From NCBI GenBank assembly GCA_028688015.1, contig JAQTZB010000012.1, positions 11,268 through 75,267 of the forward strand: 64,000 nucleotides of DNA. The letters are read 5' to 3'. Positions 1-64,000 of the stretch are shown here, in pieces; position 1 is the first letter of the stretch, and each line of letters starts with the position of its first letter. The notes below the pieces were generated by a model. That model had not been told where the DNA came from. It did no database searches and saw nothing but the letters and a program-made list of their open reading frames with translations. The position numbers were made by a program, and so were the translations under genes. This DNA comes from Elusimicrobiales bacterium (GTDB taxonomy: Bacteria; Elusimicrobiota; Elusimicrobia; Elusimicrobiales; UBA9959).

Positions 1-3000
1 GCCGTTATGGAATCGGCCGAAACCTGGGTTATCGGCGCCGCCACGGGGGCCTGCAGACCGGCGGTCTTCACCGCGCCGAGGCCGGCGTAGGCGGTGTAAA
101 GGCCGTTGCGGTTCACCGCCCTGGCCCGGAAATAGTAGGTGGTGGAGAAGACCAGGTCCGTGAAGGCGTAGGACGCGCCGTACTCCGGCGCGGTGGCGGC
201 CGAAACCTGGTAAAGAACACCCGGGTTGAAGTCCTGGGCGCTGGAAACCTGCACCTCGTAGAGCGTGCCGACCGGATTGCCGTTCTGCTCCCAGGCCGCG
301 GTGAAGCCGGCGTTGGTCACGGCGCTGAAGGTGGACACCGCGGTGAGCGGCAGATTGGCCAGCGTGGCGGTGCCGGCGGCCGCGGTATACGCCGTGGACA
401 CGCCGTTACGGTTGCGGCCGGCCACGGTGAAGTAGTAGGTGGTGTTAGCGTAAAGGCCGGCGGAACTCAGGTAGAGGTTATACGTATCCGAACTCACCGC
501 CACAGCGCCTCCCGGGTTAAGCGGGTCCTGGGCGGTGGAAGAATAGACCTGGTACAGCGTGCCCGCCGCATTGCCGTTGGCGGACCAGTTGAATGTAGCC
601 GAAGAGGGGCCTATATAGGTGAAGCCCGCGGCCACCGGCGGATAGGCCAGCAGTGTCGCGGTGCCGGCCGCCGTGGTATAGGCGGTAGTGATCCCGTTAT
701 TGCCCACTGCCGCTACACGGAAGTAATAAGTGGCGTCGGGGTTCAGGCCCGAAGAGGAGAAGAACAGGTCATAGGTTTCGGAAAGCGTGGCAGCCGCGCC
801 GCCGGGGACCAGGGGGTCAGGCGCCGTGGAGACCGCCACGCTGTAGCGGGTGCGCGGGAAGGGGTTGCCTTCCGCCGACCAGTTGAAGGTGGCCGCGTAC
901 GGTCCCACGCCGGTGAAGCCGGCCGCGGCCGGCGCCCGGGCCGGAGTGGTGGTGGAACGCGAAATGGTATAGGCCGTCAGGACGCCGTCCTTGTTCACGC
1001 CGGCCACGCGGAAGTAATAAGCGGTATTGGCGTCCAGGCCGGCGGAACTCAGGTAGGTATTGTAGGTGTCGGAACTGCTCACCACGGCGCCCGCCGGGAC
1101 TAGCGGGTTGTAGGCGGTGGAGACCAGCACGCGGTAGCGCGTGCCCGGGTCGGCGTTGCCGTTGGCGGACCAGTTGAACCGCGCCGAGTTGTAGCCCACG
1201 TCGGCGAAGGACAGATAAACCGGCGCCTTGGCCAGCAGCGTGGCCGCGGCCGGGTACTGGAACCAGGGCCCCGACACTTCGTCGCCGTTGGCCCGGACGA
1301 ACAGGTAATACACCGTGTCCGCCACCAGCGCCGGGCTGAAGACCGCCGCGGCGGCCGCGCCGTTGCCCACGGTGACGCTGGAGGCGTAGATGGCCGTCGG
1401 CGGGTTGTCCGGGGCGAGCGAGGCCGCCAGGGTGTAGCCGGTGGCGCCGCCCACCAGCGACCAGGAAGCCGCTATGGAGGAAACGAACACCCCTGTTACG
1501 GCGCCCTCGGCCGGAGTGCCCAACTGGCCTATCGCCAGGGTAACACCGCTCTGTGCGGCGTAGGCCGTATAAATGCCGTTATTATTGACCGCGGCCGCCC
1601 TGAAATAATGCGTCTTATTGGATTCCAGGCCGGCGGTGGAGAGGAACAGGTCGTAGACGTAATGCGAGGTCACGGCCGCGCCGCCGGGAGCCTGCGGGTC
1701 CGGCGCGGTGGAGACCAGCACGCGGTACAAGGTGCCGTCGCGGTTGCCGTCGGCGTACCAGTTGAGCTGCAGCACGTGCGTGGCCTCGCCGGTGATGTAG
1801 AGGCCGGCCGGCTGGGCGGCCAGCGTGGAGGTGCCGGCAGCCGCGCTATAAGCGGTGGGCACGCCGTTGTTATTGAGGCCGGCCACCCGGAAATAATGCG
1901 TGGTATTGGCCGCCAGCCCTGCCAGGTTCAGCGAGGAGCTGTAGGTATCAGAAGAGGTAACCGCCGCGCCCGCGGGAGAAAGCGGATCAGCGGCGGTGGA
2001 GGCCAGCACGCGGTAGCGCGTGCCCGCGGGATTGCCGCCGGAGGTCCAGGAGAACACCACGGAGCCGGTGGAAACTCCGGAGAACCCGCCCGTCGCCGGG
2101 GCGTAGCCCAGCAGCGTGGAGGTGCCGGCGGCGGCCGTGTAGGCGGTGAGAACCCCGCTCTTGCCCACTCCGGCCACACTGAAATAATAAGTAGTATTGG
2201 CCGCCAGGCCCGAAGAACTTAGATAGGTATTGTAAGTGTCCGACGAGGTCACCGCCGCCCCGGCCGGCGCGCCCGGGTCCGCGGCCGTGGAGGCCAGCAC
2301 GCGGTAGCGCGTGCCGGGGTCCGCATTGCCTCCCGCCGTCCAGTCGAAGGTCAGCGCGCCCGCTTCAACGGCGGCGAAGCCGGCGGCCAGCGGCGGGTAG
2401 GCCAGCGGCGTGGCGGTGGCGACGGCGGCCGTATAGGCGCTGGCGGACCCGTTATAGCCTATAGCGGCGGCGCGGAAATAATATGTGGTATCGGCATCCA
2501 AGCCAGTGAAAACAGCAGGGCTGTCGTAGGTGTCGGAATAAGTGGTGAACAGGCCCTGCGGGTCCAGCGGGTCCGGCGCCAGCGAGGCGTAGACGCGGTA
2601 CAGCGTGCCGGCCGGATTGCCGCCGGAGGTCCAGTTGAAACCCGCTTCAGAAGCGATCACGCCCGAAAAGCCTGAGAAGGCCGGCGACGCGGCATTGGTG
2701 GCCATGCCCGAGGCCGCCGAGTAGGCGGTGGGCACGCCGCCTTTGTTGAGGCCGGCCACGCGGAAATAATAGGTGGTATTGGCCGCAAGGCCCGCGGAGC
2801 TCAACCAGGTGTTATAGGTGTCCGAAGAAGTCACCACGGCGCCCGCTGGCGCCGCCGGGTCCGCCGCCGTGGAGGCCAGCACGCGGTAGTGAGTGCCGGC
2901 CGGATTGCCGCCTGAAGTCCAGTTGAACCGCAGCGAATCTGCGGCCAAATCGGTAAAAGCGGCCGGTTCGGGCACATAAGGCAGCAGCGTGGCGATACCT

Positions 3001-6000
3001 ACGGGCGCCGTATAGGCGGTAAGCGCGCCGCCCTTGCCCAGGCCGGCCGCGCGGAAATAATAGGTGGTGTCCGGAGCCAGCCCGGCGGAAGAAAGGGAAA
3101 GGCTGTAGGTGTCGTGAACGGAGACCATGGCGCCGGCCGGGGCGGCAGGGTCGGGCGCGGTGGAGACCAGCACCCGGAACAGGGTGCCCGGGTAGGCGTT
3201 GCCGTTGGCCGACCAGGAGAAGGTGACGGAGTCCGCCTCCACGCCGGCTATGGCGGCGGCCGCCGGCGGGTAGGCCAGCAGCGTGTATGTGGCCGGGTAG
3301 GCCTCCCAGGAGCTGGAGGCGCCGGGACCGTTGGTGCGGACGAAGAGGTGGTAAAGCGTATCCGGCGCCAGGGCGGGGGTGTCCAGCGTAGCGCCAGTTG
3401 TATTGTGCACAGTGCTGGAAACATAAATATCGGCCGGTGGATTCAGGGAGCTGACCGACGCGGCCAGGGTATAACCGGTAGCGCCCTCCACCAGCGACCA
3501 GGAGGCCGAAGCCGCCGCGGCTGTAACGCCGCTCAGCGCGCCTATGGCGGGGCGGGCCGGGGCAAGCGGCTCTGCCAGTTGCATCCAGGCGTCGCCGCTG
3601 ACGCCGGGAGTGGCGCCGCCAAGGGTGGCTGTGACGTTATAGCCGTTAGCCAGCGTAGCGCCGTTGGCGTCGTCTATATGCCAGCGCACGGCCAGCCTGT
3701 CGCCGTTGGAGAGAGCGGTGGACGCCGGAATTTTACCCCAGTTCTGCAGCTGCAGCACGGCGCTGGACACCTCGCCGCGGGACAGGACCACGGAGGCGAT
3801 GACGGATTGTATGGCGCCGGCGCCATCCGCGCGCAGCAGCTCGGCCGTGATAGTGGCGTTGGCCCTGAAATTGCTCTCTCTCGCCCAGAGGTTGAAGGTG
3901 ACGTTGCCGGCTATGGTGACGTCGTCAAGCGGCGGCGAATACCAGGTCACGGCGCTGCCACCGGCCGCTTCGCTGAACTGGGTCGTGATCAGTGGCGGGG
4001 TAGTGGGGCCGGCGAAGGTGTTCTTGGTATAGGTGACCACCGCGGCCCCGGCGGCCCGGGTCAGGTAGCGGGAATTCACCGCGTCCACCGGGGTGACGGA
4101 GTCCTGGAAATAAAGTTTGGTGGCGTTAGCGAACAGCGTAACGGTGGACTGCGCCGCCGTATAAGCGGTGAGCACCCCGTCGTTGTTGCGGGCCGCCACG
4201 CGGCAGTAATAGGTGGTCTGCGTGGGCAGGCCGGACAGGAGCAGGCTAGATTCTTCCGTCTCTCCGGTGACAACGTCCGCGCCGGAAGGGTTCAGCGGAT
4301 CGGCCGCGGTGGAAGCCGCCACCAGGTAGACGGTGTCCGGGTAGACATTGTCTCCCGCCGTCCAGTTGAGGCGTATGGAACCGTAGGTGACGTCGCTGAA
4401 ACCGGAGAAGACCGGCGCCGCCGCCAGCGTGGAGGTGGAGGCCGCCGCCGAATAGTCCCAGGCGGCGCCGTTGTTGTTGAGCCCGGCCGCGCGGAAATAA
4501 TAGCGCGTGTTGCCGGACAGGCCGGAGGTGGAGAGCGAGAGGTTGTAAGTGTCCGAGGAGGTGACCGCGGCCCCGTCGGGCGAGGCAGGGTCCGGCGCGG
4601 TAGAGACCAGCACCCGGTAGCGCAGGCCGCCGGGCAGGGAGCCGGTGGTCCAGCCGAAGGTTATGGCGCCGCTGCCCATACCCGAGAAACCGGAGAAGAC
4701 CGGCGCGCCCGAGAGCAGCGTGGAGGTGCCTTGCGGCGCGCTGTAGGCGGAAACCACCCCGTCATGGTTCACGGCGGCCACCCTGAAATAGTAGGTGGTG
4801 TTGGCGGAGAGCCCAGCGGAGGAGGCGCCGAGCTCATAAACATCGGAATATGTGACCGCGGCCCCGCCCGGGACCAGCGGGTTGGAGGCGGTGGAGACGG
4901 CCACCCGGTACCCGGACCCGGCCGGGTTGCCGTTGGCTGTCCAGCCGAAAGTGAGGTTCTCCGGGGTGAGGCCGGAGAAGCCGGCCGGCAGCGGCGGGTT
5001 TGCCAGCGTGGAGGTGGACTGCAGCGCCGAATAGGAAGTGAGCACCCCGTTATTATTCACGCCGGCGACGCGGAAATAATAGACGGTGTTGGCCGCCAGG
5101 CCCGCGGTAGCCAGGAACAGGTCGTAGGTGTCGTAAACGCCGGCATCCGGCGCGTCACGCGGGTCGCCGCCGGCCGCCGCTATCACGCGGTAGAGGGTCC
5201 CGGATGGGTTTCCATTGTGCGCCCAGTTGAACTTCATGCCGCCCTCGGCCACCTCGCTGAAGCCGGCGAAGACAGGGTCGAAGGCCAGCAGCGTGGAGGT
5301 GCCGGCCGCGGCCGTATAAGCGGTAAGAGACCCGGCAACACTTACTCCGGCCACACGGAAGTAATAGGTGGTATTAACACTGAGCCCGGCCGAAGTGAGG
5401 AACAGCTCGTAGGTGTCGGTAACGGTGGCCGCGGCGCCGGCCGGGGCGTTCGGGTCCGGCGCGGTGGAGACGGCCACCCGGTACAGCGTGCCGTCGGGAT
5501 TGCCGCCGGAGGTCCAGTTGAAACGCATGGTTTCGGCACCGACATTGGTAAAACCGTCTAAGGCCGGCGCGCCGGCCAGCGCGGTGGCTGTACTCTGGAT
5601 CGCGATATACTCCGAGACCGCCCCCACGGAGTTCACCGCCGCGGCCCTGAAGTAGTAGAAAGTGTCCGGGGTCAGCCCGGCGGTGGTCAGGAACAGGTTG
5701 TAGGTGTCGGAGACGGTGACGGCCGCGCCGTCCGGAGCCAGCGGGTCCGGCGCAGTGGAGACCGCCACCCGGTACAGCGTGCCGGGGGCGTTGCCGTTGG
5801 CCGTCCAATCCAGACGCGCCGAAGCGGAACCCACCTCGCTGAAACCGGAGAAAACCGGCGCCGCGGCCAGGGTCACCGCGTCGGCCGGTTCGGTATAATC
5901 CGTTTCCAGACCGCCCTTGCCGCGCGCCGCCACCCTGGTGAAATAGCGGGTATCCGGGTCAAGGCCGGAGAAGTCATGGTACAGCCCGGCCACGTCGGCG

Positions 6001-8234
6001 GAGAAAACCGGGTGGCCCTCCGGACTGAGCGGGTCCGGGGATTCCGACAGCAGCACGCGGTAAACCGTATCCCCGGCATTGCCATTGGCCGTCCAGTTGA
6101 CGCGCAGGCCGTCGGCTGCGATGTCCGTGAAGGCCGAGAACTGCGGCATATTGGCCAGCGTGGCCGAGCCTATGGCCCCGGTATAAGCGGTGACCAGGCC
6201 GTCCTTGTTGAGGCCGGCCGCCCTGAAATAGTAGGTGGTGTCGGCGGCCAGGGCGGAGGCGTACAGCACAAGGTTATAGGTGTCGGACGAGTCCACGACT
6301 GCGCCGGCCGGAGCCAGCGGGTCGGGAGCTGTGGAGACCAGCACCCGGTAGCGGGTACCCCCGGGATTGCCATTGCCGCTCCAGGAGAAGATCATGGAGT
6401 CATTGGCCAGCCCTGACAGCGCGGGTGAGACAGGCGCGAATTGCACCCGGGTGGCCGCCGGGGTGAAGGCATACCAGGAGCCGGCCACATTGGCCGCGCC
6501 GGCGCGCACAAAGAAATAGTAGCTGGTATCGGGCGTCAGGGCCGGCGAGGCGAAAAGGGAGGCGCTCAGCCCGGCGGTCTCGCTGGAGGTGTAAATAGCC
6601 GTCGGGGGATCGTCCGGAGACAGCGAGGCCGCCAGCATGTAGCCGGTGGCCCCGGCGACCAGGCTCCAGGAGGCCGTGACCGAGGTGACGAAGATATCCG
6701 TCAGGGAGCCCGCGGCCGGAGAGCCCAGCGCGCCAAGGCTGAGCGTCCTTTCATTGACCGCGCCCGCATAGGCCGTAAGGACGCCGTTATGGTTCACCGC
6801 GGCGGCGCGGAAGTAATAGTAGGCGAAGGGCTCCAGGCCGGCCGAACTCAGGTAGAGAGAATAGGTGTCGTGATAGGTGACGGCGGCCCCCGACGGAGAC
6901 AAAGGGTTCGCCGCGGTAGAGACCGCCACCCGGTAAAGGGTGTCCTCCGGGTTGCCGGAGGCGTCCCAGTTCAGCTGTATGGCGTCCTCGGTAACGCCGG
7001 TAAAGTAGAAGCCGGCCGGCTGCAGGGCCAGCGTGGTGGTGGCGGCGGCGGCTGAATAGGCGGAATACTGGCCGGCCCGGTTCACGGCCGCGGCCCTGAA
7101 GTAGTAGGTGGTATCGGCCGCGAGCCCCGTAGTGGACAGCGAGAGCGAATAGGTGTCCGAAGAGGAATACAGGGCCGCTCCTGGCGCGGCCGGGTCCGGG
7201 GCGGTGGAGACCAGCACATTATAGAGCGTGCCGGGAGGATTGCCGTTCCCACCCCAGCTGAAGGTCAGCGCAGCGGCGCCGACCCCGGAGAGGCCGGCCG
7301 GGGCGGGGATCTTGGCCAGGGTAGCCGCGCCCTGCGGCAAGAAGTAGTAACTCACTGTCCCGCCGGCCGCGGCCAGGGCGGCCACGCGGAAATAGTAGGT
7401 GGTATTGGCCGCCAGCCCAGAGGTGCTCAGTGAAGTGTTATAAGTGTCGGAAGAACTCACCAGGGCGCCGGCCGGGGCCAGCGGGTCCGGCGCGGTGGAC
7501 ACCAGCACCCGGTAGCGCGAGCCCGGCGCGTTGCCGGAGCCGGTCCAGGAAAGGCCTATGGCGCTCTCCGTTACCCCGGAGAAAGAACCGAAGGAGGGCG
7601 CATAAAGGCGGGCCTGGGCCGTGGTGCCGTTGGAGAGATAACTCCAGCCGTTCCAGGCGGCCCGGGCTTTTATGGCGAAATAATAAGTGCCGCCGCCCAC
7701 AAGGCCGGAGAAGTTCAATTGCTCGGGCTGGCCCTGGGCGGCAGGTACCGGAACGGAGAGAAAATCTGTGGCGGAATGGGCCAGCAGGAACTGCGCCTCG
7801 CCCAGGGCCGGGGAACCCTCGGGATAGGTGGAGTAGCGTATCTCGTAGGCCTCGGCGGCGCCGGTATAGCCGTCGGCCGACGGCGCGGTCCAGGCCAGGC
7901 CGAGGCCGCCGTCGGAAACCCCGCCGGAGGCGGCCAGGTTCAGAATGGTCTCCGGCCAGGCGGCCAGGTTGCCGAAGCCGGCCTGCAGCGTATAGTTGCC
8001 GGAAGCGTAGGCCGCCGTCCCGGCTTCGCCCAGCACCGTCAGGCTGTTATAGCCGGCGGAAGCCGCCGAGGAACCGCCGGCGTCCACCGCGGCCGGGCGC
8101 AGGTCCTGGGTGGGCCCGGAGAAAGAGCCGCCCGCGGCGTAAGCGGGGAATAAAAGGACAAGGCAGAACCAGGCCGGCAATATGCCGGCAGGCAGGCCGC
8201 GGCGCGCGGCGCTAAACCCTGACCTCATGTTCAT
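1..8234 (-). CDS. Giant secreted cell-surface protein built from tandem fibronectin type III (FN3)-like modules. The N-terminus is in the window and the C-terminus runs off the left edge (partial, >=2744 codons).
   Basis: Hand translation from ATG at 8234-8232 gives MNMRSGFSAARRGLPAGILPAWFCLVLLFPAYAAGGSF..., a signal-peptide-like start. It continues with repeating ...LSWTGSGNAPGSRYRVLVSTAPDP...NTTYYFRVAA... units. All listed minus-strand ORFs in 1-8200 are in the other two frames, consistent with one open frame reaching position 1. The long + strand ORFs here are R/G-rich antisense shadows. Confidence 0.8.
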   Translation of the reverse strand, partial: MNMRSGFSAARRGLPAGILPAWFCLVLLFPAYAAGGSFSGPTQDLRPAAVDAGGSSAASAGYNSLTVLGEAGTAAYASGNYTLQAGFGNLAAWPETILNLAASGGVSDGGLGLAWTAPSADGYTGAAEAYEIRYSTYPEGSPALGEAQFLLAHSATDFLSVPVPAAQGQPEQLNFSGLVGGGTYYFAIKARAAWNGWSYLSNGTTAQARLYAPSFGSFSGVTESAIGLSWTGSGNAPGSRYRVLVSTAPDPLAPAGALVSSSDTYNTSLSTSGLAANTTYYFRVAALAAAGGTVSYYFLPQGAATLAKIPAPAGLSGVGAAALTFSWGGNGNPPGTLYNVLVSTAPDPAAPGAALYSSSDTYSLSLSTTGLAADTTYYFRAAAVNRAGQYSAYSAAAATTTLALQPAGFYFTGVTEDAIQLNWDASGNPEDTLYRVAVSTAANPLSPSGAAVTYHDTYSLYLSSAGLEPFAYYYFRAAAVNHNGVLTAYAGAVNERTLSLGALGSPAAGSLTDIFVTSVTASWSLVAGATGYMLAASLSPDDPPTAIYTSSETAGLSASLFASPALTPDTSYYFFVRAGAANVAGSWYAFTPAATRVQFAPVSPALSGLANDSMIFSWSGNGNPGGTRYRVLVSTAPDPLAPAGAVVDSSDTYNLVLYASALAADTTYYFRAAGLNKDGLVTAYTGAIGSATLANMPQFSAFTDIAADGLRVNWTANGNAGDTVYRVLLSESPDPLSPEGHPVFSADVAGLYHDFSGLDPDTRYFTRVAARGKGGLETDYTEPADAVTLAAAPVFSGFSEVGSASARLDWTANGNAPGTLYRVAVSTAPDPLAPDGAAVTVSDTYNLFLTTAGLTPDTFYYFRAAAVNSVGAVSEYIAIQSTATALAGAPALDGFTNVGAETMRFNWTSGGNPDGTLYRVAVSTAPDPNAPAGAAATVTDTYELFLTSAGLSVNTTYYFRVAGVSVAGSLTAYTAAAGTSTLLAFDPVFAGFSEVAEGGMKFNWAHNGNPSGTLYRVIAAAGGDPRDAPDAGVYDTYDLFLATAGLAANTVYYFRVAGVNNNGVLTSYSALQSTSTLANPPLPAGFSGLTPENLTFGWTANGNPAGSGYRVAVSTASNPLVPGGAAVTYSDVYELGASSAGLSANTTYYFRVAAVNHDGVVSAYSAPQGTSTLLSGAPVFSGFSGMGSGAITFGWTTGSLPGGLRYRVLVSTAPDPASPDGAAVTSSDTYNLSLSTSGLSGNTRYYFRAAGLNNNGAAWDYSAAASTSTLAAAPVFSGFSDVTYGSIRLNWTAGDNVYPDTVYLVAASTAADPLNPSGADVVTGETEESSLLLSGLPTQTTYYCRVAARNNDGVLTAYTAAQSTVTLFANATKLYFQDSVTPVDAVNSRYLTRAAGAAVVTYTKNTFAGPTTPPLITTQFSEAAGGSAVTWYSPPLDDVTIAGNVTFNLWARESNFRANATITAELLRADGAGAIQSVIASVVLSRGEVSSAVLQLQNWGKIPASTALSNGDRLAVRWHIDDANGATLANGYNVTATLGGATPGVSGDAWMQLAEPLAPARPAIGALSGVTAAAASASWSLVEGATGYTLAASVSSLNPPADIYVSSTVHNTTGATLDTPALAPDTLYHLFVRTNGPGASSSWEAYPATYTLLAYPPAAAAIAGVEADSVTFSWSANGNAYPGTLFRVLVSTAPDPAAPAGAMVSVHDTYSLSLSSAGLAPDTTYYFRAAGLGKGGALTAYTAPVGIATLLPYVPEPAAFTDLAADSLRFNWTSGGNPAGTHYRVLASTAADPAAPAGAVVTSSDTYNTWLSSAGLAANTTYYFRVAGLNKGGVPTAYSAASGMATNAASPAFSGFSGVIASEAGFNWTSGGNPAGTLYRVYASLAPDPLDPQGLFTTYSDTYDSPAVFTGLDADTTYYFRAAAIGYNGSASAYTAAVATATPLAYPPLAAGFAAVEAGALTFDWTAGGNADPGTRYRVLASTAADPGAPAGAAVTSSDTYNTYLSSSGLAANTTYYFSVAGVGKSGVLTAYTAAAGTSTLLGYAPATGGFSGVSTGSVVFSWTSGGNPAGTRYRVLASTAADPLSPAGAAVTSSDTYSSSLNLAGLAANTTHYFRVAGLNNNGVPTAYSAAAGTSTLAAQPAGLYITGEATHVLQLNWYADGNRDGTLYRVLVSTAPDPQAPGGAAVTSHYVYDLFLSTAGLESNKTHYFRAAAVNNNGIYTAYAAQSGVTLAIGQLGTPAEGAVTGVFVSSIAASWSLVGGATGYTLAASLAPDNPPTAIYASSVTVGNGAAAAAVFSPALVADTVYYLFVRANGDEVSGPWFQYPAAATLLAKAPVYLSFADVGYNSARFNWSANGNADPGTRYRVLVSTAYNPLVPAGAVVSSSDTYNTYLSSAGLDANTAYYFRVAGVNKDGVLTAYTISRSTTTPARAPAAAGFTGVGPYAATFNWSAEGNPFPRTRYSVAVSTAPDPLVPGGAAATLSETYDLFFSSSGLNPDATYYFRVAAVGNNGITTAYTTAAGTATLLAYPPVAAGFTYIGPSSATFNWSANGNAAGTLYQVYSSTAQDPLNPGGAVAVSSDTYNLYLSSAGLYANTTYYFTVAGRNRNGVSTAYTAAAGTATLANLPLTAVSTFSAVTNAGFTAAWEQNGNPVGTLYEVQVSSAQDFNPGVLYQVSAATAPEYGASYAFTDLVFSTTYYFRARAVNRNGLYTAYAGLGAVKTAGLQAPVAAPITQVSADSIT
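120..7700 (-). repeat. About 25 tandem coding repeats of roughly 290 nt (FN3 modules), with three variant modules and one non-repeat insert.
   Basis: The Y-Y-F-R/Y-F-R codon block (plus-strand gaaataataggtgg / gaagtagtaggtgg and variants) recurs near 135, 435, 725, 1015, 1305, 1605, 1885, 2180, 2478, 2768, 3058, 3350, 4205, 4497, 4790, 5075, 5365, 5650, 5945, 6230, 6520, 6815, 7100, 7395 and 7680. Confidence 0.75.
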
Positions 8235-8262
8235 AAGGGACTTTGAAGTTCCGTTCCGCTCC

Positions 8263-9453
8263 TTATATGCCGCCCACCTTCTGCGCTATCACATAGCTGC
8301 CGGCCAGCACGGTAAGACTGCCGCTGGTACTGGGCGCCCACTGCAGGGTCACGCTGCCGATAGTGCTGGCCGTTATCCAACCCTGCAGGTAGACATTGTA
8401 GGGGATGGCGCTGCCGATGATAGACGTATTTGACATGGCGGTGGGAGCGGCATCGCAGTCGGTGGTATCGGCCTGCAGGAAGGCCGCACCTGCCGTCTCG
8501 GAGCCGGACTGCACCACCCGGCAGGTCCAGCCGGCCGCCCCGCGTATGGCCGCCTTCCAGTCAGGGGTGGAACTGTTGTTGTTGGAGACCAGCAGCCGGA
8601 ACTCGAAGATCCAGGTCTCCCCGGCCGCCACCGCGAAGGACAGTGCATCGTCGTCCTGCAGGGTAGTGCCGTTTGGCACGTTCTCATCGGCGTCCTTTAC
8701 CACGAACCGCATCGTCGTGGCCGGCGCCCAGGAAGCGTCGCCGCGCAGGAACTGCGTGGTGGAGCCGGAAGCCTTGGGGGTCAGCCCGTGACGCAATGTG
8801 GAAACATTGGCCGCCGTCACATCGGAAAGATCCAGCGCTCCCTCGTAAACAGCTCCCGCGGCCACCGATGAGACAATGACATTGGCCCCGAGGCTCCCGG
8901 CAGTGGCCAGCTTGCTTATAGCTATGGCCGCGGCGGGGGCAATATCGGCGTCGCTTATTATACCGTCCACTATTTGGTTACCGTTGTTTATCGCTCCCAC
9001 CGCCACGGAAGAGATCCTGAGCAGGACGGAGCCGTCATTGTCCGTCAGCGCGTCGGCGACCGAGGATTTGAAGCTGTAAGGCCCGGCGGTCAGCCGCTCG
9101 CGCGGGCTCAGGGTCTCGCCGGCCACGGCTATCTCAAGGTAGCGCGAGTCCGAGGCGAAGACGGCGCCGTCTATGGCCGCCGCCGCCCCAAGTTGCACGG
9201 CGAAGACGCCGTTAGTCACGGTGACGGTCTGGTTCTCCGTCCACAGGCAGGGATTGCCCACGGCGCAGGGCGCCGAGCAGGTGGCGGCCAGCGAGTTGCA
9301 GATCTTGAAGCTCATCAGGAAGTCGCCGTTCCTGGGCAGTTTACTGGAATCCAGCAGCCGGCCCTGGAAATTCACCAGGCCCGGCACGGCAGCGGAAGCG
9401 GAAAGCGCTCCGGCCAGCGACAGCCATAGGGCTAAAGTGGTAATTTTGCTCAT
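8263..9453 (-). CDS. Secreted hypothetical protein. The N-terminal module resembles those of tail-fibre-like or surface-fibre proteins.
   Basis: ORF 8263..9480. I prefer the internal start MSKITTLALWLSLAGALSASAA (signal peptide), which also avoids overlap with the upstream Rrf2 gene. The N-terminal VNFQGRLLDSSKLPRNGDFLMSFKI...YLEIAV...PYSF pattern is recalled from fibre-like proteins. No catalytic motif seen. Confidence 0.55.
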   Translation of the reverse strand: MSKITTLALWLSLAGALSASAAVPGLVNFQGRLLDSSKLPRNGDFLMSFKICNSLAATCSAPCAVGNPCLWTENQTVTVTNGVFAVQLGAAAAIDGAVFASDSRYLEIAVAGETLSPRERLTAGPYSFKSSVADALTDNDGSVLLRISSVAVGAINNGNQIVDGIISDADIAPAAAIAISKLATAGSLGANVIVSSVAAGAVYEGALDLSDVTAANVSTLRHGLTPKASGSTTQFLRGDASWAPATTMRFVVKDADENVPNGTTLQDDDALSFAVAAGETWIFEFRLLVSNNNSSTPDWKAAIRGAAGWTCRVVQSGSETAGAAFLQADTTDCDAAPTAMSNTSIIGSAIPYNVYLQGWITASTIGSVTLQWAPSTSGSLTVLAGSYVIAQKVGGI

Positions 9454-9463
9454 AATCTTTCTC

Positions 9464-9925
9464 CTATTCCTCGTCCGCACCGCCGCCGGCCGCGCCTGCC
9501 TGCGGAGCCTCGCCTTTGATCCTGCGCGTCTTCTCGTCTTTCTGCCGCTCTTCTTCCTTCATCATCTCCACGATATCCTGCACGGTGAGCCCCACCAGCC
9601 AGTGGTTGACCTCTTCGCGCAGTTTCTTGTAAAGCTTGCCGGGAACCTCCTCGCGCCCCCCCTCCGGGGCGTGGTTAAAAGTGAAAGCCTCCATGAGGCC
9701 CCAAACGCTGATATCGTCGAGGTCCCTGGCCAAGCGGTAGCCCTTGCCCTTCTGCGACTCCACGAAACCGGCGTGCACCAGCGCCTGCAGCACCTTGTTG
9801 CAGTACGGCGCTGGCAGGCCCTGGAAGCGGGCTATCTCCGCCACCTGGTTCCAGCGGCCTCCGTTGTTGGCCCCGAGGTAATGCAGGCAGGCGAGGCCGT
9901 AGGCTAACGTGCGGTTCATCCTCAT
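9464..9925 (-). CDS. Rrf2 family transcriptional regulator with an acidic/basic low-complexity tail.
   Basis: N-terminal winged-helix pattern typical of Rrf2/BadM: TLAYGLACLHYLGAN...QVAEIARFQGLPAPYCNKVLQALVHAGFVESQKGKGYRLA. There is no three-Cys cluster, so it is probably not an Fe-S type. Confidence 0.7.
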   Translation of the reverse strand: MRMNRTLAYGLACLHYLGANNGGRWNQVAEIARFQGLPAPYCNKVLQALVHAGFVESQKGKGYRLARDLDDISVWGLMEAFTFNHAPEGGREEVPGKLYKKLREEVNHWLVGLTVQDIVEMMKEEERQKDEKTRRIKGEAPQAGAAGGGADEE

Positions 9926-10007
9926 AAAAATCCCGAGTCGACTTACACAGCGCGCTGATCTTTCAGGTGACCAGCCGCCATTGGATACAACTTATCCGAT
10001 GACGGCA

Positions 10008-10041
10008 CAAAAAAATAGACGGCAGTATAAGACCCCGCTGT
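10008..10041 (-). terminator. Possible intrinsic terminator after the radical SAM gene.
   Basis: The minus strand reads gacagcgg-loop-ctgccgtc (imperfect stem, one mismatch and one G-U) followed by tattttttt. Confidence 0.35.
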
Positions 10042-10086
10042 CCATTGATATTAATAGTATAGCAGACCAATAACCGCAGTCAAGGC

Positions 10087-11127
10087 CTAAGCCTTTGATT
10101 TTGAATACACGGCGTGCTGAGCCCCGGCGAGGGCGCAGGCGGGAGCGTTCGGGGCCAGGACATTTCCCTCTTCCAGCAGGCTGATGCCGGGGCAGCGGCT
10201 GCACCAGGCGGCGTCCGCGCAGCCGGCGCAGCCGGCCAGGTCCGCCACAGTCAAGGACCGCCAGCGCTTCAGCCAGGGTGCGCTTTTCCAAAGCCCGGAG
10301 AAACTCCGGCGGGTTAAATTACCGAGCCTGACCGGCAGTTGCAGGCAAGGATACAGGTTGCCGGCCGGGTCCACGGCGCAGACATTTCGGCCGGCGCCGC
10401 AAATGAAATCTCCGGGGCCGGGCGGCAGGGGGGCCGCGGCCGGGGCCGGGCCGGCTATCAGTTTTACGGCCTTGCCTAGGGCGGCGCTGGACAGGCGCAG
10501 CGGCAGGGCGGCCCGGCCGCCGTCGTTGGCCGGGGCGATCACCGGGTCAAAAGAGAGACCGAAACCTTCTTTCTTCGCAAGCTCTTTCAACCAGCCTGCG
10601 TGCCCCGCGTTGGCGGTCATCAGCGGGACTTTCATCTTCACTTTTACCCCGGCGCCCGCCAGCAACCGGGCGGCGGCCAAACTGCGCGAGAAGGAGCCGC
10701 GCAGGCCGGTCACCCCGTCGTGGACGGAGGGCCCGCCGTAAAAACTTATTTCGAAGCCGGAAACTCCCGCGGCGGAGAGCTCGCGCGCCAGCCCGCGGGT
10801 GAGGCCCAGGCCCGTGGAAAAGATCCTCACGTCGAAATTGAGCGCCCTGGCCCGGCGGCACAGGTCGGCCAGGTCGGGCCTCAGCAGCGGCTCGCCGCCG
10901 GTGAAGACCAGGTACAACCCGCCGGCGCGGGCCAATTTATCAAGTATTTTCCCCCACCCGGCGGCGGACAGCTCCCTGCCGGGCCGGGCGCGGCCGAGCG
11001 TCTCGGGCAGGTAGCAATGGCGGCAGGACAGCGGGCAGCGGCGGGTCAGTTCTATGGTGACGGAAACCGGGATGTTCTTTTCGACGGTAACGGCGTTAAG
11101 CCGCGCGGAGGGCGTGCAGTCAGGCAT
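10087..11127 (-). CDS. Radical SAM / SPASM-domain peptide-modifying enzyme.
   Basis: CPLSCRHC (CX3CX2C) near the N-terminus and FTGGEPLL SAM-binding motif. The C-terminal auxiliary-cluster Cys motifs CGAGRNVCAVDPAGNLYPC and CAGCADAAWCSRC are SPASM-like. Confidence 0.85.
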   Translation of the reverse strand: MPDCTPSARLNAVTVEKNIPVSVTIELTRRCPLSCRHCYLPETLGRARPGRELSAAGWGKILDKLARAGGLYLVFTGGEPLLRPDLADLCRRARALNFDVRIFSTGLGLTRGLARELSAAGVSGFEISFYGGPSVHDGVTGLRGSFSRSLAAARLLAGAGVKVKMKVPLMTANAGHAGWLKELAKKEGFGLSFDPVIAPANDGGRAALPLRLSSAALGKAVKLIAGPAPAAAPLPPGPGDFICGAGRNVCAVDPAGNLYPCLQLPVRLGNLTRRSFSGLWKSAPWLKRWRSLTVADLAGCAGCADAAWCSRCPGISLLEEGNVLAPNAPACALAGAQHAVYSKSKA

Positions 11128-11437
11128 TGAGGAAAGAGGCGAACCGGCGGCGCAGGGTAGAATAGACCCGCCCGGGCAGGCCGCGGGAGAGGGGCCCTCC
11201 CAGCGCGCGGCCCCTGATATCTGCCCAAGGCACCAAATGCGGTTCCAGCCGGCCTGCGTCGTCGGCCAGCCAGGCCCCGTCGGCCGAGGTTTTTATTACG
11301 CGGTGCAGCAGGGTGCGGCCCCGGTAAGAGTAGACCGCGCAATCTCCGGGCCGGAGCTTGCCGGGGCGCGCCAGCGCAAGTTCCCCGGGCTTGAAGACCG
11401 GGAGCATGCTGGAGCCCTCCAACCTGAAAGCCTTCAT
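11120..11437 (-). CDS. Small soluble S24/S26-type (LexA / signal peptidase I-like) serine peptidase.
   Basis: GSSMLP Ser motif at residues 8-13 and a candidate general-base Lys in LLHRVIK. 105 aa with no hydrophobic anchor. It starts 2 nt after the small peptide ORF stop and overlaps the rSAM start by 8 nt. Confidence 0.6.
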   Translation of the reverse strand: MKAFRLEGSSMLPVFKPGELALARPGKLRPGDCAVYSYRGRTLLHRVIKTSADGAWLADDAGRLEPHLVPWADIRGRALGGPLSRGLPGRVYSTLRRRFASFLNA

Positions 11438-11439
11438 GC

Positions 11440-11583
11440 TCAGGAAAACTTCTTAAGGGTCTTGCAGGCCAGCTGGCTGATGGGGCCCGTAATGCATTTG
11501 CCGCAGGCCAGCGCGGCGGTCTCAAAGACCTTCTCCGTCTTCATCTTCGGTTTCTCGTAGGTTTTTTTCTTTTTTTCGGTCAT
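11440..11583 (-). CDS. Unlisted 47-aa ORF; candidate RiPP precursor peptide.
   Basis: Hand translation: MTEKKKKTYEKPKMKTEKVFETAALACGKCITGPISQLACKTLKKFS*. Its ATG overlaps the PqqD TGA (ATGA). GAGG lies 7 nt upstream. It has a Lys-rich leader-like half and a three-Cys C-terminal half. It is below the ORF-track length cutoff. Confidence 0.55.
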   Translation of the reverse strand: MTEKKKKTYEKPKMKTEKVFETAALACGKCITGPISQLACKTLKKFS

Positions 11584-11846
11584 TTTGTCGCCTCGATAAG
11601 CCCCGCGGCCATTAATTCCTTAACAAAGCCGTTCAGGTCCGCCCTGGCGGTCTTTTCGTTGACTTCGTATTCGGCTGTCAGCGCCGAAAGCAGGCCCCGC
11701 TCTCCGTCCCCGCGGACCAGGCCCTCCCAGATGACGGAGGCCGGGCCGTTGAGTTCCCGCATTTCGGAGCGGGCCGCGTCCACTATGTAGACCTCGCCGG
11801 CTATGCGCCGGAAAGCGAGGCCTTTCTTGATCTTGTATGGCATCAA
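11580..11846 (-). CDS. PqqD family protein (RiPP recognition element-like peptide chaperone).
   Basis: 88 aa. The ...YIVDAARSEMRELNGPASVIWEGL...LLSALTAEYEVNEKTARADLNGFVKELMAAGLI pattern is typical of PqqD. 4-nt overlap with the upstream kinase-like gene. Confidence 0.8.
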   Translation of the reverse strand: MMPYKIKKGLAFRRIAGEVYIVDAARSEMRELNGPASVIWEGLVRGDGERGLLSALTAEYEVNEKTARADLNGFVKELMAAGLIEATK

Positions 11847-12661
11847 ATGAGCTCCAGGAAACCGCAGTCCGCTTTGGAAAACTCCAGGCGCCTGAATTCG
11901 GCTCGCGCCAACAACGCCGCCCCGTTCCCCAGCGCCAGCGCCGCAGCCGCCGGCGACCTTTCGAAATTTACCGCGCAGCGCAGCAGCAACCGCAGGGCTT
12001 CACCCCGGCCGCACGACGCCGTCGCGTTACAGCGCGCCTTGGCCAGCAGAAAGATACCGCCCAGCGGCCAGGAACCGGGGCGCCCGTCCGCGCGCATCTC
12101 CCCCCAGAAAGGGGAGCCGTGCACCCGGTAGCCGCCCTTGCCGGGCAGGACCAGATTTATCTCGTCGCTGATCACTTCGCAGCCGGCGGCCGCGCCCAGC
12201 CGGGAAATGGTGGACTTGCCAGCCCCGGACTTACCCAAGAACAAGCAGGCCCGCCCGTTCTTCAGCAGCCCGGCGGAATGCAGCATAAAACCACCTGACC
12301 GCAGGAGTTGGAAACTTATGAAAGAGCGCAGAAAGGCGTCCAGGGTTTGCTCGCTCGGGGCCGCCACCAGCTCCCCGCGGCCGGTGCGAATGTCCAGGCC
12401 GGCCTGAAAGTCCCCCCGCTCCAGCGTGAGGGCCCGCCCCTCCAGTTTAACAGCCGGCCTGAACGGGTTTTGCAGGCGCGGCCCCCTGACGACGTTAAAA
12501 CTGCAGCCGGTTTTCCCCTTTGCCGCGAAACGGGCGTACCTGCCGCTCAAAATATTAATGATACCCGGCGCATCCGATTTAAAGTACAGGTTTAAACCGG
12601 CAATGGCAAGCCCGTAGGCAGCGGCGCGGCCGGGCGCCTTCAAGGCAGCCATGCCGGCCAT
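11843..12661 (-). CDS. HPr kinase-related P-loop protein (HprK-related kinase family).
   Basis: FMLHSAGLLKNGRACLFLGKSGAGKST matches the HprK C-terminal domain P-loop context. Its start overlaps the stop of the upstream pilin-operon gene. Confidence 0.7.
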   Translation of the reverse strand: MAGMAALKAPGRAAAYGLAIAGLNLYFKSDAPGIINILSGRYARFAAKGKTGCSFNVVRGPRLQNPFRPAVKLEGRALTLERGDFQAGLDIRTGRGELVAAPSEQTLDAFLRSFISFQLLRSGGFMLHSAGLLKNGRACLFLGKSGAGKSTISRLGAAAGCEVISDEINLVLPGKGGYRVHGSPFWGEMRADGRPGSWPLGGIFLLAKARCNATASCGRGEALRLLLRCAVNFERSPAAAALALGNGAALLARAEFRRLEFSKADCGFLELI

Positions 12662-13926
12662 GTCTGCCTGCTATCCAGCCAGGACTGCCGCGTAAGGCGG
12701 ACGTCCGTGGTTAGTATCTGCTTGGCCGCCTCGTCCGTGTAGAAGAAGCAGATATTATTAGAACCGAGCGTTACCGTGCCCACCACGTAGGCCGCTCCCA
12801 CGAATATGCTCTGGCCGGCGCCGCCGCCGGTGGTGATGTTGCCGCCCACGTAGATAAAGCCGTTAGTGATGGCCTTGCCGCTGGTGACGGTCATGGTAAT
12901 GTTCTCGTCCGACCGGTAGCTGTCGTTGATGCCCGGGAAATCATCCGGCAGGCTGGGCGTGGTATCGTTCCAACTCTCCCCGCAGGCCGGCCCGCCGTCC
13001 TTATAATAATCCCAGTCGTTGCCGTACTGCTTCCAGGCGGTGCGCGGCATTTTAATAGTGGGCGACCCCTGGCCGGAGCGGCCGTTGGGAAGGTTCAGGT
13101 TGCCGGTGATGATCAGGTTGCCTCCCACATAAATGCCGTTGGACTTTACGGTGAGGTCCCCTTCTATGAAATAGGTTTTGCCGGTGTTGCATTTGACGGC
13201 GTTGTCGCACTTGGAGCCGGGGCCGCTGCCCCATGTCTGCGAACTGCCGTAATAAGTGCCGTCGAGCGTGGCCGAACTCCTGTAAGCGTCGATATCTATG
13301 CTGGAGGCCTGCGGGATGCCGGGATAATAACTCCACCACTGCACCGAATCCGTATTGGGCGGGGAGGCGCTGGTATCCTTGCCTATGATGGACGAAGCGC
13401 TGTAGAACTGCGGGTGGTTGCGATTGTTGGAATCTATGGAGCCGGGCGCCAGCACGCTGCCCCATTCCACCTGCTCGTTGGAGCCCGAGAGGCTGACGCC
13501 CTGCAGCGACCGGATGGCGTTCTGGCTGATGGCGGCATTAGCGTAAACCACCTTGAGGGCCCTGGCCTCCCGGGACTGCTTGTCCCGCCCGACGGCCAGG
13601 ATGGTAGCCTGTTCCAGGTCCGGGCCGCTGGAGATGGAGATGGTATACGTGCCGCCTGGCAGGTCGCTGTAGACGGCGTCGAAATTAAAACCGGCGAGGG
13701 GCAGGCCGTCTTTAACGGCTTTCCAGGTAGAGGTGGACTCCACCAGCTTCTGGTAGGCCCGGTCCACGGCGCCCTCCGCCAGCTGGAAGGCATTGGAATT
13801 CTGCGCCTGCTTTTCGCTCCATTTCACCTCGTTCTGGATGTACTTCACCATAGCCGGCACCACTATAGCCAGCACCACCAGCATGGCGATAACGCCCAGC
13901 AGCAGCTGCCCTTTCCTGTTCTTCAT
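12640..13926 (-). CDS. PilX-like / pilus-associated protein with an N-terminal membrane anchor and a beta-helix-like C-terminal region.
   Basis: MKNRKGQLLLGVIAMLVVLAIVVPAM... N-terminus resembles the PilX N-terminal domain and has no Glu5. Gly/Asn-rich repeats follow: GGNLIITGNLNLPNG, GGNITTGGGAGQ. Its start shares 1 nt with the upstream pilin's stop codon. Confidence 0.5.
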   Translation of the reverse strand: MKNRKGQLLLGVIAMLVVLAIVVPAMVKYIQNEVKWSEKQAQNSNAFQLAEGAVDRAYQKLVESTSTWKAVKDGLPLAGFNFDAVYSDLPGGTYTISISSGPDLEQATILAVGRDKQSREARALKVVYANAAISQNAIRSLQGVSLSGSNEQVEWGSVLAPGSIDSNNRNHPQFYSASSIIGKDTSASPPNTDSVQWWSYYPGIPQASSIDIDAYRSSATLDGTYYGSSQTWGSGPGSKCDNAVKCNTGKTYFIEGDLTVKSNGIYVGGNLIITGNLNLPNGRSGQGSPTIKMPRTAWKQYGNDWDYYKDGGPACGESWNDTTPSLPDDFPGINDSYRSDENITMTVTSGKAITNGFIYVGGNITTGGGAGQSIFVGAAYVVGTVTLGSNNICFFYTDEAAKQILTTDVRLTRQSWLDSRQTWPAWLP

Positions 13927-14432
13927 CAGTTCATTATCCTCACTTTTTGGATGGAAAGCTGCAGGGCCTTCTTGCCGCCGCGGTAAGTGGGCGACTGCAT
14001 GGTCATGGCTATCGAAATAATGCTGGTGTCGTCGGTCCTGGGGTAGGTGAAGGCGATGTAGGCCAGATTGGAGGACAGCACCCTGACATTTCCGTTATTG
14101 TTCATGTACAAGTCCTTGCCGTTTTGGTAAAAGTACATGACCACGTCTTCGCCGGACGCGTTGACATAGTTGAATTTCAGCCGCGACAGCGGCGGCTGGC
14201 CAGGGGCGTTGTCGATCACGACCGTGGCGGCCTGGGCCTGCCGGGTGAAGCGGTTCATCATGTCCAGCGAGGTGCGGACGTCGCGCTGGATAGCGTAGCG
14301 CGCCGAAGTGAGCCGCCAGAAGTTGGTGATCTGCATCATCATCGGGGCGGCCACCGTTGTCAGGATGCCGAGGATGGCCACCGTGATCATCAGCTCGACG
14401 AGCGTATAGCCACGTTTTTTAGGGCCTACCAT
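13926..14432 (-). CDS. Prepilin-type N-terminal cleavage/methylation domain protein (minor pilin / pseudopilin).
   Basis: MVGPKKRG|YTLVELMITVAILGILTTVAAP shows the class III signal: Gly at -1, Glu at +5, then a hydrophobic helix. Confidence 0.8.
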   Translation of the reverse strand: MVGPKKRGYTLVELMITVAILGILTTVAAPMMMQITNFWRLTSARYAIQRDVRTSLDMMNRFTRQAQAATVVIDNAPGQPPLSRLKFNYVNASGEDVVMYFYQNGKDLYMNNNGNVRVLSSNLAYIAFTYPRTDDTSIISIAMTMQSPTYRGGKKALQLSIQKVRIMN

Positions 14433-16924
14433 GCGAAGTCCCTCGTGGCGGTACCGCCCGCGTTGACATAAACTCCGGTGCTGGTCCTGGAGGTATAGGT
14501 CACCGCGCCGCTGTTGGCGTTGACCACCGGGTAATAGGCCCTCATGTTATAGGGCGTAGTGGTGCTGGACCTGACCTCCAGGCTATATGTACCGTCGGCC
14601 TGGCTGGAAGCGGAATAATAAATGATTTCAGAAGCGGAAGTGGCGGCGGCTATGGACGGCAAAGGGTCGCTGACGGTGCCCGTGCTGGCCACCACCAGCA
14701 CGCCGGTGGTGACGGCAACGCTGCTGGCCACCACGGTGCCGGTAATGGTGCCCAGGGCCCCCACAATGGTTATGGTGCCGGTAAAAACGGTGCTGCCCGG
14801 CACGGCCATGTCGGCCTCCAGGGGCGTGGTCGGCAGGGAAGTATAGCTTTGCAGCGGGTCGAGGACTGGGTTTATGGTATACGCCACCGCGGAGGTAGCC
14901 GCGTAAATATAGAAGTGGCCGGTGCTGTCGCTGGTATCCTCGTAAACCGGCCCGCCGTTGGTGGCCTGCACCACCACGTTAGGAAGGACCCCGGTGCCAG
15001 AGGTGACGTAGCCGGTTAGATACCCACCCTGGGCGATATGGAAATCCGGGACCTGGGTAATACCGCCAAGCGGTATGTCCACTTCCGCGTCTACGCTCTG
15101 GTAGCTGCCGTTGGCAGAGCCATAATTAGCCGTGATGGTCACCAGGCCGGTGCTGAGGAACAGCATGTAAAAACCCTGGCTGTCGGTGTTGGCGGTCACT
15201 CCGCCGGCGCCGACCTTGATGGAAGGATTGCCCAGGGGCCGATACTGGTCCGGGCCGCTGCCGAAAACGTAGCCGGTGGCTATGCCTCCCGGCACGGTGG
15301 TGGAAAGGACCAGGGTGCCGACGTCCTTGTTCTGCCCGGCGGCGATATACAGGCCGGCGCTGGAGTTGAAAACCGTGTAAGAGGCCACAGTCACGGTCCA
15401 GGTGCTGACGGTATTCAGCGCGGCGCAGGTCGCCACGTTGGTGAGGTAGAAGTACCCGGTTGCCGAGACCAGCGCCGACGAGGAAAGCCCGTCGTTAACG
15501 GTGACTATGCCCCCGGCCGCGGGGGTCCCGGTGACGGCGGTCTCCTGGGTGGCGGAGTTTCTGGGCGGGTAGATGACCGAGGACAACACGTAGAAATCCG
15601 TATTATTGTTATTGGCGTCGTAGGCCCGGCCCGAGCCGGAGGCCAGCATGGAGGCGTGGGACTTGCGGATGAACTGCTCGCTGAGCTGCAGGCCCGTGAA
15701 CTGGTCTATGGGTTCCCCTTCGCCGCCGAAAGAGTTGCCGCCGGTTTTCCAGGCCACCTTGTCCAGGGCCTGCGAGAGCGCCAGGTCCACCAGCGACACC
15801 TCGGCGGCGTCGTTGCCGGGATCGGTGTTGATCTTGATGATGTTCGGGAAATTCGGGTTGCTGTTGCTGAAGACCGCGTCGGCGGCGCGCGTGGTGCCGC
15901 CGGCCTCTATGGAGGCCGCGTTGGCGAAAAGATAATAGCGCTGCGGGCCCAGGGTCAGGGTAGCGTAGTCGTTGGTAATGAGCAGGGCGGGCTGGGTGTT
16001 GATCTTATAGCCCAGGCCCACGAGCCCCGAGTTCAGGCCGGTGGCCATGGTCCAGGTCCAGGTAGTGGGATTATAGACCTCTATCCATTCCTGGGAAAAG
16101 CCGGCGACGGTCACGGAGGCGCCCACCACCTGGGAGATGACGAGGTGGTCGCGGATGTAAGCCAGGCCGGAGACGCTGCCGGTGGCTATCTTCATCAGGG
16201 AAAAGTTATAAGTGGTATACGCCCCGGCCGTTACGGAGAGGGTGGGGCTCATGGTGGAATAATAAACGTCGCTGGAGCAGACCAGGGTGTACGTGCCCGG
16301 GGCCACCTGAAAACTGTAATTACCCGAGGCGTCGCTTGTAGCGCGCCACTTGGGCGCCCCCATCACCTGCACCAACGCATCGCCCACTGGCACCGCCGAA
16401 GCGCCGGGTGTGTAGGAGATCTGCCCCCTGAAGCCGGCGTTGAGCATCTCGGTGTTGGGGTTCTCGTAATAGCTGCTGAACTGCACCTTTTTGGGTTCCC
16501 CGCCCTCCGACCACATCACCGTTACCGTTATCCGCTTCATGCCGGGGTCCTCGTCCGTGGGCAGCAGGGGCGTAGGCACCGAACCGTTGAGCGTGATGTA
16601 TTCTACTTTCACCACCCGGGTAAGCGCCGGCATGCCCCAAAGCGTTATGGTCTGCGGGGGATAGGTGGTGGAGTCGTAAGTGAAATTGGGTGAGAAGCCG
16701 CTGCTTGGCAAAGTTTCCGTGGTGACCTGCAACTGATAATAAGACTTGTTCTTGAGCACCTCCATCTTTTCCTGGGCCAGATTGATGGCAATGGTCTTGA
16801 TGCGGGACTGCGTCATAGCCCTGTTGATGAACTTAAAGGCGCCCATACCCCCCACCACACCGACGGTCAGGATCGTGACGGCAATCATCAGTTCTGTAAG
16901 GCTGACGCCTTTTCGTTTTGACAT
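14426..16924 (-). CDS. 832-aa pilin-like fusion: prepilin N-terminus, PilV/GspI-like region, CarboxypepD_reg-like beta-sandwiches and a lamin-tail-like domain.
   Basis: MSKRKG|VSLTELMIAVTILTVG has Gly at -1 and Glu at +5. SGNYSFQVAPGTYTLVCS-type modules are present. The QEWIEVYNPT signature resembles lamin tail domains. The ORF track extends to 17044, so alternative upstream starts are possible. Confidence 0.7.
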   Translation of the reverse strand: MSKRKGVSLTELMIAVTILTVGVVGGMGAFKFINRAMTQSRIKTIAINLAQEKMEVLKNKSYYQLQVTTETLPSSGFSPNFTYDSTTYPPQTITLWGMPALTRVVKVEYITLNGSVPTPLLPTDEDPGMKRITVTVMWSEGGEPKKVQFSSYYENPNTEMLNAGFRGQISYTPGASAVPVGDALVQVMGAPKWRATSDASGNYSFQVAPGTYTLVCSSDVYYSTMSPTLSVTAGAYTTYNFSLMKIATGSVSGLAYIRDHLVISQVVGASVTVAGFSQEWIEVYNPTTWTWTMATGLNSGLVGLGYKINTQPALLITNDYATLTLGPQRYYLFANAASIEAGGTTRAADAVFSNSNPNFPNIIKINTDPGNDAAEVSLVDLALSQALDKVAWKTGGNSFGGEGEPIDQFTGLQLSEQFIRKSHASMLASGSGRAYDANNNNTDFYVLSSVIYPPRNSATQETAVTGTPAAGGIVTVNDGLSSSALVSATGYFYLTNVATCAALNTVSTWTVTVASYTVFNSSAGLYIAAGQNKDVGTLVLSTTVPGGIATGYVFGSGPDQYRPLGNPSIKVGAGGVTANTDSQGFYMLFLSTGLVTITANYGSANGSYQSVDAEVDIPLGGITQVPDFHIAQGGYLTGYVTSGTGVLPNVVVQATNGGPVYEDTSDSTGHFYIYAATSAVAYTINPVLDPLQSYTSLPTTPLEADMAVPGSTVFTGTITIVGALGTITGTVVASSVAVTTGVLVVASTGTVSDPLPSIAAATSASEIIYYSASSQADGTYSLEVRSSTTTPYNMRAYYPVVNANSGAVTYTSRTSTGVYVNAGGTATRDFAW

Positions 16925-17059
16925 GCAGAAGCCAAAAACCGCGGCGCCGCGCGCTGCGGCGCGATCGTTCTTAGTGTTCATTCTTGCGGCGCCCATGCCA
17001 TAGCCTACCAGGCGGCGCGCCAAAAAACCGCAATTCCCCCTCAAATACTCCGCAAATCC

Positions 17060-17779
17060 TTACGGGTAGGACCCAGCGTCTTCCTCGGCCGGGGACGCTT
17101 CGGCCGGGGACGCTTCGGCCGCCGGCTCTTCGGCTGCGGGCGCTTCTTCTGCGGCCGGGGCGGGGGCGGCTTTAGGGGCCGCGCCTTTTTTGCGCTTCAC
17201 CAGCTTGCGCTTCGGGCCGGGTCTGGGGGCTTCCTTATCCACCATGGTCTGCCCGGCTTCCTCGCCGTCGGCGGGACCGGCTTCCGGGGCCGGCGCCTTC
17301 TTGCGCTTTAAGATCTTTCTTTTCTTCGCGGGCGCGGCGCCCTCTTCCGCGGCCCCGGCCGGCTGTTTCCTGGATTCTATCAATTCATCGAAGGACTCGC
17401 GCTGCTCGTCGTCAAGGTATTCGCGGACGGTGTCGGGCAGGTCGCGGGTCAGCTTGGCCATGGCGCGGCGCGCGTCGTTCATCTTGAAGCGCCACTTCTT
17501 TTCCTCGGCGGAGGTCTTCTCGAACTCCTTCATCAGCTTGTCGAACTCGACCGCTTTCTTGTTCATGGCGGCGGAGATGCGGTCCTCCTGCTTGGAGCTA
17601 AGACGCAGCGCGGTAGAGATCTCGGACATGATCTTCTGCGGGTTGGGCCTTGCCGGCGGCGGCGCGCCGATGTCCTCCAACTTCGCGGGCGGGGCATCCC
17701 CCAGCTCGGCGCCGGTCAGCTCCTGGCAGGTAGCGGCCGCGGGCAGGCAGAGCAGCGCCGCCAATATAAGCTTGTTCAT
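17060..17779 (-). CDS. Secreted coiled-coil protein with a Lys/Ala/Pro/Glu-rich tail (hypothetical).
   Basis: Internal start MNKLILAALLCLPAAATCQE is a signal peptide. The upstream part of ORF 17060..18424 is an out-of-frame shadow over the GT2 gene. 4-nt overlap with the GT2 stop. Confidence 0.6.
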   Translation of the reverse strand: MNKLILAALLCLPAAATCQELTGAELGDAPPAKLEDIGAPPPARPNPQKIMSEISTALRLSSKQEDRISAAMNKKAVEFDKLMKEFEKTSAEEKKWRFKMNDARRAMAKLTRDLPDTVREYLDDEQRESFDELIESRKQPAGAAEEGAAPAKKRKILKRKKAPAPEAGPADGEEAGQTMVDKEAPRPGPKRKLVKRKKGAAPKAAPAPAAEEAPAAEEPAAEASPAEASPAEEDAGSYP

Positions 17780-19044
17780 CGTGTTCCTCCGTTGTCTGGC
17801 AAAGGTTGGCTCTCCACTAAATCGGCTATGGCCACCCGGCTGGTATGCTCGGTGCGGCCCCAGAAGTCGGTGCCGCGCAGCACGCCGGCCACGAAGACGG
17901 GCAGGCGCAGCACGCCCAGCGCCGGCTGCAGGAAATAGGCGGCCACCAGGTCGGGGCTGGCGCGCTCGGCCAGCAGCGCCACGGCCGGGTACAGCAGCAG
18001 CGGCAGCAGCGACAGCAGCTTCATGGTATGTTCCATGCCAGGCAGGTTCCGGTACAGCCAGACCACCAGGTTGAAAGAGTCGCGGCTGAACCAGACCAGG
18101 CCGGCCCCGGCGCAGGCCACCGCGAAGCGGTAGGTCTGCGCGGAATAAAGGCCGCCCTCGAAGGCGCGGAAGTCGCCGCGGCTCAGCGCGCGGGCCAGCA
18201 GGCCGGGCAGGTGGCGGCGCGCCGTGTCCAGCGAGCCGCGGGTCCAGCGGATGGTGCGCGTCAGATACTGCGAAAGAGTCTCCGGCTCCTCGTCGTAGAC
18301 CACGGCGTCCCGGTTCCAGGCTATGCGCACGCCGTTGCGGATCAGGCGCATCTGCATCTCCAGGTCCTCGGTGAGGCAGGTCTCGTCCCAGGGGTGCTTG
18401 CGGGCGACGGCGGCGGTGAAGCACATGCCCTTGCCGTGCAGCGTGGCCGACAGGCCGAGCTCCTGCTTGGGCAGTTGGAAGAAGCGGTTGGACACGATGT
18501 GCCCGGCGGCCAGGATCTTGGCGAGCAGGTTGCCGGTGTTCTTGGCCAGCTGGCGGCCCTGCACCGCCTCGGCCCCCGCCTCCAGGCTGTCATTCATGGC
18601 CGCCAGGAAGCCCGGGTGCGCCAGCGAATCGGCGTCGAAATAGCAGAGGGCGTCGTACTCGCCCCAGTCGAAAACTTTTTCCGTGGCCCACTTCAGGGCG
18701 CGGCCCTTGCCGGCTTTCATGCCCGGGCCGGAATGGTCCAGGATTATCGCACCGGCTCCGGCGGCCACCTTCATGGTGTCGTCCGTGCAGTGGTCCGCCA
18801 CCACGAAAATGCTGTAGAGCTCGCGCGGGTAGTCCAAGCGCGCGAGGCTTTCCACGGCGAGCCCCACCACGCCTTCCTCGTTGTGCGCCGGCAGCAGCAG
18901 CGCAAAGCGGCGGCGCCGGACCGCCGGCGCGGGGGCGCGGCCGCGCCATAGCCCGCGAAAACTGAGGAAAAGGTAGAACAGCCCGGAGGCGAACAGGAAG
19001 ACCTGCGCCAGGTTGGAGAGGACCGTTATTATCAATTTCCCCAT
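17776..19044 (-). CDS. Family 2 glycosyltransferase, membrane-embedded processive synthase-like.
   Basis: LLLPAHNEE, FDADS and the RTIRWTRG (QxxRW-like) motif, with N- and C-terminal TM segments. Confidence 0.8.
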   Translation of the reverse strand: MGKLIITVLSNLAQVFLFASGLFYLFLSFRGLWRGRAPAPAVRRRRFALLLPAHNEEGVVGLAVESLARLDYPRELYSIFVVADHCTDDTMKVAAGAGAIILDHSGPGMKAGKGRALKWATEKVFDWGEYDALCYFDADSLAHPGFLAAMNDSLEAGAEAVQGRQLAKNTGNLLAKILAAGHIVSNRFFQLPKQELGLSATLHGKGMCFTAAVARKHPWDETCLTEDLEMQMRLIRNGVRIAWNRDAVVYDEEPETLSQYLTRTIRWTRGSLDTARRHLPGLLARALSRGDFRAFEGGLYSAQTYRFAVACAGAGLVWFSRDSFNLVVWLYRNLPGMEHTMKLLSLLPLLLYPAVALLAERASPDLVAAYFLQPALGVLRLPVFVAGVLRGTDFWGRTEHTSRVAIADLVESQPLPDNGGTR

Positions 19045-19121
19045 AGCAATCCTGCCGGCGCGGCGCGCCGGCTATGGATATCGTTAATAATACCAACTGG
19101 AGCGGCGGAAAGCAAGGGCTG

Positions 19122-19150
19122 TTGACACCCGGCTTTTTCGGTGTTATATT
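19122..19150 (+). promoter_or_regulatory. Sigma70-like promoter TTGACA-17 nt-TATATT.
   Basis: ttgaca at 19122-19127 and tatatt at 19145-19150. The -10 abuts the first ATG of the downstream ORF. Confidence 0.45.
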
Positions 19151-20068
19151 ATGGACATGGACGGCGACGAAAAAAAGTCCGGCTGGAAGATCTGGGTCTA
19201 CCTGACCCCGGTCTATATCCTCATAGCCATACCGCTGGTCAAGTGGACCATGAAGATAAATTCCAGCGACGTGGGCCTTTCCAAGGAAGAAGTCAACGTC
19301 TTCAATACCGACGAGGGCGAAGTGAAGCGCCGCAAAGCCCTGGAGGGCTACGACCCGAACCTGACCGACAGCGGGTACAACGTGCGCTACCGCGCCGACG
19401 GCAAGGCCGAAGGCAGCCTGGCGGGCGACGGCCCCTCAAAGGAGGCGGCCGAGCGCGTCTACAAGCAGGCGGCGGCGCGCCAGCAGCGCCCGGCCGGAGA
19501 CGGGGAAGGCGGCGGCGCCCGGCAGGGCTCCGGCGACTCCCGCTTCCAGGCCAACCCCAACCAGGCGGCGCTCAACTCCAACGATACCCGCGCCAAGGAG
19601 GCCATGGGCGTGGGCTATCAGAAGGGCTACCTCAGTTCCGCCGTGGGCAAGGTGGTGGGCAGCCCCAAGGCCGTGGGCGCGCTGCTTAACAACAAATACA
19701 TCGTGGACGGGTTCATGTCCCGCGGCACGGTAAAGGCGGCCACCGGCAGCAAGGAAGGTCTGGCCAACTACCTCAAGGGCAGCGGCCCGTCTAATTTCCT
19801 GAACAATCCCGTGGTTAAAGCGGCCCTGAACAACCCGGCGGTGGTCAGCGCCGTGGCGGGCAGCGGCATGGTCGCGGCCATGATGAACACCCCCGCTGCG
19901 CAGGAACTGATGAAGGACCCGCAGGCCCTGGCCGATATCGTCAACAACAACCCGCAGCTCATGCAGCTGGCGATGCAGAACCCGCAGCTCCTCTCTTCCC
20001 TGATGGCCAACCCGGACGTGGCCTCGCAGGTGGGGAAGTTCGATACCAGCAAGATCCGCAGCTACTGA
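19151..20068 (+). CDS. Membrane-anchored hypothetical protein with a C-terminal STI1/ubiquilin-like NPxL repeat region.
   Basis: One TM segment (WKIWVYLTPVYILIAIPLV). C-terminus MMNTPAAQELMKDPQALADIVNNNPQLMQLAMQNPQLLSSLMANPDVASQV. Alternative start at ATG 19157. Confidence 0.55.
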   Translation: MDMDGDEKKSGWKIWVYLTPVYILIAIPLVKWTMKINSSDVGLSKEEVNVFNTDEGEVKRRKALEGYDPNLTDSGYNVRYRADGKAEGSLAGDGPSKEAAERVYKQAAARQQRPAGDGEGGGARQGSGDSRFQANPNQAALNSNDTRAKEAMGVGYQKGYLSSAVGKVVGSPKAVGALLNNKYIVDGFMSRGTVKAATGSKEGLANYLKGSGPSNFLNNPVVKAALNNPAVVSAVAGSGMVAAMMNTPAAQELMKDPQALADIVNNNPQLMQLAMQNPQLLSSLMANPDVASQVGKFDTSKIRSY

Positions 20069-20099
20069 CCGGCGCTAACGCTCCCCTCCAAAATTGCAG

Positions 20100-20129
20100 T
20101 TGACAAAAATCAGCCAAAAGTCCTATATT
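20100..20129 (+). promoter_or_regulatory. Sigma70-like promoter TTGACA-18 nt-TATATT.
   Basis: ttgaca at 20100-20105 and tatatt at 20124-20129. A GGAGG ribosome-binding site lies before ATG 20174. Confidence 0.45.
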
Positions 20130-20173
20130 GGGCATAGGTCTTTTGGTACCCCTGTTGCTACCCGGAGGATTGC

Positions 20174-21370
20174 ATGAAAAAAATAGTACTGTCCGTAGCC
20201 GCCCTGGTGCTGGCTGCCACCGCGAGCGCCCAGGCCTCGCAGAAGATAATCTCCTTCGACCCCGCCTACAAGGGCGCGATCGACAAAAGCATAACGGCCA
20301 TCGGCGGGCAGGTCACCCGCAAGTTCAGGCTGATAGATTCGCTGGTCGCGGTCTTCCCCGACGACCTCAAGGACGCCTCCATTTACTCGCTGCCCGGGGT
20401 GACCGACGTGGCCGAAGACAGCTATATAAAGTGGATAGAGGAAGCTGCGGCCCCGCAGCTGCCCTCCATGGAAACCGTGCTCGGCATGGTGCGCACCGGC
20501 GAAGGCTGGGAGGCACCCTCGTTCGCCGAGATCCGCGCCGAAGTGGACCCCGCCGAGAAGGAGATCCCCTGGGGCGTCAAGCGCGTTAACGCCGCGGCCG
20601 CCTGGGACTACACCGCCGGCAAGGGCGTGAAAGTGGCCGTCATAGACACCGGTGTGGACTACACCCACCCCGACCTGGCCCCGAATTACAAGGGCGGCTA
20701 TAACGCCATCATCACCACCGCCACCCCGATGGACGACCACGGCCACGGCACGCACGTGTCCGGCTCGGTCGCCGCCGTGAAGGACCTCAAGGGCGTCGTG
20801 GGCGTGGCCCCCGAGGCCGAGCTCTACGGCGTTAAGGTGCTCGACAAGCGCGGTTCCGGCCAGTACTCCTGGATCGTCTCCGGCATCGAATGGGCCGTGC
20901 TCAACGGCATGCAGGTCATCAATATGAGCCTCGGCGGCGGCTCCGGCACGGAGGCCCTCAAGCAGGTCATGATCAAGGCGCACGAGGCCGGCATAGCCAT
21001 AGTCTGCGCGGCCGGCAACGATTCCGGCCCCGTGAACTACCCGGCCAAGTACCCGCAGGCCATCGCCATCTCGGCCTCCGACTCGGCCGACAGGCTGGCC
21101 TCCTTCTCCTCGCGCGGCGCGGAAATCGTGGTCATCGCCCCCGGCGTCAACATCTACTCCACCCGCAAGGGCGGCGGCTACACGACGATGTCCGGCACCT
21201 CGATGGCCAGCCCCCACGCGGCCGGCCTGGCCGTCCTCGCCGTCGGCGCGGGCGCGCAGGGCGCGGAGGCGGTGCGCTCGGCCCTGAAGGCCGCGGCCAC
21301 CCCGCTGCCCAACCTGAAGCCCACAGACCAGGGCGCGGGCATGGTGGATTCGTTCAAACTGGTCCGCTAA
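20174..21370 (+). CDS. Secreted subtilisin-like serine protease (S8) with an N-terminal propeptide.
   Basis: Signal peptide. Catalytic triad contexts VAVIDTGVD, HGHGTHVSG and GTSMASPHAAG. Confidence 0.9.
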   Translation: MKKIVLSVAALVLAATASAQASQKIISFDPAYKGAIDKSITAIGGQVTRKFRLIDSLVAVFPDDLKDASIYSLPGVTDVAEDSYIKWIEEAAAPQLPSMETVLGMVRTGEGWEAPSFAEIRAEVDPAEKEIPWGVKRVNAAAAWDYTAGKGVKVAVIDTGVDYTHPDLAPNYKGGYNAIITTATPMDDHGHGTHVSGSVAAVKDLKGVVGVAPEAELYGVKVLDKRGSGQYSWIVSGIEWAVLNGMQVINMSLGGGSGTEALKQVMIKAHEAGIAIVCAAGNDSGPVNYPAKYPQAIAISASDSADRLASFSSRGAEIVVIAPGVNIYSTRKGGGYTTMSGTSMASPHAAGLAVLAVGAGAQGAEAVRSALKAAATPLPNLKPTDQGAGMVDSFKLVR

Positions 21371-21384
21371 GGACCGGCCGAAGC

Positions 21385-21419
21385 AAAAAAGCCCCGCGGC
21401 CGGAACCGCGGGGCTTTTT
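21385..21419 (+). terminator. Intrinsic terminator (A-tract, 9-bp GC stem, T-tract).
   Basis: aaaaaa gccccgcgg ccggaa ccgcggggc ttttt. Confidence 0.6.
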
Positions 21420-21445
21420 CATGTCCCGGCTGGAAGCGCAAAGAA

Positions 21446-21469
21446 AAGGCCCCGCGGGTGCGGGGCCTT
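21446..21469 (-). terminator. Intrinsic terminator for the minus-strand ECF operon.
   Basis: aaggccccgc gggt gcggggcctt, followed on the minus strand by a T-rich run. Confidence 0.55.
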
Positions 21470-21493
21470 TCTTGCCGGCTGCTGCGCTGGGTT

Positions 21494-22273
21494 TTACCAG
21501 CCGTAACCTTCGCCGGTCAGCTGCTCCAGGCGCTGGTCCACGATCTTGCCCTTGTTGGCCTTGCGGCTCTCGAGCTTCTTCTTGAGGTTGCCGATCTCGC
21601 CCTCCATGCGCTTCACGCGCAGTTCCTGACCCTTGCTCTTGAGGTCGAACAGCTCGCTCAGCACGGTCTTGAGCCTGTCTTTGATGGCCTTCTTCTCGGA
21701 GTCGGAGGCCTTGTTGTACTTCATCGACAGTTCCTTGCTCTCGAATTCGAGCGCAAGCCCGCGGACGGCGTCCTTCTCCAGGCTTTCATCGCCCTCCATC
21801 TTTGCGCCCATGAACATCTTGCCGGCCATCTGCAGGAGCATTTTGTACTTGGCCGGGGCGACCTCGCGGAAGTCCTCCACCTTTTTGGCGAAAGCCGGGT
21901 CGTGCTTCTTGATGATGGCGAGGGTTTTCTCCTCGCCCATGAAGCCGCCGCCCTGCATCTTGCGCACCCTTACCTGCATCTCCATAGGGCCGCCGCCGTC
22001 CTCGCCCTGCTCCGTCCACATCATGCGCTTCTGCTTCATCTGCTTCTGCATGCCTGGACCCATCCTGCCCTGGCCCATCTGGCCGCCCTGGCCCATTTGC
22101 CCGCGCGGGCCCATGCCGGGGCCGCCGCCGGGACCCATCTGGCCGCCGGGAGCGTCGTCATTCATCTCTATTTCGTCCTCATCGTCCGGTCCGGGACCTT
22201 CCTGGGCCGCGCCGAAGACCGGCGCCGAAACCAGCGCCAGCGCCATTATCCAGAACATAAACCTCTTATTCAT
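21494..22273 (-). CDS. Secreted Met/Gly/Gln-rich protein with a coiled-coil C-terminal half (hypothetical).
   Basis: Signal peptide MNKRFMFWIMALALVSAPVFG. Contains GGQMGPGGGPGMGPRGQMGQGGQMGQGRMGPGMQKQMKQKRMM. It is the third gene of the ECF sigma operon. Confidence 0.55.
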   Translation of the reverse strand: MNKRFMFWIMALALVSAPVFGAAQEGPGPDDEDEIEMNDDAPGGQMGPGGGPGMGPRGQMGQGGQMGQGRMGPGMQKQMKQKRMMWTEQGEDGGGPMEMQVRVRKMQGGGFMGEEKTLAIIKKHDPAFAKKVEDFREVAPAKYKMLLQMAGKMFMGAKMEGDESLEKDAVRGLALEFESKELSMKYNKASDSEKKAIKDRLKTVLSELFDLKSKGQELRVKRMEGEIGNLKKKLESRKANKGKIVDQRLEQLTGEGYGW

Positions 22274-22291
22274 ACTGCCTCCTTAAGTTCG

Positions 22292-22771
22292 CTAAGCGTT
22301 CTCACCCGCACTGAAATTCTCGTCCTCCAGGGAGCTGTACTCGTATTCCCAGTCCCCGGAAGAGGCGTTCAGATACGACTGCTCCTGGTAGACCGAATAT
22401 TCCACCGAGTCCAGGCCGGCGTCCACGCCGCTGTTCCAGGCCAGATCGGCCGAGGCCCCGCGGCCGGAAAAAGCGAAGACGAAGGCCATTGCCGAGGCCA
22501 GCGCGCCCGACAGCAGCGCCTCGCCCCAGCTGAAGGAGGGAGCGCGGCGCCCGGCGACGGCGGCCCGGGCCGCGCGCATGACATTGGCCATGGCGAAAGC
22601 CGGGGGCTCCTCCGCCCGGGCCGAAAGCGAGGCTCCGGCTGCCCTGAGGGCGGCCAGGTCGGCGCGGCAGGAAGGGCAGCCGGGCAGGTGGCTCTCCACC
22701 TCGCCCTTCAGCCCTGCGCCGGCTTCGCCGTACAGGTAAAGGATTATTTTCTCTCCGTAACCGCAGTTCAT
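22292..22771 (-). CDS. Anti-sigma factor (zf-HC2 type) with one TM segment.
   Basis: HLPGCPSC (HxxxCxxC) near the N-terminus and a hydrophobic segment LLSGALASAMAFVFAF. It directly follows the ECF sigma gene. Confidence 0.7.
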   Translation of the reverse strand: MNCGYGEKIILYLYGEAGAGLKGEVESHLPGCPSCRADLAALRAAGASLSARAEEPPAFAMANVMRAARAAVAGRRAPSFSWGEALLSGALASAMAFVFAFSGRGASADLAWNSGVDAGLDSVEYSVYQEQSYLNASSGDWEYEYSSLEDENFSAGENA

Positions 22772-22810
22772 AAAATAGCTCCTATGGATACAACGCGCCC
22801 GGCCGCCGTT

Positions 22811-23383
22811 TTATTGCAGGTCCTTTTCAAGCTTCTTGCGCAGTTGGGCGGCCGCCCGGCTCATGCGGGCGAGCACGGTGCCGATAGGCACCTTGAGCAG
22901 CTCCGCCACTTCCTTAAAAGAAAGCCCGGAATAGTGCCGGAGGAAGAAAACCTCGCGCTGCTCTTCCGAAAGCGAGGCCAGCGCCGCATCTATGCGGGCC
23001 CCCAGCGCCTTGCCGTAGAAAGCCTCGGCCGGCCCGGGCTCGGCGGAGGCCAGGAAATCCGCCGGGCCGGGGGTATAGCCGTCTCCCTCCAGCGGGACTT
23101 CCCCGCGGGACCCCTCCCGCCTGAAGAAGTCCATCGCCGCGTTGCGGGCCACGGTGAACAGCCAGGCCTTGAATTTCTCCCGCTCGTCATAGGCGCCGGG
23201 GTTCTTTACCAGTTTGAGGAAAACTTCCTGGAACAGGTCCTCGGCCGCGTCGCGGCGGCCCGTCAGGCGCAGCAGGTAGCCGAACACGGCGGCCTGGTGC
23301 CGCTCCATCAGCAGCCCCAGCGCGCCGGCATCGCCGGCCCTGAAGGCGGCGACCAGTTCTGAATCGGTAAGTTCTTCGGCCAT
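22811..23383 (-). CDS. ECF-type RNA polymerase sigma-70 factor.
   Basis: Region 2 (EDLFQEVFLKL...FKAWLFTVARNAAMDFFRR) and region 4 (LSEEQREVFFLRHYSGLSFKEVAELLKVPIGTVLARMSRA). Confidence 0.9.
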   Translation of the reverse strand: MAEELTDSELVAAFRAGDAGALGLLMERHQAAVFGYLLRLTGRRDAAEDLFQEVFLKLVKNPGAYDEREKFKAWLFTVARNAAMDFFRREGSRGEVPLEGDGYTPGPADFLASAEPGPAEAFYGKALGARIDAALASLSEEQREVFFLRHYSGLSFKEVAELLKVPIGTVLARMSRAAAQLRKKLEKDLQ

Positions 23384-23469
23384 TTAGTAGGCTGCTTATG
23401 CAACGCGCGCGGGGCGCGTTTTATTACGCCCCTGCCGGGCTTTCCAAATAATTTATAATTATCAAAGCC

Positions 23470-25530
23470 GTGCGCAACTATATTATTCTTTTCTGCCTCC
23501 TATTTCAATCCCGGCCAGCCGCCGCCTCCCCGGACGCGTACGGCCTGTACCTGAAAGGCGAGCTGCAGCAGGCGGCCTCGGCTTATTTCGCGCTGGCCGA
23601 GGTGAGCCCCGCCGAGGCGCGGCCGCTGCTTAACGCCGCGATGTGCCTGCGCCAGGCCGGCCGCTACTACGAGGCCGCCGGCGCCCTGGTGCGCGCGCTG
23701 GAGCGCGACCCGCACAATCCCGACATCTACTCGGAGCTGGGCTGGCTGCGCTTCCACCAGGCCGACTTCGACGGGGCGCGCTCGGCCTTCGAGACGGCCA
23801 TCCGCATCCAGGCCCTGCACGCCAGGGCCGAACTGGGCCTGGCCAGCGTCTATTCCAACCTGGAAGACAAAGAAAAGACGCTGGCCCACCTGGAAAAGTA
23901 CCGCCAGCTGCGCCCCGACTTCTCCGGAGTGGATTATATCCTGGCGTGGAACTACATGAATTTCAAGATGCACAAGGAAGCCGAGGCGGCGCTGATCGAG
24001 GCGCTGCGCAAGGACCCCTCCTTCACCGAGGCGCGGCTGCCGCTGGCCGGCATCTACGCGCGGCAGGGCAAGTTCGACGAGGCGTGGAACCAGTATTACC
24101 GCGTGCTCGACTACGCGCCGGGCCACCCGGTGGCGTCGAGCATGATGAAGGTGCTGGAGGGCAAGCTGACCAGGCAGCCCGAGGACATCCGCCCGCCCTT
24201 CCGCGTGGCCAAGCCTACCGTGATGGAGAAGATAGACGCGCTGGCCAGCCTCTCCTCGTCGGTACGCATCCGGGTGGGCATCGGCACCGGCAATACCGGC
24301 AAGCAGGGGCGCAACAACCTGCTGCGCCTCAAATCCTTTGAAGGGCTGACCGTCACCGGCAAGGCCAGCGGCAAGGTCTTCGCCAATATTCCGCCGGACG
24401 AATCCTGGACCGCCGTGCTGGAGGACGGCAAGGTGGCGCTGAAGGCCCCCGACGGCACGGTCTACGGCCGCTTTACCGGAGCCATCCTGGTAAAGCCGGC
24501 CAAAGCCGGCGGCTCGGTCATCTTCGACGCCACCTCCAAGACCCGCAACCCGTGGTTCAGCGGCGCCGACCGCCAGTACCGCGGCTACATAGAGCTCTAC
24601 CCCAACGGCTCGCGGGGCATAGGCGTGGTCAACGTGGTGGAGAGCGAGCTGTACCTGCTGGGCGTGGTGCCCAGCGAGGTGGCGCCGCAATGGCCCTATG
24701 AGTCGCTGAAGGCCCAGGCCGTGATAGCTCGCACGCAGGTGCTGATCCGCCGGGCTCGCGGCGGCCAGCACAAGGCGGACGGCTACCACCTCTGCGACGG
24801 GCAGCACTGCCAGGCCTATAAGGGCAAGTCCAATGAGGCCAACAGCACCACCCGGGCAGTGGTGGACACCGAGGGCGAGATCCTAATCTACCACGGCCGG
24901 CCCGCCTACACCTTCTATCATTCCAACTGCGGCGGCTGGATCCAGGCCTCCAAAGAGGTCACCGGCTGGGGCGACTCGCCCTACCTGGTGACCAAGCCCG
25001 ACGGGCATCCGGACAAGGAGGAGAAGCCCCTGGACCCTTGGGACTGGCACCTTTGGATCACCGGCAACCCGCAGGCCAACTGCAACTATCCCGGCCGCGT
25101 GCGCGCGTCGGAATTCCGCTGGATGAAGATCATCCGCCACAAGGACATGACCTTCCGCATCAACCGGGACTACAAGATAGGGGAGCTGGTGGACATCGTG
25201 CCGCTGCGCCGCGCCCCTTCGGGCAACGTCAACACGCTGAAGCTGGTGGGCCGCAAGAAAACCGTGACGGTGACCAAGGAGCACCTCATCCGCAACCTGC
25301 TGGGGTTCAGCTCGCTCAAGAGCACGCTGTTCGACATAGAGATAAACCGCTTCAAGAACGGCCGCGTGCGCAACTACTGGATCTACGGCGGCGGCTGGGG
25401 CCACGCCATCGGCCTGTGCCAGAGCGGCGCCGCCGGCCTGGCCGGCAAGTACGACAAGAGCTACCGGGAGATCCTGGAGTTTTACTTCCCCGGCACCAGC
25501 CTGCGCCGCATCAAATACGTCAAGAAATAG
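23470..25530 (+). CDS. TPR-repeat protein fused to a SpoIID/LytB domain.
   Basis: N-terminal TPR-like repeats. The C-terminal half has YLLGVVPSEV...LKAQAVIART, HLCDGQHCQAYKG, FYHSNCGG and GHAIGLCQSGAAGLA, which are characteristic of SpoIID. GTG start. Confidence 0.8.
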   Translation: MRNYIILFCLLFQSRPAAASPDAYGLYLKGELQQAASAYFALAEVSPAEARPLLNAAMCLRQAGRYYEAAGALVRALERDPHNPDIYSELGWLRFHQADFDGARSAFETAIRIQALHARAELGLASVYSNLEDKEKTLAHLEKYRQLRPDFSGVDYILAWNYMNFKMHKEAEAALIEALRKDPSFTEARLPLAGIYARQGKFDEAWNQYYRVLDYAPGHPVASSMMKVLEGKLTRQPEDIRPPFRVAKPTVMEKIDALASLSSSVRIRVGIGTGNTGKQGRNNLLRLKSFEGLTVTGKASGKVFANIPPDESWTAVLEDGKVALKAPDGTVYGRFTGAILVKPAKAGGSVIFDATSKTRNPWFSGADRQYRGYIELYPNGSRGIGVVNVVESELYLLGVVPSEVAPQWPYESLKAQAVIARTQVLIRRARGGQHKADGYHLCDGQHCQAYKGKSNEANSTTRAVVDTEGEILIYHGRPAYTFYHSNCGGWIQASKEVTGWGDSPYLVTKPDGHPDKEEKPLDPWDWHLWITGNPQANCNYPGRVRASEFRWMKIIRHKDMTFRINRDYKIGELVDIVPLRRAPSGNVNTLKLVGRKKTVTVTKEHLIRNLLGFSSLKSTLFDIEINRFKNGRVRNYWIYGGGWGHAIGLCQSGAAGLAGKYDKSYREILEFYFPGTSLRRIKYVKK

Positions 25531-25548
25531 CGCCGCCCGGAGAAACAA

Positions 25549-25580
25549 GAAGGCCCCGCGGGTGCGGGGCCTTCTTTTCG
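25549..25580 (+). terminator. Intrinsic terminator between convergent genes.
   Basis: gaaggccccgc gggt gcggggccttc ttttcgcttt. The 24-nt core is identical to the hairpin at 21446-21469. Confidence 0.6.
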
Positions 25581-25596
25581 CTTTAAGGCGCCGGGC

Positions 25597-26595
25597 TTAT
25601 TTTATCTCCCAGGCGTCGGGGCCCGAAAGCAGGGTTTCCAATTCGTGCTCCTTCGTGTCGCCCACGTGCCTGACCTGGTCGTAATACAACTGTTCGAAGG
25701 ACGGCTTGTCCGTGGAGCGGAAGACGCCCACCGGCACCGGCAGCTGCGGCTGGGCGAAGCCGCTTATCAGGTAGGCCATCTCGGCGTTGGTCTCGTCGTA
25801 GACGGCTACCTCGGCGGGCACCTGGCCGGGCTCGAAAGAGACGACCTCGGCCTTGAAGCCGCGGAAAATTATTCCCTTGTCCTTCTTCGCCCCGAACACC
25901 AGGGGCTTGCCGTGCTCCACGCGCAGCAGCACGTCGTCGCGCGTGGCCGGGTCCTTGAGCGGGTCGAATTCCTTGTCCGAGAACGGCACGCATTTCTGGA
26001 AGATCTCCACGAAGGTGGTGCCGTTGTGGCGGGCGGCGCGCTCGAGGATGGCCGTCGTACCGGCGATATCGTTGTCGATGCCGCGCGCCACGAAGGTGCA
26101 GTCCAGCCCCACGGCGAAGCGGGCCGGGTTGAACGGATAGTCTATCGAGCCGGCGGGCGTGCTCTTGGTTTTGGTGCCGGGCTGGGTGGTGGGCGAGGCC
26201 TGCCCCTTGGTGAGCGCGTAGATGCGGTTATTGAACAGCACTATCTTGAGGCCGATGTTGCGGCGGATGGCGTGCATCATGTGGTTGCCGCCGATGGAGA
26301 GGCCGTCTCCGTCGCCGGTGATCACCCAGACCGCCAGCTCCGGGTTGGCCAGTTTCACTCCGGAGGCCACCGCGGCCGCGCGGCCGTGGATAGAGTGGAA
26401 GCCGTAGGTATTGACGTAGTACGGGAAGCGGCTGGAGCAGCCTATGCCGGAGATGACGGCGTACTTCTCATGCGGCAGGCCCATGCCGGCGAAGACCTTC
26501 TGCATCATGTTGAGGATCGCGAAGTCGCCGCAGCCGGGGCACCACTTCACGGGCAGGTTGGAGGAAAAATCCTTGGCGGTCAGTTTTTGTTCCAT
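25597..26595 (-). CDS. korB: 2-oxoglutarate (2-oxoacid):ferredoxin oxidoreductase, beta (TPP-binding) subunit.
   Basis: WCPGCGDFAIL, GIGCSSRFPYY and GDGDGLSIGGNH motifs. Confidence 0.85.
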   Translation of the reverse strand: MEQKLTAKDFSSNLPVKWCPGCGDFAILNMMQKVFAGMGLPHEKYAVISGIGCSSRFPYYVNTYGFHSIHGRAAAVASGVKLANPELAVWVITGDGDGLSIGGNHMMHAIRRNIGLKIVLFNNRIYALTKGQASPTTQPGTKTKSTPAGSIDYPFNPARFAVGLDCTFVARGIDNDIAGTTAILERAARHNGTTFVEIFQKCVPFSDKEFDPLKDPATRDDVLLRVEHGKPLVFGAKKDKGIIFRGFKAEVVSFEPGQVPAEVAVYDETNAEMAYLISGFAQPQLPVPVGVFRSTDKPSFEQLYYDQVRHVGDTKEHELETLLSGPDAWEIK

Positions 26596-26596
26596 A

Positions 26597-28444
26597 TCAG
26601 TTCCCCAGGACCTCCTTTATCTTGGCCAGTATCTCGTCGGCGTTCAGCGGCTGGCCTTGCACCTTGTTGAGCCCCAGGGGCTCGAGCAGGTACTCGGAGC
26701 GCAGCAGCAGGCGCAGCTGGCCGGTATTTTCCTCCGGCACCAGCACTCTGCGGAAGCGCTTGAGGATAGCGCCCAAATCGGGCGGCAGCGGCCACAGGTT
26801 GCGCAGATGGGCCGAGGAGACGGTAAGGCCGGCCTTGCGGGCCTCGCCCATGGCCTCGATTATGGCGCCGTAGGTGGAGCCCCAGCCCAGCACCAGCAGG
26901 TCCCCCGACTCCGGGCCGTTGAGCCTGGTCGGCGGGATCTCGCGGGCTATGCCGGCTATCTTGGCGGCGCGGATGTCCGTCATCTTCTGGTGATTTTCCG
27001 GATCGTAGCTGATAGCCCCGGTAACGTCGGCCTTCTCCAGGCCGCCGATGCGGTGCTCGTAACCCTTCAGGCCGGGCCACGCCCAGGGGCGGGCCAGCGT
27101 GGCCGGGTCGCGCAGGTAGGGCTTGAAAGCCTCCGGCGCCGGCAGCGGCGGCAGGTCGAACTTCGGCAGCTCGGAGAGCTTCGGAATGCGGAAAGGCTCG
27201 GAACCGTTGGAGAGGTAAGAGTTGGACAGCACGATGACGGGCGTCATGTACTTGACGGCCAGGCGCGCGGCCTCGAGAGTGGTGGTAAAACAGTCGGCCG
27301 GGGAGCTGGCGGCAAGCACGGCCAGCGGGCTCTCGCCGTGGCGGCCGAAAACGGCCTGCAGCAGGTCGCTCTGCTCGGTCTTGGTGGGCAGGCCGGTGGA
27401 GGGCCCGCCGCGCTGCACGTTCACTATGACCATCGGCAGCTCTGTTATCACGCCGAGGCCTATGGCCTCTATCTTGAGGGACAGGCCCGGGCCGCTGGTG
27501 CCGGTGGCGGCCAGCTCGCCGGCGAAGGCGGCGCCCACGGTGGCGCACATCGCCGCTATCTCGTCCTCGGCCTGGAAAACGACCACGTCGTTGGCGCGGT
27601 GCTTGGACAGGGTGTGCAGGATCTCGGAGGCCGGGGTGATGGGGTAGGAGCCGTAGAACAGTTTCTTCTTGAGCAGCTTGGCCGCGGTGATCAGCGCGTA
27701 GGCCGCGGCCTCGTTGCCGGTGAGGTTGCGGTACTTGCCGGGGGCGACGGCGCTCTTTTTGGTCTGGAAGCGCGCGTCGAAGAGTTCGGTGGTCTCGGCG
27801 TAGTCGTAGCCGGCCTCCAGCACGCGGACATTGGCGGCGGCCAGGTCGGGCGTTTTCCCGAACTTGGCGTTGATGCGCTCCTTGGTAGGCCCCAGCGGCA
27901 GGCCGTACATCCAGAACATGATGCCCAGCATGTAGAAATTCTTGCACTTCAGCGCCTGCGGCTTGGGCAGGCCGGAGTCTTTCAGCGCGTTCTCCGTCAT
28001 CGTGTTGGCGGGCACGGCTATAACGCGGTAATTCGCGAGCGTGCCGTCCTCGAGCGGGTTGGCCTTGTAGCCGGCCTTGTCCAGCGCGGCCGGAGAGAAC
28101 GCGTCGGAATTGGCGATGATGACCGAGCCCTTGTCGAGGTTGTTCAGGTTGACGGCCAGCGCGGCCGGGTTCATGGCCACCAGGACGTTGGGCTTGTTGC
28201 CCGGGGTCATGACGGAATCGTCGCCGAAGGAGATCTGGAAGCCGCTGACGCCGGCCAGGGAGCCAGCGGGGGAGCGGATCTCGGCGGGGTAGTCGGGCAG
28301 GGTGCTGAGGTCGTTGCCGGCCACGGCGGTGGCGTTGGCGAACTGGCTGCCCACCAGCTGGATGCCGTCGCCGGAATCGCCGGCGAAGCGGACGGTAACC
28401 GAGCTTAATTCGCTGACGTTTACGGTTTTTTTCTTGCCGTTCAT
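26597..28444 (-). CDS. korA: 2-oxoglutarate (2-oxoacid):ferredoxin oxidoreductase, alpha subunit.
   Basis: N-terminus VRFAGDSGDGIQLVGSQFA...DLSTLPDYPAEIRSPAGS is typical of the fused gamma/alpha-type subunit. It is adjacent to korB with a 1-nt gap. Confidence 0.85.
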   Translation of the reverse strand: MNGKKKTVNVSELSSVTVRFAGDSGDGIQLVGSQFANATAVAGNDLSTLPDYPAEIRSPAGSLAGVSGFQISFGDDSVMTPGNKPNVLVAMNPAALAVNLNNLDKGSVIIANSDAFSPAALDKAGYKANPLEDGTLANYRVIAVPANTMTENALKDSGLPKPQALKCKNFYMLGIMFWMYGLPLGPTKERINAKFGKTPDLAAANVRVLEAGYDYAETTELFDARFQTKKSAVAPGKYRNLTGNEAAAYALITAAKLLKKKLFYGSYPITPASEILHTLSKHRANDVVVFQAEDEIAAMCATVGAAFAGELAATGTSGPGLSLKIEAIGLGVITELPMVIVNVQRGGPSTGLPTKTEQSDLLQAVFGRHGESPLAVLAASSPADCFTTTLEAARLAVKYMTPVIVLSNSYLSNGSEPFRIPKLSELPKFDLPPLPAPEAFKPYLRDPATLARPWAWPGLKGYEHRIGGLEKADVTGAISYDPENHQKMTDIRAAKIAGIAREIPPTRLNGPESGDLLVLGWGSTYGAIIEAMGEARKAGLTVSSAHLRNLWPLPPDLGAILKRFRRVLVPEENTGQLRLLLRSEYLLEPLGLNKVQGQPLNADEILAKIKEVLGN

Positions 28445-28592
28445 GCGAACCCCTTAAAAACAGCTTGCCCGGCCGGAAACAGAGGCGGCGCCGGGTCTGC
28501 AGCGACTTTGCCCAAATTATATTACAATTTGTATCATTAAGGTTCAACAACAGGCCCGCGGCCGGGGCCGGGGCTTTCCGGAGGCTTTTTTA

Positions 28593-29753
<1,161 letters not shown>

Positions 29754-29758
29754 CTGAC

Positions 29759-30679
29759 ATGTCCATACTCCTCAACAAGAAAACCAAGCTCATCGTTCAC
29801 GGTTTTACCGGAGCGCAGGGCTCTTTCCACGCCCAGCAGTGCCTCGACTACGGCTCCAATATCGTCGGCGGCGTGACGCCCGGCAAGGGCGGCACGGAGC
29901 ACCTGGGCCGCCCGGTCTTCAACACCGCCAAGGACGCCGTGAAGGCCACCGGCGCCAACGCCTCGCTGATCTTCGTCCCGCCGCCCTACGCGGCCGACTC
30001 CATCCTGGAGGCCGCCGACGCCGGCGTCTCCGTCATCATCTGCATCACAGAGGGCATCCCGGTGATGGACATGGTGCGCGTTAAGAAGCGCCTCGCGGCC
30101 CTTAACACCTGCGCCCATAAAGTCACGCTGGTGGGCCCCAACTGCCCCGGCGTTATCACCCCCGGGGAATGCAAGGCCGGCATCATGCCCGGCTACATCC
30201 ACAAGAAGGGCTCGGTAGGCGTGGTGTCGCGCTCGGGCACGCTCACCTACGAAGCCGTCTGGCAGGTGACCTGCCAGGGGCTGGGCCAGAGCTCCGTGGT
30301 GGGCATCGGCGGCGACCCGGTGCAGGGCATGAATTTCGTTGACGCGCTCAAGCTTTTCCAGGCCGACACGCAGACGAAGGCCGTTATCATGATAGGCGAG
30401 ATAGGCGGCTCGGCCGAAGAGGACGCGGCCCGCTACATAAAGGCCGAGATGACCAAGCCGGTGTTCTGCTTCGTCGCCGGCAAGACCGCCCCCCCCGGCC
30501 GCCGCATGGGCCACGCCGGCGCCATCGTGGAAGGCGGGGCCGGCACGCACGCCTCTAAGGTGGAGGCGCTCAAGAAGGCCGGCGCGACCGTGGTGGACAA
30601 CCTCTCTGAGATAGGCGCTGCCGTGGCGGCGAAGCTCGGTGGCAAAGCGAAACCGAAGGCAAAGCCCGCGCGGAAATAG
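29759..30679 (+). CDS. sucD: Succinyl-CoA synthetase alpha subunit.
   Basis: [21 protein letters not shown] and MGHAGAIV (the phospho-His loop). Confidence 0.93.
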
Positions 30680-30721
30680 TAGAATTACCGAAGGCCGCGC
30701 CGCGGGCGGCCCGGACGCGCG

Positions 30722-31648
30722 ATGATAAAGAGATACAAGATAGACAACCACCAGCTCAAGCTCGTCGAGGCGGAAACGCCCGACGTGTGGGTGGTCGTCA
30801 GCCCCACCGAGGACGAGAAGAAATGGCTGGTCGAGAACTTCCAGCTCGACGACCACAACTTCGCCTCAGCCTTCGACCCCGAGGAGCCGGCCCGCATGGA
30901 GTCCGACACGGACCACCTGGCCCTCATCTTCAAGCGCCCCAAGAACTACTCGTCCAAAGACCATTTCATGTTCAAGGTCTCGTCGATGGGGCTGTTCCTC
31001 TACAAGGATAAGCTGATCCTGGCCCTCTCCGAGGACATCAACATGTTCTCCGGCAAGTATTTCAAGCACGTCGACGGCATCCGCGAGGTGTTCCTGAAGC
31101 TGATCTACAATTCCATCTTCCACTTCATGGAGCACCTCAAGGTCATCAACATGATCGCCGAGGAGATCGAGACCAAGATCACCTACTCCATGGAGAACCG
31201 CTACCTGATCAACATGTTCACCCTGGAGAAGAGCCTGGTTTATTACCTCAACGCCATCAACGGCAACTCCACCGTGATCGAGCGCCTCAAGCACGGCGCC
31301 GAGAAGCTCGGCTTCAGCCAGCGCAGCGTGGAATTCATAGACGACATCACGATAGAGAACCAGCAGTGCTACCGGCAAGCCTCCATCTACTCCAACATCT
31401 TCGCCTCGCTGGTGGGCGCGCGCGCCTCCATCGTCAGCAACAACCTCAACATCCTGATGAAGAACCTCAACGCCATCGTCATAGCGGTGGCCGTACCCAG
31501 CTTCTTCGCCGGGGTCGGCGGCATGTCCGAATTCTCCGCCATGACCGGCATCGCCAACTGGAAGCTGTCCTACCCGCTGTTCCTGCTGGCCATGCTGGCC
31601 GTGGGCGCCGTTACCTTCGTAGCCATCAAGCGCCTCGAAAAGCATTGA
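30722..31648 (+). CDS. CorA-family divalent cation channel-like protein with a variant pore motif.
   Basis: Two C-terminal TM helices. SFFAGVGGMSEF sits at the position of the canonical YGMNF loop. Confidence 0.7.
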   Translation: MIKRYKIDNHQLKLVEAETPDVWVVVSPTEDEKKWLVENFQLDDHNFASAFDPEEPARMESDTDHLALIFKRPKNYSSKDHFMFKVSSMGLFLYKDKLILALSEDINMFSGKYFKHVDGIREVFLKLIYNSIFHFMEHLKVINMIAEEIETKITYSMENRYLINMFTLEKSLVYYLNAINGNSTVIERLKHGAEKLGFSQRSVEFIDDITIENQQCYRQASIYSNIFASLVGARASIVSNNLNILMKNLNAIVIAVAVPSFFAGVGGMSEFSAMTGIANWKLSYPLFLLAMLAVGAVTFVAIKRLEKH

Positions 31649-31685
31649 CCCGGCCCGCTCCCCGCGGCTATTTCCCTCTTTTTAT

Positions 31686-32984
31686 ATGCCAAAACTTTTC
31701 ATCGTTTCGCTCGGGTGCCCCAAGAATCTTTCCGACGCCGAGGTCATGGCGGGCGAACTGGCCGCGGCCGGCTGGGAGCTGGTCTCCGACGAAGCCTCGG
31801 CCGACGCCGCGCTGGTAAACACCTGCGCTTTCCTCAGCTCCGCCGTGGCTGAATCCGAGGGCGAGATCCGGCGCCTGCTGCGCCTGAAGGCGCGCGGCAA
31901 GCTGGCCAAGGTACTGGTGGCCGGCTGCCTGGTGGAGCGGGAGAAGGAAGCCTTAATGAAGCGCTTCCCGGATCTGGACGCCCTGGTGGGCATAAATTCC
32001 CTGGCCAAGGCCGCAGAAGCAGTAGAGCTGGGCAAGACCTACCTGCTCCCCCCGTCGCCGCGACTGGATTCACCGCGTCTCAAGGCCCGCCTCACCGCGC
32101 AGCACAGCGCGTATCTGAAGATCGCCGACGGCTGCGACAACCGCTGCGCCTACTGTCTGATCCCGTCCATCCGCGGCGGGTTCCGCTCCAAGCCACTGGA
32201 ATCGGTAGTGGAGGAGGCCCGGCGCCTGGCCGCCAGCGGCGCCATGGAGATCTCCCTTATCGCGCAGGATACCACCTCTTACGGCGCGGACCTTTACGGC
32301 AGGCCGCGCCTGGCCGAGCTGCTCAGGGAGCTGGTGAAGATAAAGAACGTGCGCTGGTGGCGCCTGATGTACGTCTACCCCGAGCGCGTCACCAAGGACC
32401 TGATAGCGGTGATGAAGGCGCACAAGACCGTGTGCCGCTACCTCGACATGCCGCTGCAGCACATAGCGCCCGGCGTGCTGCGCCGCATGAACCGCTCTTC
32501 CACCGAGCGCTCGATAAAGGCCAAGCTCGCGGAACTGCGCCGCGCCATGCCCGACATCGCCCTGCGCACCAATTTCATAGTCGGCTTCCCCGGAGAGACG
32601 CCGGCGGATTTCAAGAAGCTGCTGGCCTTCGTTAAGGCCGAAAAGTTCGACAACCTCGGCGTATTCGCCTACTCGCGCGAGCCCGGCACCTCCGCCGCCG
32701 GCTTCCCGGACCAGGTGCCGGAGGCAGTCAAGGCGGAGCGGGTGGACGCGCTGGTGCGCGCCCAGAGCGGCGTGGTGGACTCTGTCAACGCCGGCCTGCG
32801 CGGCAAGAAGCTGGACCTACTGATGGATTCCCCACGCTTCGGGCGCACCTACCGCGACGCGCCGGAGATAGACGGCCGCGTTGAAGTGGAGGCCCGCCCC
32901 GGCTCCGGCCTCATGGCCGGCTCCTTCGTCAAGGCTAAGATCACAAGCGCCGCCGGCTACCTGCGCAAAGCGCGCCTCGCCTGA
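31686..32984 (+). CDS. rimO: Ribosomal protein S12 methylthiotransferase (MiaB-family radical SAM).
   Basis: LFIVSLGCPKNLSDAEVM N-terminal UPF0004 domain, ADGCDNRCAYCLIP radical SAM motif, and a C-terminal TRAM-like region. Confidence 0.85.
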   Translation: MPKLFIVSLGCPKNLSDAEVMAGELAAAGWELVSDEASADAALVNTCAFLSSAVAESEGEIRRLLRLKARGKLAKVLVAGCLVEREKEALMKRFPDLDALVGINSLAKAAEAVELGKTYLLPPSPRLDSPRLKARLTAQHSAYLKIADGCDNRCAYCLIPSIRGGFRSKPLESVVEEARRLAASGAMEISLIAQDTTSYGADLYGRPRLAELLRELVKIKNVRWWRLMYVYPERVTKDLIAVMKAHKTVCRYLDMPLQHIAPGVLRRMNRSSTERSIKAKLAELRRAMPDIALRTNFIVGFPGETPADFKKLLAFVKAEKFDNLGVFAYSREPGTSAAGFPDQVPEAVKAERVDALVRAQSGVVDSVNAGLRGKKLDLLMDSPRFGRTYRDAPEIDGRVEVEARPGSGLMAGSFVKAKITSAAGYLRKARLA

Positions 32985-33042
32985 CCAGGCCGCTGAAGCT
33001 CCAGGGTTAGGAAGATAGGAAGCAGCGTCCCCTCACTACTCG

Positions 33043-33621
33043 CTAGCTGCCCTGCAGAAAAAGACGGCCCTTTACCGAAGCCCCGAGCGCTTCGAGGTTT
33101 ACGGGTTTGGAAAAATAATCAAAGGCTCCGAGCGTGAGGCACCCCCGCGCGACCTCCTCGCTATCGTTGCCGCTCAGCATCACGATACCGGTACCCGGCA
33201 GTTCCCTGAAAAGCGTGCCAAGCACTTCTACGCCGCTCCTCCTGGGCATGTAGATATCCAACAGGACGATATCCGGGCGGGTTTCCCTCGCCAGGCGCTC
33301 GGCGGCTATCCCATCCGCCGCGGTTATTACATCGTACCCGGCACCGCTGAAGAATTTTTTCAGTACCCCTCGCATAGCGCTGTCGTCGTCGGCCACCAGG
33401 ATCAAGGGGCGCTTCTTCTCCGCCGGCTTGGATCCGGACGGAGAAGCAGGGGCGGCGGCCCGCAGGAATTCTTCCCGGCCGGAGGGAGGCTTGAACATGA
33501 AAACCCGCAAGCCGTTAAGCCAGTCCGCAACGGGAACGGACCGGCAGCCGTAGCGCGTAAGCAAGCCCGAAAGCGCACCCGCCACAGCCCTGTCATTATC
33601 CATCACAAGGATTCTGCCCAT
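33043..33621 (-). CDS. Single-domain response regulator (REC), preceded by a truncated REC-like N-terminal remnant.
   Basis: LILVADDD...PDIVLLDIYMPRRSG...SGNDS...FDYFSKP. Residues 1-45 (RILVMDNDRAVAGALSGLL...) look like the first strand and helix of another REC domain. Confidence 0.75.
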   Translation of the reverse strand: MGRILVMDNDRAVAGALSGLLTRYGCRSVPVADWLNGLRVFMFKPPSGREEFLRAAAPASPSGSKPAEKKRPLILVADDDSAMRGVLKKFFSGAGYDVITAADGIAAERLARETRPDIVLLDIYMPRRSGVEVLGTLFRELPGTGIVMLSGNDSEEVARGCLTLGAFDYFSKPVNLEALGASVKGRLFLQGS

Positions 33622-33660
33622 ACCGATTACCCCCTATCGACTCCGCCTGGGCGCGAGGAA

Positions 33661-36600
33661 CTAACCCAGGGCGTCGTTCATCGCGGAGTGCAGTTCGTCC
33701 ACGTTAAAAGGCTTGCCGAGGAACGGCACCCCGGACTCCTTGAGCTTGGCCAGCAGCTGCGCGTTCAACAGGTTCCCGGTAGTGAAGATAAAGCCGGCGT
33801 CGGAGCCGGACCGGAGCAGCTCTTCCCGCACGGAAAAGCCCTTCACGGCCCCCATTTCCACGTCGCAGATCACCAGGTCATACCGCCCCTTGGCGAGCAG
33901 CGCCAGGCCTTCGGCGCCGGAGCCGGCCGTGTCCACCAGCTGCCCCGAAGCCTCCAGCATGCGCTTGAGCATAATCTGCATCGCCGCTTCGTCGTCCACC
34001 ACCAGCACCTTTTTTCCGGGCGCCGGGCTGTGCACACCGCCGGCGTCCTCCGCCGCGTCCGCTGGCGCGCTGACTATGGGCAGCTCCAGCGTGAAGACCG
34101 TGCCGCTCCCCGGAGCGCTTTCGCAGGTTATCGCGCCGCCGTGGTCCTCCGCTATCCGCCGGCAGATGGGCAGCCCCAGGCCGGTGCCCTGCCCTTCGTC
34201 CTTGGTAGTGAAGAACGGGTCGAAGACACGCGGCAGGATGTCCTGAGGGATCCCGGGGCCGTTATCGGCGACCGTGATGTGCACCGAGGTGCCGCGGTGC
34301 ATGGTCTCTATGGTTATGGTTTTCTCCCCGGCGTTCTGCGCGAGGGCGTCGCATGCGTTCTGCACCAGGTTCACCAGGATCTGCTCTATCTGGTGATAGT
34401 CGGCCATGATGGGCGGGACAAGGCCCGCCAGGCGGGTGACCACCCGGATATTCTCGGTCTTGGTCAGTTTGTAAGCCATCAGTTCCAGGGAGCTCCTCAC
34501 CACCTCTTCCGGGGAGACCGCCTGCTTTTTCTTGCGCGTCTCCCTGACAAAAAGCAGCAGGTTCTTTATTATCTTGCCGCAACGCACCGAGCCCTCGTAG
34601 ATGGCCGCCAGGTCTTCGGCGGGCGCCACCACCAAGCCGTTCTTGCGGCTCTTGTAGAGGATATCGGCATAGCCTACTATGGCGCCAAGCGGGTTATTGA
34701 GCTCGTGCGCCACGCTCGAGATCAGTTTCCCGACCGCCGTAAGTTTTTCCGCCTGGATAAGCTGGGAATGCAGGCTGCGCTGCTCGGAAGTGTCCCGGAT
34801 CACCACGGTCCATTCTTTTTTATTGCCGCCGGGCGTCTTGCCGGAGCCGGCCCAGGTGACGTCCAGCTCCAGCTTCTTCCCGTCGGCGTCCAGGCCGGGC
34901 ACGCAGGTGTCGCCGTAATACCCGGTCTCCCGTAGTTTGCGCAGGATCACCTCGAAAGCCAGCGGGTCGAACAGGCGGGACACCAACTTGCCGGTTATCT
35001 CCTCCGCGTCGTAGCCGAAAAGGGCCCCGGCGCCCAGGTTCCAGACGTTCACCCGCAGGTTCTCGTCGAGGCCCAGGATGGCGTCCGGAGAATTATCCAG
35101 GACCGTGCGGTAGCGCGCCTCCGAAAGCTTCACGCTGCTCACCAGGCCGGCGTTCTCCAGCGCCAGCGCGGTGAAGTTGCCGAACAGGGTCAGGTTGCGC
35201 ACCTGTTCGTCGGTAATGGGCGATCCGGAGCGGCAATTATCCGCGGCGATCACCCCGAGCACCTTTTTTTCGGTCATCAGCGGCACCAGGCAGAAAGCCT
35301 TGGTGCCGGTCTCTTCGATGAACCGCATGTTGACCCCGGGCAGCCCGCCCGGCGCCTTCACGTTGATGGGGGCGCGCTTGCGCACCACTTCGGCCAGGAT
35401 ATCGTCCCCGTCCAGCGGCACGGCGCGCGCGCGCATCTTGGCCTCGTCGAAACCCTCTTTCTCCGTGGCGTGTACGTAGCGGCCCAGGATCATCCGCTTT
35501 TCGGCGTCCACCAGGTAAAGCACTCCCCGGTCGAAGCCCAGCCCCGACACGGCGGCCTCAAGGCAGACGCGGCAGATATGCTCTTCTTCCAGGTTCTCTA
35601 TCACGCCGGCGCTCATGCGCTGCAGGAACAGCAGCTCTTTTATCCGGGATTCCAGCTCGCGGGTGCGCTCGGTAAGCTGCACGCCCATACTGTTGAAGGA
35701 CTCGGCCAGCACGCCTATCTCGTCGCGGCCGGCCAGGTCCACCCGCTCGAACTCCCGCCCCTCGGCCAGTGCCCGCGTAGCCAGCACCAGTTTCTCAAGG
35801 GGCCGCGTCATCCCCTTTATGGTGAAATAGATGACGAGCCAGACCAGAACGCCGAAGAAGAAACCAAGAAAGATTGTGACCCGGCTTATGCTGGTGAGCG
35901 GGGCTTTGAAGTCGCTCATCGGCGCCACCAGCATGACGCGCAGGTCCGTGCCGGGGATGCTCTCGCGCGCCGTAAAATCCCCGGCGGCAGCTGGCGCGCC
36001 CCGGTAATCGTCACGCCACGCCAGCACGGGCGCGTCGGCCAGGTCCGTGATATAGGCCTGGCTGTTATAACCCACCCGCAGGTTGGCCAGCAGGTACTGC
36101 AGCGGCCTCAGGCCGGCCTCCAGGACGACCGCGCCCCGGAACTTCTTCAGGTCGTCGTAGACCGGCCTGGCGTAGATTATTACCGGCCCGTAACGGGGGT
36201 CCCATGAAACGGGGGAGACCAGCGTTCCCCTGGCGCCGCCGGAGGCCAGCTGCTTTACCAACTGGCGCGCGGCCGTATGGCCGCCGGCCGGCAGCGGCAC
36301 GGAACTCTCTACGCCGCAGACGGTACGGCCGGCCGGATTGGCGAAGTAAACGCGGTTATACACCCTGGCCCTTTTCGAGAAGTTCCCGAAATAGCGCTCC
36401 AACTCCCGGCGGTACTGGCCGGCCTCTTCGGAGAGGCCGTAGTCCACGTTGTTGTAATAGTCCGCCAGCAGGGAGGTTTCGGAAAGGGTCTCGATGTCGC
36501 TCTCCCGCTGCCTGAAGAAAGTGGAGACGCCGGCCGCCGCCCCGCTGCTGAAAGCGGCGAGTTCTTTGTTGACGCTGTGGGTGATGTGGCGCTTGGTGTA

Positions 36601-36708
36601 ATAATAAGCCGAGACGCCCAGCAGCAGGATCCCCGCCAGCGACACGGGCACCACCCCCAGCAGAAAGCGCCGGGCCAATGCCCCCTGCCCGGACCAGATA
36701 ATTTTCAT
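33661..36708 (-). CDS. Hybrid sensor histidine kinase: periplasmic Cache-like domain, HAMP, GAF, PAS, HisKA, HATPase, REC.
   Basis: Two TM segments flank an extracytoplasmic domain of about 260 aa. H-box SSVAHELNNPLG, then DNGPGIP and GTGLGLPICRRI, then a C-terminal REC (VLVVDDE...DLVICDVEM). Confidence 0.85.
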   Translation of the reverse strand: MKIIWSGQGALARRFLLGVVPVSLAGILLLGVSAYYYTKRHITHSVNKELAAFSSGAAAGVSTFFRQRESDIETLSETSLLADYYNNVDYGLSEEAGQYRRELERYFGNFSKRARVYNRVYFANPAGRTVCGVESSVPLPAGGHTAARQLVKQLASGGARGTLVSPVSWDPRYGPVIIYARPVYDDLKKFRGAVVLEAGLRPLQYLLANLRVGYNSQAYITDLADAPVLAWRDDYRGAPAAAGDFTARESIPGTDLRVMLVAPMSDFKAPLTSISRVTIFLGFFFGVLVWLVIYFTIKGMTRPLEKLVLATRALAEGREFERVDLAGRDEIGVLAESFNSMGVQLTERTRELESRIKELLFLQRMSAGVIENLEEEHICRVCLEAAVSGLGFDRGVLYLVDAEKRMILGRYVHATEKEGFDEAKMRARAVPLDGDDILAEVVRKRAPINVKAPGGLPGVNMRFIEETGTKAFCLVPLMTEKKVLGVIAADNCRSGSPITDEQVRNLTLFGNFTALALENAGLVSSVKLSEARYRTVLDNSPDAILGLDENLRVNVWNLGAGALFGYDAEEITGKLVSRLFDPLAFEVILRKLRETGYYGDTCVPGLDADGKKLELDVTWAGSGKTPGGNKKEWTVVIRDTSEQRSLHSQLIQAEKLTAVGKLISSVAHELNNPLGAIVGYADILYKSRKNGLVVAPAEDLAAIYEGSVRCGKIIKNLLLFVRETRKKKQAVSPEEVVRSSLELMAYKLTKTENIRVVTRLAGLVPPIMADYHQIEQILVNLVQNACDALAQNAGEKTITIETMHRGTSVHITVADNGPGIPQDILPRVFDPFFTTKDEGQGTGLGLPICRRIAEDHGGAITCESAPGSGTVFTLELPIVSAPADAAEDAGGVHSPAPGKKVLVVDDEAAMQIMLKRMLEASGQLVDTAGSGAEGLALLAKGRYDLVICDVEMGAVKGFSVREELLRSGSDAGFIFTTGNLLNAQLLAKLKESGVPFLGKPFNVDELHSAMNDALG

Positions 36709-37109
36709 ACCTTTGAAAGCCGCCTTGATTTTTTCTTACTGAACACTATTTTCGCATCCGGCTTGTTCATGTCCATCTGCGGCAGAAAAACGGAAACAGC
36801 CTCTACCCCGGCCCCCGCGGCCTCGAACCTGTGCTCCACCCCGCATGGGAGAAACAGGTAATCTCCCTCGCGGAGACGTATCTTCCTGCCGTCGATTATC
36901 CCGGTCATCTCCCCCTTTGTGACATAGACGAACTCCATAGTGCGGGAATGGATCACGTATGGCGCAGTACCATTCGGGGGCAGGGACTCGTGAAGGAAAG
37001 TGAGATTTAAGGGTCCCGCGGCATCCACGACGCGCATTTCCAGATCGCCCAACCTGCGGATGGTGAGCGAAGAGATGTTCCCGTGTTTGACCTTGTGCTT
37101 ATTCTTCAT
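36705..37109 (-). CDS. Cupin domain protein.
   Basis: HSRTMEFVYVTKGEMTGIIDGRKIRLREGDYLFLPCGVEHRF is a cupin motif pattern. 4-nt overlap with the kinase gene. Confidence 0.7.
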   Translation of the reverse strand: MKNKHKVKHGNISSLTIRRLGDLEMRVVDAAGPLNLTFLHESLPPNGTAPYVIHSRTMEFVYVTKGEMTGIIDGRKIRLREGDYLFLPCGVEHRFEAAGAGVEAVSVFLPQMDMNKPDAKIVFSKKKSRRLSKV

Positions 37110-38592
37110 AAAAGAACGCTCCGTATAGCTGCGGCATGCGCGAAACGTAAGGCGTAAAATGCAATTTCCTGTTGATGCCGTAAACCGCCGTTTTCTGGTA
37201 GGTAAAAACGCTCATCGCGTTGTCGTAAACGTATCTGTCGAGGTCCTCCGCCAACTGCCTGGACCGCCCCGTATCCGACGCGGACATCATGCCCGTCAGC
37301 AGGTCATCGAACCTGGCGTCCCCGCCCCAGGCGTACGGCGACTTGGAGAACAGGACTATCCACTGGATGAAACTGGCGTGGCATAACGGGTCAGGCACGT
37401 CCGCAGTGAACATGCCGTACCTGCCGCTCCTGAATTCGGCTATCATCTCGGCGTCGGAGACCAGGGTTATCCGCAGTTTCACTCCGACCTTCCCGAGGTC
37501 CGCGGCGATGATGTTCCCGAAACGCTCTGCGTTCTTCTTGACGAGGAACTCCATTGTGAAGCCGTCCGGATAGCCGGCCTCGGCCAGCAGCCTCTTCGCC
37601 TTGGCCGGATCGTAGGCGTAGGGTTTCAGCGACGGATCATGCCCCATCTCCCCCGGCATGCTCAGCGTAGCTATAGGACTGCCGTTTCCAAGGAGATCAT
37701 AGCGGATCAGATTTGCCTTGTTCACGGCATGGTTCAGCGCTTTCCGCACTTTTACGCTGCTCAAAGGCCCCGACGACAGGTTAAGCGAGAAAGGCATGGT
37801 GTAGAAGGAAGCCTTCTTTACCACCGAGAGGTCAGGCCGGGACTTGACCTTCAGGGTCTGCGTGCCGGGCAGGTCGGTCAGCAGGTCTATCTCGCCGGCG
37901 AGCAGCGCTTCTACCTGCTTCGCCGAGGGAATGAACTTAAAGACCAGACCGTCCACCTTCGGATAACCAGCAAGCCAATAATTCTTGTTAGCCGCCAGTT
38001 CGATCCTCTCTCCCTTTACCCAGTCTTGGAACACGAACGCCCCCGTGCCGACCGGATGCCGGGCAAAATGATCGCCGCCCTTCTCCTTCAGATACTTCGG
38101 CGGGACTATCAGGATCAGCCCGGCAAGCCGGTTAAGCAGGATGGCGTCCGGACGTTTCGTGACTATGTCCACGGTATACTGGTCCACGACTTCCGCACGG
38201 CTAATGGAATCGATAAAATACATGGCGGGAAAGCCGGTGGCCGGGTCCAGGTACCTTTCGATACTGAACCGGACCGCTTCGGAATCGAAGGGCTCGCCGT
38301 TATGGAACGCGACCCCGTGCCGAAGATGGAAGCGCATGCGGTCGCTTTCGACCCGCTCCCAGGAAACGGCCAGGGCGGGCTCTATCTTCCCGTCCGGGTC
38401 GAAACGGACCAGCCCGTCGAAGATCTGCCAGCAGACCGTATAATTTTTTTCGGAGAACTGCTTCAGAGGGTCCAGGGTCATAGGGTCCGAGACGTCGTCG
38501 CAGACGTTGAGGACCCGGCAGAAAGCCGGGGACGCGGCAAGCAGGGCCTGCAGCAGGCAGAAAAGAGCTGTCTTAACGGAGGCGGTCTTCAT
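37099..38592 (-). CDS. ABC-type solute-binding protein, family 5 (peptide/nickel type). It is an orphan: no permease or ATPase gene is nearby.
   Basis: Signal peptide. The length and pattern DPMTLDP...FDGLVRFDPDGKIEPALAVSWE are typical of SBP_bac_5. Confidence 0.8.
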   Translation of the reverse strand: MKTASVKTALFCLLQALLAASPAFCRVLNVCDDVSDPMTLDPLKQFSEKNYTVCWQIFDGLVRFDPDGKIEPALAVSWERVESDRMRFHLRHGVAFHNGEPFDSEAVRFSIERYLDPATGFPAMYFIDSISRAEVVDQYTVDIVTKRPDAILLNRLAGLILIVPPKYLKEKGGDHFARHPVGTGAFVFQDWVKGERIELAANKNYWLAGYPKVDGLVFKFIPSAKQVEALLAGEIDLLTDLPGTQTLKVKSRPDLSVVKKASFYTMPFSLNLSSGPLSSVKVRKALNHAVNKANLIRYDLLGNGSPIATLSMPGEMGHDPSLKPYAYDPAKAKRLLAEAGYPDGFTMEFLVKKNAERFGNIIAADLGKVGVKLRITLVSDAEMIAEFRSGRYGMFTADVPDPLCHASFIQWIVLFSKSPYAWGGDARFDDLLTGMMSASDTGRSRQLAEDLDRYVYDNAMSVFTYQKTAVYGINRKLHFTPYVSRMPQLYGAFFYEE

Positions 38593-38631
38593 AGTTGTCT
38601 TACTTACTTGCGCGGCCGCGGTGTCCTGGGC

Positions 38632-40386
38632 CTATGTCTGCGCGGTTTTCACCAGCTCTGCGGCAGCGATCTTGTCGAACGTCTTCATCCTGTTGCCCAT
38701 CGGCGGCGTCTCGAACAGGTCCACCTCGGCCTCTATAACGCAAGGCCCGCCGCTCTTGAGGGCCTCCTGCAGGCACGCCTTCACTTCCCCGGGCTTTGTC
38801 GCCAGGAAAGCCCGCGCGCCCAGGCCTTTGGCTATCCCGGCTATATCCAGTTTTTTTCCGTAGAGGCTGCACGTGAATTTGTCGCCGAACAGCATCCTCT
38901 CCCCGTGGTAGATCATGCCGCAGCCGCCGTTGTTGAGCACCAGCCAGATCACCGGCAGCCCCAGGTCCACGGCGGTGTGCACCTCCATGCCGTTCATGGC
39001 GAAGGCGGCGTCGCCCACCAGGGCCACGGCGTTGCTGCCGGGACGGGCGAGTTTGCCGCCTATGCAGGCGGCCGTCCCGTGCCCCATCGAGAACAGCCCC
39101 GTGTTCACGAAGAAATTCCCCGGCTCGCGCGAGCAGAAATAGTGGAAGGCCCAGAACACCGACGTCCCGGCATCCACGAAGAGCATCGTATCAGCCGGCA
39201 GGACCTCCTGCAGTTCCCGGATCACCCGCTGCGGCTTCAGCGGGGTAGTCTCGGAGTCCATTTTTTCCGGGTCCAGCCAGCGCGGGGTGGCCGCCTTGAA
39301 ATCCCTGATCTGCTGCGTGGACGGCCCCTCGGGCCCGGCCAGCCAGCGCACGTCGCGCTCCACCTGGAAATTAAGCTCCTTCAGCGCCGCCCGGGCGTCG
39401 CCCAGGATACCGTGCGTAGCCGAGTAGTTCTTGCTGATCTCCTGCGGGTCTATATCTATCTGTATGAGCGCTTTTTGCGGCTGCAGCCGGGGATCCCAGC
39501 CGCAGGTGGACGCCTCTCCCAGGCTGGCGCCCACGGTCAGCAGCACGTCCACCTCGCCGGACAGCAGGTATTTTTCCGCCTGCAGCGACGAGCCGAAGCC
39601 CAGGACTCCCAGCGAAAGCAGGTGGTTTTCCGGGAACGCCCCCTTGGCCTTGGGCGAAGTGGCCACGGGGATATTCAGTTTCTCGGCCAGCTTTTTCAGT
39701 TCCTCGCAGGCCCCGGCCAGGTTCACGCCACTACCCGCCAGTATGGCCGGCCGCCTGGCGTTCACCAGTTCCCGGGAGGCCGCTTTTATGGCTTCCCGGT
39801 CGAACTGCCCCGACGTTATCCTGTATTTAGAGGAAGGGACCACGCAGTACCGGACCGGTCTTTTCATGAAGTCCATCGGGAAATTAATATGCACCGGCCC
39901 CCGCCTGCCGCTCATGGCCGTCCTGAGCGCGGCCCTTATCACATCCCCGGTCTTTTCCGCCGACGGTATCATTATGCTGCTCTTGGTGACGGGCTTAAGC
40001 ATATCCACCACGTCCACGCCGTGGCAGGAGCTTTCCTGGAAGGCCCCTTTGCCGAAGGACGAGGTGGACACCTGCCCGGTGATGACGAGCAGCGGGATGG
40101 AGTCGGCGTAGGCGCAGGCTATGCCGGTTATCAGGTTGGTCACGCCGGGCCCCGTGGTGGAACAGCAGACCCCCAGCTTCCCGCTGGCCCTGGCGTAGCC
40201 GTCGGCCATGAAGGCCGCGCCGCCCTCGTGCTTGGCCAGGACGGCCTTTATACCGCCCAGGTCGTACATGGCCTCGTAAAAGTTTATCAAGGCGCCGCCC
40301 GGAATGCCGAAGACATATTCCACGCCCTCGCCCTTGAGATACTCCACCAGCAGCCTGACAGCGGTGGTCTCTTTAGCCGTAGTCAT
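38632..40386 (-). CDS. Thiamine-diphosphate-dependent enzyme of the acetolactate synthase large-subunit family.
   Basis: VEYVFGIPGGALINFYEA...HEGGAAFMADGYARASGKLGVCCSTTGPGVTNL and C-terminal GDAAFAMNGMEVHTA. No ilvN or ilvC is adjacent. Confidence 0.85.
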   Translation of the reverse strand: MTTAKETTAVRLLVEYLKGEGVEYVFGIPGGALINFYEAMYDLGGIKAVLAKHEGGAAFMADGYARASGKLGVCCSTTGPGVTNLITGIACAYADSIPLLVITGQVSTSSFGKGAFQESSCHGVDVVDMLKPVTKSSIMIPSAEKTGDVIRAALRTAMSGRRGPVHINFPMDFMKRPVRYCVVPSSKYRITSGQFDREAIKAASRELVNARRPAILAGSGVNLAGACEELKKLAEKLNIPVATSPKAKGAFPENHLLSLGVLGFGSSLQAEKYLLSGEVDVLLTVGASLGEASTCGWDPRLQPQKALIQIDIDPQEISKNYSATHGILGDARAALKELNFQVERDVRWLAGPEGPSTQQIRDFKAATPRWLDPEKMDSETTPLKPQRVIRELQEVLPADTMLFVDAGTSVFWAFHYFCSREPGNFFVNTGLFSMGHGTAACIGGKLARPGSNAVALVGDAAFAMNGMEVHTAVDLGLPVIWLVLNNGGCGMIYHGERMLFGDKFTCSLYGKKLDIAGIAKGLGARAFLATKPGEVKACLQEALKSGGPCVIEAEVDLFETPPMGNRMKTFDKIAAAELVKTAQT

Positions 40387-40964
40387 AGGGCTTTATCCTG
40401 TTTACCACGCAGGGTATTTATCCGTTCAAGCAGTTCCGACGGAGGAAAGGGTTTTTTCAGCAGGCACTCGGTGTTGCGCTCGAGGTATTCCTCCTGCTCC
40501 TCGGTAAGCTGCTTGCCCGTAACGGATATGATCTTTAGATCGGCGGTGTCGGGGTTGCGCCGCAGCGCCTTGCAGACCTCCACCCCGTCCATGTCCGGCA
40601 TCACCACGTCCAGGATGACCAGGTCGAAATGTTTCTTGCCCAGCAGCAGCAGGGCCGCCATGCCGCGCTCCGCCATGTGCAGTTCTATCTCTGAAGCGTG
40701 CTCGTCGAACAGCTTGCGCATCATGGAGAGCATGACCTTTTCATCGTCCACCACCAGCACCCGGTAACGGGGATCCTCCAGCGAAGCCGGGACAGGCATA
40801 CTGAAGCGTTTCAGGAAATCCAGAAGGTCGGCCTTTTCTATGCGCCTGTGCCCGCCTGGGGTTTCATGGGCCTTGATCTTGCCTTCGCCTATCCACCTGA
40901 TGACGGTGGTATGCGCCACGCTGCAGATCTCGGCTGTTTGCGAAGTGGTATAGAATTTTTTCAT
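40383..40964 (-). CDS. Response regulator with an N-terminal excisionase/MerR-type HTH and a C-terminal REC.
   Basis: Start MKKFYTTSQTAEICSVAHTTVIRWIGEGKI is preceded by GGAGA. REC: VLVVDDE...DLVILDVVMPDMDG. 4-nt overlap with the TPP enzyme gene. Confidence 0.75.
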   Translation of the reverse strand: MKKFYTTSQTAEICSVAHTTVIRWIGEGKIKAHETPGGHRRIEKADLLDFLKRFSMPVPASLEDPRYRVLVVDDEKVMLSMMRKLFDEHASEIELHMAERGMAALLLLGKKHFDLVILDVVMPDMDGVEVCKALRRNPDTADLKIISVTGKQLTEEQEEYLERNTECLLKKPFPPSELLERINTLRGKQDKAL

Positions 40965-41001
40965 ATTCTCCAAATTACCGCGTACCGACAACACCCACCA
41001 T

Positions 41002-41055
41002 GTTAAATGTGTTAGTTGCGTTAGTTATGTTAGGTATGTTAGATATGTTAGTATA
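41002..41055. repeat. Six tandem 9-bp direct repeats, GTTAG plus a 4-nt spacer (CTAAC on the minus strand).
   Basis: gttaaatgt gttagttgc gttagttat gttaggtat gttagatat gttagtata. Confidence 0.85.
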
Positions 41056-41078
41056 GCAGAGGAACAGCGAGTAGTCAA
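41050..41078 (-). promoter_or_regulatory. Sigma70-like promoter TTGACT-17 nt-TATACT for the HTH-REC operon.
   Basis: On the minus strand, ttgact is at 41078-41073 and tatact at 41055-41050. The -10 is the first unit of the 9-bp repeat array. Confidence 0.45.
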
Positions 41079-41214
41079 CCCCCGGAAAACAAAAAAGCCC
41101 TCCCGGCAGGCCCTTTTTCCAAAGGTTTTACTGACTGCGTTGATATTTTCTGGCTGCCCCCGACATACAACCGTGGCGCCTTCGGGCAACAAAATAAGGA
41201 ACGCCCATCAGGCT

Positions 41215-41571
41215 TCAGTACAGCCCTTTCTCCAGCAGTTCGTCGTCGTCCATGCCGAAGTAATGGGCCAGCTCGTGCAGCAGGGTGTGGCGGATCCTGG
41301 CGGCGACGCCGCGGCGCGTCTTCACGCCGGCTTCCAGGTTATTTTTGAAAAGGGTGATCTTGTCGGGCAGGGCGCCGTTGTAACCCTGGCCGCGGTCCGG
41401 CAGCGGCACGCCCTCGTAGAGGCCGTAGAGGCCGGGGCCGAAGCGCCGCTCCTGCTCCCGCGTGGGCGCGGCCCGCACCAGCAGCACGATGTTATCCAGG
41501 CTGGCCCGGAATTCGCGCGGCAGGGCCTCTACCACCTCCCAGGCCAGCCCCTCGAATTCCTCCGTGGTCAT
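41215..41571 (-). CDS. Small zincin-like metallopeptidase family protein.
   Basis: HELAHYFG (HExxH) near the C-terminus. 118 aa. The pattern is recalled from the Zincin_1 / DUF1025-type family. Confidence 0.65.
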   Translation of the reverse strand: MTTEEFEGLAWEVVEALPREFRASLDNIVLLVRAAPTREQERRFGPGLYGLYEGVPLPDRGQGYNGALPDKITLFKNNLEAGVKTRRGVAARIRHTLLHELAHYFGMDDDELLEKGLY

Positions 41572-41574
41572 GGT

Positions 41575-42003
41575 TTATTTAGAGATGAAGTAGATGCCGC
41601 CGGTCAGCAGCAGCGTGCCGAACAGCTTGTTAAGCGTGAAGCTCTCACCGAGGAACAGCACCGCCATCACGAAGGTGACGAACGGGTAGGTGGAGGAGAG
41701 CGGCACTATCTTCATGGCCTCGCCGCCCGACAGGGCCTTCAGGTAAAAGAACACGCCCGCCATGGAGACTACCGCGCTGGAAACCACGAAGATGGGCCCC
41801 AGCTTGTCGGAGCCCAGCAGCGCCTGCTTGGTCTGGTTGTATTTCCACAGCACGAGCGGGACGAACAGAAAGATCATGAACAGCGTGCGCACGTAGAAGG
41901 CGCCGGAGGGGTCCATGTGCTTGAGGCAGGCCTTGTCGAAGAAGGCGCCGAGGCCCCAGCCCAGGATGGCCAGCAGCAGGAAGATTACGGTTGAAAGTTC
42001 CAT
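41575..42003 (-). CDS. Small EamA/DMT-like membrane protein.
   Basis: Internal start MELSTVIFLLLAILGWGLGAFF is chosen because the longer ORF would overlap the upstream gene. Four to five hydrophobic helices. Confidence 0.6.
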   Translation of the reverse strand: MELSTVIFLLLAILGWGLGAFFDKACLKHMDPSGAFYVRTLFMIFLFVPLVLWKYNQTKQALLGSDKLGPIFVVSSAVVSMAGVFFYLKALSGGEAMKIVPLSSTYPFVTFVMAVLFLGESFTLNKLFGTLLLTGGIYFISK

Positions 42004-42065
42004 TGGTCTCCGTGAAAAGAGGGCCGCACTTCCGGCCCTCTCCCGATCAAAGCCGCGCGCGGTTT

Positions 42066-43262
42066 TTACGGCGGCGGCATCTGGCCGGGCAGTTCCGCCG
42101 CGGCGAAAGGCTTCTTGAGGTACTTCTCTATCGATTCCGAAAAACCCCACTCGTCCTTGTAGGTCCTGGCCTCTTTGTAGTACGCCAGCGCCTTGTCGCG
42201 CAGGCCCTGCAGGTCGTACACGTTGCCCAGGCGGACTATGGCCCAGACGCCCCAGCGCGCAGGGTGCGCCTTGGGATCCTCTTTAAGCGTGGCGGCGGCG
42301 CGGGCGAAATAGTCGGCGGCCTCTGCGTATTTTTTCTCCACCAGGTAGGTGGTGGCGATGGCCGTCAGCACGCGCGGCAGGTAGCGGCGGCGGTAAGGAG
42401 CCCGGCCCTCGTTGACCGCCTTCAGGTACTCCAGCGCTTCCTTGCGCGATTCCCCGTACTGCTTGTCCTCGTAAAGGGAAACTATCTCCACGAAATGCAT
42501 CTGCGGGTGGTTCGGGTAGGCCGCGCGCAGCTCCTTGGACCACTTCACCGCCCGCTCGGAATTCACGTAGGGGCTATTGGTGGTGGTGTAGATCTCTATC
42601 AGCAGCAGTTTGGCGGCCAGCGCGTTGAAATAGCCTTTCTCCTTGCAGGTCTCCAGCATCTCTATGCCCTTGCGCGCATCACCCTTCATCAGCAGTTTGG
42701 CCAGCACCTTGATGACCCCGTGCAGCGTGCCGGCGTAATACTCGTACATCCCGAGGCCCAGGTAGGCGTCGTAAAGTTCGGGGTCTATTTTCAGCGAATT
42801 GCGGGTGTAGGACAGCGCCTTGCGCCCGTCGAAATAGGCCTTGATCCAGCGGTGCTGCAGCACGGCCAGCCGCGCCCGCAGCCCGTACATGCCGCCCAGG
42901 CACAGGTTGGCGTTAGCGTCGCCCGGGTGCTTCTTCAGCCAGGCCTTGCCTATGACGATGGCCTCGTCGGTCATCTTCTCGTACTCTTTCTCCAGCGCCG
43001 GGTCCGATTCGTCTTCCAGATACTCGAGCGTCGCCCACTTTGTCATGGCCATGCCGAAGTGCGGGTAAGGATGCTCGGGATGTTTCTCCATGGCGGCCGA
43101 GAAGTGCTTGACGGCTTCGGGGATATCCACGGCGTAGATGGCCTCTATGCCTTTTTTGGAGAGCAGCCTGAGGTCCTCCGGCAGCGGCTCTGACACAGGG
43201 GCCGCTGCGGAAGCGGCGGCGGCGCAGAGGGCGAAAACGGCGGTCAGCAGGAATTTCTTCAT
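42066..43262 (-). CDS. Secreted TPR-like repeat protein (hypothetical).
   Basis: Signal peptide MKKFLLTAVFALCAAAASAAA followed by helical-repeat composition. Confidence 0.55.
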   Translation of the reverse strand: MKKFLLTAVFALCAAAASAAAPVSEPLPEDLRLLSKKGIEAIYAVDIPEAVKHFSAAMEKHPEHPYPHFGMAMTKWATLEYLEDESDPALEKEYEKMTDEAIVIGKAWLKKHPGDANANLCLGGMYGLRARLAVLQHRWIKAYFDGRKALSYTRNSLKIDPELYDAYLGLGMYEYYAGTLHGVIKVLAKLLMKGDARKGIEMLETCKEKGYFNALAAKLLLIEIYTTTNSPYVNSERAVKWSKELRAAYPNHPQMHFVEIVSLYEDKQYGESRKEALEYLKAVNEGRAPYRRRYLPRVLTAIATTYLVEKKYAEAADYFARAAATLKEDPKAHPARWGVWAIVRLGNVYDLQGLRDKALAYYKEARTYKDEWGFSESIEKYLKKPFAAAELPGQMPPP

Positions 43263-44527
43263 ATGGTCAGTTTATCCGTCCCTACGTATTTGCGCAGGGC
43301 CTCCGGCAGCGCCACCGTACCGTCGGCCTGCTGGAACTGCTCGAGTATCGCCGGGAACAGCCGGCTGGTGGCCAGGCAGGAGCCGTTGAGGGTGTGCAGC
43401 AGTTCGTTCTTGCCGGTGGCCGCGCGCTTGAAGCGCATGCTCCCGCGGCGGGCCTGGTAGTCGTGGGCGTTGGAAACAGAGCTGACTTCCTTGTAGCACT
43501 TCATGCTGGGGATCCAGACCTCGATGTCGTAGGTGCGGGCCATACTGGCGCTGCAGTCCTTGGCGGCCAGCTTGACCAGCCGGTAATGCAGGCCGAGGGC
43601 CTGCATGACGGCCTCCACGTGGCCCACCATCTCGTCGAAGGCGGCCGGAGAATCTTCGGGCCGCGTGAACTGGATCAGCTCCACCTTGTTGAACTGGTGG
43701 CCGCGGATCATACCGCGCTCGTTGGAGCCGTAGCCGCCGGCTTCCTTGCGGTAGCACGGGGAATAGGCGAAATATTTCCTGGGCAGTTCGTCCTCTTTAA
43801 GGATCTCGTCGCGGTGCAGGCTGATCAGCGCCGTCTCTGCGGTGGGCAGCAGGAATTGCGTCTTGTCAGGGGCGCCGGCCAGCAGGAACACGTCGTCCTT
43901 GAACTTGGGGAACTGGCCCGCGGTGTAGCCGCACTCGTAATTGAGGATGTGCGGCGGCAGGGTGAAAGAGTAGCCGTTGGCCAGGTGCGTCTCCACGAAC
44001 AGGTTCAGCAGCCCCCACTCGAGGCGCGCGCCGAGGTCGCGGTAGACCCAGAAGCCGGTGCCGCCCAGCTTAACGCCGCGCTCGTAGTCGACGAGGCCGA
44101 GGTCCTTGCAGAGCGCCAGGTGGTCCTTGGCCTGGAAAGCGAACTCGGGCTTCTTGCCCCACTCGCGCAGCACGGCGTTGTTTTCCTTCCCCCCGGCGAC
44201 CACGTCGTCGGCGGGCAGGTTGGGCAGGCCGGCCATGAGGCCGTTCAGCTCGGCCTCCACGGTCGCGGCTTCCGCGTCGATAGCCTTGATGCGGGCCGCG
44301 ATCTCCTTCATCTCGGAGAAAACGGCCTGCTGCGCGGCCTGGTCCAGCTTCTTGACGCCGGCGGAGGCGGCGTTCTTCTTCATCTTGAGGGCGTCGGCCT
44401 CGACGATGAGCGCGCGGCGCTTCTTGTCTAGCTCGAGCACCGGGGCGAGGTCCACGGTATCGAGGCGCTTGGACAGGGCCAGGGCGACCTTGGCCGCATC
44501 GGTCCGGATCAGGTTGATATCGAGCAT
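43259..44527 (-). CDS. serS: Seryl-tRNA synthetase.
   Basis: MLDINLIRTD... coiled-coil N-terminus and class II motifs (PCYRKEAG, GSCLATSR). Confidence 0.93.
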   Translation of the reverse strand: MLDINLIRTDAAKVALALSKRLDTVDLAPVLELDKKRRALIVEADALKMKKNAASAGVKKLDQAAQQAVFSEMKEIAARIKAIDAEAATVEAELNGLMAGLPNLPADDVVAGGKENNAVLREWGKKPEFAFQAKDHLALCKDLGLVDYERGVKLGGTGFWVYRDLGARLEWGLLNLFVETHLANGYSFTLPPHILNYECGYTAGQFPKFKDDVFLLAGAPDKTQFLLPTAETALISLHRDEILKEDELPRKYFAYSPCYRKEAGGYGSNERGMIRGHQFNKVELIQFTRPEDSPAAFDEMVGHVEAVMQALGLHYRLVKLAAKDCSASMARTYDIEVWIPSMKCYKEVSSVSNAHDYQARRGSMRFKRAATGKNELLHTLNGSCLATSRLFPAILEQFQQADGTVALPEALRKYVGTDKLTI

Positions 44528-44545
44528 GGGCGAACTCCGGGAACT

Positions 44546-45079
44546 TTAAGGTTTAAGGATCTCTATCACCGACTCCCGCATGATGGCGGCGGGCTCGTCC
44601 CCCTGGCGGGGGCTCAGCATGACTTCCAGCTTCAGCGCGGTGGGCGAGAAGCCGCTGTTGCGCAGCTTGTTGAGCTGGCCCTGCAGTTCGAAGCGGATGA
44701 CGCGGGCCTGCTTTTCGGAAGACGGGTTCACCCGGGAGACGCGGACTTCCTCGGTGTAGAAAGGTACACCCCAGAAGGCCTTCTCGGGAGCGTCTCCGGT
44801 TTTCTGCAGGCGCAGGCGCAGCGCGTAGCGCAGCACCAGGCCCTCGGCCGCCTTGGGAGAGGGGTTGCGCAGGGTGACGGCGGCGCGCAGGTAGTCGGTA
44901 AATTTAATTTCCGGCGCCGCGCGCAGCTCTGCGACGGGGGCGTAGGGAGTGCGGTTCTTGCCCTGCAGGCGCGACAGCTCCCAGTCTATGCGGATCAGCT
45001 CCACCTGGGCCGCGGAAGGCGCGGCGGCGGCGGCGAAAAGGGCGCAGGCGAGGACTAAGGGGGCGGGGTTGATGCGCAT
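44546..45079 (-). CDS. Secreted hypothetical protein.
   Basis: Signal peptide MRINPAPLVLACALFAAAAAPSAAQ. No recognised motif. Confidence 0.45.
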   Translation of the reverse strand: MRINPAPLVLACALFAAAAAPSAAQVELIRIDWELSRLQGKNRTPYAPVAELRAAPEIKFTDYLRAAVTLRNPSPKAAEGLVLRYALRLRLQKTGDAPEKAFWGVPFYTEEVRVSRVNPSSEKQARVIRFELQGQLNKLRNSGFSPTALKLEVMLSPRQGDEPAAIMRESVIEILKP

Positions 45080-45101
45080 GTTGTTCTCCGTTGGGGCCGG
45101 C

Positions 45102-45704
45102 TTAAGCCCCGGGCTCGAGCGCGGCCGCCAGCGCGGCCTCCATGTTGGCCGGGATGACGGTTATGACTTCGCTGCGGGTAACGGTGTTGTCGCACTGCAG
45201 GCTCAGCGTCACGGTAACCAGGCTGTACTTGCCGGCGCGGTCCAGCGAGGCCCACAAGGCCTCCAGCAGGAAAGGGATCTCACCCTGCACGCACTTGGGC
45301 GCGGAAGGAATGAAGCTGCGCTTGAGCGAATTGGAAAGGGAACTGATCAGGGAATTGAGGATGATGTTGCCCAACTCGGAGAGCAGCAGTTCCTGCGCCT
45401 GGTTGAGGTTGGGCAGCTTGGAGAAGGAAAAGCCCAGGAAACCGCGGGACAGGATTTCTATGTCGTCGGGCCGGAAGACCACCATCGAGGTGAACGGGTA
45501 CTCGCCCTTGATCTCGAAGTAGACGGCCGCGCTGGTGGCGCCGCCGGAGGCGTGCTCTTTTACCGCCTCGTCCATGCTGCGCAGCGAAACGCTTGCCTCG
45601 GCCACGCTCCACTTGCCCGCGGAGATGCGCGACAGCTTGGCGACGCACTTCTCCAGCGCCGCCACCGCCACCCGTTCCAGCATTTTCCCGGCTTTTACGT
45701 CCAT
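45102..45704 (-). CDS. CheC/CheX-like protein (putative CheY-P phosphatase family).
   Basis: LSELGNIILNSL contains an ExxN-type CheC-like motif. It is adjacent to a CheY-like gene with a 2-nt gap. Confidence 0.55.
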   Translation of the reverse strand: MDVKAGKMLERVAVAALEKCVAKLSRISAGKWSVAEASVSLRSMDEAVKEHASGGATSAAVYFEIKGEYPFTSMVVFRPDDIEILSRGFLGFSFSKLPNLNQAQELLLSELGNIILNSLISSLSNSLKRSFIPSAPKCVQGEIPFLLEALWASLDRAGKYSLVTVTLSLQCDNTVTRSEVITVIPANMEAALAAALEPGA

Positions 45705-45706
45705 TA

Positions 45707-46060
45707 TCAGGCGAGGCCTTTCATCAGGGTCTTAAAATCTTCGAACGAGAACGGCTTGCGCAGGATCGCGGTCACGCCCTTGTCGGCCAGCCGCCTGTCT
45801 ATCTCTTCCTGCTCCACCGCCGTTATCACTACTACGCGCGCCGTCGGGTTGATGGCCCGCAAATCCTCCAGGATCTCCACGCCGGACTTGCCCGGCAGGA
45901 TCAGGTCCAGAAAGACCACGTCCGGCTGCTGCTCGCGGAAAAACTTCACCGCGTCTTCCGAGTTCTCGGCTTCCGCCACCACCTGGTGCCCCAGCTTCTC
46001 GAGCAGGGACTTTATGGTGTAGCGGGTAAGCGCGTTATCTTCGACCAGCAAAACCTTCAT
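45707..46060 (-). CDS. CheY-like single-domain response regulator.
   Basis: KVLLVEDN...DVVFLDLILPGKSG...ITAV...LRKPF. Confidence 0.85.
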   Translation of the reverse strand: MKVLLVEDNALTRYTIKSLLEKLGHQVVAEAENSEDAVKFFREQQPDVVFLDLILPGKSGVEILEDLRAINPTARVVVITAVEQEEIDRRLADKGVTAILRKPFSFEDFKTLMKGLA

Positions 46061-46082
46061 ATGCTCCCCCTGTTGAGTAAAC

Positions 46083-46116
46083 CGCGCCGGGACAAACCCC
46101 CGAATGTCCCGGCGCG
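46083..46116 (-). terminator. 10-bp GC hairpin downstream of metK; possible terminator with a weak U-tract.
   Basis: cgcgccggga (46083-46092) pairs with tcccggcgcg (46107-46116). Confidence 0.35.
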
Positions 46117-46131
46117 TGTTTCACGCCCTGT

Positions 46132-47328
46132 TCAGCAGCAGCAGGCGCACTCGCTCTTGGGCGCGCCGGCGGCCTTCTTGGCCAGCGCGGCGGCCATGTC
46201 GGTCTTCTCCCAGGCGAAGCCGGTGCGGCCGAAGTGGCCGTAAGCGGCGGTCCTGCGGAAGACGGGCGCGCGCAGGTTCAGGGTCTCGATGATGCCCTTG
46301 GGCGTCAGCTTGAACAGCGCGCGAACGATCTGCACCAGCTTCTCGTCGGCGATGCGGCCGGTGCCGTGGGTGTCCACGTAGAGACCGACGGGCTCGGCCA
46401 CGCCGATGGCGTAGGCCAGCTGCACGGTGCACTCGCGGGCCAGCTTGGCGGCCACGATGTTTTTGGCGATGTAGCGGGCCATGTAGGCGGCGCTGCGGTC
46501 CACCTTCGTCGGATCCTTGCCGGAGAACGCGCCGCCGCCGTGCGGGGCCACGCCGCCGTAGGTGTCAACGATGATCTTGCGGCCGGTGACGCCGGTGTCC
46601 GACTGGGGCCCGCCGACGACGAACTTGCCGGTGGGGTTGATGAAGACCTTGGTGTTCTTGTCCATCATCTTTTTGTCGATGATGGGCGTGATCACGGCCT
46701 CGATGATCTCCTTGCGGGACTTCTCGGTGATCTGGTGGCCGGACTTGTCGAGGATCTCCTCGGTGTGCTGGGAGGAGACGACGATAGTCTCGATGCGCAC
46801 GGGCTCGCCGTCATGGTACTCGACGGTGACCTGGGTCTTGCCGTCGGGGCCGAGGTAGGGAAGGATGTTCTTCTTGCGGACCTCGGTGAGGCGCATGGAG
46901 AGGCGCTGGGCCAGCTGCAGGGGCAGGGGCATCAGCTCGGGGGTCTCGTCGGAAGCGTAGCCGACCATCAGGCCCTGGTCTCCGGCGCCGCCGGTGTCCA
47001 CGCCCTGGGCGATGTCGGGGCTCTGGCGGCCGATCACGTTGATCACGGCGCAGGTCTCGTAATTGAAGCCGTACTTGGCGTGGGTGTAGCCGATGTCTTT
47101 GATGACCTGGCGGGCCAGGGTGTCCACGTCCACGTAGGTGGTGGTGGTGATCTCGCCGCCCACGACGACCATGCCGCGGGTGATGAAGGTCTCGCAGGCC
47201 ACGCGGCCTTTCTTGTCGTCCTTCATGATGGCATCAAGGACCGCGTCCGAAATCTGGTCGCAAACCTTGTCGGGGTGACCCTCGGTCACCGATTCCGAGC
47301 TGACAAACCGCTTACCTTTGAAGTTCAT
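46132..47328 (-). CDS. metK: S-adenosylmethionine synthetase.
   Basis: [35 protein letters not shown] and [16 protein letters not shown]. Confidence 0.95.
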
Positions 47329-47399
47329 GTTATATACCCTCCTGCAGATTATGTATAAATTATACTAATTTTCCCCAATATATTGCCTTAAACTCACCA

Positions 47400-47812
47400 A
47401 AAAGAGCCGCGGTGCCCGGTCGGAGCCAGCAGGGGAGCGGCGCTCGTGGGTGGCGGCCTACCGCAGGGACGGGGCCCGAAAAACCGCGGTCTCGCACACC
47501 GTGCTCGCCGCTGCCCGTCTCGGCCCTCGCGCTTACGCAAGCTCGGGCCTCCGACAGGCTTTTTCGGTCCCCATCCCTGCGGTCTCCGCTGGTTGCTCGC
47601 TTGGGGTAGTACTGACAAATGTACGGAGGGGACGGCAGGGGAGGGGTTCCGTGCGACTTTGGGGAGGGGGGCCCCGCCCTTAATTTCCCAAGGGCGGGGG
47701 GAACCGCGCAACGGTTCCCCTCTGCCCAGGAGCACGGGGCCCCTCCCCTGCTGGCACCGACTTCACTTCTCGCGGCCCCCCCCTCGCGGCAGGGCACCGA
47801 CCTCTATGCTGT
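47400..47812. other. ORF-poor, GC-rich, highly self-complementary intergenic segment. It is a candidate structured RNA or a cluster of palindromic elements; no class assigned.
   Basis: A 22-bp inverted repeat (47461-47482 with 47561-47582) and a 20-bp inverted repeat (47635-47654 with 47732-47751). A perfect 10-bp hairpin (47672-47681 with 47690-47699) and a 7-bp hairpin (47700-47706 with 47712-47718). Listed ORFs here are P/R/G-rich in several frames on both strands. Confidence 0.4.
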
Positions 47813-47820
47813 AAAAGCGA

Positions 47821-47844
47821 AAGGGCCGGCTTTCGCCGGCCCTT
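47821..47844 (-). terminator. Intrinsic terminator downstream of the phosphohexomutase gene.
   Basis: aagggccggc tttc gccggccctt. The minus strand continues tcgctttt. Confidence 0.5.
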
Positions 47845-47861
47845 TGCGGTTGCGGGTCGCC

Positions 47862-49274
47862 TTATTTGTGTTCGATCAGTTTGAAGGCGAGGTCGAGGAA
47901 CTTTTTGGTGTTCTCGGCGGTTTCGGTCTCGGCGTAGGTGCGCAGCAGCGGCTCGGTGCCGGACGGGCGCATGAGCACCCACCAGTCGTTGTCGAGCACG
48001 ATCTTCAGGCCGTCTATGGTGTTGGTCTCGGCTATCTTGTGGCCCAGCAGGATCTTGGGCAGCTTCTTCTTGATCTTCACAGCGAACGAGTGCTTGTTCG
48101 GGATGGCCTTCTCCAGCTTGAAGTCCCGCCGGATGAAAGCCGACTTGCCGTACTTCTTCTCGATGGCCGCGTACATCTCCGACACCGTCTTGCCGGTCTT
48201 CACCGCCATCTCCATAAAGAACAGCGCCGTCAGCGAGCCGTCGCGTTCGGGCAGGTTGCCCTTCCAGGTGTAGCCGCCCGACTCCTCCACGCCGAAAGTC
48301 ACGTCCTCATTGAGCATCTTCTCCGCGATGTACTTGAACCCGACGAGCGTTTCCTCGAAGGGCAGGTTCGCCGTCCGCGCTATGCGCTTGGTCAGGTAGC
48401 CCATAGACACCGCCTGCGCGATCTTGCCCTTGTACTTGCCCGTAGCGAGCAGGTGCTCCAGGATCAGCGGCGCCGTTTGGCAAGGCGTCATATACACGCC
48501 CTTGTCCGACACCAGCGCGAAGCGGTCCGCGTCGCCATCCAGCGCCACGCCGAACAGCGCCTTGTGCTTCTTCACGGCGGCGATCAGTTCCTGCATGTTC
48601 TTCTCGACCGGCTCCGGGGCCATGCCGCCGAACAGCGGGTCGTGCCGCTCGCGCAGCTTTATAATATTCTTGGAGTTGAACAGCGCCGCGGCCGTCTCCG
48701 CCCCCACGCCGTGCATGAAATCTATCACCACCGGGCCCTTCAGCTTGGCCAGTGTCCTGGCAGCGTTCACGCGCGAGTTCAGATACTCCACGTAGATCGG
48801 GCGGAAATCCTTGACCGGCAGCGGGGCGCCGCTGGGCTTCATCGGCACGGCCTTGGCCACGTAGCTCTCGATATCGGCCGTCACTGACGGCGGGGCCGAG
48901 CGCCCGTTCTGCTTCACCTTGATGCCGTTCCAATAATGGTTGTTATGGCTGGCGGTGATCACCACGCCCAGGCCGTACCCCTTGGTGGTCAGCAGGCTGA
49001 CCGCCGGCGTAGGCAGCGGCGTGGCGCTCAGCGTGACGTTAAGGCCGTTGGCGGCCAGCACCTCGGCTAGCGTCCGGGCGAAGCGGTCCGACATGAAGCG
49101 GCGGTCGTAGCCCACGGCCACGGCGGGCTTTTCCATGCGCATGTATTTGTAGGAGATATAATCGGCCATGCCCTGCGCGGTCTTGCGCACCACGTCGTAA
49201 GTGAAATCCTTGGCTATCAGACCGCGAAAACCGTCCGTGCCGAAAGAAATGTGATTCGCCTGATGGGAACTCAT
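47862..49274 (-). CDS. Alpha-D-phosphohexomutase (phosphoglucomutase / phosphomannomutase family).
   Basis: FGTDGFRG, ITASHN (phospho-Ser loop) and ALDGDADR (metal loop). Confidence 0.88.
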   Translation of the reverse strand: MSSHQANHISFGTDGFRGLIAKDFTYDVVRKTAQGMADYISYKYMRMEKPAVAVGYDRRFMSDRFARTLAEVLAANGLNVTLSATPLPTPAVSLLTTKGYGLGVVITASHNNHYWNGIKVKQNGRSAPPSVTADIESYVAKAVPMKPSGAPLPVKDFRPIYVEYLNSRVNAARTLAKLKGPVVIDFMHGVGAETAAALFNSKNIIKLRERHDPLFGGMAPEPVEKNMQELIAAVKKHKALFGVALDGDADRFALVSDKGVYMTPCQTAPLILEHLLATGKYKGKIAQAVSMGYLTKRIARTANLPFEETLVGFKYIAEKMLNEDVTFGVEESGGYTWKGNLPERDGSLTALFFMEMAVKTGKTVSEMYAAIEKKYGKSAFIRRDFKLEKAIPNKHSFAVKIKKKLPKILLGHKIAETNTIDGLKIVLDNDWWVLMRPSGTEPLLRTYAETETAENTKKFLDLAFKLIEHK

Positions 49275-49349
49275 TGTGCTCTCCTTAGGACGGCGACTGG
49301 CCGGCCCTTGTCAACAAGGGCTATATATTATTAAAAATATAGAGGAAAC

Positions 49350-50465
49350 TCAAACAGGCAGGCCGAGGCGGGCCAGCAGGCCGGGCAGAGCCGCGGCCGC
49401 CGCCCGCTCCAGGGCCAGGGCCGGGCGGGGCGACAAGCCCGACTCGATAACTCCAGCCACGCCGCGCCGCGCCAGCGCGCCCGCGGGGACCAGCGAACTG
49501 CCGCAGACCACCAGGGCCGGTACTCCCAGCCGCCGGGCTGCCGCCAGCGCCGAGCCGGGGGCCTTGCCGTAAAAAGTCTGCTCGTCAAAACGCCCCTCGC
49601 CGGTTATCAGCAGGCGGGCCCGCGCCAGCCTGCCCTCAAAACCGGTCCGCTGAAGCACGAAGGCGGCCCCGTCGTCGAGCTCCGCGCCGAAGAAAGCGGC
49701 CAGGCCCGCGCCCAGACCGCCAGCGGCCGCGCCGCCGCGCAGGCGCGCCGCGTCCACCGCCAGCGAATTTTCCAGTACCCGCGCGTAGCCCCGCAGCGCC
49801 CGCTCCAGAAAAGCCACTTCGCGGGGGCGCGCCCCCTTCTGGGGGCCGAAGACGCGGGCCGAGCCGAGCCGCCCGCAGAGCGGGTTCCTCACGTCGGCCA
49901 GGCCGGTCACCCGCACGCCCTTCAGCCGCGCCCGCGCCTCCCCGGGAAAGATCGCGGCCAGCGCCGGGAGCCCGCGAGCGCCAGGAGGTATCTCCCGCCC
50001 GCGGGCGTCGCACAGGGAAAAACCGAAGGCTTGCGCGCAGCCGGCGCCCCCGTCGTTAGAGGCGCTTCCGCCCAGGCCCACTATGAGCTCCCGCGCGCCG
50101 CGCCGCGCGGCTTCCAGCATCAGCTGGCCGACGCCGCGCGTGGAGGCGTCCAGCGGCCTCAGTTCAGCTCCGGCCAGGCGCCGCAGCCCTGCGGCCTCCG
50201 CCATCTCTATCACGGCGGTGCGCCCCGCCAGCAGCCAGCGCGCCCGCAGGCGGGCGCCCAGCGGCCCCTCGACGCGGCTGGCCATCATCTTCCCCCCCAG
50301 CGCCGGGGCCAGCGCCTCCAGCAGCCCGTCGCCCCCGTCGGCGATGGGCAGCACTTCGGCGCGGGCGCGGGGACACGCGGCGCGCAGCGCGCGGGCCACG
50401 GCCGCGCCGGCCTCGGCGGCGGTCAGCGTGCCCTTGAACGCGTTGGGGGCTATCAAAACCTTCAT
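49350..50465 (-). CDS. Glycerate kinase.
   Basis: MKVLIAPNAFKGTLTAAEA...LPIADGGDGLLEAL is the typical N-terminus of this family. Confidence 0.85.
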   Translation of the reverse strand: MKVLIAPNAFKGTLTAAEAGAAVARALRAACPRARAEVLPIADGGDGLLEALAPALGGKMMASRVEGPLGARLRARWLLAGRTAVIEMAEAAGLRRLAGAELRPLDASTRGVGQLMLEAARRGARELIVGLGGSASNDGGAGCAQAFGFSLCDARGREIPPGARGLPALAAIFPGEARARLKGVRVTGLADVRNPLCGRLGSARVFGPQKGARPREVAFLERALRGYARVLENSLAVDAARLRGGAAAGGLGAGLAAFFGAELDDGAAFVLQRTGFEGRLARARLLITGEGRFDEQTFYGKAPGSALAAARRLGVPALVVCGSSLVPAGALARRGVAGVIESGLSPRPALALERAAAAALPGLLARLGLPV

Positions 50466-50509
50466 GCCTAAATGATAGAATAAGTGGGAGCGGATATCGA
50501 AATTTAAGA

Positions 50510-51166
50510 ATGGAAAACAAGAAACCGGTCATAGTCTACCGCTACGGCAGCGGCCTCTACGTCAACCTGACCAACAGGTGTCCTACAGCCTGCGCCTTCT
50601 GCGTAAAGAACGCGTGGAAGATGGACTACCGCGGCAGCGACCTGGACCTGCGCGGCACCGAGCCGGCCCCGGCGGAAGTCATAGCCCTGGCCAAAGAAGC
50701 CTGGGCCGCCGGCCCCTTCTCGGAGCTGGTCTTCTGCGGCTACGGCGAGCCGACCATGCGCCTGGAGGCCCTGCTCGCCTGCGCGCGCCTCATCCGCACC
50801 GGCCGGGCCGAGCCCCTGCCCAGGAATCTCCGCATCCGCCTCAACACCAACGGCCTGGCCAACGCCGTCTGGGGCCGCAACGTCGTGCCCGAGATGAAGG
50901 GCCTGATAGATTCCGTGCACGTCAGCCTCAATACCTCCGACCCGGCGCAGTGGCGGGAGCTCATGCGCCCCCTTGAGCCCTGGGCCGCCACCGGCTTCGA
51001 GAAAGTCAAAGAATTCATCCGCGAAGCGTCGCTGCTGCTGCCCGAAACCGTCGCCACCGCAGTCGAGGGCCCGCAGCTGGACTCCGCGGCCTTCCGCGCG
51101 CTGGCGGAGCGCCTGGGGGCCGAGGTACGGCTGCGGCCGCGCCTCGAGACGGAGGCCGGCAAATGA
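50510..51166 (+). CDS. Small radical SAM protein. It resembles the TatD-associated radical SAM family as I recall it.
   Basis: NRCPTACAFC (CX3CX2C) and FCGYGEP. About 218 aa. Confidence 0.7.
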   Translation: MENKKPVIVYRYGSGLYVNLTNRCPTACAFCVKNAWKMDYRGSDLDLRGTEPAPAEVIALAKEAWAAGPFSELVFCGYGEPTMRLEALLACARLIRTGRAEPLPRNLRIRLNTNGLANAVWGRNVVPEMKGLIDSVHVSLNTSDPAQWRELMRPLEPWAATGFEKVKEFIREASLLLPETVATAVEGPQLDSAAFRALAERLGAEVRLRPRLETEAGK

Positions 51167-51627
51167 TAGAGCGCAAGGCAATGCTGCTGCTGCTGGCCGC
51201 CGCGGCCCTGGCGCTGGTCAGCGTACCGAGCGTGATGTTCAGCAGCGCCTTCAAAAAGTATTTCAGCTTCGTCGGCCACTGGAGCGTGGCCAGCGTGAAG
51301 CCCTCCCGCACCGCCATCCTCCCGCCGCTGCACCAGCGGGCCGACCGCCCCTCCGAACCGCCGCAGCCCGAGCTGCGCTTCGTTAAATTTTCGGTGAAGA
51401 TAGCCGGGGCGAAGGACGTCCGTATAGCCGGCGACTTCAACAAGTGGAACCCCGACGCCCTGGCCCTGCTCAAGAAGGACGCCAAGACCTGGGAAGCGCT
51501 GCTGCCGCTGCCGCCCGGCAGGTACAAATACATCTGCCGCGTGGATGGCCAGGACGTGCTGGACCCGCTCAACCCGGAAACGGACACGGAAGCCGGGCGC
51601 AAAGTTTCGGTACTGACAGTAAAATGA
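51163..51627 (+). CDS. Membrane-anchored protein with a CBM48 / AMPK-beta glycogen-binding-like module.
   Basis: VRIAGDFNKWNPDALALLKKDAKTWEALLPLPPGRYKYICRVDGQDVLDPLNPE. ATGA overlap with the radical SAM gene. Confidence 0.65.
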   Translation: MIERKAMLLLLAAAALALVSVPSVMFSSAFKKYFSFVGHWSVASVKPSRTAILPPLHQRADRPSEPPQPELRFVKFSVKIAGAKDVRIAGDFNKWNPDALALLKKDAKTWEALLPLPPGRYKYICRVDGQDVLDPLNPETDTEAGRKVSVLTVK

Positions 51628-53309
51628 CGCCTTTTAAAGATCTCTGCCTCGCGGCCGCCCTGCTGCTGACGCCCTCCTTCGCGGGCGCGCAGCAGGCCCT
51701 GTTGTGGGTGCCAGCCGGAGAGGCCGGCGCGGAAGAGATCCTTTCCCTGCTGGAAAACGGCAAGGACCTGCGCCTAACCGCCGCTTTCCCCGCCCTGCCT
51801 AAAACGCTCGCGGAGCGCATCAAGAAGCTGGAGAAGGACGGCCGCCTGGAGCTGGCGCTGCGTCCCGCGGGCGACCCGCCGCTGCCGCTGCTCTACTACC
51901 CCGCCGCGCCCGAAGTGCGCTGGGCCGGCAAACCCTCCACCTCCGCGCTCTACACCGACCAGTATTTCCTGATGCTGCGGCTGGCCCAGGCGCGGGACGC
52001 CGCGGTCCGGGCCCTGAAGAAGAGCCCGGCCGGGCTGGTCTCGCCCCCCGGCGGCCTCGCGTCGGATTACTTCCCCATCGCCAAGGCGCTGGGCGTCAGG
52101 TGGATAGCCTGCGGGCCGCTGGCCAGCACCGCCGCCGCCGTCCTGGAGAACGGCGGCGTCTACGCCGTACCCTTCGTGAACTTCTCAACCGCGCCGCAAG
52201 CCGGCCCCGCCTTCACCCTTTTCGACGAGACCGCAGCCGCCGACCCGGCCGCGCTGCGGGCCCTGCTGGCTGAGGAGCTCAAGGCCTCGGTGCCCCAGCG
52301 GCGCCTGACGGTCTCGGAAGCCATCGCCCTGGCCGTCTCCACACCGGCCGCGGCGGCCGATATTTCAGCCGCCGCCGCGCCGTGGAGCGGGGACTATTCT
52401 CCCTGGGCCAGTTCGCCCGCCCAGGCCGGCGCGCTGGCCGCGCTGGCGCAGACCCGCGAGGCGCTGATGCTGCACCTCAACTCCGCGCAGGGCAATTACC
52501 TGCAGGCCGCGCCGGCCTTCGACGAATACTTCACCGCCGAGGACGGACGCAAACTGCTGGAGCTGGCCTCGGCAGACCAGGAGACCGCCAGCGAGACGGA
52601 GATAGAGCTCCGCAGCGCGCTCGCCAACGCCTTCCGGCTGATGCAGAAGCCCGCGCCCCCCTGGGCCTTCTCCAGCCTCGCCGACGCCATCTCCGCTCCG
52701 CAGCAGGCCGACAAGCTGCAGGTTTCCAGGCTGCCCGGCGGCTTCTCCCTGAAGAACCTTTCCCGGCCCGCAACGCCCCCGGCCAAGACCCTCCGCCTGC
52801 CCGATTCGGCCGACCCGGCCAAGATCTGGAAGCTGGACGGCCTCAAGGTAGTCTCGTCGCCGGAAGGCGTACTCTTTCAATTCGCGCCGGGCGCGCTGGA
52901 CAACGCCCTGCGGGAACCCTCGGGTTTCAGCCATATCCGGCTGGACCTGTACATAGACGTCAACCACCGGCCCCGCGCCGGCATGACGCGCCCGCTGGAA
53001 GGCCGCCCGTACAGGATCTACCCAGAAAGCGCCTGGGAATACGCGCTGGAGGTGACGCCGGACGGTGCCAAGCTTTACAAGACCACGCCCAGGGGGCCGG
53101 CGCCAGCCGGCTCTTACCCGGCGAAAGCCGAGGACGGGTGGATAAGCGTGCAGGTGCCGGCCTCGGCGCTGAAGGGCAGCCCCGCGCTGTGGGGCTACGC
53201 CGCGCTGCTGCTGGCCCCGAAGGCGGGCGGCGGGTACGCCGTCACCGATTACATAGCGGAAGAGATCGCGGGCGGTTACATCTACGCCGTGCAGCCCGCG
53301 CGGAAATAA
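51624..53309 (+). CDS. Secreted hypothetical protein. The C-terminal region is reminiscent of glucodextranase-like beta-sandwich domains.
   Basis: Internal start MTPFKDLCLAAALLLTPSFAGAQQ (signal peptide) overlaps the upstream stop (ATGA). The domain call is weak. Confidence 0.45.
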   Translation: MTPFKDLCLAAALLLTPSFAGAQQALLWVPAGEAGAEEILSLLENGKDLRLTAAFPALPKTLAERIKKLEKDGRLELALRPAGDPPLPLLYYPAAPEVRWAGKPSTSALYTDQYFLMLRLAQARDAAVRALKKSPAGLVSPPGGLASDYFPIAKALGVRWIACGPLASTAAAVLENGGVYAVPFVNFSTAPQAGPAFTLFDETAAADPAALRALLAEELKASVPQRRLTVSEAIALAVSTPAAAADISAAAAPWSGDYSPWASSPAQAGALAALAQTREALMLHLNSAQGNYLQAAPAFDEYFTAEDGRKLLELASADQETASETEIELRSALANAFRLMQKPAPPWAFSSLADAISAPQQADKLQVSRLPGGFSLKNLSRPATPPAKTLRLPDSADPAKIWKLDGLKVVSSPEGVLFQFAPGALDNALREPSGFSHIRLDLYIDVNHRPRAGMTRPLEGRPYRIYPESAWEYALEVTPDGAKLYKTTPRGPAPAGSYPAKAEDGWISVQVPASALKGSPALWGYAALLLAPKAGGGYAVTDYIAEEIAGGYIYAVQPARK

Positions 53310-53333
53310 TTTCCAAACATACGGGGAGGGGAT

Positions 53334-54092
53334 ATGACCGACAGGGATAAAATAGTTTCTTTCGTTGACGCCTACCTGGACTCAGCGAAGGTCAGGGACG
53401 CCTCGCTCAACGGCCTGCAGGCCGAGGGCAAAACCGGAGTAAAGAAGATCGCCTTCGGCGTCTCCGCCTCGCTGGAATGCATAAAGCGCGCCGCAGCCTG
53501 CGGCGCGGACATGCTGATAGTCCACCACGGCCTGCTGTGGAAAGGGCACACGCAGCCCGTGACAGGCCCGCTCAAGCGCAAGCTGGAAACCCTCTTTACC
53601 GCCGGGCTGTCCCTGTGCGCCTGGCACTTGCCGCTGGACAAGCACCCGGTGGTCGGCAACAACGCCCGGCTGCTGGCCCTGCTCGGCGCTAAAAAGCTGA
53701 AGCCTTTCGGGGCCTACGAGGGCGAGACCATCGGTTTCAGCGGCACGCTGCCCGGGCCCCTGGCCATCGGCGACATCGCAGCTGCGCTGGCGATAAAGCT
53801 GGACGCCGAGCCGCTCTGCTTCCGCTTCGGCGCGGAGAAGATCCGCACCGTCGGCGTTGTCAGCGGCGGCGCGGCCCGCATGTTCGAGCAGGCCCCAGCC
53901 GCCGGGCTGGATCTCTACCTCACCGGCGAGCCGGGCGAGTGGGTGCAGGAGTTCGCGCGCGAGACCCGCTCCAACTTCATAGCCGCGGGGCACTACAACA
54001 CCGAGAAGCCCGGCGTGCAGGCGCTGGCCGGCGTGCTGGAAAAGAAGTTCCGCGTGAAGACCGAATTCATAGACATCCCCAACCCGGCCTGA
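53334..54092 (+). CDS. Nif3-like dinuclear metal centre protein.
   Basis: DASLNGLQ...KKIAFGVSASLECIKRAAACGADMLIVHHGLLW and C-terminal AGHYNTE. Confidence 0.85.
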   Translation: MTDRDKIVSFVDAYLDSAKVRDASLNGLQAEGKTGVKKIAFGVSASLECIKRAAACGADMLIVHHGLLWKGHTQPVTGPLKRKLETLFTAGLSLCAWHLPLDKHPVVGNNARLLALLGAKKLKPFGAYEGETIGFSGTLPGPLAIGDIAAALAIKLDAEPLCFRFGAEKIRTVGVVSGGAARMFEQAPAAGLDLYLTGEPGEWVQEFARETRSNFIAAGHYNTEKPGVQALAGVLEKKFRVKTEFIDIPNPA

Positions 54093-54113
54093 GTCCGGCG
54101 GGAAGCAGCGAGC

Positions 54114-54142
54114 GCCGCGGGGAGGGCCCCGCGGCTTTTTTT
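54114..54142 (+). terminator. Intrinsic terminator.
   Basis: gccgcgggg aggg ccccgcggc ttttttt. Confidence 0.6.
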
Positions 54143-54151
54143 GCGGGAGTT

Positions 54152-55384
54152 TCAGGCTTTTTCGGAGCTGATCCGCGGGATCAGCAGCACCGCGAAGGAC
54201 AGCGCCAGCGTGGCCCCGGCGTTCAGCCCCAGGCAGAAATCCACCGAATATTTTTCAGCCAGCAGGCCGTTGGTCATGAAGGCCAGCGGCATCACGGCGT
54301 AGGCCAGCGTGGTCAGCACGGAGAAGAACCTGCCCTTCATCTCGTCGGGCACGGTGGACTGGAACAGGGTGATCGCCAGCGTGTTGCCGCCCCCCAGCGC
54401 CGCCCCGCCGGCGAACAGAATGGCGCAGACCAGGTATTTATCCGCGGCGAAATAGAGTCCCGTAAAGCTCAGCCCCACCACCAGCACCGAAGCGAACAGC
54501 CAGCGGTAAATGCTGCCGCGCGCCTCCCTGAAGCTCAGGTACCCCGCCAGCGCCGCCGAGCCGCCGGCGAAGAAGGTCTCGAACACCGCCAACCAGGTCA
54601 CCGACGCCCCCAGCTTGAACTTGACTATCATCGGGATCAGGATCAGGATGGGCGAGACGAAGAAATTGAAGGCCGCGAAGGTCAGGATCAGCGACAGCAG
54701 CGGCTTGTTGCCGAAGGTGTAGGCGAGGCCTTCCCTGAACTCAGCGACGAACGAACTTTCGGTCCGCTCCTCCGGCTCCAGCGGCGTCCCGATCCCCCAC
54801 ACCGCCGCGAAAGAGGCCGCGTAACCGGCCGCGTTGAACAGGAAAGCACCCGCCACGCCCGCGGCCGCCATCAGCACGCTGCCCAGCGCCGAGCCCACCA
54901 CGTTGGAGAGCTGCAGCACCGAGGCGTCGGCCGCCACGGCCTGCGGCATTTTTTCTTCCGAGGTGAGCTTCAGGATCGAGGCCGCCACTGCGGACTCGAA
55001 CAGGGGCCCGAAGCCGGAGATCAGGAAGCAGATGGCGTAGAGCCAGTAGAGGTTCAGCCGGCCGCTCCACAGCAGCAGGCCCAGCGCCAGCACCAGCGCC
55101 GCGCGCGCCCCGTCGGCGGCCAGCATCACGGCGCGCTTGTTGGACCGGTCCGACAGCGTGCCCAGCAGCGGCCCGAACAGGATCACCGGCAGCACGTTGA
55201 CCGCCATGACGAGCCCGAGGTGGAACTTGGACTTGTCCCCCGCCTCCGACAGCACCCACCACGCGATGGCGATGGAAAAGAACTTGTCGCCCACGGCGGA
55301 GATCACGCGTCCGGCGAAGAGGCGGCGAAAATCCGGGAACAGCGCGAGCGGGTGGGTTTTGAGGCTGCCGATTATTTCGCGCAC
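54152..55384 (-). CDS. MFS transporter.
   Basis: About 12 hydrophobic helices. The GPLLGTLSDRSNKR loop matches the MFS motif A position. Confidence 0.8.
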   Translation of the reverse strand: MREIIGSLKTHPLALFPDFRRLFAGRVISAVGDKFFSIAIAWWVLSEAGDKSKFHLGLVMAVNVLPVILFGPLLGTLSDRSNKRAVMLAADGARAALVLALGLLLWSGRLNLYWLYAICFLISGFGPLFESAVAASILKLTSEEKMPQAVAADASVLQLSNVVGSALGSVLMAAAGVAGAFLFNAAGYAASFAAVWGIGTPLEPEERTESSFVAEFREGLAYTFGNKPLLSLILTFAAFNFFVSPILILIPMIVKFKLGASVTWLAVFETFFAGGSAALAGYLSFREARGSIYRWLFASVLVVGLSFTGLYFAADKYLVCAILFAGGAALGGGNTLAITLFQSTVPDEMKGRFFSVLTTLAYAVMPLAFMTNGLLAEKYSVDFCLGLNAGATLALSFAVLLIPRISSEKA

Positions 55385-57123
55385 CTGGCCCCCTTCCTGG
55401 CGCAGAACTCTTCCAGGCTGCCCATGAAAGCCGCAACCTGCGCGTTCAGGGAATGCTCATGGCCGGGCAGGTGGCTGCGCTGGTAGATGGCCGCCTCCCG
55501 GCGCAGCTCGGAGAGCGGCACCTCGCCCGTCAGCACCGGCTCCACCAGGTTGACCGTGTCGCCGGGGCGCAGGTAGCGCATCTCGCGCTCCCTGAGCCAG
55601 GCCGCCGGGACGGCGGAGCGGCGCACCAGGGCGGCCGTCACGTTGTCCCAGTAGACCACGGCCCACTCGGAGCGCGGCAGGTAGAACAGGTAGGCCGGGC
55701 GCCAGTAGACCCGCTCCTTGCCGCTGCCGAGGCGCTGCTTCACCGGCACCTTCAGCTCCTGCAGCTTTATCAGCATCAGGTCAAATTTATATTTCGCTAT
55801 CAGCTCGCGCCAGCGGTCCGCGCCCTCGTTCAGGCCGGTCACCTCGGTGATCTTGTCGTGGAACAGGTAGCGCCCGTCGATGAACGGCCGGTAGTCCGGG
55901 GCCAGCTCCCACCCCAGCCAGCCGCCCCAGCCCCAGTGGTTATAGAGCCGCAGCCCGGCCAGCTCCGGTTTATTGGCGCGCAGGAAGGCGGCCAGGCCGT
56001 CGGAGCCCCAGATCACGGCCTTGGGGGAGGTTGCGTACTGCGTCCAGACCAGCGAGTAGTAGAACCAGAACAGCAGGCAGGCCGCGCCCGCGGCGCCGGC
56101 CAGCAGCCGGCGGCGCGCCGCCGGGGCGGGCTCCTCCCACGGCAGGGCCAGCGCGTAGGCCAGGCCGGTCAGGATGAAGAAGGGGATATGCCGCGCGTGG
56201 CTGGCCGAGGCCCAGGCGAAGAAGAGCAGCGCGGCGAAGTGGTGGTACACCGCGTGGCGGCGGCGCAGCGTGAACCAGGCGAAGCTGCCCAGCACGGCGG
56301 GCAGGGCCAGCACGTAGGGCCACTGGTAGGCGTTGGTCAGGTCAAAGGTGGCCCACTCCTGGATGTGCGCCTGCAGCGTGGCTATATACTGCTGGTGGTT
56401 GGCGATGACGGCGTAGATCTTCCAGCCGTAGGGGTTGGCCAGGCTGGCCGCGAGCCCGGTAAAGAATATCTTCAGATACTCCAGGCTGCGGCGCGGCCGC
56501 GCGAACGGCGCCTGGCCGTAGATCCAGGGCAGCTGCTCGGTGAAGAATTCCCCGAAAGCGTAAATACCTACCAGCGCCAGGCCGTAGAGATACCCGGCGT
56601 GCAGGTTGGTCCACAGCGCGAAGAAGGCGGCCGCGGCGGCGTAAGGCAGCGGCCCCGGCGCCGAGGCCAGCCGGCGCCGCTCCAGGAAATACAGCGTCAG
56701 CGCGAAGAACAGCAGTGTAAAATTCTCGGGGCGCAGGTCGCAGTTCGGCATGATGGCCGCCGCGAAGAAAGGCAGCAGCAGCGGCAGCGCCAGGCGCCGC
56801 CCGTAGAGCAGCAGCGTGGAGCGGAAGGCCAGCAGCGTCAGCGCCAGCAGCAGCGCCTTGAAGAGCTGCAGCGCCCTGAAGCCGCCGGCCTCGTAGAGCA
56901 GGTAATAGAAGACCTGGGACAGCCACTCGAAATCCACCCACTCCTTCCCGTAGAGCGGCCAGGAGAGGAAGTCCGTCCGGGGCGGGGCGAAATGGGCCGC
57001 GGTATATTTGCCGGCCGAGAGATGCCAGTAGATGTCCGGGTTAATGACCGGCATCAGGAAGACGGAACAGGCCAGCGCGAAGCCGGCCCAGCCGAGAATA
57101 GTTATGATCCTGTCGCGGTCCAT
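55372..57123 (-). CDS. Polytopic membrane protein, possibly a GT-C-fold glycosyltransferase.
   Basis: More than 10 TM helices followed by a C-terminal soluble region of about 170 aa. No strong motif recognised. Confidence 0.45.
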   Translation of the reverse strand: MDRDRIITILGWAGFALACSVFLMPVINPDIYWHLSAGKYTAAHFAPPRTDFLSWPLYGKEWVDFEWLSQVFYYLLYEAGGFRALQLFKALLLALTLLAFRSTLLLYGRRLALPLLLPFFAAAIMPNCDLRPENFTLLFFALTLYFLERRRLASAPGPLPYAAAAAFFALWTNLHAGYLYGLALVGIYAFGEFFTEQLPWIYGQAPFARPRRSLEYLKIFFTGLAASLANPYGWKIYAVIANHQQYIATLQAHIQEWATFDLTNAYQWPYVLALPAVLGSFAWFTLRRRHAVYHHFAALLFFAWASASHARHIPFFILTGLAYALALPWEEPAPAARRRLLAGAAGAACLLFWFYYSLVWTQYATSPKAVIWGSDGLAAFLRANKPELAGLRLYNHWGWGGWLGWELAPDYRPFIDGRYLFHDKITEVTGLNEGADRWRELIAKYKFDLMLIKLQELKVPVKQRLGSGKERVYWRPAYLFYLPRSEWAVVYWDNVTAALVRRSAVPAAWLREREMRYLRPGDTVNLVEPVLTGEVPLSELRREAAIYQRSHLPGHEHSLNAQVAAFMGSLEEFCARKGARCAK

Positions 57124-57211
57124 GGAGATTAATTCTATAAAATCGCCGCGCCGCGGCGGGAAAAGACTTTTGTCAAAGCGCCCAAAAAGTTGAATATGCT
57201 AAATTCTTCCT

Positions 57212-58636
57212 ATGGAAAAATATTTCAAGTTCGCGGAGCGCGGCACCAATTTCAAGACCGAGCTCCTCTCCGGGGCCGCCACCTTCCTGACGATGGCCTA
57301 CATCATCTTCGTGAACCCGGGCATTCTCTCGGCCGCCGGAGTGCCGTTCGCCGGGGCCGTCACCTCCACCGCCGTCGGCGCGGCCGCGATGAGCCTGCTG
57401 ATGGGCCTGGTCGCCAACCGGCCGCTGGCGCTGGCGAGCGGCATGGGCATCAACGCCGTGCTCACCTTCTCGGTCATCGGCTTCCAGCAGGCCAACGTCC
57501 CGTGGCAGGTGGGCATGTCGGTCATCTTCATCGAAGGCCTGCTGATCCTGGGCCTCGTGGTCACCGGCTTTCGCGAAGCGGTGATGGATTCCATCCCCCT
57601 AAACCTCAAGCGCGCCATAGGCGTGGGCATAGGCCTGTTCATCACCGTCATCGGCCTCAACGAGGGCGGCGTCATCCGCCCGGCCCCTATCACGCTGGTC
57701 TCGCTGGGCGATTTCTCCCAGCCCTACGTCTGGGTCACGCTCATCGGCTTCTTCGCCACGGCCTTCTTCATGGCCTCCAAGGTCAAAGGCGACATCCTCT
57801 GGGGCATTGTGGCCGCCACCGCGGCCGCGCTGCTGCTGGGCGTGACCGCCGTGCCGCGGGGCGCCTTCGCCGCACCGGAATTCTCCACTTTCCTGGCTCC
57901 GTTCCAGCAGGTGAACGGCAAACTGGCGCTGTTCCACGCGCTCACCCCGGCGCTGGCTTTCACCATCTTCGCCATCATGCTGACGGACTTCTTCGACACG
58001 ATGGGCACCGTGGTGGCCGTGGGCGAGCAGGCGGGCTTCGTGAACAAGGACGGCACGGTAAAGGACATCAAGAAGATCCTGCTGGTGGACTCGGCCGCGG
58101 CCGCGGCGGGCGGCCTGTTCGGCGCGAGCTCCATCACCACCTACATCGAATCCGCCGCCGGCGTAGCGGAGGGCGGCCGCACCGGCCTGTCGGCCGTGAT
58201 AACCGGCCTGCTGTTCGGACTCTGCGCCTTCTTCTCTCCGCTGATCCAGATGGTGGGCGGCGGCTACCGCCTGCCCAACGCCAAGCACTACGGTCTGCTG
58301 GTCAACAGCGGCTTCACGCCCCCGGCCGACGTGATCCCTCCCGGCGGCGGCGACTACTTCGTCTACCCCATCACCGCCGGCGCGCTGATCATAGTGGGGT
58401 CGCTCCTGATGAAGACCGTGCGCGAGATAGACTGGGACAAGTTCGACGAGGCCCTGCCGGCCTTCCTGACCATGATCGGCATACCGCTGACCTACAATAT
58501 CAGCTACGGCATCGGCTTCGGCTTCATCACCTATACGGCCATCAAGCTGGCCCGCCGCAAGTTCTCCGACATCCACCCGCTGATGTACGTGGTCAGCGCC
58601 GCGTTCCTGCTGTCCTTCGTCCTGGCGTCAAAATAG
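57212..58636 (+). CDS. NCS2-family (AzgA-type) purine permease.
   Basis: MEKYFKFAERGTNFKTELLSGAATFLTMAYIIFVNPGILSAAG is the hallmark N-terminus. Confidence 0.88.
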   Translation: MEKYFKFAERGTNFKTELLSGAATFLTMAYIIFVNPGILSAAGVPFAGAVTSTAVGAAAMSLLMGLVANRPLALASGMGINAVLTFSVIGFQQANVPWQVGMSVIFIEGLLILGLVVTGFREAVMDSIPLNLKRAIGVGIGLFITVIGLNEGGVIRPAPITLVSLGDFSQPYVWVTLIGFFATAFFMASKVKGDILWGIVAATAAALLLGVTAVPRGAFAAPEFSTFLAPFQQVNGKLALFHALTPALAFTIFAIMLTDFFDTMGTVVAVGEQAGFVNKDGTVKDIKKILLVDSAAAAAGGLFGASSITTYIESAAGVAEGGRTGLSAVITGLLFGLCAFFSPLIQMVGGGYRLPNAKHYGLLVNSGFTPPADVIPPGGGDYFVYPITAGALIIVGSLLMKTVREIDWDKFDEALPAFLTMIGIPLTYNISYGIGFGFITYTAIKLARRKFSDIHPLMYVVSAAFLLSFVLASK

Positions 58637-58695
58637 CCGCGGCAGGCGGCAGACCCGCGCCCCCCGCGAATTTAATATAATTTCAGCGGGCACTA

Positions 58696-60018
58696 ATGTC
58701 TTATTACAAGAGACTCAAGAGGGATCTGCTGGACGCCGCGGCGGCCGGCATTATCACCCCCGACCAGGCAGACCGGGCCTGGGACAAAGCCTACTCTTCA
58801 AGAACTTTCGCCTCCTTCAAGGCCGCGCACTGGATAGGCGCGGCCGCCGGGCTGTTTATAGCGCTCGGCGCCATCCTTATAGTAGCGAGCAACTGGGACA
58901 AGATCGGCGCGCTGGCCAAGATGGGCGCCTTCCTGCTGCTCTTCGCCGGCATAGCCGAGGCCGCCTTGCGCCTGGACGAGAAGCCCGCCGCCGCCATCCC
59001 GCTGGAGACGCTCTGGTTCTTCCTGCCGGTGCTGGGCATCGGCCTGTACGCGCAGATCTTCCAGCTCAGCGGAGACCCCGTGAAGCCATATTTGGCCTGG
59101 GCCGCCCTGTCCGTGCCATTGGCGCTGCTGTCAAAGAGGCCGCTGGCCGCTTACCTTACCGCCATACTGCTGCTAGTTACGCTCTATTGGGGCACCCTGA
59201 ACGGCAAGAACATGCTCTCGCTGGCCGCCTACCGGGGCGCCGGAGACGCCCAGCCGCTGTGGCACTGGGTACTGGCGCTGGCCGTGCTGGCCGGCAGCGT
59301 CCTTCTCTATCCCGGCAAAAAGACCGGGCTGCCGCTGGGCGCCGCCATCGTCTGGCTTTTCCTCATGTTCGTGAGCGATACGGCTATACACCTGAAGTCC
59401 GAGGACCTGGTGCTGCTGGCCGGCATGTCGTTGGCGGTGCTTTGGCTCTCTTTCGGCCGCGAGCAAGAGGAAGAGAAAGCAGGACTGCCGCTGCTGGCCT
59501 GGACAGCCGCCGTCTACGCGATGACCTTCTTCTGGCACTACACCTCCCGCGATTATTACGGGATAAGCCACCAGGACACCGCTGCCGGCGCGGCGTTGGC
59601 CTGGCTGAGTTTCGCCGGCGCTCTCGCCGCGGTTTTTTTAAAGAAGCAGACCCTGCTGCCCGAAGGAAGAACGGAGAAGTACCTGGCCAAGGCCCTGCTG
59701 GCGGCCTCCGTTATCTGCGCCTTGCTGCTCTTCGACGTTAACGAAGTCTCGGCCAAAATACTTGCGGTCGTCGCCAACCTCATCCTGGCGGCCTTCGGCG
59801 CCGGCTGCGTCATCAGCGGCGCGAAGAATTCCGACGAGAAGCTGATCAACCGCGGCATAGCGGTAATAGCGATCACCGCCATCACGCGCTTCTTCGACCT
59901 TTTCGGCGGGCTGCTCAAGAGCGGGCTCGCGTTCATCGTCACCGGCCTCGCCTTCGCGGCGCTGGCCTATTTCATAAACAGGGGCAGGAAAGCCCTTATA
60001 GAGTCGGTGAAGAAATGA
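58696..60018 (+). CDS. Polytopic membrane protein (DUF2157-like as recalled).
   Basis: An N-terminal soluble helix followed by about 11 TM helices. It is coupled to the GDYXXLXY gene by a 4-nt overlap. Confidence 0.55.
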   Translation: MSYYKRLKRDLLDAAAAGIITPDQADRAWDKAYSSRTFASFKAAHWIGAAAGLFIALGAILIVASNWDKIGALAKMGAFLLLFAGIAEAALRLDEKPAAAIPLETLWFFLPVLGIGLYAQIFQLSGDPVKPYLAWAALSVPLALLSKRPLAAYLTAILLLVTLYWGTLNGKNMLSLAAYRGAGDAQPLWHWVLALAVLAGSVLLYPGKKTGLPLGAAIVWLFLMFVSDTAIHLKSEDLVLLAGMSLAVLWLSFGREQEEEKAGLPLLAWTAAVYAMTFFWHYTSRDYYGISHQDTAAGAALAWLSFAGALAAVFLKKQTLLPEGRTEKYLAKALLAASVICALLLFDVNEVSAKILAVVANLILAAFGAGCVISGAKNSDEKLINRGIAVIAITAITRFFDLFGGLLKSGLAFIVTGLAFAALAYFINRGRKALIESVKK

Positions 60019-60518
60019 ATAAGCTCCGCCTCGTCCTCGGCCTGCAGCTCCTCTTCTTCGCGGCATGGGGCGGCTGGCTGCTGGCCTCGCGCAACGCCGA
60101 CACGCCCGAGTTCTACCTGGCCACCTCCCCGGTGGACCCTCGCGACCTGATCTCCGGCACCTATGTCGCCCTGAGCTACGACATCTCCCGCCCCGAGGGC
60201 GGCGCCTGCGCCTCTTTTACCGGCTTCGGCCCGCTGTTCGTAAAGCTCGAGGACCTCGGTAAGACCGCCGTCACCGAAGCCGGCCCGGTGCCGGTCTACG
60301 AGGCGACGGACTGCGCCAAAACCGCCCCGCAGGCGCCCGGCTGGGCCGCCGCCGCCATGCAGTACAACGGCCGGCTGACGGCCGTTTACGGCATAGAAAA
60401 ATTTTTCCTTAACGAGAACGACCCCCGCAAGGACGCCCGCAGCGGCTCCGTGCTGGCGAAGGTGAAAATAGACAAGAACCGCAAGCTGGTTCTGCTGGAT
60501 TTAGTTAAGAAGCTCTGA
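60015..60518 (+). CDS. GDYXXLXY-domain protein.
   Basis: SGTYVALSYDIS matches the G(D/T)YxxLxY signature. N-terminal anchor. Confidence 0.6.
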   Translation: MNKLRLVLGLQLLFFAAWGGWLLASRNADTPEFYLATSPVDPRDLISGTYVALSYDISRPEGGACASFTGFGPLFVKLEDLGKTAVTEAGPVPVYEATDCAKTAPQAPGWAAAAMQYNGRLTAVYGIEKFFLNENDPRKDARSGSVLAKVKIDKNRKLVLLDLVKKL

Positions 60519-60599
60519 CCGCCAGCCGGCGCGCCCGCGCCGCGCAGCCGCAGGCTGGCGCAAACCGCGAGGTTTGCCCTTCAACCGAGGAGGCCACAC

Positions 60600-61661
60600 A
60601 TGCAGCGAACTCAGGAAATGACCAGCGTGCAGCCGGACTGGGAGAAGTTCTATCCCCGCCCTATCTCCGAAAAGATACCCTTCTTCTCCAAGGACGGCCG
60701 CGTCTACGACTGCCTGTTCGCCCAGCAGCTCAACCGCGACCTGCTGACCCTCCTGTTCCGCACGGCCGACCGCCTGCGCGAGGTGACGCAGCACAAGGAC
60801 GGCGCCGACTACGTCTCCGGCCTGCTCTCCGACAAGCGCGCGATGCTCTACTTCGCGCAGCCTTCCACCCGCACGTTCATGTCCTTCCTGAACGCCGCGC
60901 ATATCCTGGGCGTGAAGACCAGCGAGATCCGCGACAGCAGCACTTCCTCCGAAGTAAAGGGCGAGACGCCCGAGGATACCGTGCGCACCTTCTCGAGCTA
61001 CGTGGACATGATCATCATGCGCCACCCGACGCCGGGCTTCGTGGAGAAGACCGCGTGGCTGATGAACCGCACCGGCCGCCCCGTGCCCATCATCAGCGGC
61101 GGCTCCGGCAAGGACCAGCACCCCACGCAGGCGCTGCTGGACGTCTATACCCTCTACCGCAGCTTCAACGGCGATATCGACAACAAGCATATCGTCATGG
61201 TGGGCGACCTCAAGCGCGGACGCACGGTGAGGTCGCTCTCCTACCTGATGAAGAACTACAACAAGATGTCCCTGTCCTTCGTCTCGCCCAAAGAGTTCAA
61301 GATGGAGGCGGACATCCTGGATTTCCTCAAGCGCCACAACATCCCGTACCAGGAGACCGAGGACTTCAAGGGCGTGCTGAAGACCGCCGACGCCATCTAC
61401 ATGACGCGCATCCAGGACGAGCACGACAAGGCCGGCGAGTCCAAGAAAGTGGATTATTCCCCCTTCTACTTCCGCCAGGAGAACCTGAAGGATATCAAGA
61501 AGACCTGCGTGATCCTGCACCCGCTGCCCCGCCGCCACGAGATAGAGGTCTCCGTGGACGACGACCCGCGCGCCGTGTTCTGGCGCCAGGAGCGCAACGG
61601 CATGTGGGCCCGCGCAGCGCTGATGGCCTACATCTTCGGCGTGGACGGCAAGATCCGTTAA
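60600..61661 (+). CDS. Aspartate/ornithine carbamoyltransferase-family protein, closest to ATCase (PyrB-like), with an N-terminal extension.
   Basis: PSTRTFMSF, HPTQALLD, VGDLKRGRTVRSL and HPLPR. Confidence 0.75.
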   Translation: MQRTQEMTSVQPDWEKFYPRPISEKIPFFSKDGRVYDCLFAQQLNRDLLTLLFRTADRLREVTQHKDGADYVSGLLSDKRAMLYFAQPSTRTFMSFLNAAHILGVKTSEIRDSSTSSEVKGETPEDTVRTFSSYVDMIIMRHPTPGFVEKTAWLMNRTGRPVPIISGGSGKDQHPTQALLDVYTLYRSFNGDIDNKHIVMVGDLKRGRTVRSLSYLMKNYNKMSLSFVSPKEFKMEADILDFLKRHNIPYQETEDFKGVLKTADAIYMTRIQDEHDKAGESKKVDYSPFYFRQENLKDIKKTCVILHPLPRRHEIEVSVDDDPRAVFWRQERNGMWARAALMAYIFGVDGKIR

Positions 61662-61716
61662 AATAGGGACAGCGCCCTGTTAATAATAGGGCGCTGTCCC
61701 CAATAAAGAGACAAAG

Positions 61717-62604
61717 ATGAAGAACATCTGTTTATCGCTTTTCCTGGCCGCGGCACTGATGCCGTCGGCGGCCGCCGCCGAAGGCCGCTTCGGCAGCGCC
61801 GTAGCCGCCCTGCGGAGACAGCCGGCAGGCACGCCGGAACAGGCCGTCATCAATGTCCTGAAATATATGCGGCAAAGCCTCGTCCTTGATCCGGACGTTC
61901 CCTTCCAGCGCGAGCCCCATGCCTGGACGGGCCGGGAAGTGGTCGAGGCCGGCACCGTCAACGGCTGCGTGGAGGCAGCAAAGGCGTTCTTCGCCCTCTC
62001 CCGGGCCGCTTACCCGAAATTCAGGCTGGTCTACCTGGACTCCTTCAATTCAACCCGCCCTGACGGCGGCCACGCGGTGGTGGAGGCCGCCGCCTCCGAC
62101 GGACGGGCGTACATAGTGGACACCTCCGCGTTCCAGAGAATGCCCGGCCCGTTCAGGCTGACCGACAAGGACCTTTCCAGGCCCGTGCCCTTCAATCCCA
62201 AGTACACGGGAAAAGTCCTGCAGTTCAACGGGAGCGTAGACGTTTTCGCCACGCATGAGGGCGGCAGGTACCTGCTCTACGTCTACCCCTACGGAACGGT
62301 CTTCGGCGCGCTGAAGGAAAAGCGCGAGTTCGGCACCCTGGAAGAGATGAACCGCGCCCTCGGGAAATACCCCGCCCCCGTGGTCGACGCGGCCTACCTC
62401 CGGGACAAAGGCATTGCCCTGCAGTACCTGGACGCCGGCAGGTCCGCCTTCCTGTTCGGCGGGGCCAGGCACGTGGTCTATACCTGCTATACCAGGCTCC
62501 CCGATCCCGACAACGCGCTGGAGGTTGAGGCAGCCGCGCGGAAGTCCTATGCCGGGACAGGAGCGGCCGGCACCTGCGACCGCGCCGCGCTCCGCCGCCG
62601 GTAG
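61717..62604 (+). CDS. Secreted hypothetical protein.
   Basis: Signal peptide MKNICLSLFLAAALMPSAAAA. No recognised motif. Confidence 0.45.
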   Translation: MKNICLSLFLAAALMPSAAAAEGRFGSAVAALRRQPAGTPEQAVINVLKYMRQSLVLDPDVPFQREPHAWTGREVVEAGTVNGCVEAAKAFFALSRAAYPKFRLVYLDSFNSTRPDGGHAVVEAAASDGRAYIVDTSAFQRMPGPFRLTDKDLSRPVPFNPKYTGKVLQFNGSVDVFATHEGGRYLLYVYPYGTVFGALKEKREFGTLEEMNRALGKYPAPVVDAAYLRDKGIALQYLDAGRSAFLFGGARHVVYTCYTRLPDPDNALEVEAAARKSYAGTGAAGTCDRAALRRR

Positions 62605-62617
62605 AGCCGCACCCGGC

Positions 62618-62653
62618 AAAAAAAACCCCCGGGACCGCCCGGGGGCTTTTTTT
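62618..62653. terminator. Bidirectional intrinsic terminator between convergent genes.
   Basis: aaaaaaaa cccccggg accg cccggggg cttttttt. Confidence 0.65.
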
Positions 62654-62666
62654 GCCTCGTGAGAGC

Positions 62667-64000
62667 TTAGTCGCTCAGCTCGGAGGGGTCGGCGAAGCGG
62701 TCGCGCAGGGAGTTGGCCTGGCCCAACTGCGAGTTGTAGCCGGCCTGCAGACCTTCGTTGTAGACGTTGTAGCTGCTGGCCACGTTCTCCTCGCCCTTGA
62801 TGCGCTTGTCGGTGCTGAGGTCGAGCTTGGCGAAGATGTCGTTGACGTTCACCAACTGGATGACCACCTGCAGCATACTTTCGTAGCCCACGCGGCTCTT
62901 GCCGCGGCCGGCCATGATCTCGGAGAGGCGCTTGGACTTGGCTTTCTGGTCGCCCGCGGCGCTCACGCTGGCGATGTCGGAGACGATCTGCGCCACGTTG
63001 GTGCAGAAAGTGTTGACCACGGAGAGCGGGTCGAAGGCGTCCTCGCCATCGCGCTTGTACTCGGCCAGGGCCTTGCTGGCGGCCTTCCAGTCGTACTTCA
63101 CCTTGCCCTCGCCGTCTATCCTGAAGAGGTTGTAGACCTTGGAGATGATCTCGCGGTCGATCCCCTCCATCACGTTGCAGACGGCCTTCATGATGGTGGC
63201 GGCCGGGGCGCCCACAATGTCGCGCACGGCTTCCTTGGTGAAGACCAGGGAGAAGGACATGATGGCGGATTTATAGCGGCGGGTGTCGGGAATGGGGTTG
63301 CCGTCCGCGTCAGTGCCGGTGGGATTAGCTTCCTCGCCGGCCAGGTGCGGGAACATCGAGTTGGCGTCGATGACGAAGCTGCTGTTGGTGCCGTTGCCCT
63401 GGGTGCCGGCGAACTTCAGGATCTCGTTCATCTCCTCCACCATGCCGCGGGCGTCGGTCTCGTCGTGCTTGATGTAGCCCTCGTAGCGCTGGTAGACCAT
63501 GGCGGCGTCGGAGACCGTGCCGCGGTTGTCCTCGTAGTTGACCACGTAGAAGTTCTGGTTGGTGTTATGCTTGAAGACCTTACCGACGAAAGGCACGTTG
63601 ATGTTGCTGACCGACTCGTTGCGGGAGGCGTTGTTCACGTGCAGCACCTCGCCGCCGCCGCTGGTCTGGTAGCGGTCGTAGCGCTGGCCATTGCTGGTCT
63701 CGCGGTCCATCACTACCGGCAGCACGATGTTCATGCCGTGGGAGGTGGAGTTGAAGTGGTTGGCGCCGGCGAACGTCGAGTTAAGGCCTAGGCCCTGCTG
63801 GGCCACGTCGTCCACGGCCTGCAGCGCCTGCTGGCCGGCGGCGTTATCCTCTATGTCGGAGAAGTCGTTGAAGCGGATGCCCATCTCGATGAGCTTGCGG
63901 ATGATGCCCAGGTCGCCCTTCAGGAAGTCGACCAGTTTGGAGACCTGGTCCTGGTTGCGGGGGTCCACTATGAATTCGAGGAGAATCTTCTTGCCCTTAG
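62667..64000 (-). CDS. Hypothetical protein, partial; the N-terminus lies beyond the right edge.
   Basis: The frame stays open upstream of the listed GTG at 63968 (...KGKKILLEFIVDPRNQ...). Composition is ordinary and non-shadow. No motif recognised. Confidence 0.5.
   Translation of the reverse strand, partial: KGKKILLEFIVDPRNQDQVSKLVDFLKGDLGIIRKLIEMGIRFNDFSDIEDNAAGQQALQAVDDVAQQGLGLNSTFAGANHFNSTSHGMNIVLPVVMDRETSNGQRYDRYQTSGGGEVLHVNNASRNESVSNINVPFVGKVFKHNTNQNFYVVNYEDNRGTVSDAAMVYQRYEGYIKHDETDARGMVEEMNEILKFAGTQGNGTNSSFVIDANSMFPHLAGEEANPTGTDADGNPIPDTRRYKSAIMSFSLVFTKEAVRDIVGAPAATIMKAVCNVMEGIDREIISKVYNLFRIDGEGKVKYDWKAASKALAEYKRDGEDAFDPLSVVNTFCTNVAQIVSDIASVSAAGDQKAKSKRLSEIMAGRGKSRVGYESMLQVVIQLVNVNDIFAKLDLSTDKRIKGEENVASSYNVYNEGLQAGYNSQLGQANSLRDRFADPSELSD

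Follow-up and report, generated by a model that had tools for sequence, protein, structure and literature searches.

A conserved 47-residue peptide and its four neighbouring genes probably form an RRE-guided, RiPP-type maturation cassette in Elusimicrobia and other phyla

Five abutting, co-directional genes on the minus strand of a 64,000-nucleotide stretch of DNA from an Elusimicrobiales bacterium (this whole stretch is called here the window) probably constitute an RRE-guided maturation cassette of the RiPP type, a reading in which we infer every enzymatic step from homology and context. The gene for a 47-aa peptide and its four neighbours stay together as a unit across phyla, and the cassette of the window is not a local oddity but the form that a widespread six-gene system takes in the Elusimicrobia lineage. 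The original prediction, which described a RiPP-like cassette unlike the lasso and the sacti/ranthipeptide loci, is supported by the conserved peptide and by the placement of the radical SAM (rSAM) enzyme, the chemistry being deduced. None of the components reaches the curated cut-off of an NCBIfam family, and no paper on this cassette was found in the searched literature. The five genes lie between positions 10087 and 12661, as first predicted, and together with their flanking elements are the following:

9464-9925, minus strand: Rrf2-family regulator gene (Rrf2 PF02082, 6e-19), a context seen only in Elusimicrobia
9979-10001: 23-bp palindrome CATCGGATAAGTTGTATCCAATG, which precedes the Rrf2 gene and is conserved in 28 aligned loci
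10009-10043, minus strand: hairpin and T7 run, a conserved terminator or attenuator at the cassette end
10087-11127, minus strand: radical SAM/SPASM enzyme of 346 aa, with Pfam Radical_SAM and SPASM matches and no fused RRE
11120-11437, minus strand: soluble S26-type (Ser/His) peptidase of 105 aa, recognized by motifs, family profile and fold
11440-11583, minus strand: 47-aa precursor peptide, recognized by conservation, pN/pS and homologues in other phyla
11580-11846, minus strand: PqqD-family protein of 88 aa (PF05402), likely start ATG 11843
11843-12661, minus strand: ScmC-like P-loop protein of 272 aa, with HprK motifs and a PEPCK/HprK-type fold
12640-17044, minus strand: three co-directional upstream genes, seen only in Elusimicrobia, that overlap one another and the kinase-like (ScmC-like) gene

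The precursor peptide reads MTEKKKKTYEKPKMKTEKVFETAALA up to the predicted leader/core boundary and CGKCITGPISQLACKTLKKFS after it; residues 1-26 would be the leader, and residues 27-47 the core of 21 aa. The 47-aa ORF is a genuine coding gene under strong purifying constraint; its pN/pS is 0.22, its invariant residues use up to 4 different codons, and a GAGG Shine-Dalgarno sequence precedes it. It is also the best-conserved gene of the Elusimicrobia locus, with a median identity of 82%, compared with 63% for the rSAM enzyme, 61% for the peptidase, 58% for the kinase-like protein and 53% for the PqqD protein. In 44 Elusimicrobia loci, three Cys of the peptide and its C-terminal Ser do not vary; when the peptides from other phyla are included, the C-terminal Ser is present in 105/105 (44/44 and 61/61, respectively), and the motif Y-x-K-P-x4-[ST]-E-x-[IV]-[FY]-E-T is common to all leaders. 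Peptides of all clades carry 2-3 Cys, and the only core cysteines kept in every clade are the first one and that located seven residues before the C-terminus. The core begins with Cys and is preceded by ALA in every Elusimicrobia peptide; in the 61 peptides of other phyla, residues -3 to -1 are ALA in 59, AFA in 1 and VLT in 1. Inside clades the core is nearly invariant, whereas across clades it varies much more than the leader.

The five-gene set was found in 47 Elusimicrobia loci, wherever the contig reaches far enough, and it persists in spite of unrelated gene insertions and of a reordering in L052. A profile search with the kinase-like family gave 271 clusters at E<=1e-30; the family of other phyla shows full-length homology with that of Elusimicrobia (hhalign E 2.8e-66), and 80 loci from other phyla were collected with distant kinase-like proteins as seeds. 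The ScmC-like, PqqD, rSAM and S24/S26 genes occur together in 60/80 of these loci and a homologous peptide in 59/80; in the reverse search, the three enzymes were present in 69/75 loci seeded with the peptide motif. Hence the neighbourhood survey that had been proposed with the original prediction revealed a conserved small ORF beside the homologous enzymes. Peptide and enzymes were found together in Acidobacteriota, Rokubacteria, Verrucomicrobia, Dormibacterota, Deltaproteobacteria and one Methanobacteriaceae archaeon. The usual sixth gene encodes an NTP_transf_5 (PF14907) nucleotidyltransferase and adjoins in 52/80 of the non-Elusimicrobia loci; it also occurs in two divergent loci of Elusimicrobia, L043 and L046, and there is none in the cassette of the window. 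A recognizable peptide was not found in 21/80 kinase-seeded loci, and some of these loci do not have the rSAM gene (Armatimonadota) or the PqqD gene (L073, L130), which suggests that the kinase-like/S24 pair can work in other contexts.

The PqqD call was borne out by a match to Pfam PF05402 above its threshold (E 2.3e-12, 47.5 bits vs 23.4); the NCBIfam models of lasso PqqD chaperones match this protein weakly. Apart from the two loci just mentioned, its gene is present in each homologous locus whose contig reaches far enough. This protein is predicted to be a leader-binding RRE chaperone that would bind the conserved leader and hand the peptide to the enzymes.

The rSAM enzyme matches Radical_SAM (1.8e-20) and SPASM (4.5e-7), each above its threshold. 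As anticipated, it carries CX3CX2C (C31/C35/C38) and SPASM clusters; the former are invariant in 35 orthologues, as are C243, C261, C300, C303, C309 and C312 of the seven SPASM cysteines, and C331 is kept in 34/35. The possibility that it groups with the anaerobic sulfatase maturases was not borne out, its nearest curated and solved relatives being PqqE, MftC, NirJ/AhbD and SkfB; the closest solved ones, SkfB (8e-17) and PqqE (1.6e-13), both act on peptides. It is thus predicted to be a peptide crosslinking maturase which, having no RRE of its own, would introduce an intramolecular crosslink in the core, most likely one or more Cys-derived thioethers; nonetheless, the first core Cys might be a free thiol or a metal ligand instead of a crosslink donor. 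With the sactipeptide and ranthipeptide systems (SkfB, AlbA, PapB and CteB-type) the cassette shares the full SPASM cysteine set and a Cys precursor with an N-terminal leader, and SkfB is the best solved-structure match. In those systems, however, the RRE is an N-terminal domain of the rSAM protein, whereas here it is a separate PqqD protein; in addition, a kinase-like protein and an S26 peptidase lie within the cassette, the core is highly conserved and not variable, and the rSAM scores fall under the cut-offs (61 vs 300 bits for SkfB, 44 vs 850 for AlbA and 44 vs 340 for PapB).

The rSAM orthologues of other phyla, which match that of the window at up to 3.5e-72, have as top NCBIfam matches AhbD and NirJ2, of the heme pathway, and not thioether synthases. 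It could be argued from this that the product of the small ORF is no substrate of these enzymes, that the rSAM enzyme acts on a tetrapyrrole or on a large neighbour protein, and that the S24-like protein is a fragment of a self-cleaving regulator; the large secreted proteins that often adjoin and the 21 peptide-less loci would agree with it. Nevertheless, the heme-pathway scores are far under their cut-offs (153 bits vs 500), peptide and enzymes co-occur in both search directions, the cassette includes a PqqD/RRE partner, the S24-like protein (105 aa) has no DNA-binding domain, and the peptide is under strong purifying selection with a leader/core organization and an Ala-x-Ala junction. We consider this explanation very improbable and retain the peptide as the substrate.

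The second modification would be carried out by the ScmC-like protein, predicted to be an ATP-dependent peptide kinase. It had been described as an HprK-like kinase, and this holds for the HprK motifs that it keeps (His, P-loop and acidic pair) and for its PEPCK/HprK-type fold; in contrast, membership in the HprK-related kinase A/B families was not supported, the closest family being ScmC (precomputed Pfam PF27840; TIGR04249 at 1e-10, 41.5 bits vs a cut-off of 125). HprK_rel_A is matched at 2.4e-7, and the HprK-related kinase models give 24-30 bits vs cut-offs of 200. The motifs LHSAG, GxSGAGKST, SDE and GSPFWGEMR are invariant across 24 orthologues. A Foldseek search with the AF2 model (pLDDT 89.5) retrieved ATP-PEPCK at 1.4e-7 and HprK/P at 1.2e-3, with low TM-scores (0.4-0.5).

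Phosphorylated lasso peptides offer a precedent: the HprK-type kinases PsmK and PadeK act on the linear precursor, whose C-terminal Ser receives a phosphate that is modified by PsmN, a nucleotidyltransferase homologue (PMC6993621, PMC9266682). By analogy, the ScmC-like protein would use ATP to phosphorylate the linear precursor at the side chain of its C-terminal Ser. In most of the other phyla the adjacent NTP_transf_5 enzyme, whose gene is absent from the window, would then decorate this phosphate. The phosphorylation that the original prediction held possible is therefore favoured by the Ser present in all 105 peptides, the NTP_transf_5 pairing and the lasso precedent. The cassette resembles the loci of paeninodin and pseudomycoidin in its HprK-type kinase-like protein, its PqqD/RRE (lasso B1), its precursor ending in Ser and, in most phyla, an adjacent "uncharacterised nucleotidyltransferase", likened by description to PsmN. 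It differs in that the absence of the usual lasso partners was confirmed at the locus: there is neither a lasso cyclase nor a B2 cysteine protease, in whose place stand the radical SAM/SPASM enzyme and a Ser/His S26-type peptidase; the cassette has no ABC exporter, and the window no nucleotidyltransferase.

A related arrangement of genes is that of SynChlorMet (SCM), in which a ScmC-type P-loop protein also lies beside a PqqD protein and a PqqE-like rSAM/SPASM enzyme (NCBIfam TIGR04249-04251). Yet the cassette scores far under the equivalog cut-offs (besides ScmC, 81.9 vs 400 bits for ScmE and 54.6 vs 400 for ScmF), it has one rSAM enzyme and not the ScmE/ScmF pair, and it includes an identifiable precursor, an S26-type peptidase and, in most phyla, NTP_transf_5. 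To our knowledge no precursor has been identified for the SCM cassette, on which the searched literature yielded no paper.

According to the name of its NCBIfam model, the ScmC of SynChlorMet is an uncharacterised "conserved hypothetical" protein. This, the fold search that places PEPCK well above HprK/P, the low scores with HprK-related kinase models, and MftC as top rSAM match would also suit a protein that is not a C-terminal-Ser kinase, but an ATP-dependent scaffold or chaperone of the rSAM and PqqD proteins, or one that activates another residue. MftC acts on a C-terminal residue, and the invariant Ser could likewise serve C-terminal rSAM chemistry, or else recognition by the peptidase. 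Given that the HprK catalytic motifs are all invariant, and that the pairing of NTP_transf_5 with the C-terminal Ser mirrors a lasso tailoring pair demonstrated experimentally, we judge this alternative doubtful and prefer the kinase assignment.

The last enzyme had been predicted to be a soluble S24/S26 peptidase; the Ser/His type was supported, similar to Sec11/SipW (S26B), but not a LexA-like S24 identity. In 33 orthologues the motifs LEGsSMxPxF, GDC, LLHR and DDAG were recognized, with Ser10, His45 and both Asp of DDAG invariant and Val47 in at least 90%. In the family profile Ser10 and His45 align with the catalytic Ser/His pair of SEC11C/SEC11A (E 0.003-0.01), and the AF2 model (pLDDT 90.8) retrieved LexA, UmuD', the lambda cI C-domain, SpsB and SipA with TM 0.5-0.57; the E-values of profile and fold matches are weak (0.003 to 0.06). 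The window protein is sub-threshold for Peptidase_S24 (17.0 bits vs 23.3), and its orthologues in other phyla match PF00717 at 9e-8 and almost attain the cut-off of the archaeal-type signal peptidase I, TIGR02228 (51.2 bits vs 51.85), for which the window protein gives 21.9. With signal peptidase I the enzyme shares SM-x-P and HR(V), aligned with the catalytic Ser and His, and an Ala-x-Ala substrate junction; it differs in its 105 aa without a membrane anchor, from which a cytoplasmic location is expected, and in a substrate leader that carries many charges and lacks a hydrophobic signal region. Ala-x-Ala conforms to the -3/-1 rule of type I signal peptidases, and this fit of the Ala-x-Ala/Cys junction supports leader cleavage by an enzyme of this type, in line with the dedicated cleavage originally proposed. 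The protein is predicted to be the leader peptidase; it would cut after Ala-Leu-Ala and release a free 21-residue basic core with an N-terminal Cys.

The anatomy of the locus and its gene overlaps indicate that the genes are translated as one coupled unit, and a five-gene set conserved across Elusimicrobia loci and in other phyla rules out a chance arrangement. The PqqD and peptide genes share the 4 nt ATGA, 2 nt separate the peptide and peptidase genes, and the peptidase and rSAM genes share 8 nt, all as predicted; the ATGA proposed between the kinase-like and PqqD genes is instead TTGATG, with an overlap of 4 nt (TTGA) from the TTG start or of 1 nt from ATG 11843, the start preferred by the homologues. 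An overlap missed previously joins the kinase-like gene to the upstream gene of 428 aa, whose stop is at 12640; it spans 22 nt if ATG 12661 is the start, or TTGA with the in-frame TTG 12643 (ATG 12652 is another possible start). The cassette and the pilin-like genes upstream therefore probably share a transcript. The other two upstream genes encode prepilin-type N_methyl proteins of 872 and 168 aa; matches in this group are to N_methyl PF07963 and CarboxypepD_reg. The order of the three is the same in about 40 Elusimicrobia loci, and they were not found in the loci of other phyla. At the other end, the predicted hairpin (approximately 10043-10017, T-run 10015-10009) is present, although its signal in the window alone is weak (z -1.4) and a consensus scan did not call it; a 7-10 bp hairpin ending at the T-run occurs at the same place in 24/24 distinct homologous intergenic sequences with differing stems, which indicates a real conserved feature. 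The Rrf2 regulator is 69-96% identical over 34 loci and was absent from the 80 loci of other phyla. The Elusimicrobia cassette therefore lies within a longer conserved gene string.

Regarding the fate of the product, the cassette has points in common with the PQQ (PqqA/D/E/F) and mycofactocin (MftA/B/C/E) pathways: a precursor that is short and highly conserved, a PqqD-type chaperone that is a separate protein, a SPASM rSAM enzyme, a dedicated peptidase and no exporter, with PqqE and MftC as top NCBIfam matches of the window rSAM. Its scores, however, are under the cut-offs (108 vs 381 and 106 vs 265, respectively), the peptide has no Glu/Tyr or Val-Tyr motif, the peptidase belongs to another family, a kinase-like protein is present, and no associated redox enzymes were seen near the cassette. 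It is possible, though on balance unlikely, that the same genes make a housekeeping molecule kept by the cell and not a secreted natural product, i.e. a peptide-derived cofactor, as in those pathways, or else a group that anchors large secreted or surface proteins or serves them as a prosthetic group. The core stays nearly invariant while the enzymes fall to 35-60% identity, the cassette occurs in bacteria and in an archaeon, and the unit includes neither a transporter nor an immunity gene. Furthermore, the gene next after that of the peptide encodes, in Acidobacteria, a secreted CBM96/beta-propeller protein of ~750 aa, a neighbour that persists beside three orphan peptide copies without enzymes, and in Elusimicrobia the cassette is flanked by pilin-like genes on one side and by the gene of a giant surface protein with fn3 repeats on the other. 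Against this, there is no conserved redox or cofactor-using enzyme beside the cassette across phyla, the large neighbours vary by clade and are absent at many loci, and the far greater variation of the core than of the leader between clades is the usual pattern of RiPP natural products.

For the RiPP-type cassette, the lack of an exporter and a core that is nearly invariant within clades make a conserved cellular or cell-surface role more likely than that of a variable antibiotic. This recurring gene set, spread across many bacterial phyla and one archaeon, is so far unnamed and apparently unstudied.

Five ORFs of the minus strand were found at exactly the positions that the original prediction had assigned to them; they are listed here together with two genes that lie ahead of the 428-aa gene immediately upstream.

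11843-12661, minus strand: ScmC-like (kinase-like) gene, 272 aa
11580-11846, minus strand: PqqD gene, 88 aa
11440-11583, minus strand: peptide gene, 47 aa
11120-11437, minus strand: S26-like peptidase gene, 105 aa
10087-11127, minus strand: radical SAM (rSAM) gene, 346 aa
13926-14432, minus strand: prepilin-type (N_methyl) gene ahead of the 428-aa gene
14426-17044, minus strand: prepilin-type (N_methyl) gene ahead of the 428-aa gene

The 2-nt gap between the peptide and peptidase genes and the 8-nt overlap between the peptidase and rSAM genes can both be read in the sequence. Of the two 4-nt ATGA overlaps that had been proposed, the one joining PqqD to the peptide gene is present, but the ScmC-like/PqqD junction reads TTGATG, which gives a 4-nt TTGA overlap if the start is TTG, or a 1-nt overlap if it is the ATG favoured by the homologues. 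The start of the ScmC-like gene overlaps the stop of the 428-aa gene, and a promoter scan revealed no sigma-70-like site above 9/12 before the cassette; for these two reasons a longer transcript probably carries the five genes in its distal part. Three genes in the region 12640-17044 overlap one another and encode pilin-like or pseudopilin-like proteins; prepilin N_methyl motifs are present in two of them and CarboxypepD_reg in the third. Approximately 40 Elusimicrobia loci keep this string upstream of the cassette, whose relatives in other phyla lack it. Neither a second copy of the peptide nor an NTP_transf_5 gene was found in the window, and Rfam and tRNA scans across it gave no matches.

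The 47-aa ORF is a real coding gene under purifying selection, and it is unusually constrained. In 941 pairs pS was 0.63 and pN 0.14 (ratio 0.22), and invariant residues use up to four codons; the peptide has the highest median identity to the window sequence (82%), ahead of the Rrf2 protein (80%), the rSAM (63%), the peptidase (61%), the kinase-like protein (58%), PqqD (53%) and the pilin-like genes (33-46%). Among 5.8 billion proteins searched by word index, 101 relatives of the peptide were recovered, and all those with a named source are Elusimicrobia entries annotated as 'hypothetical protein'; an NCBIfam scan of four peptides (E<=1) matched zero families. The consensus in Elusimicrobia is MKKKKxYxKPx[IML]K[ST]EK[VI]FETAALAC[GA]KCxxGP[IT]xQx[AS]C[KR][ST][LI][KR][KR]xS. 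The possibility that its AALAC segment is a lipoprotein lipobox was discarded because the leader, with its high charge, lacks a hydrophobic segment.

The locus was compared in 47 loci from species-representative genomes, all of them Elusimicrobia. In nearly all those with enough contig, the order is pilin-like (872 aa), pilin-like (168 aa), 428-aa gene, ScmC-like, PqqD, peptide, S26-like, rSAM and Rrf2. Genes are inserted sporadically, i.e. spermidine-synthase-like membrane proteins, a 392-aa protein that resembles a P-loop ATPase by sequence reading alone, and a GIY-YIG-like protein; being sporadic and unrelated, they were ruled out as extra enzymes of the pathway. The five-gene set stays intact despite these insertions and despite the reordering of one homologous locus (L052), and since it survives both, we conclude that the five genes are a functional unit.

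The system spans many phyla, which makes the finding larger than the one originally proposed. About 200 close homologues of the kinase-like protein were found, and those with a named source all come from Elusimicrobia MAGs. When its profile was searched against 1.84 billion cluster representatives (50% identity clusters), 17,304 matches were obtained at E<=1e-3 and 271 at E<=1e-30, including full-length relatives of approximately 30% identity that are homologous throughout (hhalign E 2.8e-66). Eighty loci from other phyla, seeded with these relatives, were searched with HMMs made from the Elusimicrobia proteins (rSAM E down to 1e-99). Their hosts are mostly Acidobacteriota, the others being Rokubacteria/Methylomirabilota, Armatimonadota, Deltaproteobacteria, Verrucomicrobia, Dormibacterota, Fibrobacterota, Chitinivibrionales and one Methanobacteriaceae archaeon. 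The ScmC-like, PqqD, rSAM and S24/S26-like genes occur together in 60 of the 80 loci, and 11 more miss only the peptidase within the fetched range. A homologous peptide was detected by HMM in 59 of the 80, for instance one reading ...KKPYTKPSVKSEPIYETLALA followed by CGKLPGQGGVCNAAPRRS. In the 21 others a motif search gave a single, implausible candidate (locus L132), and direct reading of the intergenic and downstream regions of 13 of these (the Acidiferrales subgroup, Deltaproteobacteria, Armatimonadota and loci L073 and L130) showed no convincing peptide. Starting from the peptide, a motif scan of GTDB species representatives yielded 203 coding stretches; among 75 new loci, 69 have, at a distance of no more than 5 kb, the genes for the ScmC-like protein, PqqD and the rSAM; the peptidase is also present in 58 of the 69.

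The peptides of all clades have in common a basic N-terminus, a leader motif, a Cys pair, a basic patch and a C-terminal Ser. The leader motif is Y-x-[KP]-P, then [ST]-[EQ]-x-[IVL]-[FY]-E-[TK]-x-[AV]-[LF]-[AT], directly abutting Cys-[GAM]-Lys. Residues -3 to -1 of the first Cys are ALA in all Elusimicrobia, and ALA (59), AFA (1) or VLT (1) elsewhere; with few exceptions in either clade, the second conserved Cys lies exactly seven residues before the C-terminus, and the final Ser is present in 44/44 Elusimicrobia peptides and 61/61 others. The predicted core has 21 residues and 3 Cys in Elusimicrobia, and 18 residues and 2 Cys in nearly all the others. Comparison between clades shows greater similarity in the leader than in the core, which is nearly fixed inside a clade. 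A short encoded precursor with conserved leader and core, placed beside modifying enzymes, is what generally characterizes a RiPP. The co-occurrence of peptide and enzymes in either search direction, and the conservation of the leader and its junction across phyla, support the RiPP-like maturation originally proposed, and the cassette very probably matures the 47-aa product. Some Acidobacteriota and Binatus genomes carry at least two precursor copies, at the same locus or far apart (loci L087 and L088; contigs CAVVKO010000003.1, CAVQQE010000006.1 and CAVQQE010000011.1 (one MAG); contigs DATNLR010000040.1 and DATNLR010000067.1 of one Binatus MAG); the window has one.

Regarding the enzymes, the PqqD assignment holds (PF05402, E 2.3e-12, 47.5 bits against a threshold of 23.4), and the protein qualifies as a RiPP recognition element (RRE). 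The rSAM has Pfam Radical_SAM and SPASM domains, both over threshold, and shows the predicted CX3CX2C motif (C31/C35/C38) and a seven-Cys SPASM motif for two auxiliary clusters (C243, G256-x4-C261, C300-x2-C303-x5-C309-x2-C312, C331). These cysteines are invariant in 35 orthologues, save the last SPASM Cys, C331, which is present in 34/35. It has no N-terminal RRE. Its nearest solved structures are SkfB (7.9e-17) and PqqE (1.6e-13), and its best curated NCBIfam families are PqqE, MftC and NirJ, all well under cut-off; orthologues from other phyla score best on the AhbD and NirJ2 models. A grouping with anaerobic sulfatase maturases (anSME), which the original prediction had named as the outcome that would speak against it, was not seen: there is no anSME model in the 25 best NCBIfam matches of the window rSAM and two orthologues, and no anSME among the PDB matches of the window rSAM.

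The 105-aa protein had been described as a soluble S24/S26 peptidase. The clan SF fold and the catalytic motifs are there, but the window protein lies under the PF00717 (Peptidase_S24) cut-off (17.0 vs 23.3 bits), as well as that of TIGR02228 (21.9 vs 51.85 bits), and its type is that of the Ser/His S26 enzymes; orthologues from other phyla pass PF00717 (32.2 bits) and reach 51.2 vs 51.85 bits with TIGR02228. The motifs LEGsSMxPxF, GDC, LLHR(V), DDAG and PH are common to 33 orthologues, with Ser10, His45 and both Asp invariant, and the family profile puts Ser10 and His45 at those motifs of human SEC11A/C that contain the catalytic Ser and His (E 0.003-0.01). The AF2 model (pLDDT 90.8) retrieved LexA, UmuD', the lambda cI C-domain, SpsB, E. 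coli SPase I and SipA as top Foldseek matches (probability up to 1.0, TM 0.5-0.57, E 0.004-0.06). Judging from these motifs, the SEC11A/C alignment and the predicted fold, the protein is a putative minimal S26-type peptidase of the Ser/His kind, without a membrane anchor. Public gene calls often begin at Met11, including the window entry P0222 (95 aa), a start that drops the invariant LEGSSM motif with the catalytic Ser. The 105-aa start is correct, because the residues upstream of Met11 are conserved at the protein level.

For the 272-aa protein, which had been called an HprK-like kinase, motifs and fold agree with that name, but the HprK-related kinase A and B equivalog models (TIGR04352 and TIGR04355) reach 30.2 and 23.6 bits against a cut-off of 200. 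No Pfam match was obtained in the local library, and its precomputed Pfam family is PF27840, 'ScmC'. The top NCBIfam match is ScmC TIGR04249 (41.5 bits, cut-off 125), followed by the HprK-related kinases; distant relatives score 25-42 bits on TIGR04249, and none reaches the ScmC or HprK-related cut-offs. In an alignment of 24 orthologues the motifs LHSAG, GxSGAGKST, SDE and GSPFWGEMR are invariant, and among them we recognise the P-loop, the acidic pair and the His known from HprK/P-type enzymes. A profile search of the PDB by sequence gave only generic P-loop and weak PEPCK matches, so that a fold search was needed; the AF2 model (pLDDT 89.5) matched ATP-dependent PEP carboxykinases (E 1.4e-7) and then HprK/P (E 1.2e-3), which places the protein, as modelled, in the PEPCK/HprK kinase fold group.

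Among curated systems, the SynChlorMet cassette comes closest; it includes ScmC, PqqD and two rSAMs and differs in gene content. To our knowledge, no precursor has been described for it. Its equivalog models are widely missed here, ScmC by the score already mentioned and the lone rSAM with 81.9 (ScmE) and 54.6 (ScmF) bits vs 400. On the window rSAM, the thioether-synthase models are under cut-off (SkfB 61/300, AlbA 44/850, StsB 58/625 and PapB 44/340 bits), as are those of the PQQ and mycofactocin enzymes (PqqE 108 vs 381 bits, MftC 105.7 vs 265); GeoRSP and ACGX models also score far below theirs. An ACGX-repeat peptide was ruled out, given that the rSAM_ACGX model gives 63 bits vs a cut-off of 400 and a single ACGK is present. 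In their tailoring steps, the closest functional analogue is found in the phosphorylated lasso peptides; however, the class-defining cyclase and protease are absent, as originally noted: domain scans of the five genes detected neither the Asn-synthetase-like macrolactam synthetase (C) nor the transglutaminase-like protease (B/B2), and neither appears in the precomputed Pfam lists for 8 kb on both sides of three homologous loci. The literature searched holds no description of the system; subscription papers were thinly covered in it, so an earlier description may exist. We regard the cassette as an RRE/rSAM RiPP pathway with a combination of enzymes unreported in searchable papers, a wide distribution and an atypically conserved product.

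A scheme of four steps can be proposed. PqqD would bring the leader to the rSAM, by analogy with PqqD/PqqE and MftB/MftC, in which a discrete PqqD protein also accompanies a SPASM rSAM lacking an RRE. Type I signal peptidases classically require small residues at positions -3 and -1, which makes the Ala-x-Ala ahead of the Cys a natural site for the S26-type enzyme; since the leader is charged and has no hydrophobic core, the cut would remove it in the cytoplasm rather than serve secretion. Cleavage at this site is about as likely as not. The HprK-type protein may phosphorylate the invariant C-terminal Ser, a proposal that arises because this Ser, the HprK-type protein and the nucleotidyltransferase homologue beside it in most phyla mirror the tailoring pair of paeninodin and pseudomycoidin. 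There, PadeK and PsmK act on the linear precursor, whose C-terminal Ser they (poly)phosphorylate, activity being lost when the acidic pair is mutated, and PsmN adds hexoses to the phosphate (PMC6993621, PMC9266682). Phosphorylation of the Ser is likewise about as likely as not. Finally, the rSAM would install a crosslink in the core; of all the steps, the nature of this product is the most doubtful. With a Cys-rich substrate a thioether would be the default, but the orthologues score best on AhbD and NirJ2 and no acceptor residue can be named. We lean slightly against a thioether. If the crosslink is counted only as an intramolecular link installed by the rSAM, the full scheme is reasonably probable.

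Outside the main Elusimicrobia lineage the cassette has further company. An NTP_transf_5 gene (PF14907; 8e-56 in locus L064) adjoins it in 52 of the 80 loci of other phyla. Among the Elusimicrobia it is found only in the two most divergent loci, directly upstream of the ScmC-like gene (L043, 788-1666; L046, 804-1679), whose ScmC-like proteins are 33-35% identical; L043 has approximately 40% GC. The main Elusimicrobia lineage, window included, appears to have lost this gene. The Rrf2 gene, like the pilin-like genes, is absent outside Elusimicrobia.

Variant contexts of the ScmC-like gene were observed in loci L057, L059, L068, L075 and L129 (Armatimonadota and one unclassified MAG) and in L073 and L130. 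One context has S24-like, ScmC-like and PqqD genes, and neither an rSAM nor a peptide that could be recognised; the S24-like gene of L059, the only one checked with Pfam, carries a fused GNAT domain. Locus L073 has NTP_transf_5, ScmC-like and S24 genes, then genes that by sequence look like a glycosyltransferase, a carbamoyltransferase and a flippase, and locus L130 has NTP_transf_5, ScmC-like and S24 genes. Judging from these contexts, the kinase-like/S24 pair apparently serves as a module in pathways other than those of rSAM enzymes as well.

Downstream of the cassette, the following features were recognised.

9926-10086, minus strand: rSAM-rrf2 spacer, 161 nt
10083-10056, minus strand: -35/-10-like pair TTGACT-16-TATACT, with a conserved TG-extended -10-like box, upstream of a hairpin
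9979-10001, minus strand: 23-bp palindrome CATYGGAYA-N5-TRTCCRATG, downstream of the hairpin, conserved in 28 aligned Elusimicrobia loci
8263-9480: 405-aa fibre-like protein, preceding the giant ORF
1-8231, minus strand: giant ORF of >2,740 aa with fn3 repeats, running past the window start

The hairpin of the spacer ends at a T7 run and is weak in the window alone. RNAalifold gave no structure for this region, as the loops are not alignable; folded singly, 24 of 24 distinct homologous sequences show an equivalent hairpin with differing stem sequences, and the terminator suggested for the cassette gains support from them. The palindrome is probably an operator for the highly conserved Rrf2 protein, and from the order of promoter, hairpin and operator one may suspect that rrf2 is attenuated or regulates itself. 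The plus-strand 'ORFs' seen at 1-8215, rich in arginine, are shadows of the giant fn3-repeat gene. In other Elusimicrobia a protein of approximately 9,400 aa directly follows rrf2 in place of the giant fn3 ORF. The gene after that of the peptide in Acidobacteria-type loci encodes a secreted CBM96 and beta-propeller protein of approximately 750 aa (38/80 and 53/75 loci of the kinase-seeded and peptide-seeded sets), as located here.

L064, 8174-10420: CBM96/beta-propeller gene
L157, L158 and L161, approximately 5000-7440: CBM96/beta-propeller region

The same pair occurs in three orphan copies of the peptide without maturation enzymes, and its persistence there suggests that the peptide is functionally linked to the CBM96 protein. 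That large secreted proteins adjoin the system in two unrelated clades is suggestive.

Provided that the inferred steps are right, the cassette would define a new RiPP family, with three activities not jointly reported in searchable papers: SPASM rSAM chemistry, phosphorylation of a C-terminal Ser by an HprK/ScmC-type protein, and leader removal by a soluble protease resembling signal peptidases. The system is widespread, yet no component belongs to a curated family and the peptide is annotated only as 'hypothetical'. For the ScmC family, which is uncharacterised, it offers a definite hypothesis on substrate and reaction, the older SynChlorMet cassette may be explained by it too, and it suggests that the kinase and nucleotidyltransferase pair of lasso peptides is a portable module across unrelated RiPP classes. 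Given that the peptide is more conserved than the enzymes and that the unit has no exporter, a cellular function over antibiosis is suggested, which makes the system a testable case. A more far-reaching and unlikely reading is that the cassette and its six-gene relatives make an ancient, unrecognised peptide-derived molecule with a conserved cellular function in bacteria and archaea, and not an antibiotic. This molecule would be a crosslinked short peptide with a phosphorylated C-terminal Ser, nucleotidylated or glycosylated further in most phyla. Among its possible roles would be that of a cofactor; or it might serve large secreted surface proteins and pilus-like fibres as a handle, as an anchor or in their maturation. 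If true, it would represent a third family of 'primary-metabolism' RiPPs with a PqqD/SPASM-rSAM pair, beside PQQ and mycofactocin.

Follow-up and report, generated by a model that had tools for sequence, protein, structure and literature searches.

A conserved small gene of Elusimicrobia and Acidobacteriota as the probable source of the precursor peptide of a radical-SAM/SPASM cassette

A 47-codon ORF, located on the minus strand of the window (the whole stretch of 64,000 nucleotides from an Elusimicrobiales bacterium that was analysed), is, on comparative grounds, a real and strongly conserved gene. The encoded peptide, MTEKKKKTYEKPKMKTEKVFETAALACGKCITGPISQLACKTLKKFS, is probably the precursor, that is the substrate, of a five-gene RiPP-type cassette, made up in the order by an ScmC-like protein, a PqqD protein, the peptide itself, a Sec11-type peptidase and a radical-SAM/SPASM enzyme. 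An earlier note had picked out the ORF as a likely precursor by inspection of the DNA. The proposal is now well supported by the presence of a conserved ORF beside an RRE and modifying enzymes, by a conserved leader motif and by a terminal Ser. The features discussed are listed in Table 1.

Table 1. Position of the peptide gene, its predicted parts and the neighbouring genes in the window
Feature	Position	Strand	Remarks
47-aa peptide gene (predicted leader and core)	11440..11583	minus	comparative evidence; same position in 36/36 intact loci
GAGG, Shine-Dalgarno-like	11591..11594	minus	7 nt 5' of the peptide ATG
Leader motif Y9-E-K-P12-K-M14 (YxKPxΦ)	11542..11559	minus	predicted PqqD/RRE binding site
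A24-L25-A26, AxA-type, directly before C27	11506..11514	minus	putative leader cleavage site
Predicted 21-aa core CGKCITGPISQLACKTLKKFS	11443..11505	minus	C27-G28-K29 and C40 universal; C30 clade-specific; S47 universal C-terminal residue
PqqD-family peptide chaperone (RRE), 88 aa	11580..11846	minus	Pfam PqqD 2.3e-12
ScmC-like/HprK-like P-loop phosphotransferase, 272 aa	11843..12661	minus	NCBIfam ScmC 1e-10, 41.5 bits (cutoff 125)
Anchorless Sec11/archaeal-type (S26B-like) Ser-His-Asp signal-peptidase domain, 105 aa	11120..11437	minus	predicted leader peptidase
Radical-SAM/SPASM enzyme, 346 aa	10087..11127	minus	Pfam Radical_SAM 1.8e-20, SPASM 4.5e-7
Rrf2-family regulator	9464..9925	minus	Pfam Rrf2 6e-19; conserved downstream neighbour
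Three upstream pilin-like genes	12640..17044	minus	ORFs overlap or abut the cassette

The ORF starts with an ATG at 11583-11581 and ends with a TGA at 11442-11440. The stop codon of the PqqD gene and the ATG of the peptide overlap (AAATGA), and the dinucleotide gc separates the peptide stop from the ATG (11437) with which the 105-aa peptidase-like ORF starts. Cys occupies positions 27, 30 and 40, and Ser47 is the final residue. The details of sequence given in the earlier note, the GAGG upstream of the start included, have all been borne out, with the specification that they refer to the minus strand. A purine-rich, Shine-Dalgarno-like tetramer, loosely defined so as to admit AAGG and GGGA, is found within 20 nt upstream of the start in 27 of 43 orthologous loci. 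The N-terminus of the peptide is rich in Lys and Glu and free of hydrophobic stretches. Most orthologues are 44-46 aa long, mainly 45, and start with MKKKK, the window peptide having 47 residues. No second copy of the peptide was found in the window.

ORFs of at least 40 aa are frequent in this GC-rich DNA (92 of them overlap 16 kb of the window, the GC content of which is 64.5%). An ORF of such a size is therefore not significant alone, and the case for a real gene is a comparative one. Orthologues of the peptide, 44 to 68 aa long, fall into 101 clusters. In the comparison of 40 distinct orthologous DNA sequences, 18, 17 and 38 of 39 columns were variable at the first, second and third codon position, respectively. 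pN/pS was 0.22 in the peptide frame, versus 1.86 and 1.89 in the remaining forward frames, and in-frame stops, missing in the former, amounted to 56 and 60 in the latter. Homologues number in the thousands, and each has its own stop codon right behind the terminal Ser. Within the block, the peptide gene shows the highest conservation, with a median identity to the window of 86%, versus 54-63% for the four enzymes. The earlier note held that the absence of a conserved small ORF at this place in related loci, or conservation at the nucleotide level only, in a pattern at odds with this frame, would speak against its reading; the ORF is conserved in exactly this position and frame. The notion that it arose by chance in a region where short ORFs abound, or that an RNA or DNA element is conserved instead of a protein, can be practically discarded, since third-position variability and low pN/pS are confined to the peptide frame, homologues terminate straight after Ser, and no Rfam match was found in the 9000-13000 interval at E up to 1.

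The clusters retrieved by a profile search with the peptide number 484 at 50% identity and over 7,000 at 90%. The family spans Elusimicrobia and Acidobacteriota (Terriglobales), soil members being included among the latter; type-2 peptides have been placed in Terriglobales by means of their neighbouring genes. No Pfam or NCBIfam model matches the peptide or 13 of its relatives (E up to 10 or 1); InvH, the sole hit in these scans, was dismissed as a chance match. Only a minority of the public orthologues carry a source name, which is always “hypothetical protein”, and most carry none. No description of the peptide family or of the cassette was found in the searchable literature, exact peptide-motif strings being included in the search.

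The family has a rigid architecture, assessed in 150 representatives at 50% identity. It consists of a leader motif YxKPxΦ, of the stretch ExxFETxAL followed by a small residue and by CGK, and of a second Cys located 7 residues before the C-terminal Ser. Y9, K11 and P12 are invariant in the peptide alignment (A1). In 144 representatives the frequencies of Y and P in the motif are 0.95 and 0.96, and the hydrophobic residue is F, V, I or L. The distance from the Tyr to the Cys of CGK is 18 residues in 134 of 143 representatives. Relative to this Cys, A occupies position -3 (0.90), L position -2 (0.97), and A, S, T, V or G position -1 (0.95). In 132 of 145 representatives the distance of the last Cys from the C-terminus is exactly 7 residues. 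The view that the charged N-terminal half resembles a leader is strengthened by the conserved Y-x-K-P-x-hydrophobic motif, which matches the YxxPxL of lasso leaders bound by PqqD-type proteins (PMC10368454). The comparison with thioether substrates, based on three Cys residues, holds in part: C27 and C40 are universal, but C30 is clade-specific, being present in 54 of 146 representatives. Similarly, of the two features indicated by the earlier note as worth checking, the CxxC...C spacing is not conserved family-wide, whereas the terminal Ser is found in 148 of 150 representatives, and in 368 of 370 family members. CxxC is thus not a defining trait; the family is rather defined by C-G-K and by the Cys placed 7 residues from the C-terminus. 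A single natural PqqD-peptide fusion (P0356) has been identified; its AF2 model, obtained without an alignment, has a pLDDT of 43.5, too low for use.

The genomic context was analysed in 47 loci fetched by using as query the ScmC-like enzyme, and not the peptide. In all the 36 Elusimicrobia loci in which the cluster is intact and sufficient DNA follows, the peptide ORF is located between PqqD and the peptidase-like gene, directly upstream of the latter. The peptide stays beside the peptidase-like gene also in two rearranged loci (L051 and L130). In two loci in which the peptide was not matched (L008 and L019) the cluster is broken by unrelated DNA near a contig end. The tight spacing between peptide and peptidase genes seen in the window is conserved, 36 of 43 loci having a gap between -10 and +9 nt. 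Two Elusimicrobia loci (L041 and L046), in which the radical-SAM gene is missing after the peptidase gene, count against the precursor reading. The Rrf2 gene follows the radical-SAM gene in nearly all Elusimicrobia loci. At the opposite end, the cassette is preceded across Elusimicrobia loci by the pilin-like genes, which encode proteins of 872 aa (N_methyl and CarboxypepD_reg domains), 168 aa (prepilin-type) and 428 aa, and no terminator-like site was found between the genes of the pilin-cassette block. The conserved Elusimicrobia block hosts neither transporter or exporter nor immunity genes, and no other conserved small ORF in the cassette qualifies as a candidate.

Acidobacteriota have the same five genes, in a different order. 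The cassette begins right after the peptide in 47 of 72 informative soil-metagenome loci. About 30% of the Acidobacteria copies of the peptide are “orphans”, located at a distance from any cassette, and this also counts against the precursor reading. Acidobacteria loci may include an NTP_transf_5 nucleotidyltransferase and an ABC transporter, and in about 20 of them an ABC ATPase and an ABC-2 permease are found upstream of the peptide. A family of signal-peptide-bearing proteins of about 610 aa without a Pfam match, here called SEC610, occurs in 30 of 83 Acidobacteria loci, and at least 14 of the 22 orphan copies of the peptide have it immediately downstream. At E up to 1, neither the window nor the Elusimicrobia loci yielded a relative of SEC610. 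In the search for SEC610, a strict DW[ST]HH motif was found to be limited to two loci. In two loci of a single lineage (L098 and L134) an orphan peptide is located behind PilW/PilX-like minor-pilin genes.

The top NCBIfam matches of the 88-aa PqqD protein are lasso PqqD models, all below cutoff. Pfam PF27840 (ScmC domain) is recorded on orthologues of the 272-aa protein, and its acidobacterial homologues score 54.7 and 41.9 bits against the ScmC cutoff of 125. The AF2 model of the ScmC-like protein (pLDDT 89.5) has a predicted fold of the PEPCK/HprK type, as Foldseek matched it to ATP-PEPCK (E ~5e-7) and HprK/P (E ~4e-3); a search of PDB sequences with the ScmC-like profile retrieved only generic P-loop proteins and PEPCK. 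The motif H128-G143-G146-G148-K149-S150-D166-E167 is conserved, and for all its residues but S150 conservation across the two phyla also reaches at least 90%. Its spacing is identical to that of the catalytic motif of the lasso kinase BsfK, H148-G163-G166-G168-K169-S170-D186-D187 (PMC10368454), which lends weight to the suggested association with HprK-like kinases. The final residue, Glu in the ScmC-like protein and Asp in the lasso kinase, counts against the analogy.

The product of the gene downstream of the peptide had been labelled a peptidase. The label needs to be corrected to a Sec11/archaeal-type signal-peptidase domain with Ser, His and Asp, devoid of a membrane anchor. A single-sequence search found nothing; a profile built from 13 homologues matched human SEC11C and SEC11A (E 7e-9 and 1e-8, respectively) with Ser, His and Asp aligned, and NCBIfam sigpep_I_arch matched the protein at 1e-4. 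Conserved residues, as judged from 93 homologues, are G8, S10, M11, P13, H45, R46 and D60. The catalytic Ser is preceded by just 9 residues, too few to form an anchor. In the radical-SAM enzyme, C31, C35 and C38 (CX3CX2C) and SPASM cysteines 243, 261, 300, 303, 309, 312 and 331 are conserved in 59 homologues. The closest solved relatives are SkfB (8e-17) and PqqE (1.6e-13), and no characterised NCBIfam family was reached above its cutoff, a point against the precursor reading.

These data are compatible with the following model. Translation of the peptide may be coupled to that of PqqD upstream and of the peptidase gene downstream, as the observed layout suggests. PqqD would bind the leader via Y9-x-K-P12-x-M14 and present the peptide to the enzymes, by analogy with the lasso B1 proteins, the RREs of which bind leaders carrying YxxPxL (PMC10368454). 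The radical-SAM/SPASM enzyme would modify the core, most probably at C27 and/or C40, with the formation of a thioether or a similar cross-link. The ScmC-like enzyme may phosphorylate Ser47 with ATP, as suggested by the lasso-kinase motif and by the near-universal terminal Ser. HPr-kinase homologues of lasso systems phosphorylate the C-terminal Ser of the precursor in a reaction speeded by the RRE (PMC8498205, PMC10368454), yet the target is not always this residue, as BsfK modifies Ser3 (PMC10368454). The soluble peptidase would eventually cut after A24-L25-A26, a site predicted by the -3/-1 rule, releasing a basic peptide of about 21 residues which begins with Cys27; a T-x-A/L site (cut between Ala and Leu) fits the rule equally well.

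The peptide is the most conserved component and the Elusimicrobia cassette lacks exporter and immunity genes; thus, a conserved physiological role of the product is more likely than that of a fast-evolving antibiotic. A doubtful but not implausible alternative is that the peptide is matured as proposed but is no free bioactive product, being instead dedicated to large proteins, secreted or on the surface, which it would serve as a small partner, a subunit or a prosthetic peptide. A precedent is provided by QhpC, the cross-linked gamma subunit of quinohemoprotein amine dehydrogenase: a radical-SAM/SPASM enzyme produces it, a protease trims it and an ABC transporter exports it. The association of SEC610 with cassettes and orphan peptides, the ABC genes found upstream in Acidobacteria, the orphan copies placed after PilW/PilX-like genes, and the constant location of the Elusimicrobia cassette behind pilin-like genes, with overlapping ORFs, all point in this direction, and a very high conservation would suit a protein partner that does not change. 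The argument is purely one of association, however. SEC610 is missing in the window and in every Elusimicrobia locus, the partner would have to change between lineages, and the pilin link in Acidobacteria comes from one lineage. In its most extended form, which is speculative and somewhat improbable, the hypothesis holds that the family is the missing substrate class of orphan HprK-like/PqqD/radical-SAM-SPASM (ScmC-type) cassettes, and that the product is no antibiotic, but a peptide with cross-links and a C-terminal phosphate, or possibly a phosphoglycosyl group, which would act as dedicated partner or prosthetic subunit of proteins secreted or located at the cell surface, these being the pilin-like proteins in Elusimicrobia and the family of about 610 aa in Acidobacteria.

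It is quite unlikely that the gene encodes the precursor of a secreted antimicrobial RiPP, comparable to sactipeptide- or ranthipeptide-like bacteriocins. The thioether synthase SkfB is the nearest solved relative of the radical-SAM enzyme, the core is basic and carries Cys residues, and ABC-2 transporters flank many Acidobacteria cassettes. Typical bacteriocin cores are, in contrast, hypervariable, whereas the peptide outdoes the enzymes in conservation, its architecture is fixed across two phyla, and the Elusimicrobia block is devoid of transporter and immunity genes. Very improbable is also the notion that the peptide is a small conserved protein, such as a cassette regulator, a chaperone or a metal-binding adaptor, and that the real substrate resides elsewhere. 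Conservation over the full length, putative leader included, the occurrence of orphan copies distant from the enzymes, and the two loci in which the radical-SAM gene is not adjacent would be in line with this; yet a PqqD/RRE protein is always present alongside the peptide, the YxxPxΦ motif fits known RRE ligands (PMC10368454), an AxA site coexists with a signal-peptidase-type domain, and an invariant terminal Ser with a kinase-like enzyme, and the cassette offers no other conserved small ORF.

As a probable precursor, the peptide is a concrete candidate substrate for the ScmC-type/PqqD/radical-SAM-SPASM enzyme set, which family libraries model by the enzymes alone, without a model for the precursor. 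The family is very large, and abundant in soil Acidobacteria and groundwater Elusimicrobia, both poorly studied phyla. Its architecture (YxKPxΦ, AL-small-CGK and Cys-x6-Ser-COOH) predicts specific sites of modification, and the unusually high conservation points to a cofactor, a signal or a protein partner rather than to chemical warfare. The removal of a leader by a soluble Sec11-type signal-peptidase domain, and the pairing of a lasso-type kinase module with a radical-SAM enzyme, would both be new to RiPP biosynthesis, if true. Should the partner hypothesis hold in its most extended form, the system would represent a new class of RiPP, with a leader peptidase of a new type.

Two generic hallmarks of RiPP precursors, a short conserved ORF beside an RRE and enzymes, and a conserved leader motif, are found here. 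Phosphorylated lasso systems (paeninodin PadeK, BsfK/BsfB1, pseudomycoidin PsmK/PsmN) share with the cassette the HprK-like kinase motif with the same spacing (PMC8498205, PMC10368454), a discrete PqqD-type RRE, the Y-x-x-P-x-hydrophobic leader and a precursor ending in Ser, and, in Acidobacteria loci, the NTP_transf_5 nucleotidyltransferase and the ABC transporter. In contrast to lasso systems, neither an Asn-synthetase-like cyclase nor a B2 transglutaminase-like cysteine protease was found among the ORFs in 8263-17044 or the called genes of related loci; where lasso cores combine an N-terminal Gly, Ala, Ser or Cys with an Asp or Glu at positions 7-9 for the macrolactam, the predicted core has no acidic residue; and the cassette encodes in their place an enzyme of the radical-SAM/SPASM type along with a Sec11-type peptidase.

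The combination of an HprK-like ScmC-type protein, PqqD and radical-SAM/SPASM is that of the SynChlorMet, GeoRSP and HPr-rel-A systems (TIGR04248-04251, TIGR04302/04303, TIGR04352/04353/04355). Scores fall well short of the equivalog cutoffs, however, both for SynChlorMet (ScmC 41.5 vs 125 bits, ScmE 81.9 vs 400, ScmF 54.6 vs 400) and for GeoRSP and HPr-rel-A (geo_PqqD 16.6 vs 100, GeoRSP_rSAM 92.9 vs 400, HprK_rel_A 30.2 and HprK_rel_B 23.6 vs 200 each). Unlike SynChlorMet, which has two radical-SAM genes (ScmE and ScmF), the cassette has one, and includes a gene of the signal-peptidase type as well as a clearly recognisable precursor; the SCM family descriptions are not known to name a precursor.

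Sactipeptide and ranthipeptide systems (SkfB, AlbA, CteB/SCIFF, PapB) similarly pair a SPASM maturase with a short Cys-containing precursor recognised by an RRE, and the radical-SAM enzyme of the cassette has, as in these systems, a complete SPASM domain, with CX3CX2C plus seven conserved SPASM cysteines. The cassette departs from them in that the RRE is a separate protein, the precursor has only two universal Cys, the enzyme set includes a kinase-like protein and a leader peptidase of the S26 type, and no curated maturase cutoff is reached. The PQQ (PqqA/D/E), mycofactocin (MftA/B/C/E) and QHNDH (QhpC/D/E/F) systems, too, combine a PqqD-type chaperone that stands alone with a SPASM enzyme and a peptidase, all directed at a short, highly conserved peptide with critical C-terminal residues, better conserved than the enzymes. 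PqqE and MftC are among the top NCBIfam matches, all below equivalog cutoffs; the peptide is unrelated, ends in Ser rather than in Tyr or Glu...Tyr, and is accompanied by a kinase-like enzyme. Finally, the peptidase shares with the ER and archaeal signal peptidases I (Sec11, SipW, archaeal SPase; MEROPS S26B) the Ser (GxSMxP), His (HR) and Asp (GD) motifs and a putative substrate of the AxA type. It differs from them in being a 105-aa protein without a membrane anchor, associated with a substrate without a hydrophobic signal, and its predicted role is that of a cytoplasmic leader peptidase.

Comparative genomics makes it probable that the 47-codon ORF on the minus strand of the window encodes a precursor peptide, as the earlier note had proposed from its place between the PqqD and peptidase genes, its leader-like N-terminal half and its three Cys. 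On length alone the ORF is meaningless, since GC content is 64.5% and 16 kb are touched by as many as 92 ORFs of 40 aa or longer. The features first read from the sequence were all correct: the frame, the AAATGA in which the stop codon of the upstream PqqD gene (88 aa) shares bases with the peptide ATG, the GAGG preceding this ATG with a spacing of 7 nt, and the 2 bases separating the stop from the ATG of a 105-aa ORF. Database searches with the peptide retrieved 101 clusters of proteins of 44-68 aa (66-97% identity); all those named by organism come from Elusimicrobia metagenome-assembled genomes, and source names, where given, are "hypothetical protein". Residues K7, Y9, K11, P12, F20, E21, A23, A24, L25, C27, G28, K29, C30, G33, C40 and the C-terminal S47 are invariant in an alignment of 51 of the clusters. 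To avoid circularity, related loci were retrieved by the neighbouring ScmC-like enzyme, not by the peptide; among GTDB species representatives this yielded 47 loci, every one from Elusimicrobia. The small ORF lies directly upstream of the peptidase-like gene in 36/36 loci whose cluster is intact and whose downstream DNA extends far enough, and keeps this place even in L051, where gene order is rearranged. Nine of the 47 loci have no match to the peptide: seven end too early, and two (L008 and L019) carry unrelated DNA after PqqD or ScmC, near the contig end. Among 40 distinct orthologous DNA sequences, the variable columns out of 39 number 18 for first, 17 for second and 38 for third codon positions; pN/pS is 0.22 in the peptide frame vs 1.86 and 1.89 in the two other forward frames, which contain 56 and 60 stops where the peptide frame has 0. 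Rfam gave no match for the region around the peptide. The alternative considered in the earlier note, that no ORF is conserved here or that conservation is inconsistent with the frame, is thus at odds with the constant position, the codon pattern, the lack of in-frame stops and the Rfam result. By these sequence comparisons, the ORF is a real protein-coding gene.

The family extends well beyond Elusimicrobia. When 1.84 billion representatives were searched, with no word index, using a profile made from the Elusimicrobia peptides, 484 clusters at 50% identity were identified (E up to 1e-3), mostly "type 2" peptides of ~60 aa (...KKPYxKPxFRxERVFETxALxCGK(V/I)xxTQxxCxxNRKxS). With a type-2 alignment, 8,000 candidates were scored and at least 7,033 clusters (90% identity) proved significant; every named one is a "hypothetical protein". 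In type-2 loci, among them those of a 5.0-Mb genome and a 2.0-Mb contig, the genes run peptide, S24/S26 peptidase, ScmC (PF27840), PqqD, radical-SAM/SPASM. One such genome is judged to be Acidobacteriota/Terriglobales, from a cold-shock protein that matches identically and a radical-SAM cluster bearing the Terriglobales name. Seventy-two soil and peat metagenome loci were informative: the full cassette occurs in 25 and a partial one in 3, 22 carry an orphan peptide, i.e. one distant from any cassette, and 22 are short contigs with a peptidase gene immediately behind the peptide. Acidobacteria cassette proteins are merely 34-36% identical to those in the window. Architecture was derived from 150 listed family representatives. 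The terminal Ser and CxxC...C spacing singled out by the earlier note fared differently: the last residue is Ser in 148/150 peptides (Thr in 2/150), and C30 is limited to a subgroup (54/146). The last Cys is exactly 7 residues from the C-terminus in 132/145 peptides, and 18 residues separate the YxxP Tyr from the C-G-K Cys in 134/143. Around the latter Cys, Gly at +1 (0.95), Lys at +2 (1.00), Ala at -3 (0.90), Leu at -2 (0.97) and Ala/Ser/Thr/Val/Gly at -1 (0.95) prevail. Two variants are a natural fusion of a PqqD domain to a type-2 peptide (P0356, 151 aa) and a peptide in which a duplicated leader (two KRPYVKPxFR segments) precedes a single core (P0284, 106 aa). The peptide matches no Pfam or NCBIfam model. 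No description of the system was found in a literature search having most subscription journals outside its scope, and an earlier description elsewhere is possible.

The radical-SAM protein has CX3CX2C (C31/35/38) and the full SPASM cysteine set, kept in 59 homologues; among solved structures, SkfB, a thioether synthase (8e-17), and PqqE (1.6e-13) are closest to it, and it reaches no curated NCBIfam cutoff. Some members of the 90% cluster to which the radical-SAM enzyme of L055 belongs are named "AdoMet-dependent heme synthase" (JGI/IMG), probably a mis-annotation, as the context is RiPP-type and AhbD scores stay below threshold. In the 105-aa protein, 93 homologues show conservation of G8, S10, M11, P13, H45, R46 and D60. 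Human SEC11C (E 7e-9) and SEC11A (E 1e-8) are hit by a profile built from 13 homologues, and the catalytic residues line up: Ser in SMxP, His in HRV and Asp in GD; residues and alignment identify the protein as an ER/archaeal-type Ser-His-Asp signal-peptidase domain. It has no membrane anchor, its N-terminus being merely 9 residues ahead of the catalytic Ser. The confident predicted model of the ScmC-like protein (pLDDT 89.5) is similar in structure to ATP-dependent PEP carboxykinase (E about 5e-7) and to HPr kinase/phosphorylase (E about 4e-3), two enzymes from one P-loop fold superfamily. Conserved in this protein are H128, G143, G146, G148, K149, S150, D166 and E167, all of which except S150 are at least 90% conserved across both phyla. 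These residues parallel the motif of the lasso-peptide kinase BsfK, H148-G163-G166-G168-K169-S170-D186-D187 (PMC10368454), with a constant 20-residue offset and a sole D-to-E difference at the last position.

The small gene has PqqD as a constant companion, and nearly always the Sec11-type peptidase domain, the lasso-kinase-like P-loop enzyme and the SPASM radical-SAM enzyme. The peptide carries a leader-like Y-x-K-P-x-Φ motif, resembling the YxxPxL motif to which PqqD-type B1 proteins bind in lasso leaders (PMC10368454). It also has an AxA-type site just ahead of the invariant Cys-Gly-Lys and an almost invariant C-terminal Ser. Plausibly, PqqD would bind the leader, the radical-SAM enzyme would cross-link the core via C27 and/or C40, the ScmC-like enzyme would phosphorylate Ser47, and the soluble signal-peptidase domain would cut after A24-L25-A26, releasing CGKCITGPISQLACKTLKKFS. 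A cut between Ala and Leu of T-x-A-L would fit the -3/-1 rule equally well. Thioether chemistry is a tentative prediction; for a C-terminal phospho-serine the chances look even, and kinases such as BsfK can target internal Ser too (PMC10368454). Comparison of 29 Elusimicrobia loci with the window ranks the peptide first in conservation within the block (median identities: peptide 86%, ScmC 58%, PqqD 54%, peptidase 63%, rSAM 63%, Rrf2 79%), and no transporter or immunity gene was found in the Elusimicrobia cassette. Taken together, the two observations favour a conserved physiological role over an antibiotic one.

Genes around the peptide are packed on the minus strand, overlapping or abutting, and no terminator-like site was found between them. 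The order is three pilin-like genes, ScmC-like (272 aa), PqqD, peptide, 105-aa ORF, radical-SAM/SPASM (346 aa) and an Rrf2 regulator, the last two separated by a 161-nt gap with a promoter-like site. The pilin-like trio, with overlapping ORFs, always precedes the Elusimicrobia cassette. One lineage of Acidobacteria has an orphan peptide right behind PilW-like and PilX_N-containing (1,161-aa) genes. The peptide may be linked to type IV filament minor pilins. After Rrf2, Elusimicrobia loci feature either a 405-aa signal-peptide-bearing protein, weakly matching the Bdellovibrio mosaic adhesive trimer N-domain, or a giant ~4,500-aa protein rich in fn3, LTD and beta-propeller domains. Insertions of 1.1-3 kb interrupt some Elusimicrobia cassettes at the peptidase/rSAM or ScmC/PqqD junction. 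Two divergent Elusimicrobia loci (L041, L046) lack a radical-SAM gene behind the peptidase gene, and their peptides retain all three Cys; L041 has instead a 299-aa multi-hydrophobic-segment protein (by eye EamA/DMT-like) and a 400-aa signal-peptide-bearing protein (by eye PLD-like).

In Acidobacteria, an uncharacterised protein family of ~610 aa (up to 1,118 aa) accompanies the peptide. No Pfam model matches its members, which share a signal peptide, several conserved Cys and, near the N-terminus, a G-x-P-x-D-W-S/T motif. They occur in 30/83 loci, lie directly downstream of at least 14/22 orphan copies, and are absent from the window and Elusimicrobia loci. An ABC ATPase and an ABC-2 permease lie ahead of many Acidobacteria cassettes (about 20 loci), a divergent PF14907 nucleotidyltransferase is also present in 7, and a PMT_2 glycosyltransferase follows the rSAM gene in two.

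Features in the window and in related loci (L numbers; coordinates locus-internal)
Feature	Location	Strand	Description
Peptide ORF	window 11583-11440	minus	ATG 11583-11581; TGA 11442-11440; product MTEKKKKTYEKPKMKTEKVFETAALACGKCITGPISQLACKTLKKFS
Pilin-like trio	window 12640-17044	minus	
Pilin-like gene 1		minus	872 aa, N-terminal methylation motif, CarboxypepD_reg domain
Pilin-like gene 2		minus	168 aa, prepilin-type protein
Pilin-like gene 3		minus	428 aa
Gene after Rrf2	window 8263-9480	minus	
Gene after Rrf2	L001, L004 from about 10216-10270		
Pilin-like genes and orphan peptide	L098 2064-6833; L134 3308-6796		Acidobacteria
Insertions	L048 7455-8867; L049 7508-9026; L010 6804-7970; L035 5701-8774		Elusimicrobia
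No radical-SAM gene behind peptidase gene	L041 7179-9623; L046 after 6844		Elusimicrobia
"Heme synthase" cluster	L055 9935-11032		
~610-aa family	L053 2533-5889, 6045-7958, 13155-15188; L056 10325-12103; L092 7339-9171; L095 4398-6224; L100 7238-9211; L085 6880-8751		Acidobacteria
Transporter/nucleotidyltransferase	L057 1303-2553; L126 2483-3283; L061 246-1043; L053 from 15194		Acidobacteria

The family is of considerable interest for its large size, its spread over two phyla, its rigid architecture and its direct testability. The system is rated as a pathway of RiPP type in which both the precursor family and the combination of enzymes are new. A signal-peptidase-type domain is not known to serve RiPPs as leader peptidase. 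The SCM, GeoRSP and HPr-rel-A systems described in silico by Haft are related, though cassette proteins of the window and of Acidobacteria miss all the curated model cutoffs; compared with SCM, the cassette has just one radical-SAM gene and an additional gene for a peptidase. Sactipeptides, PQQ and mycofactocin rely on a SPASM maturase of similar kind. Phosphorylated lasso peptides share the kinase/RRE tailoring module and, in Acidobacteria, the ABC transporter and nucleotidyltransferase that form the accessory set of phosphoglycosylated lasso peptides, whereas lasso cyclase, B2 protease and acidic core residue are all missing from the peptide system. The latter is a combination of separately known modules.
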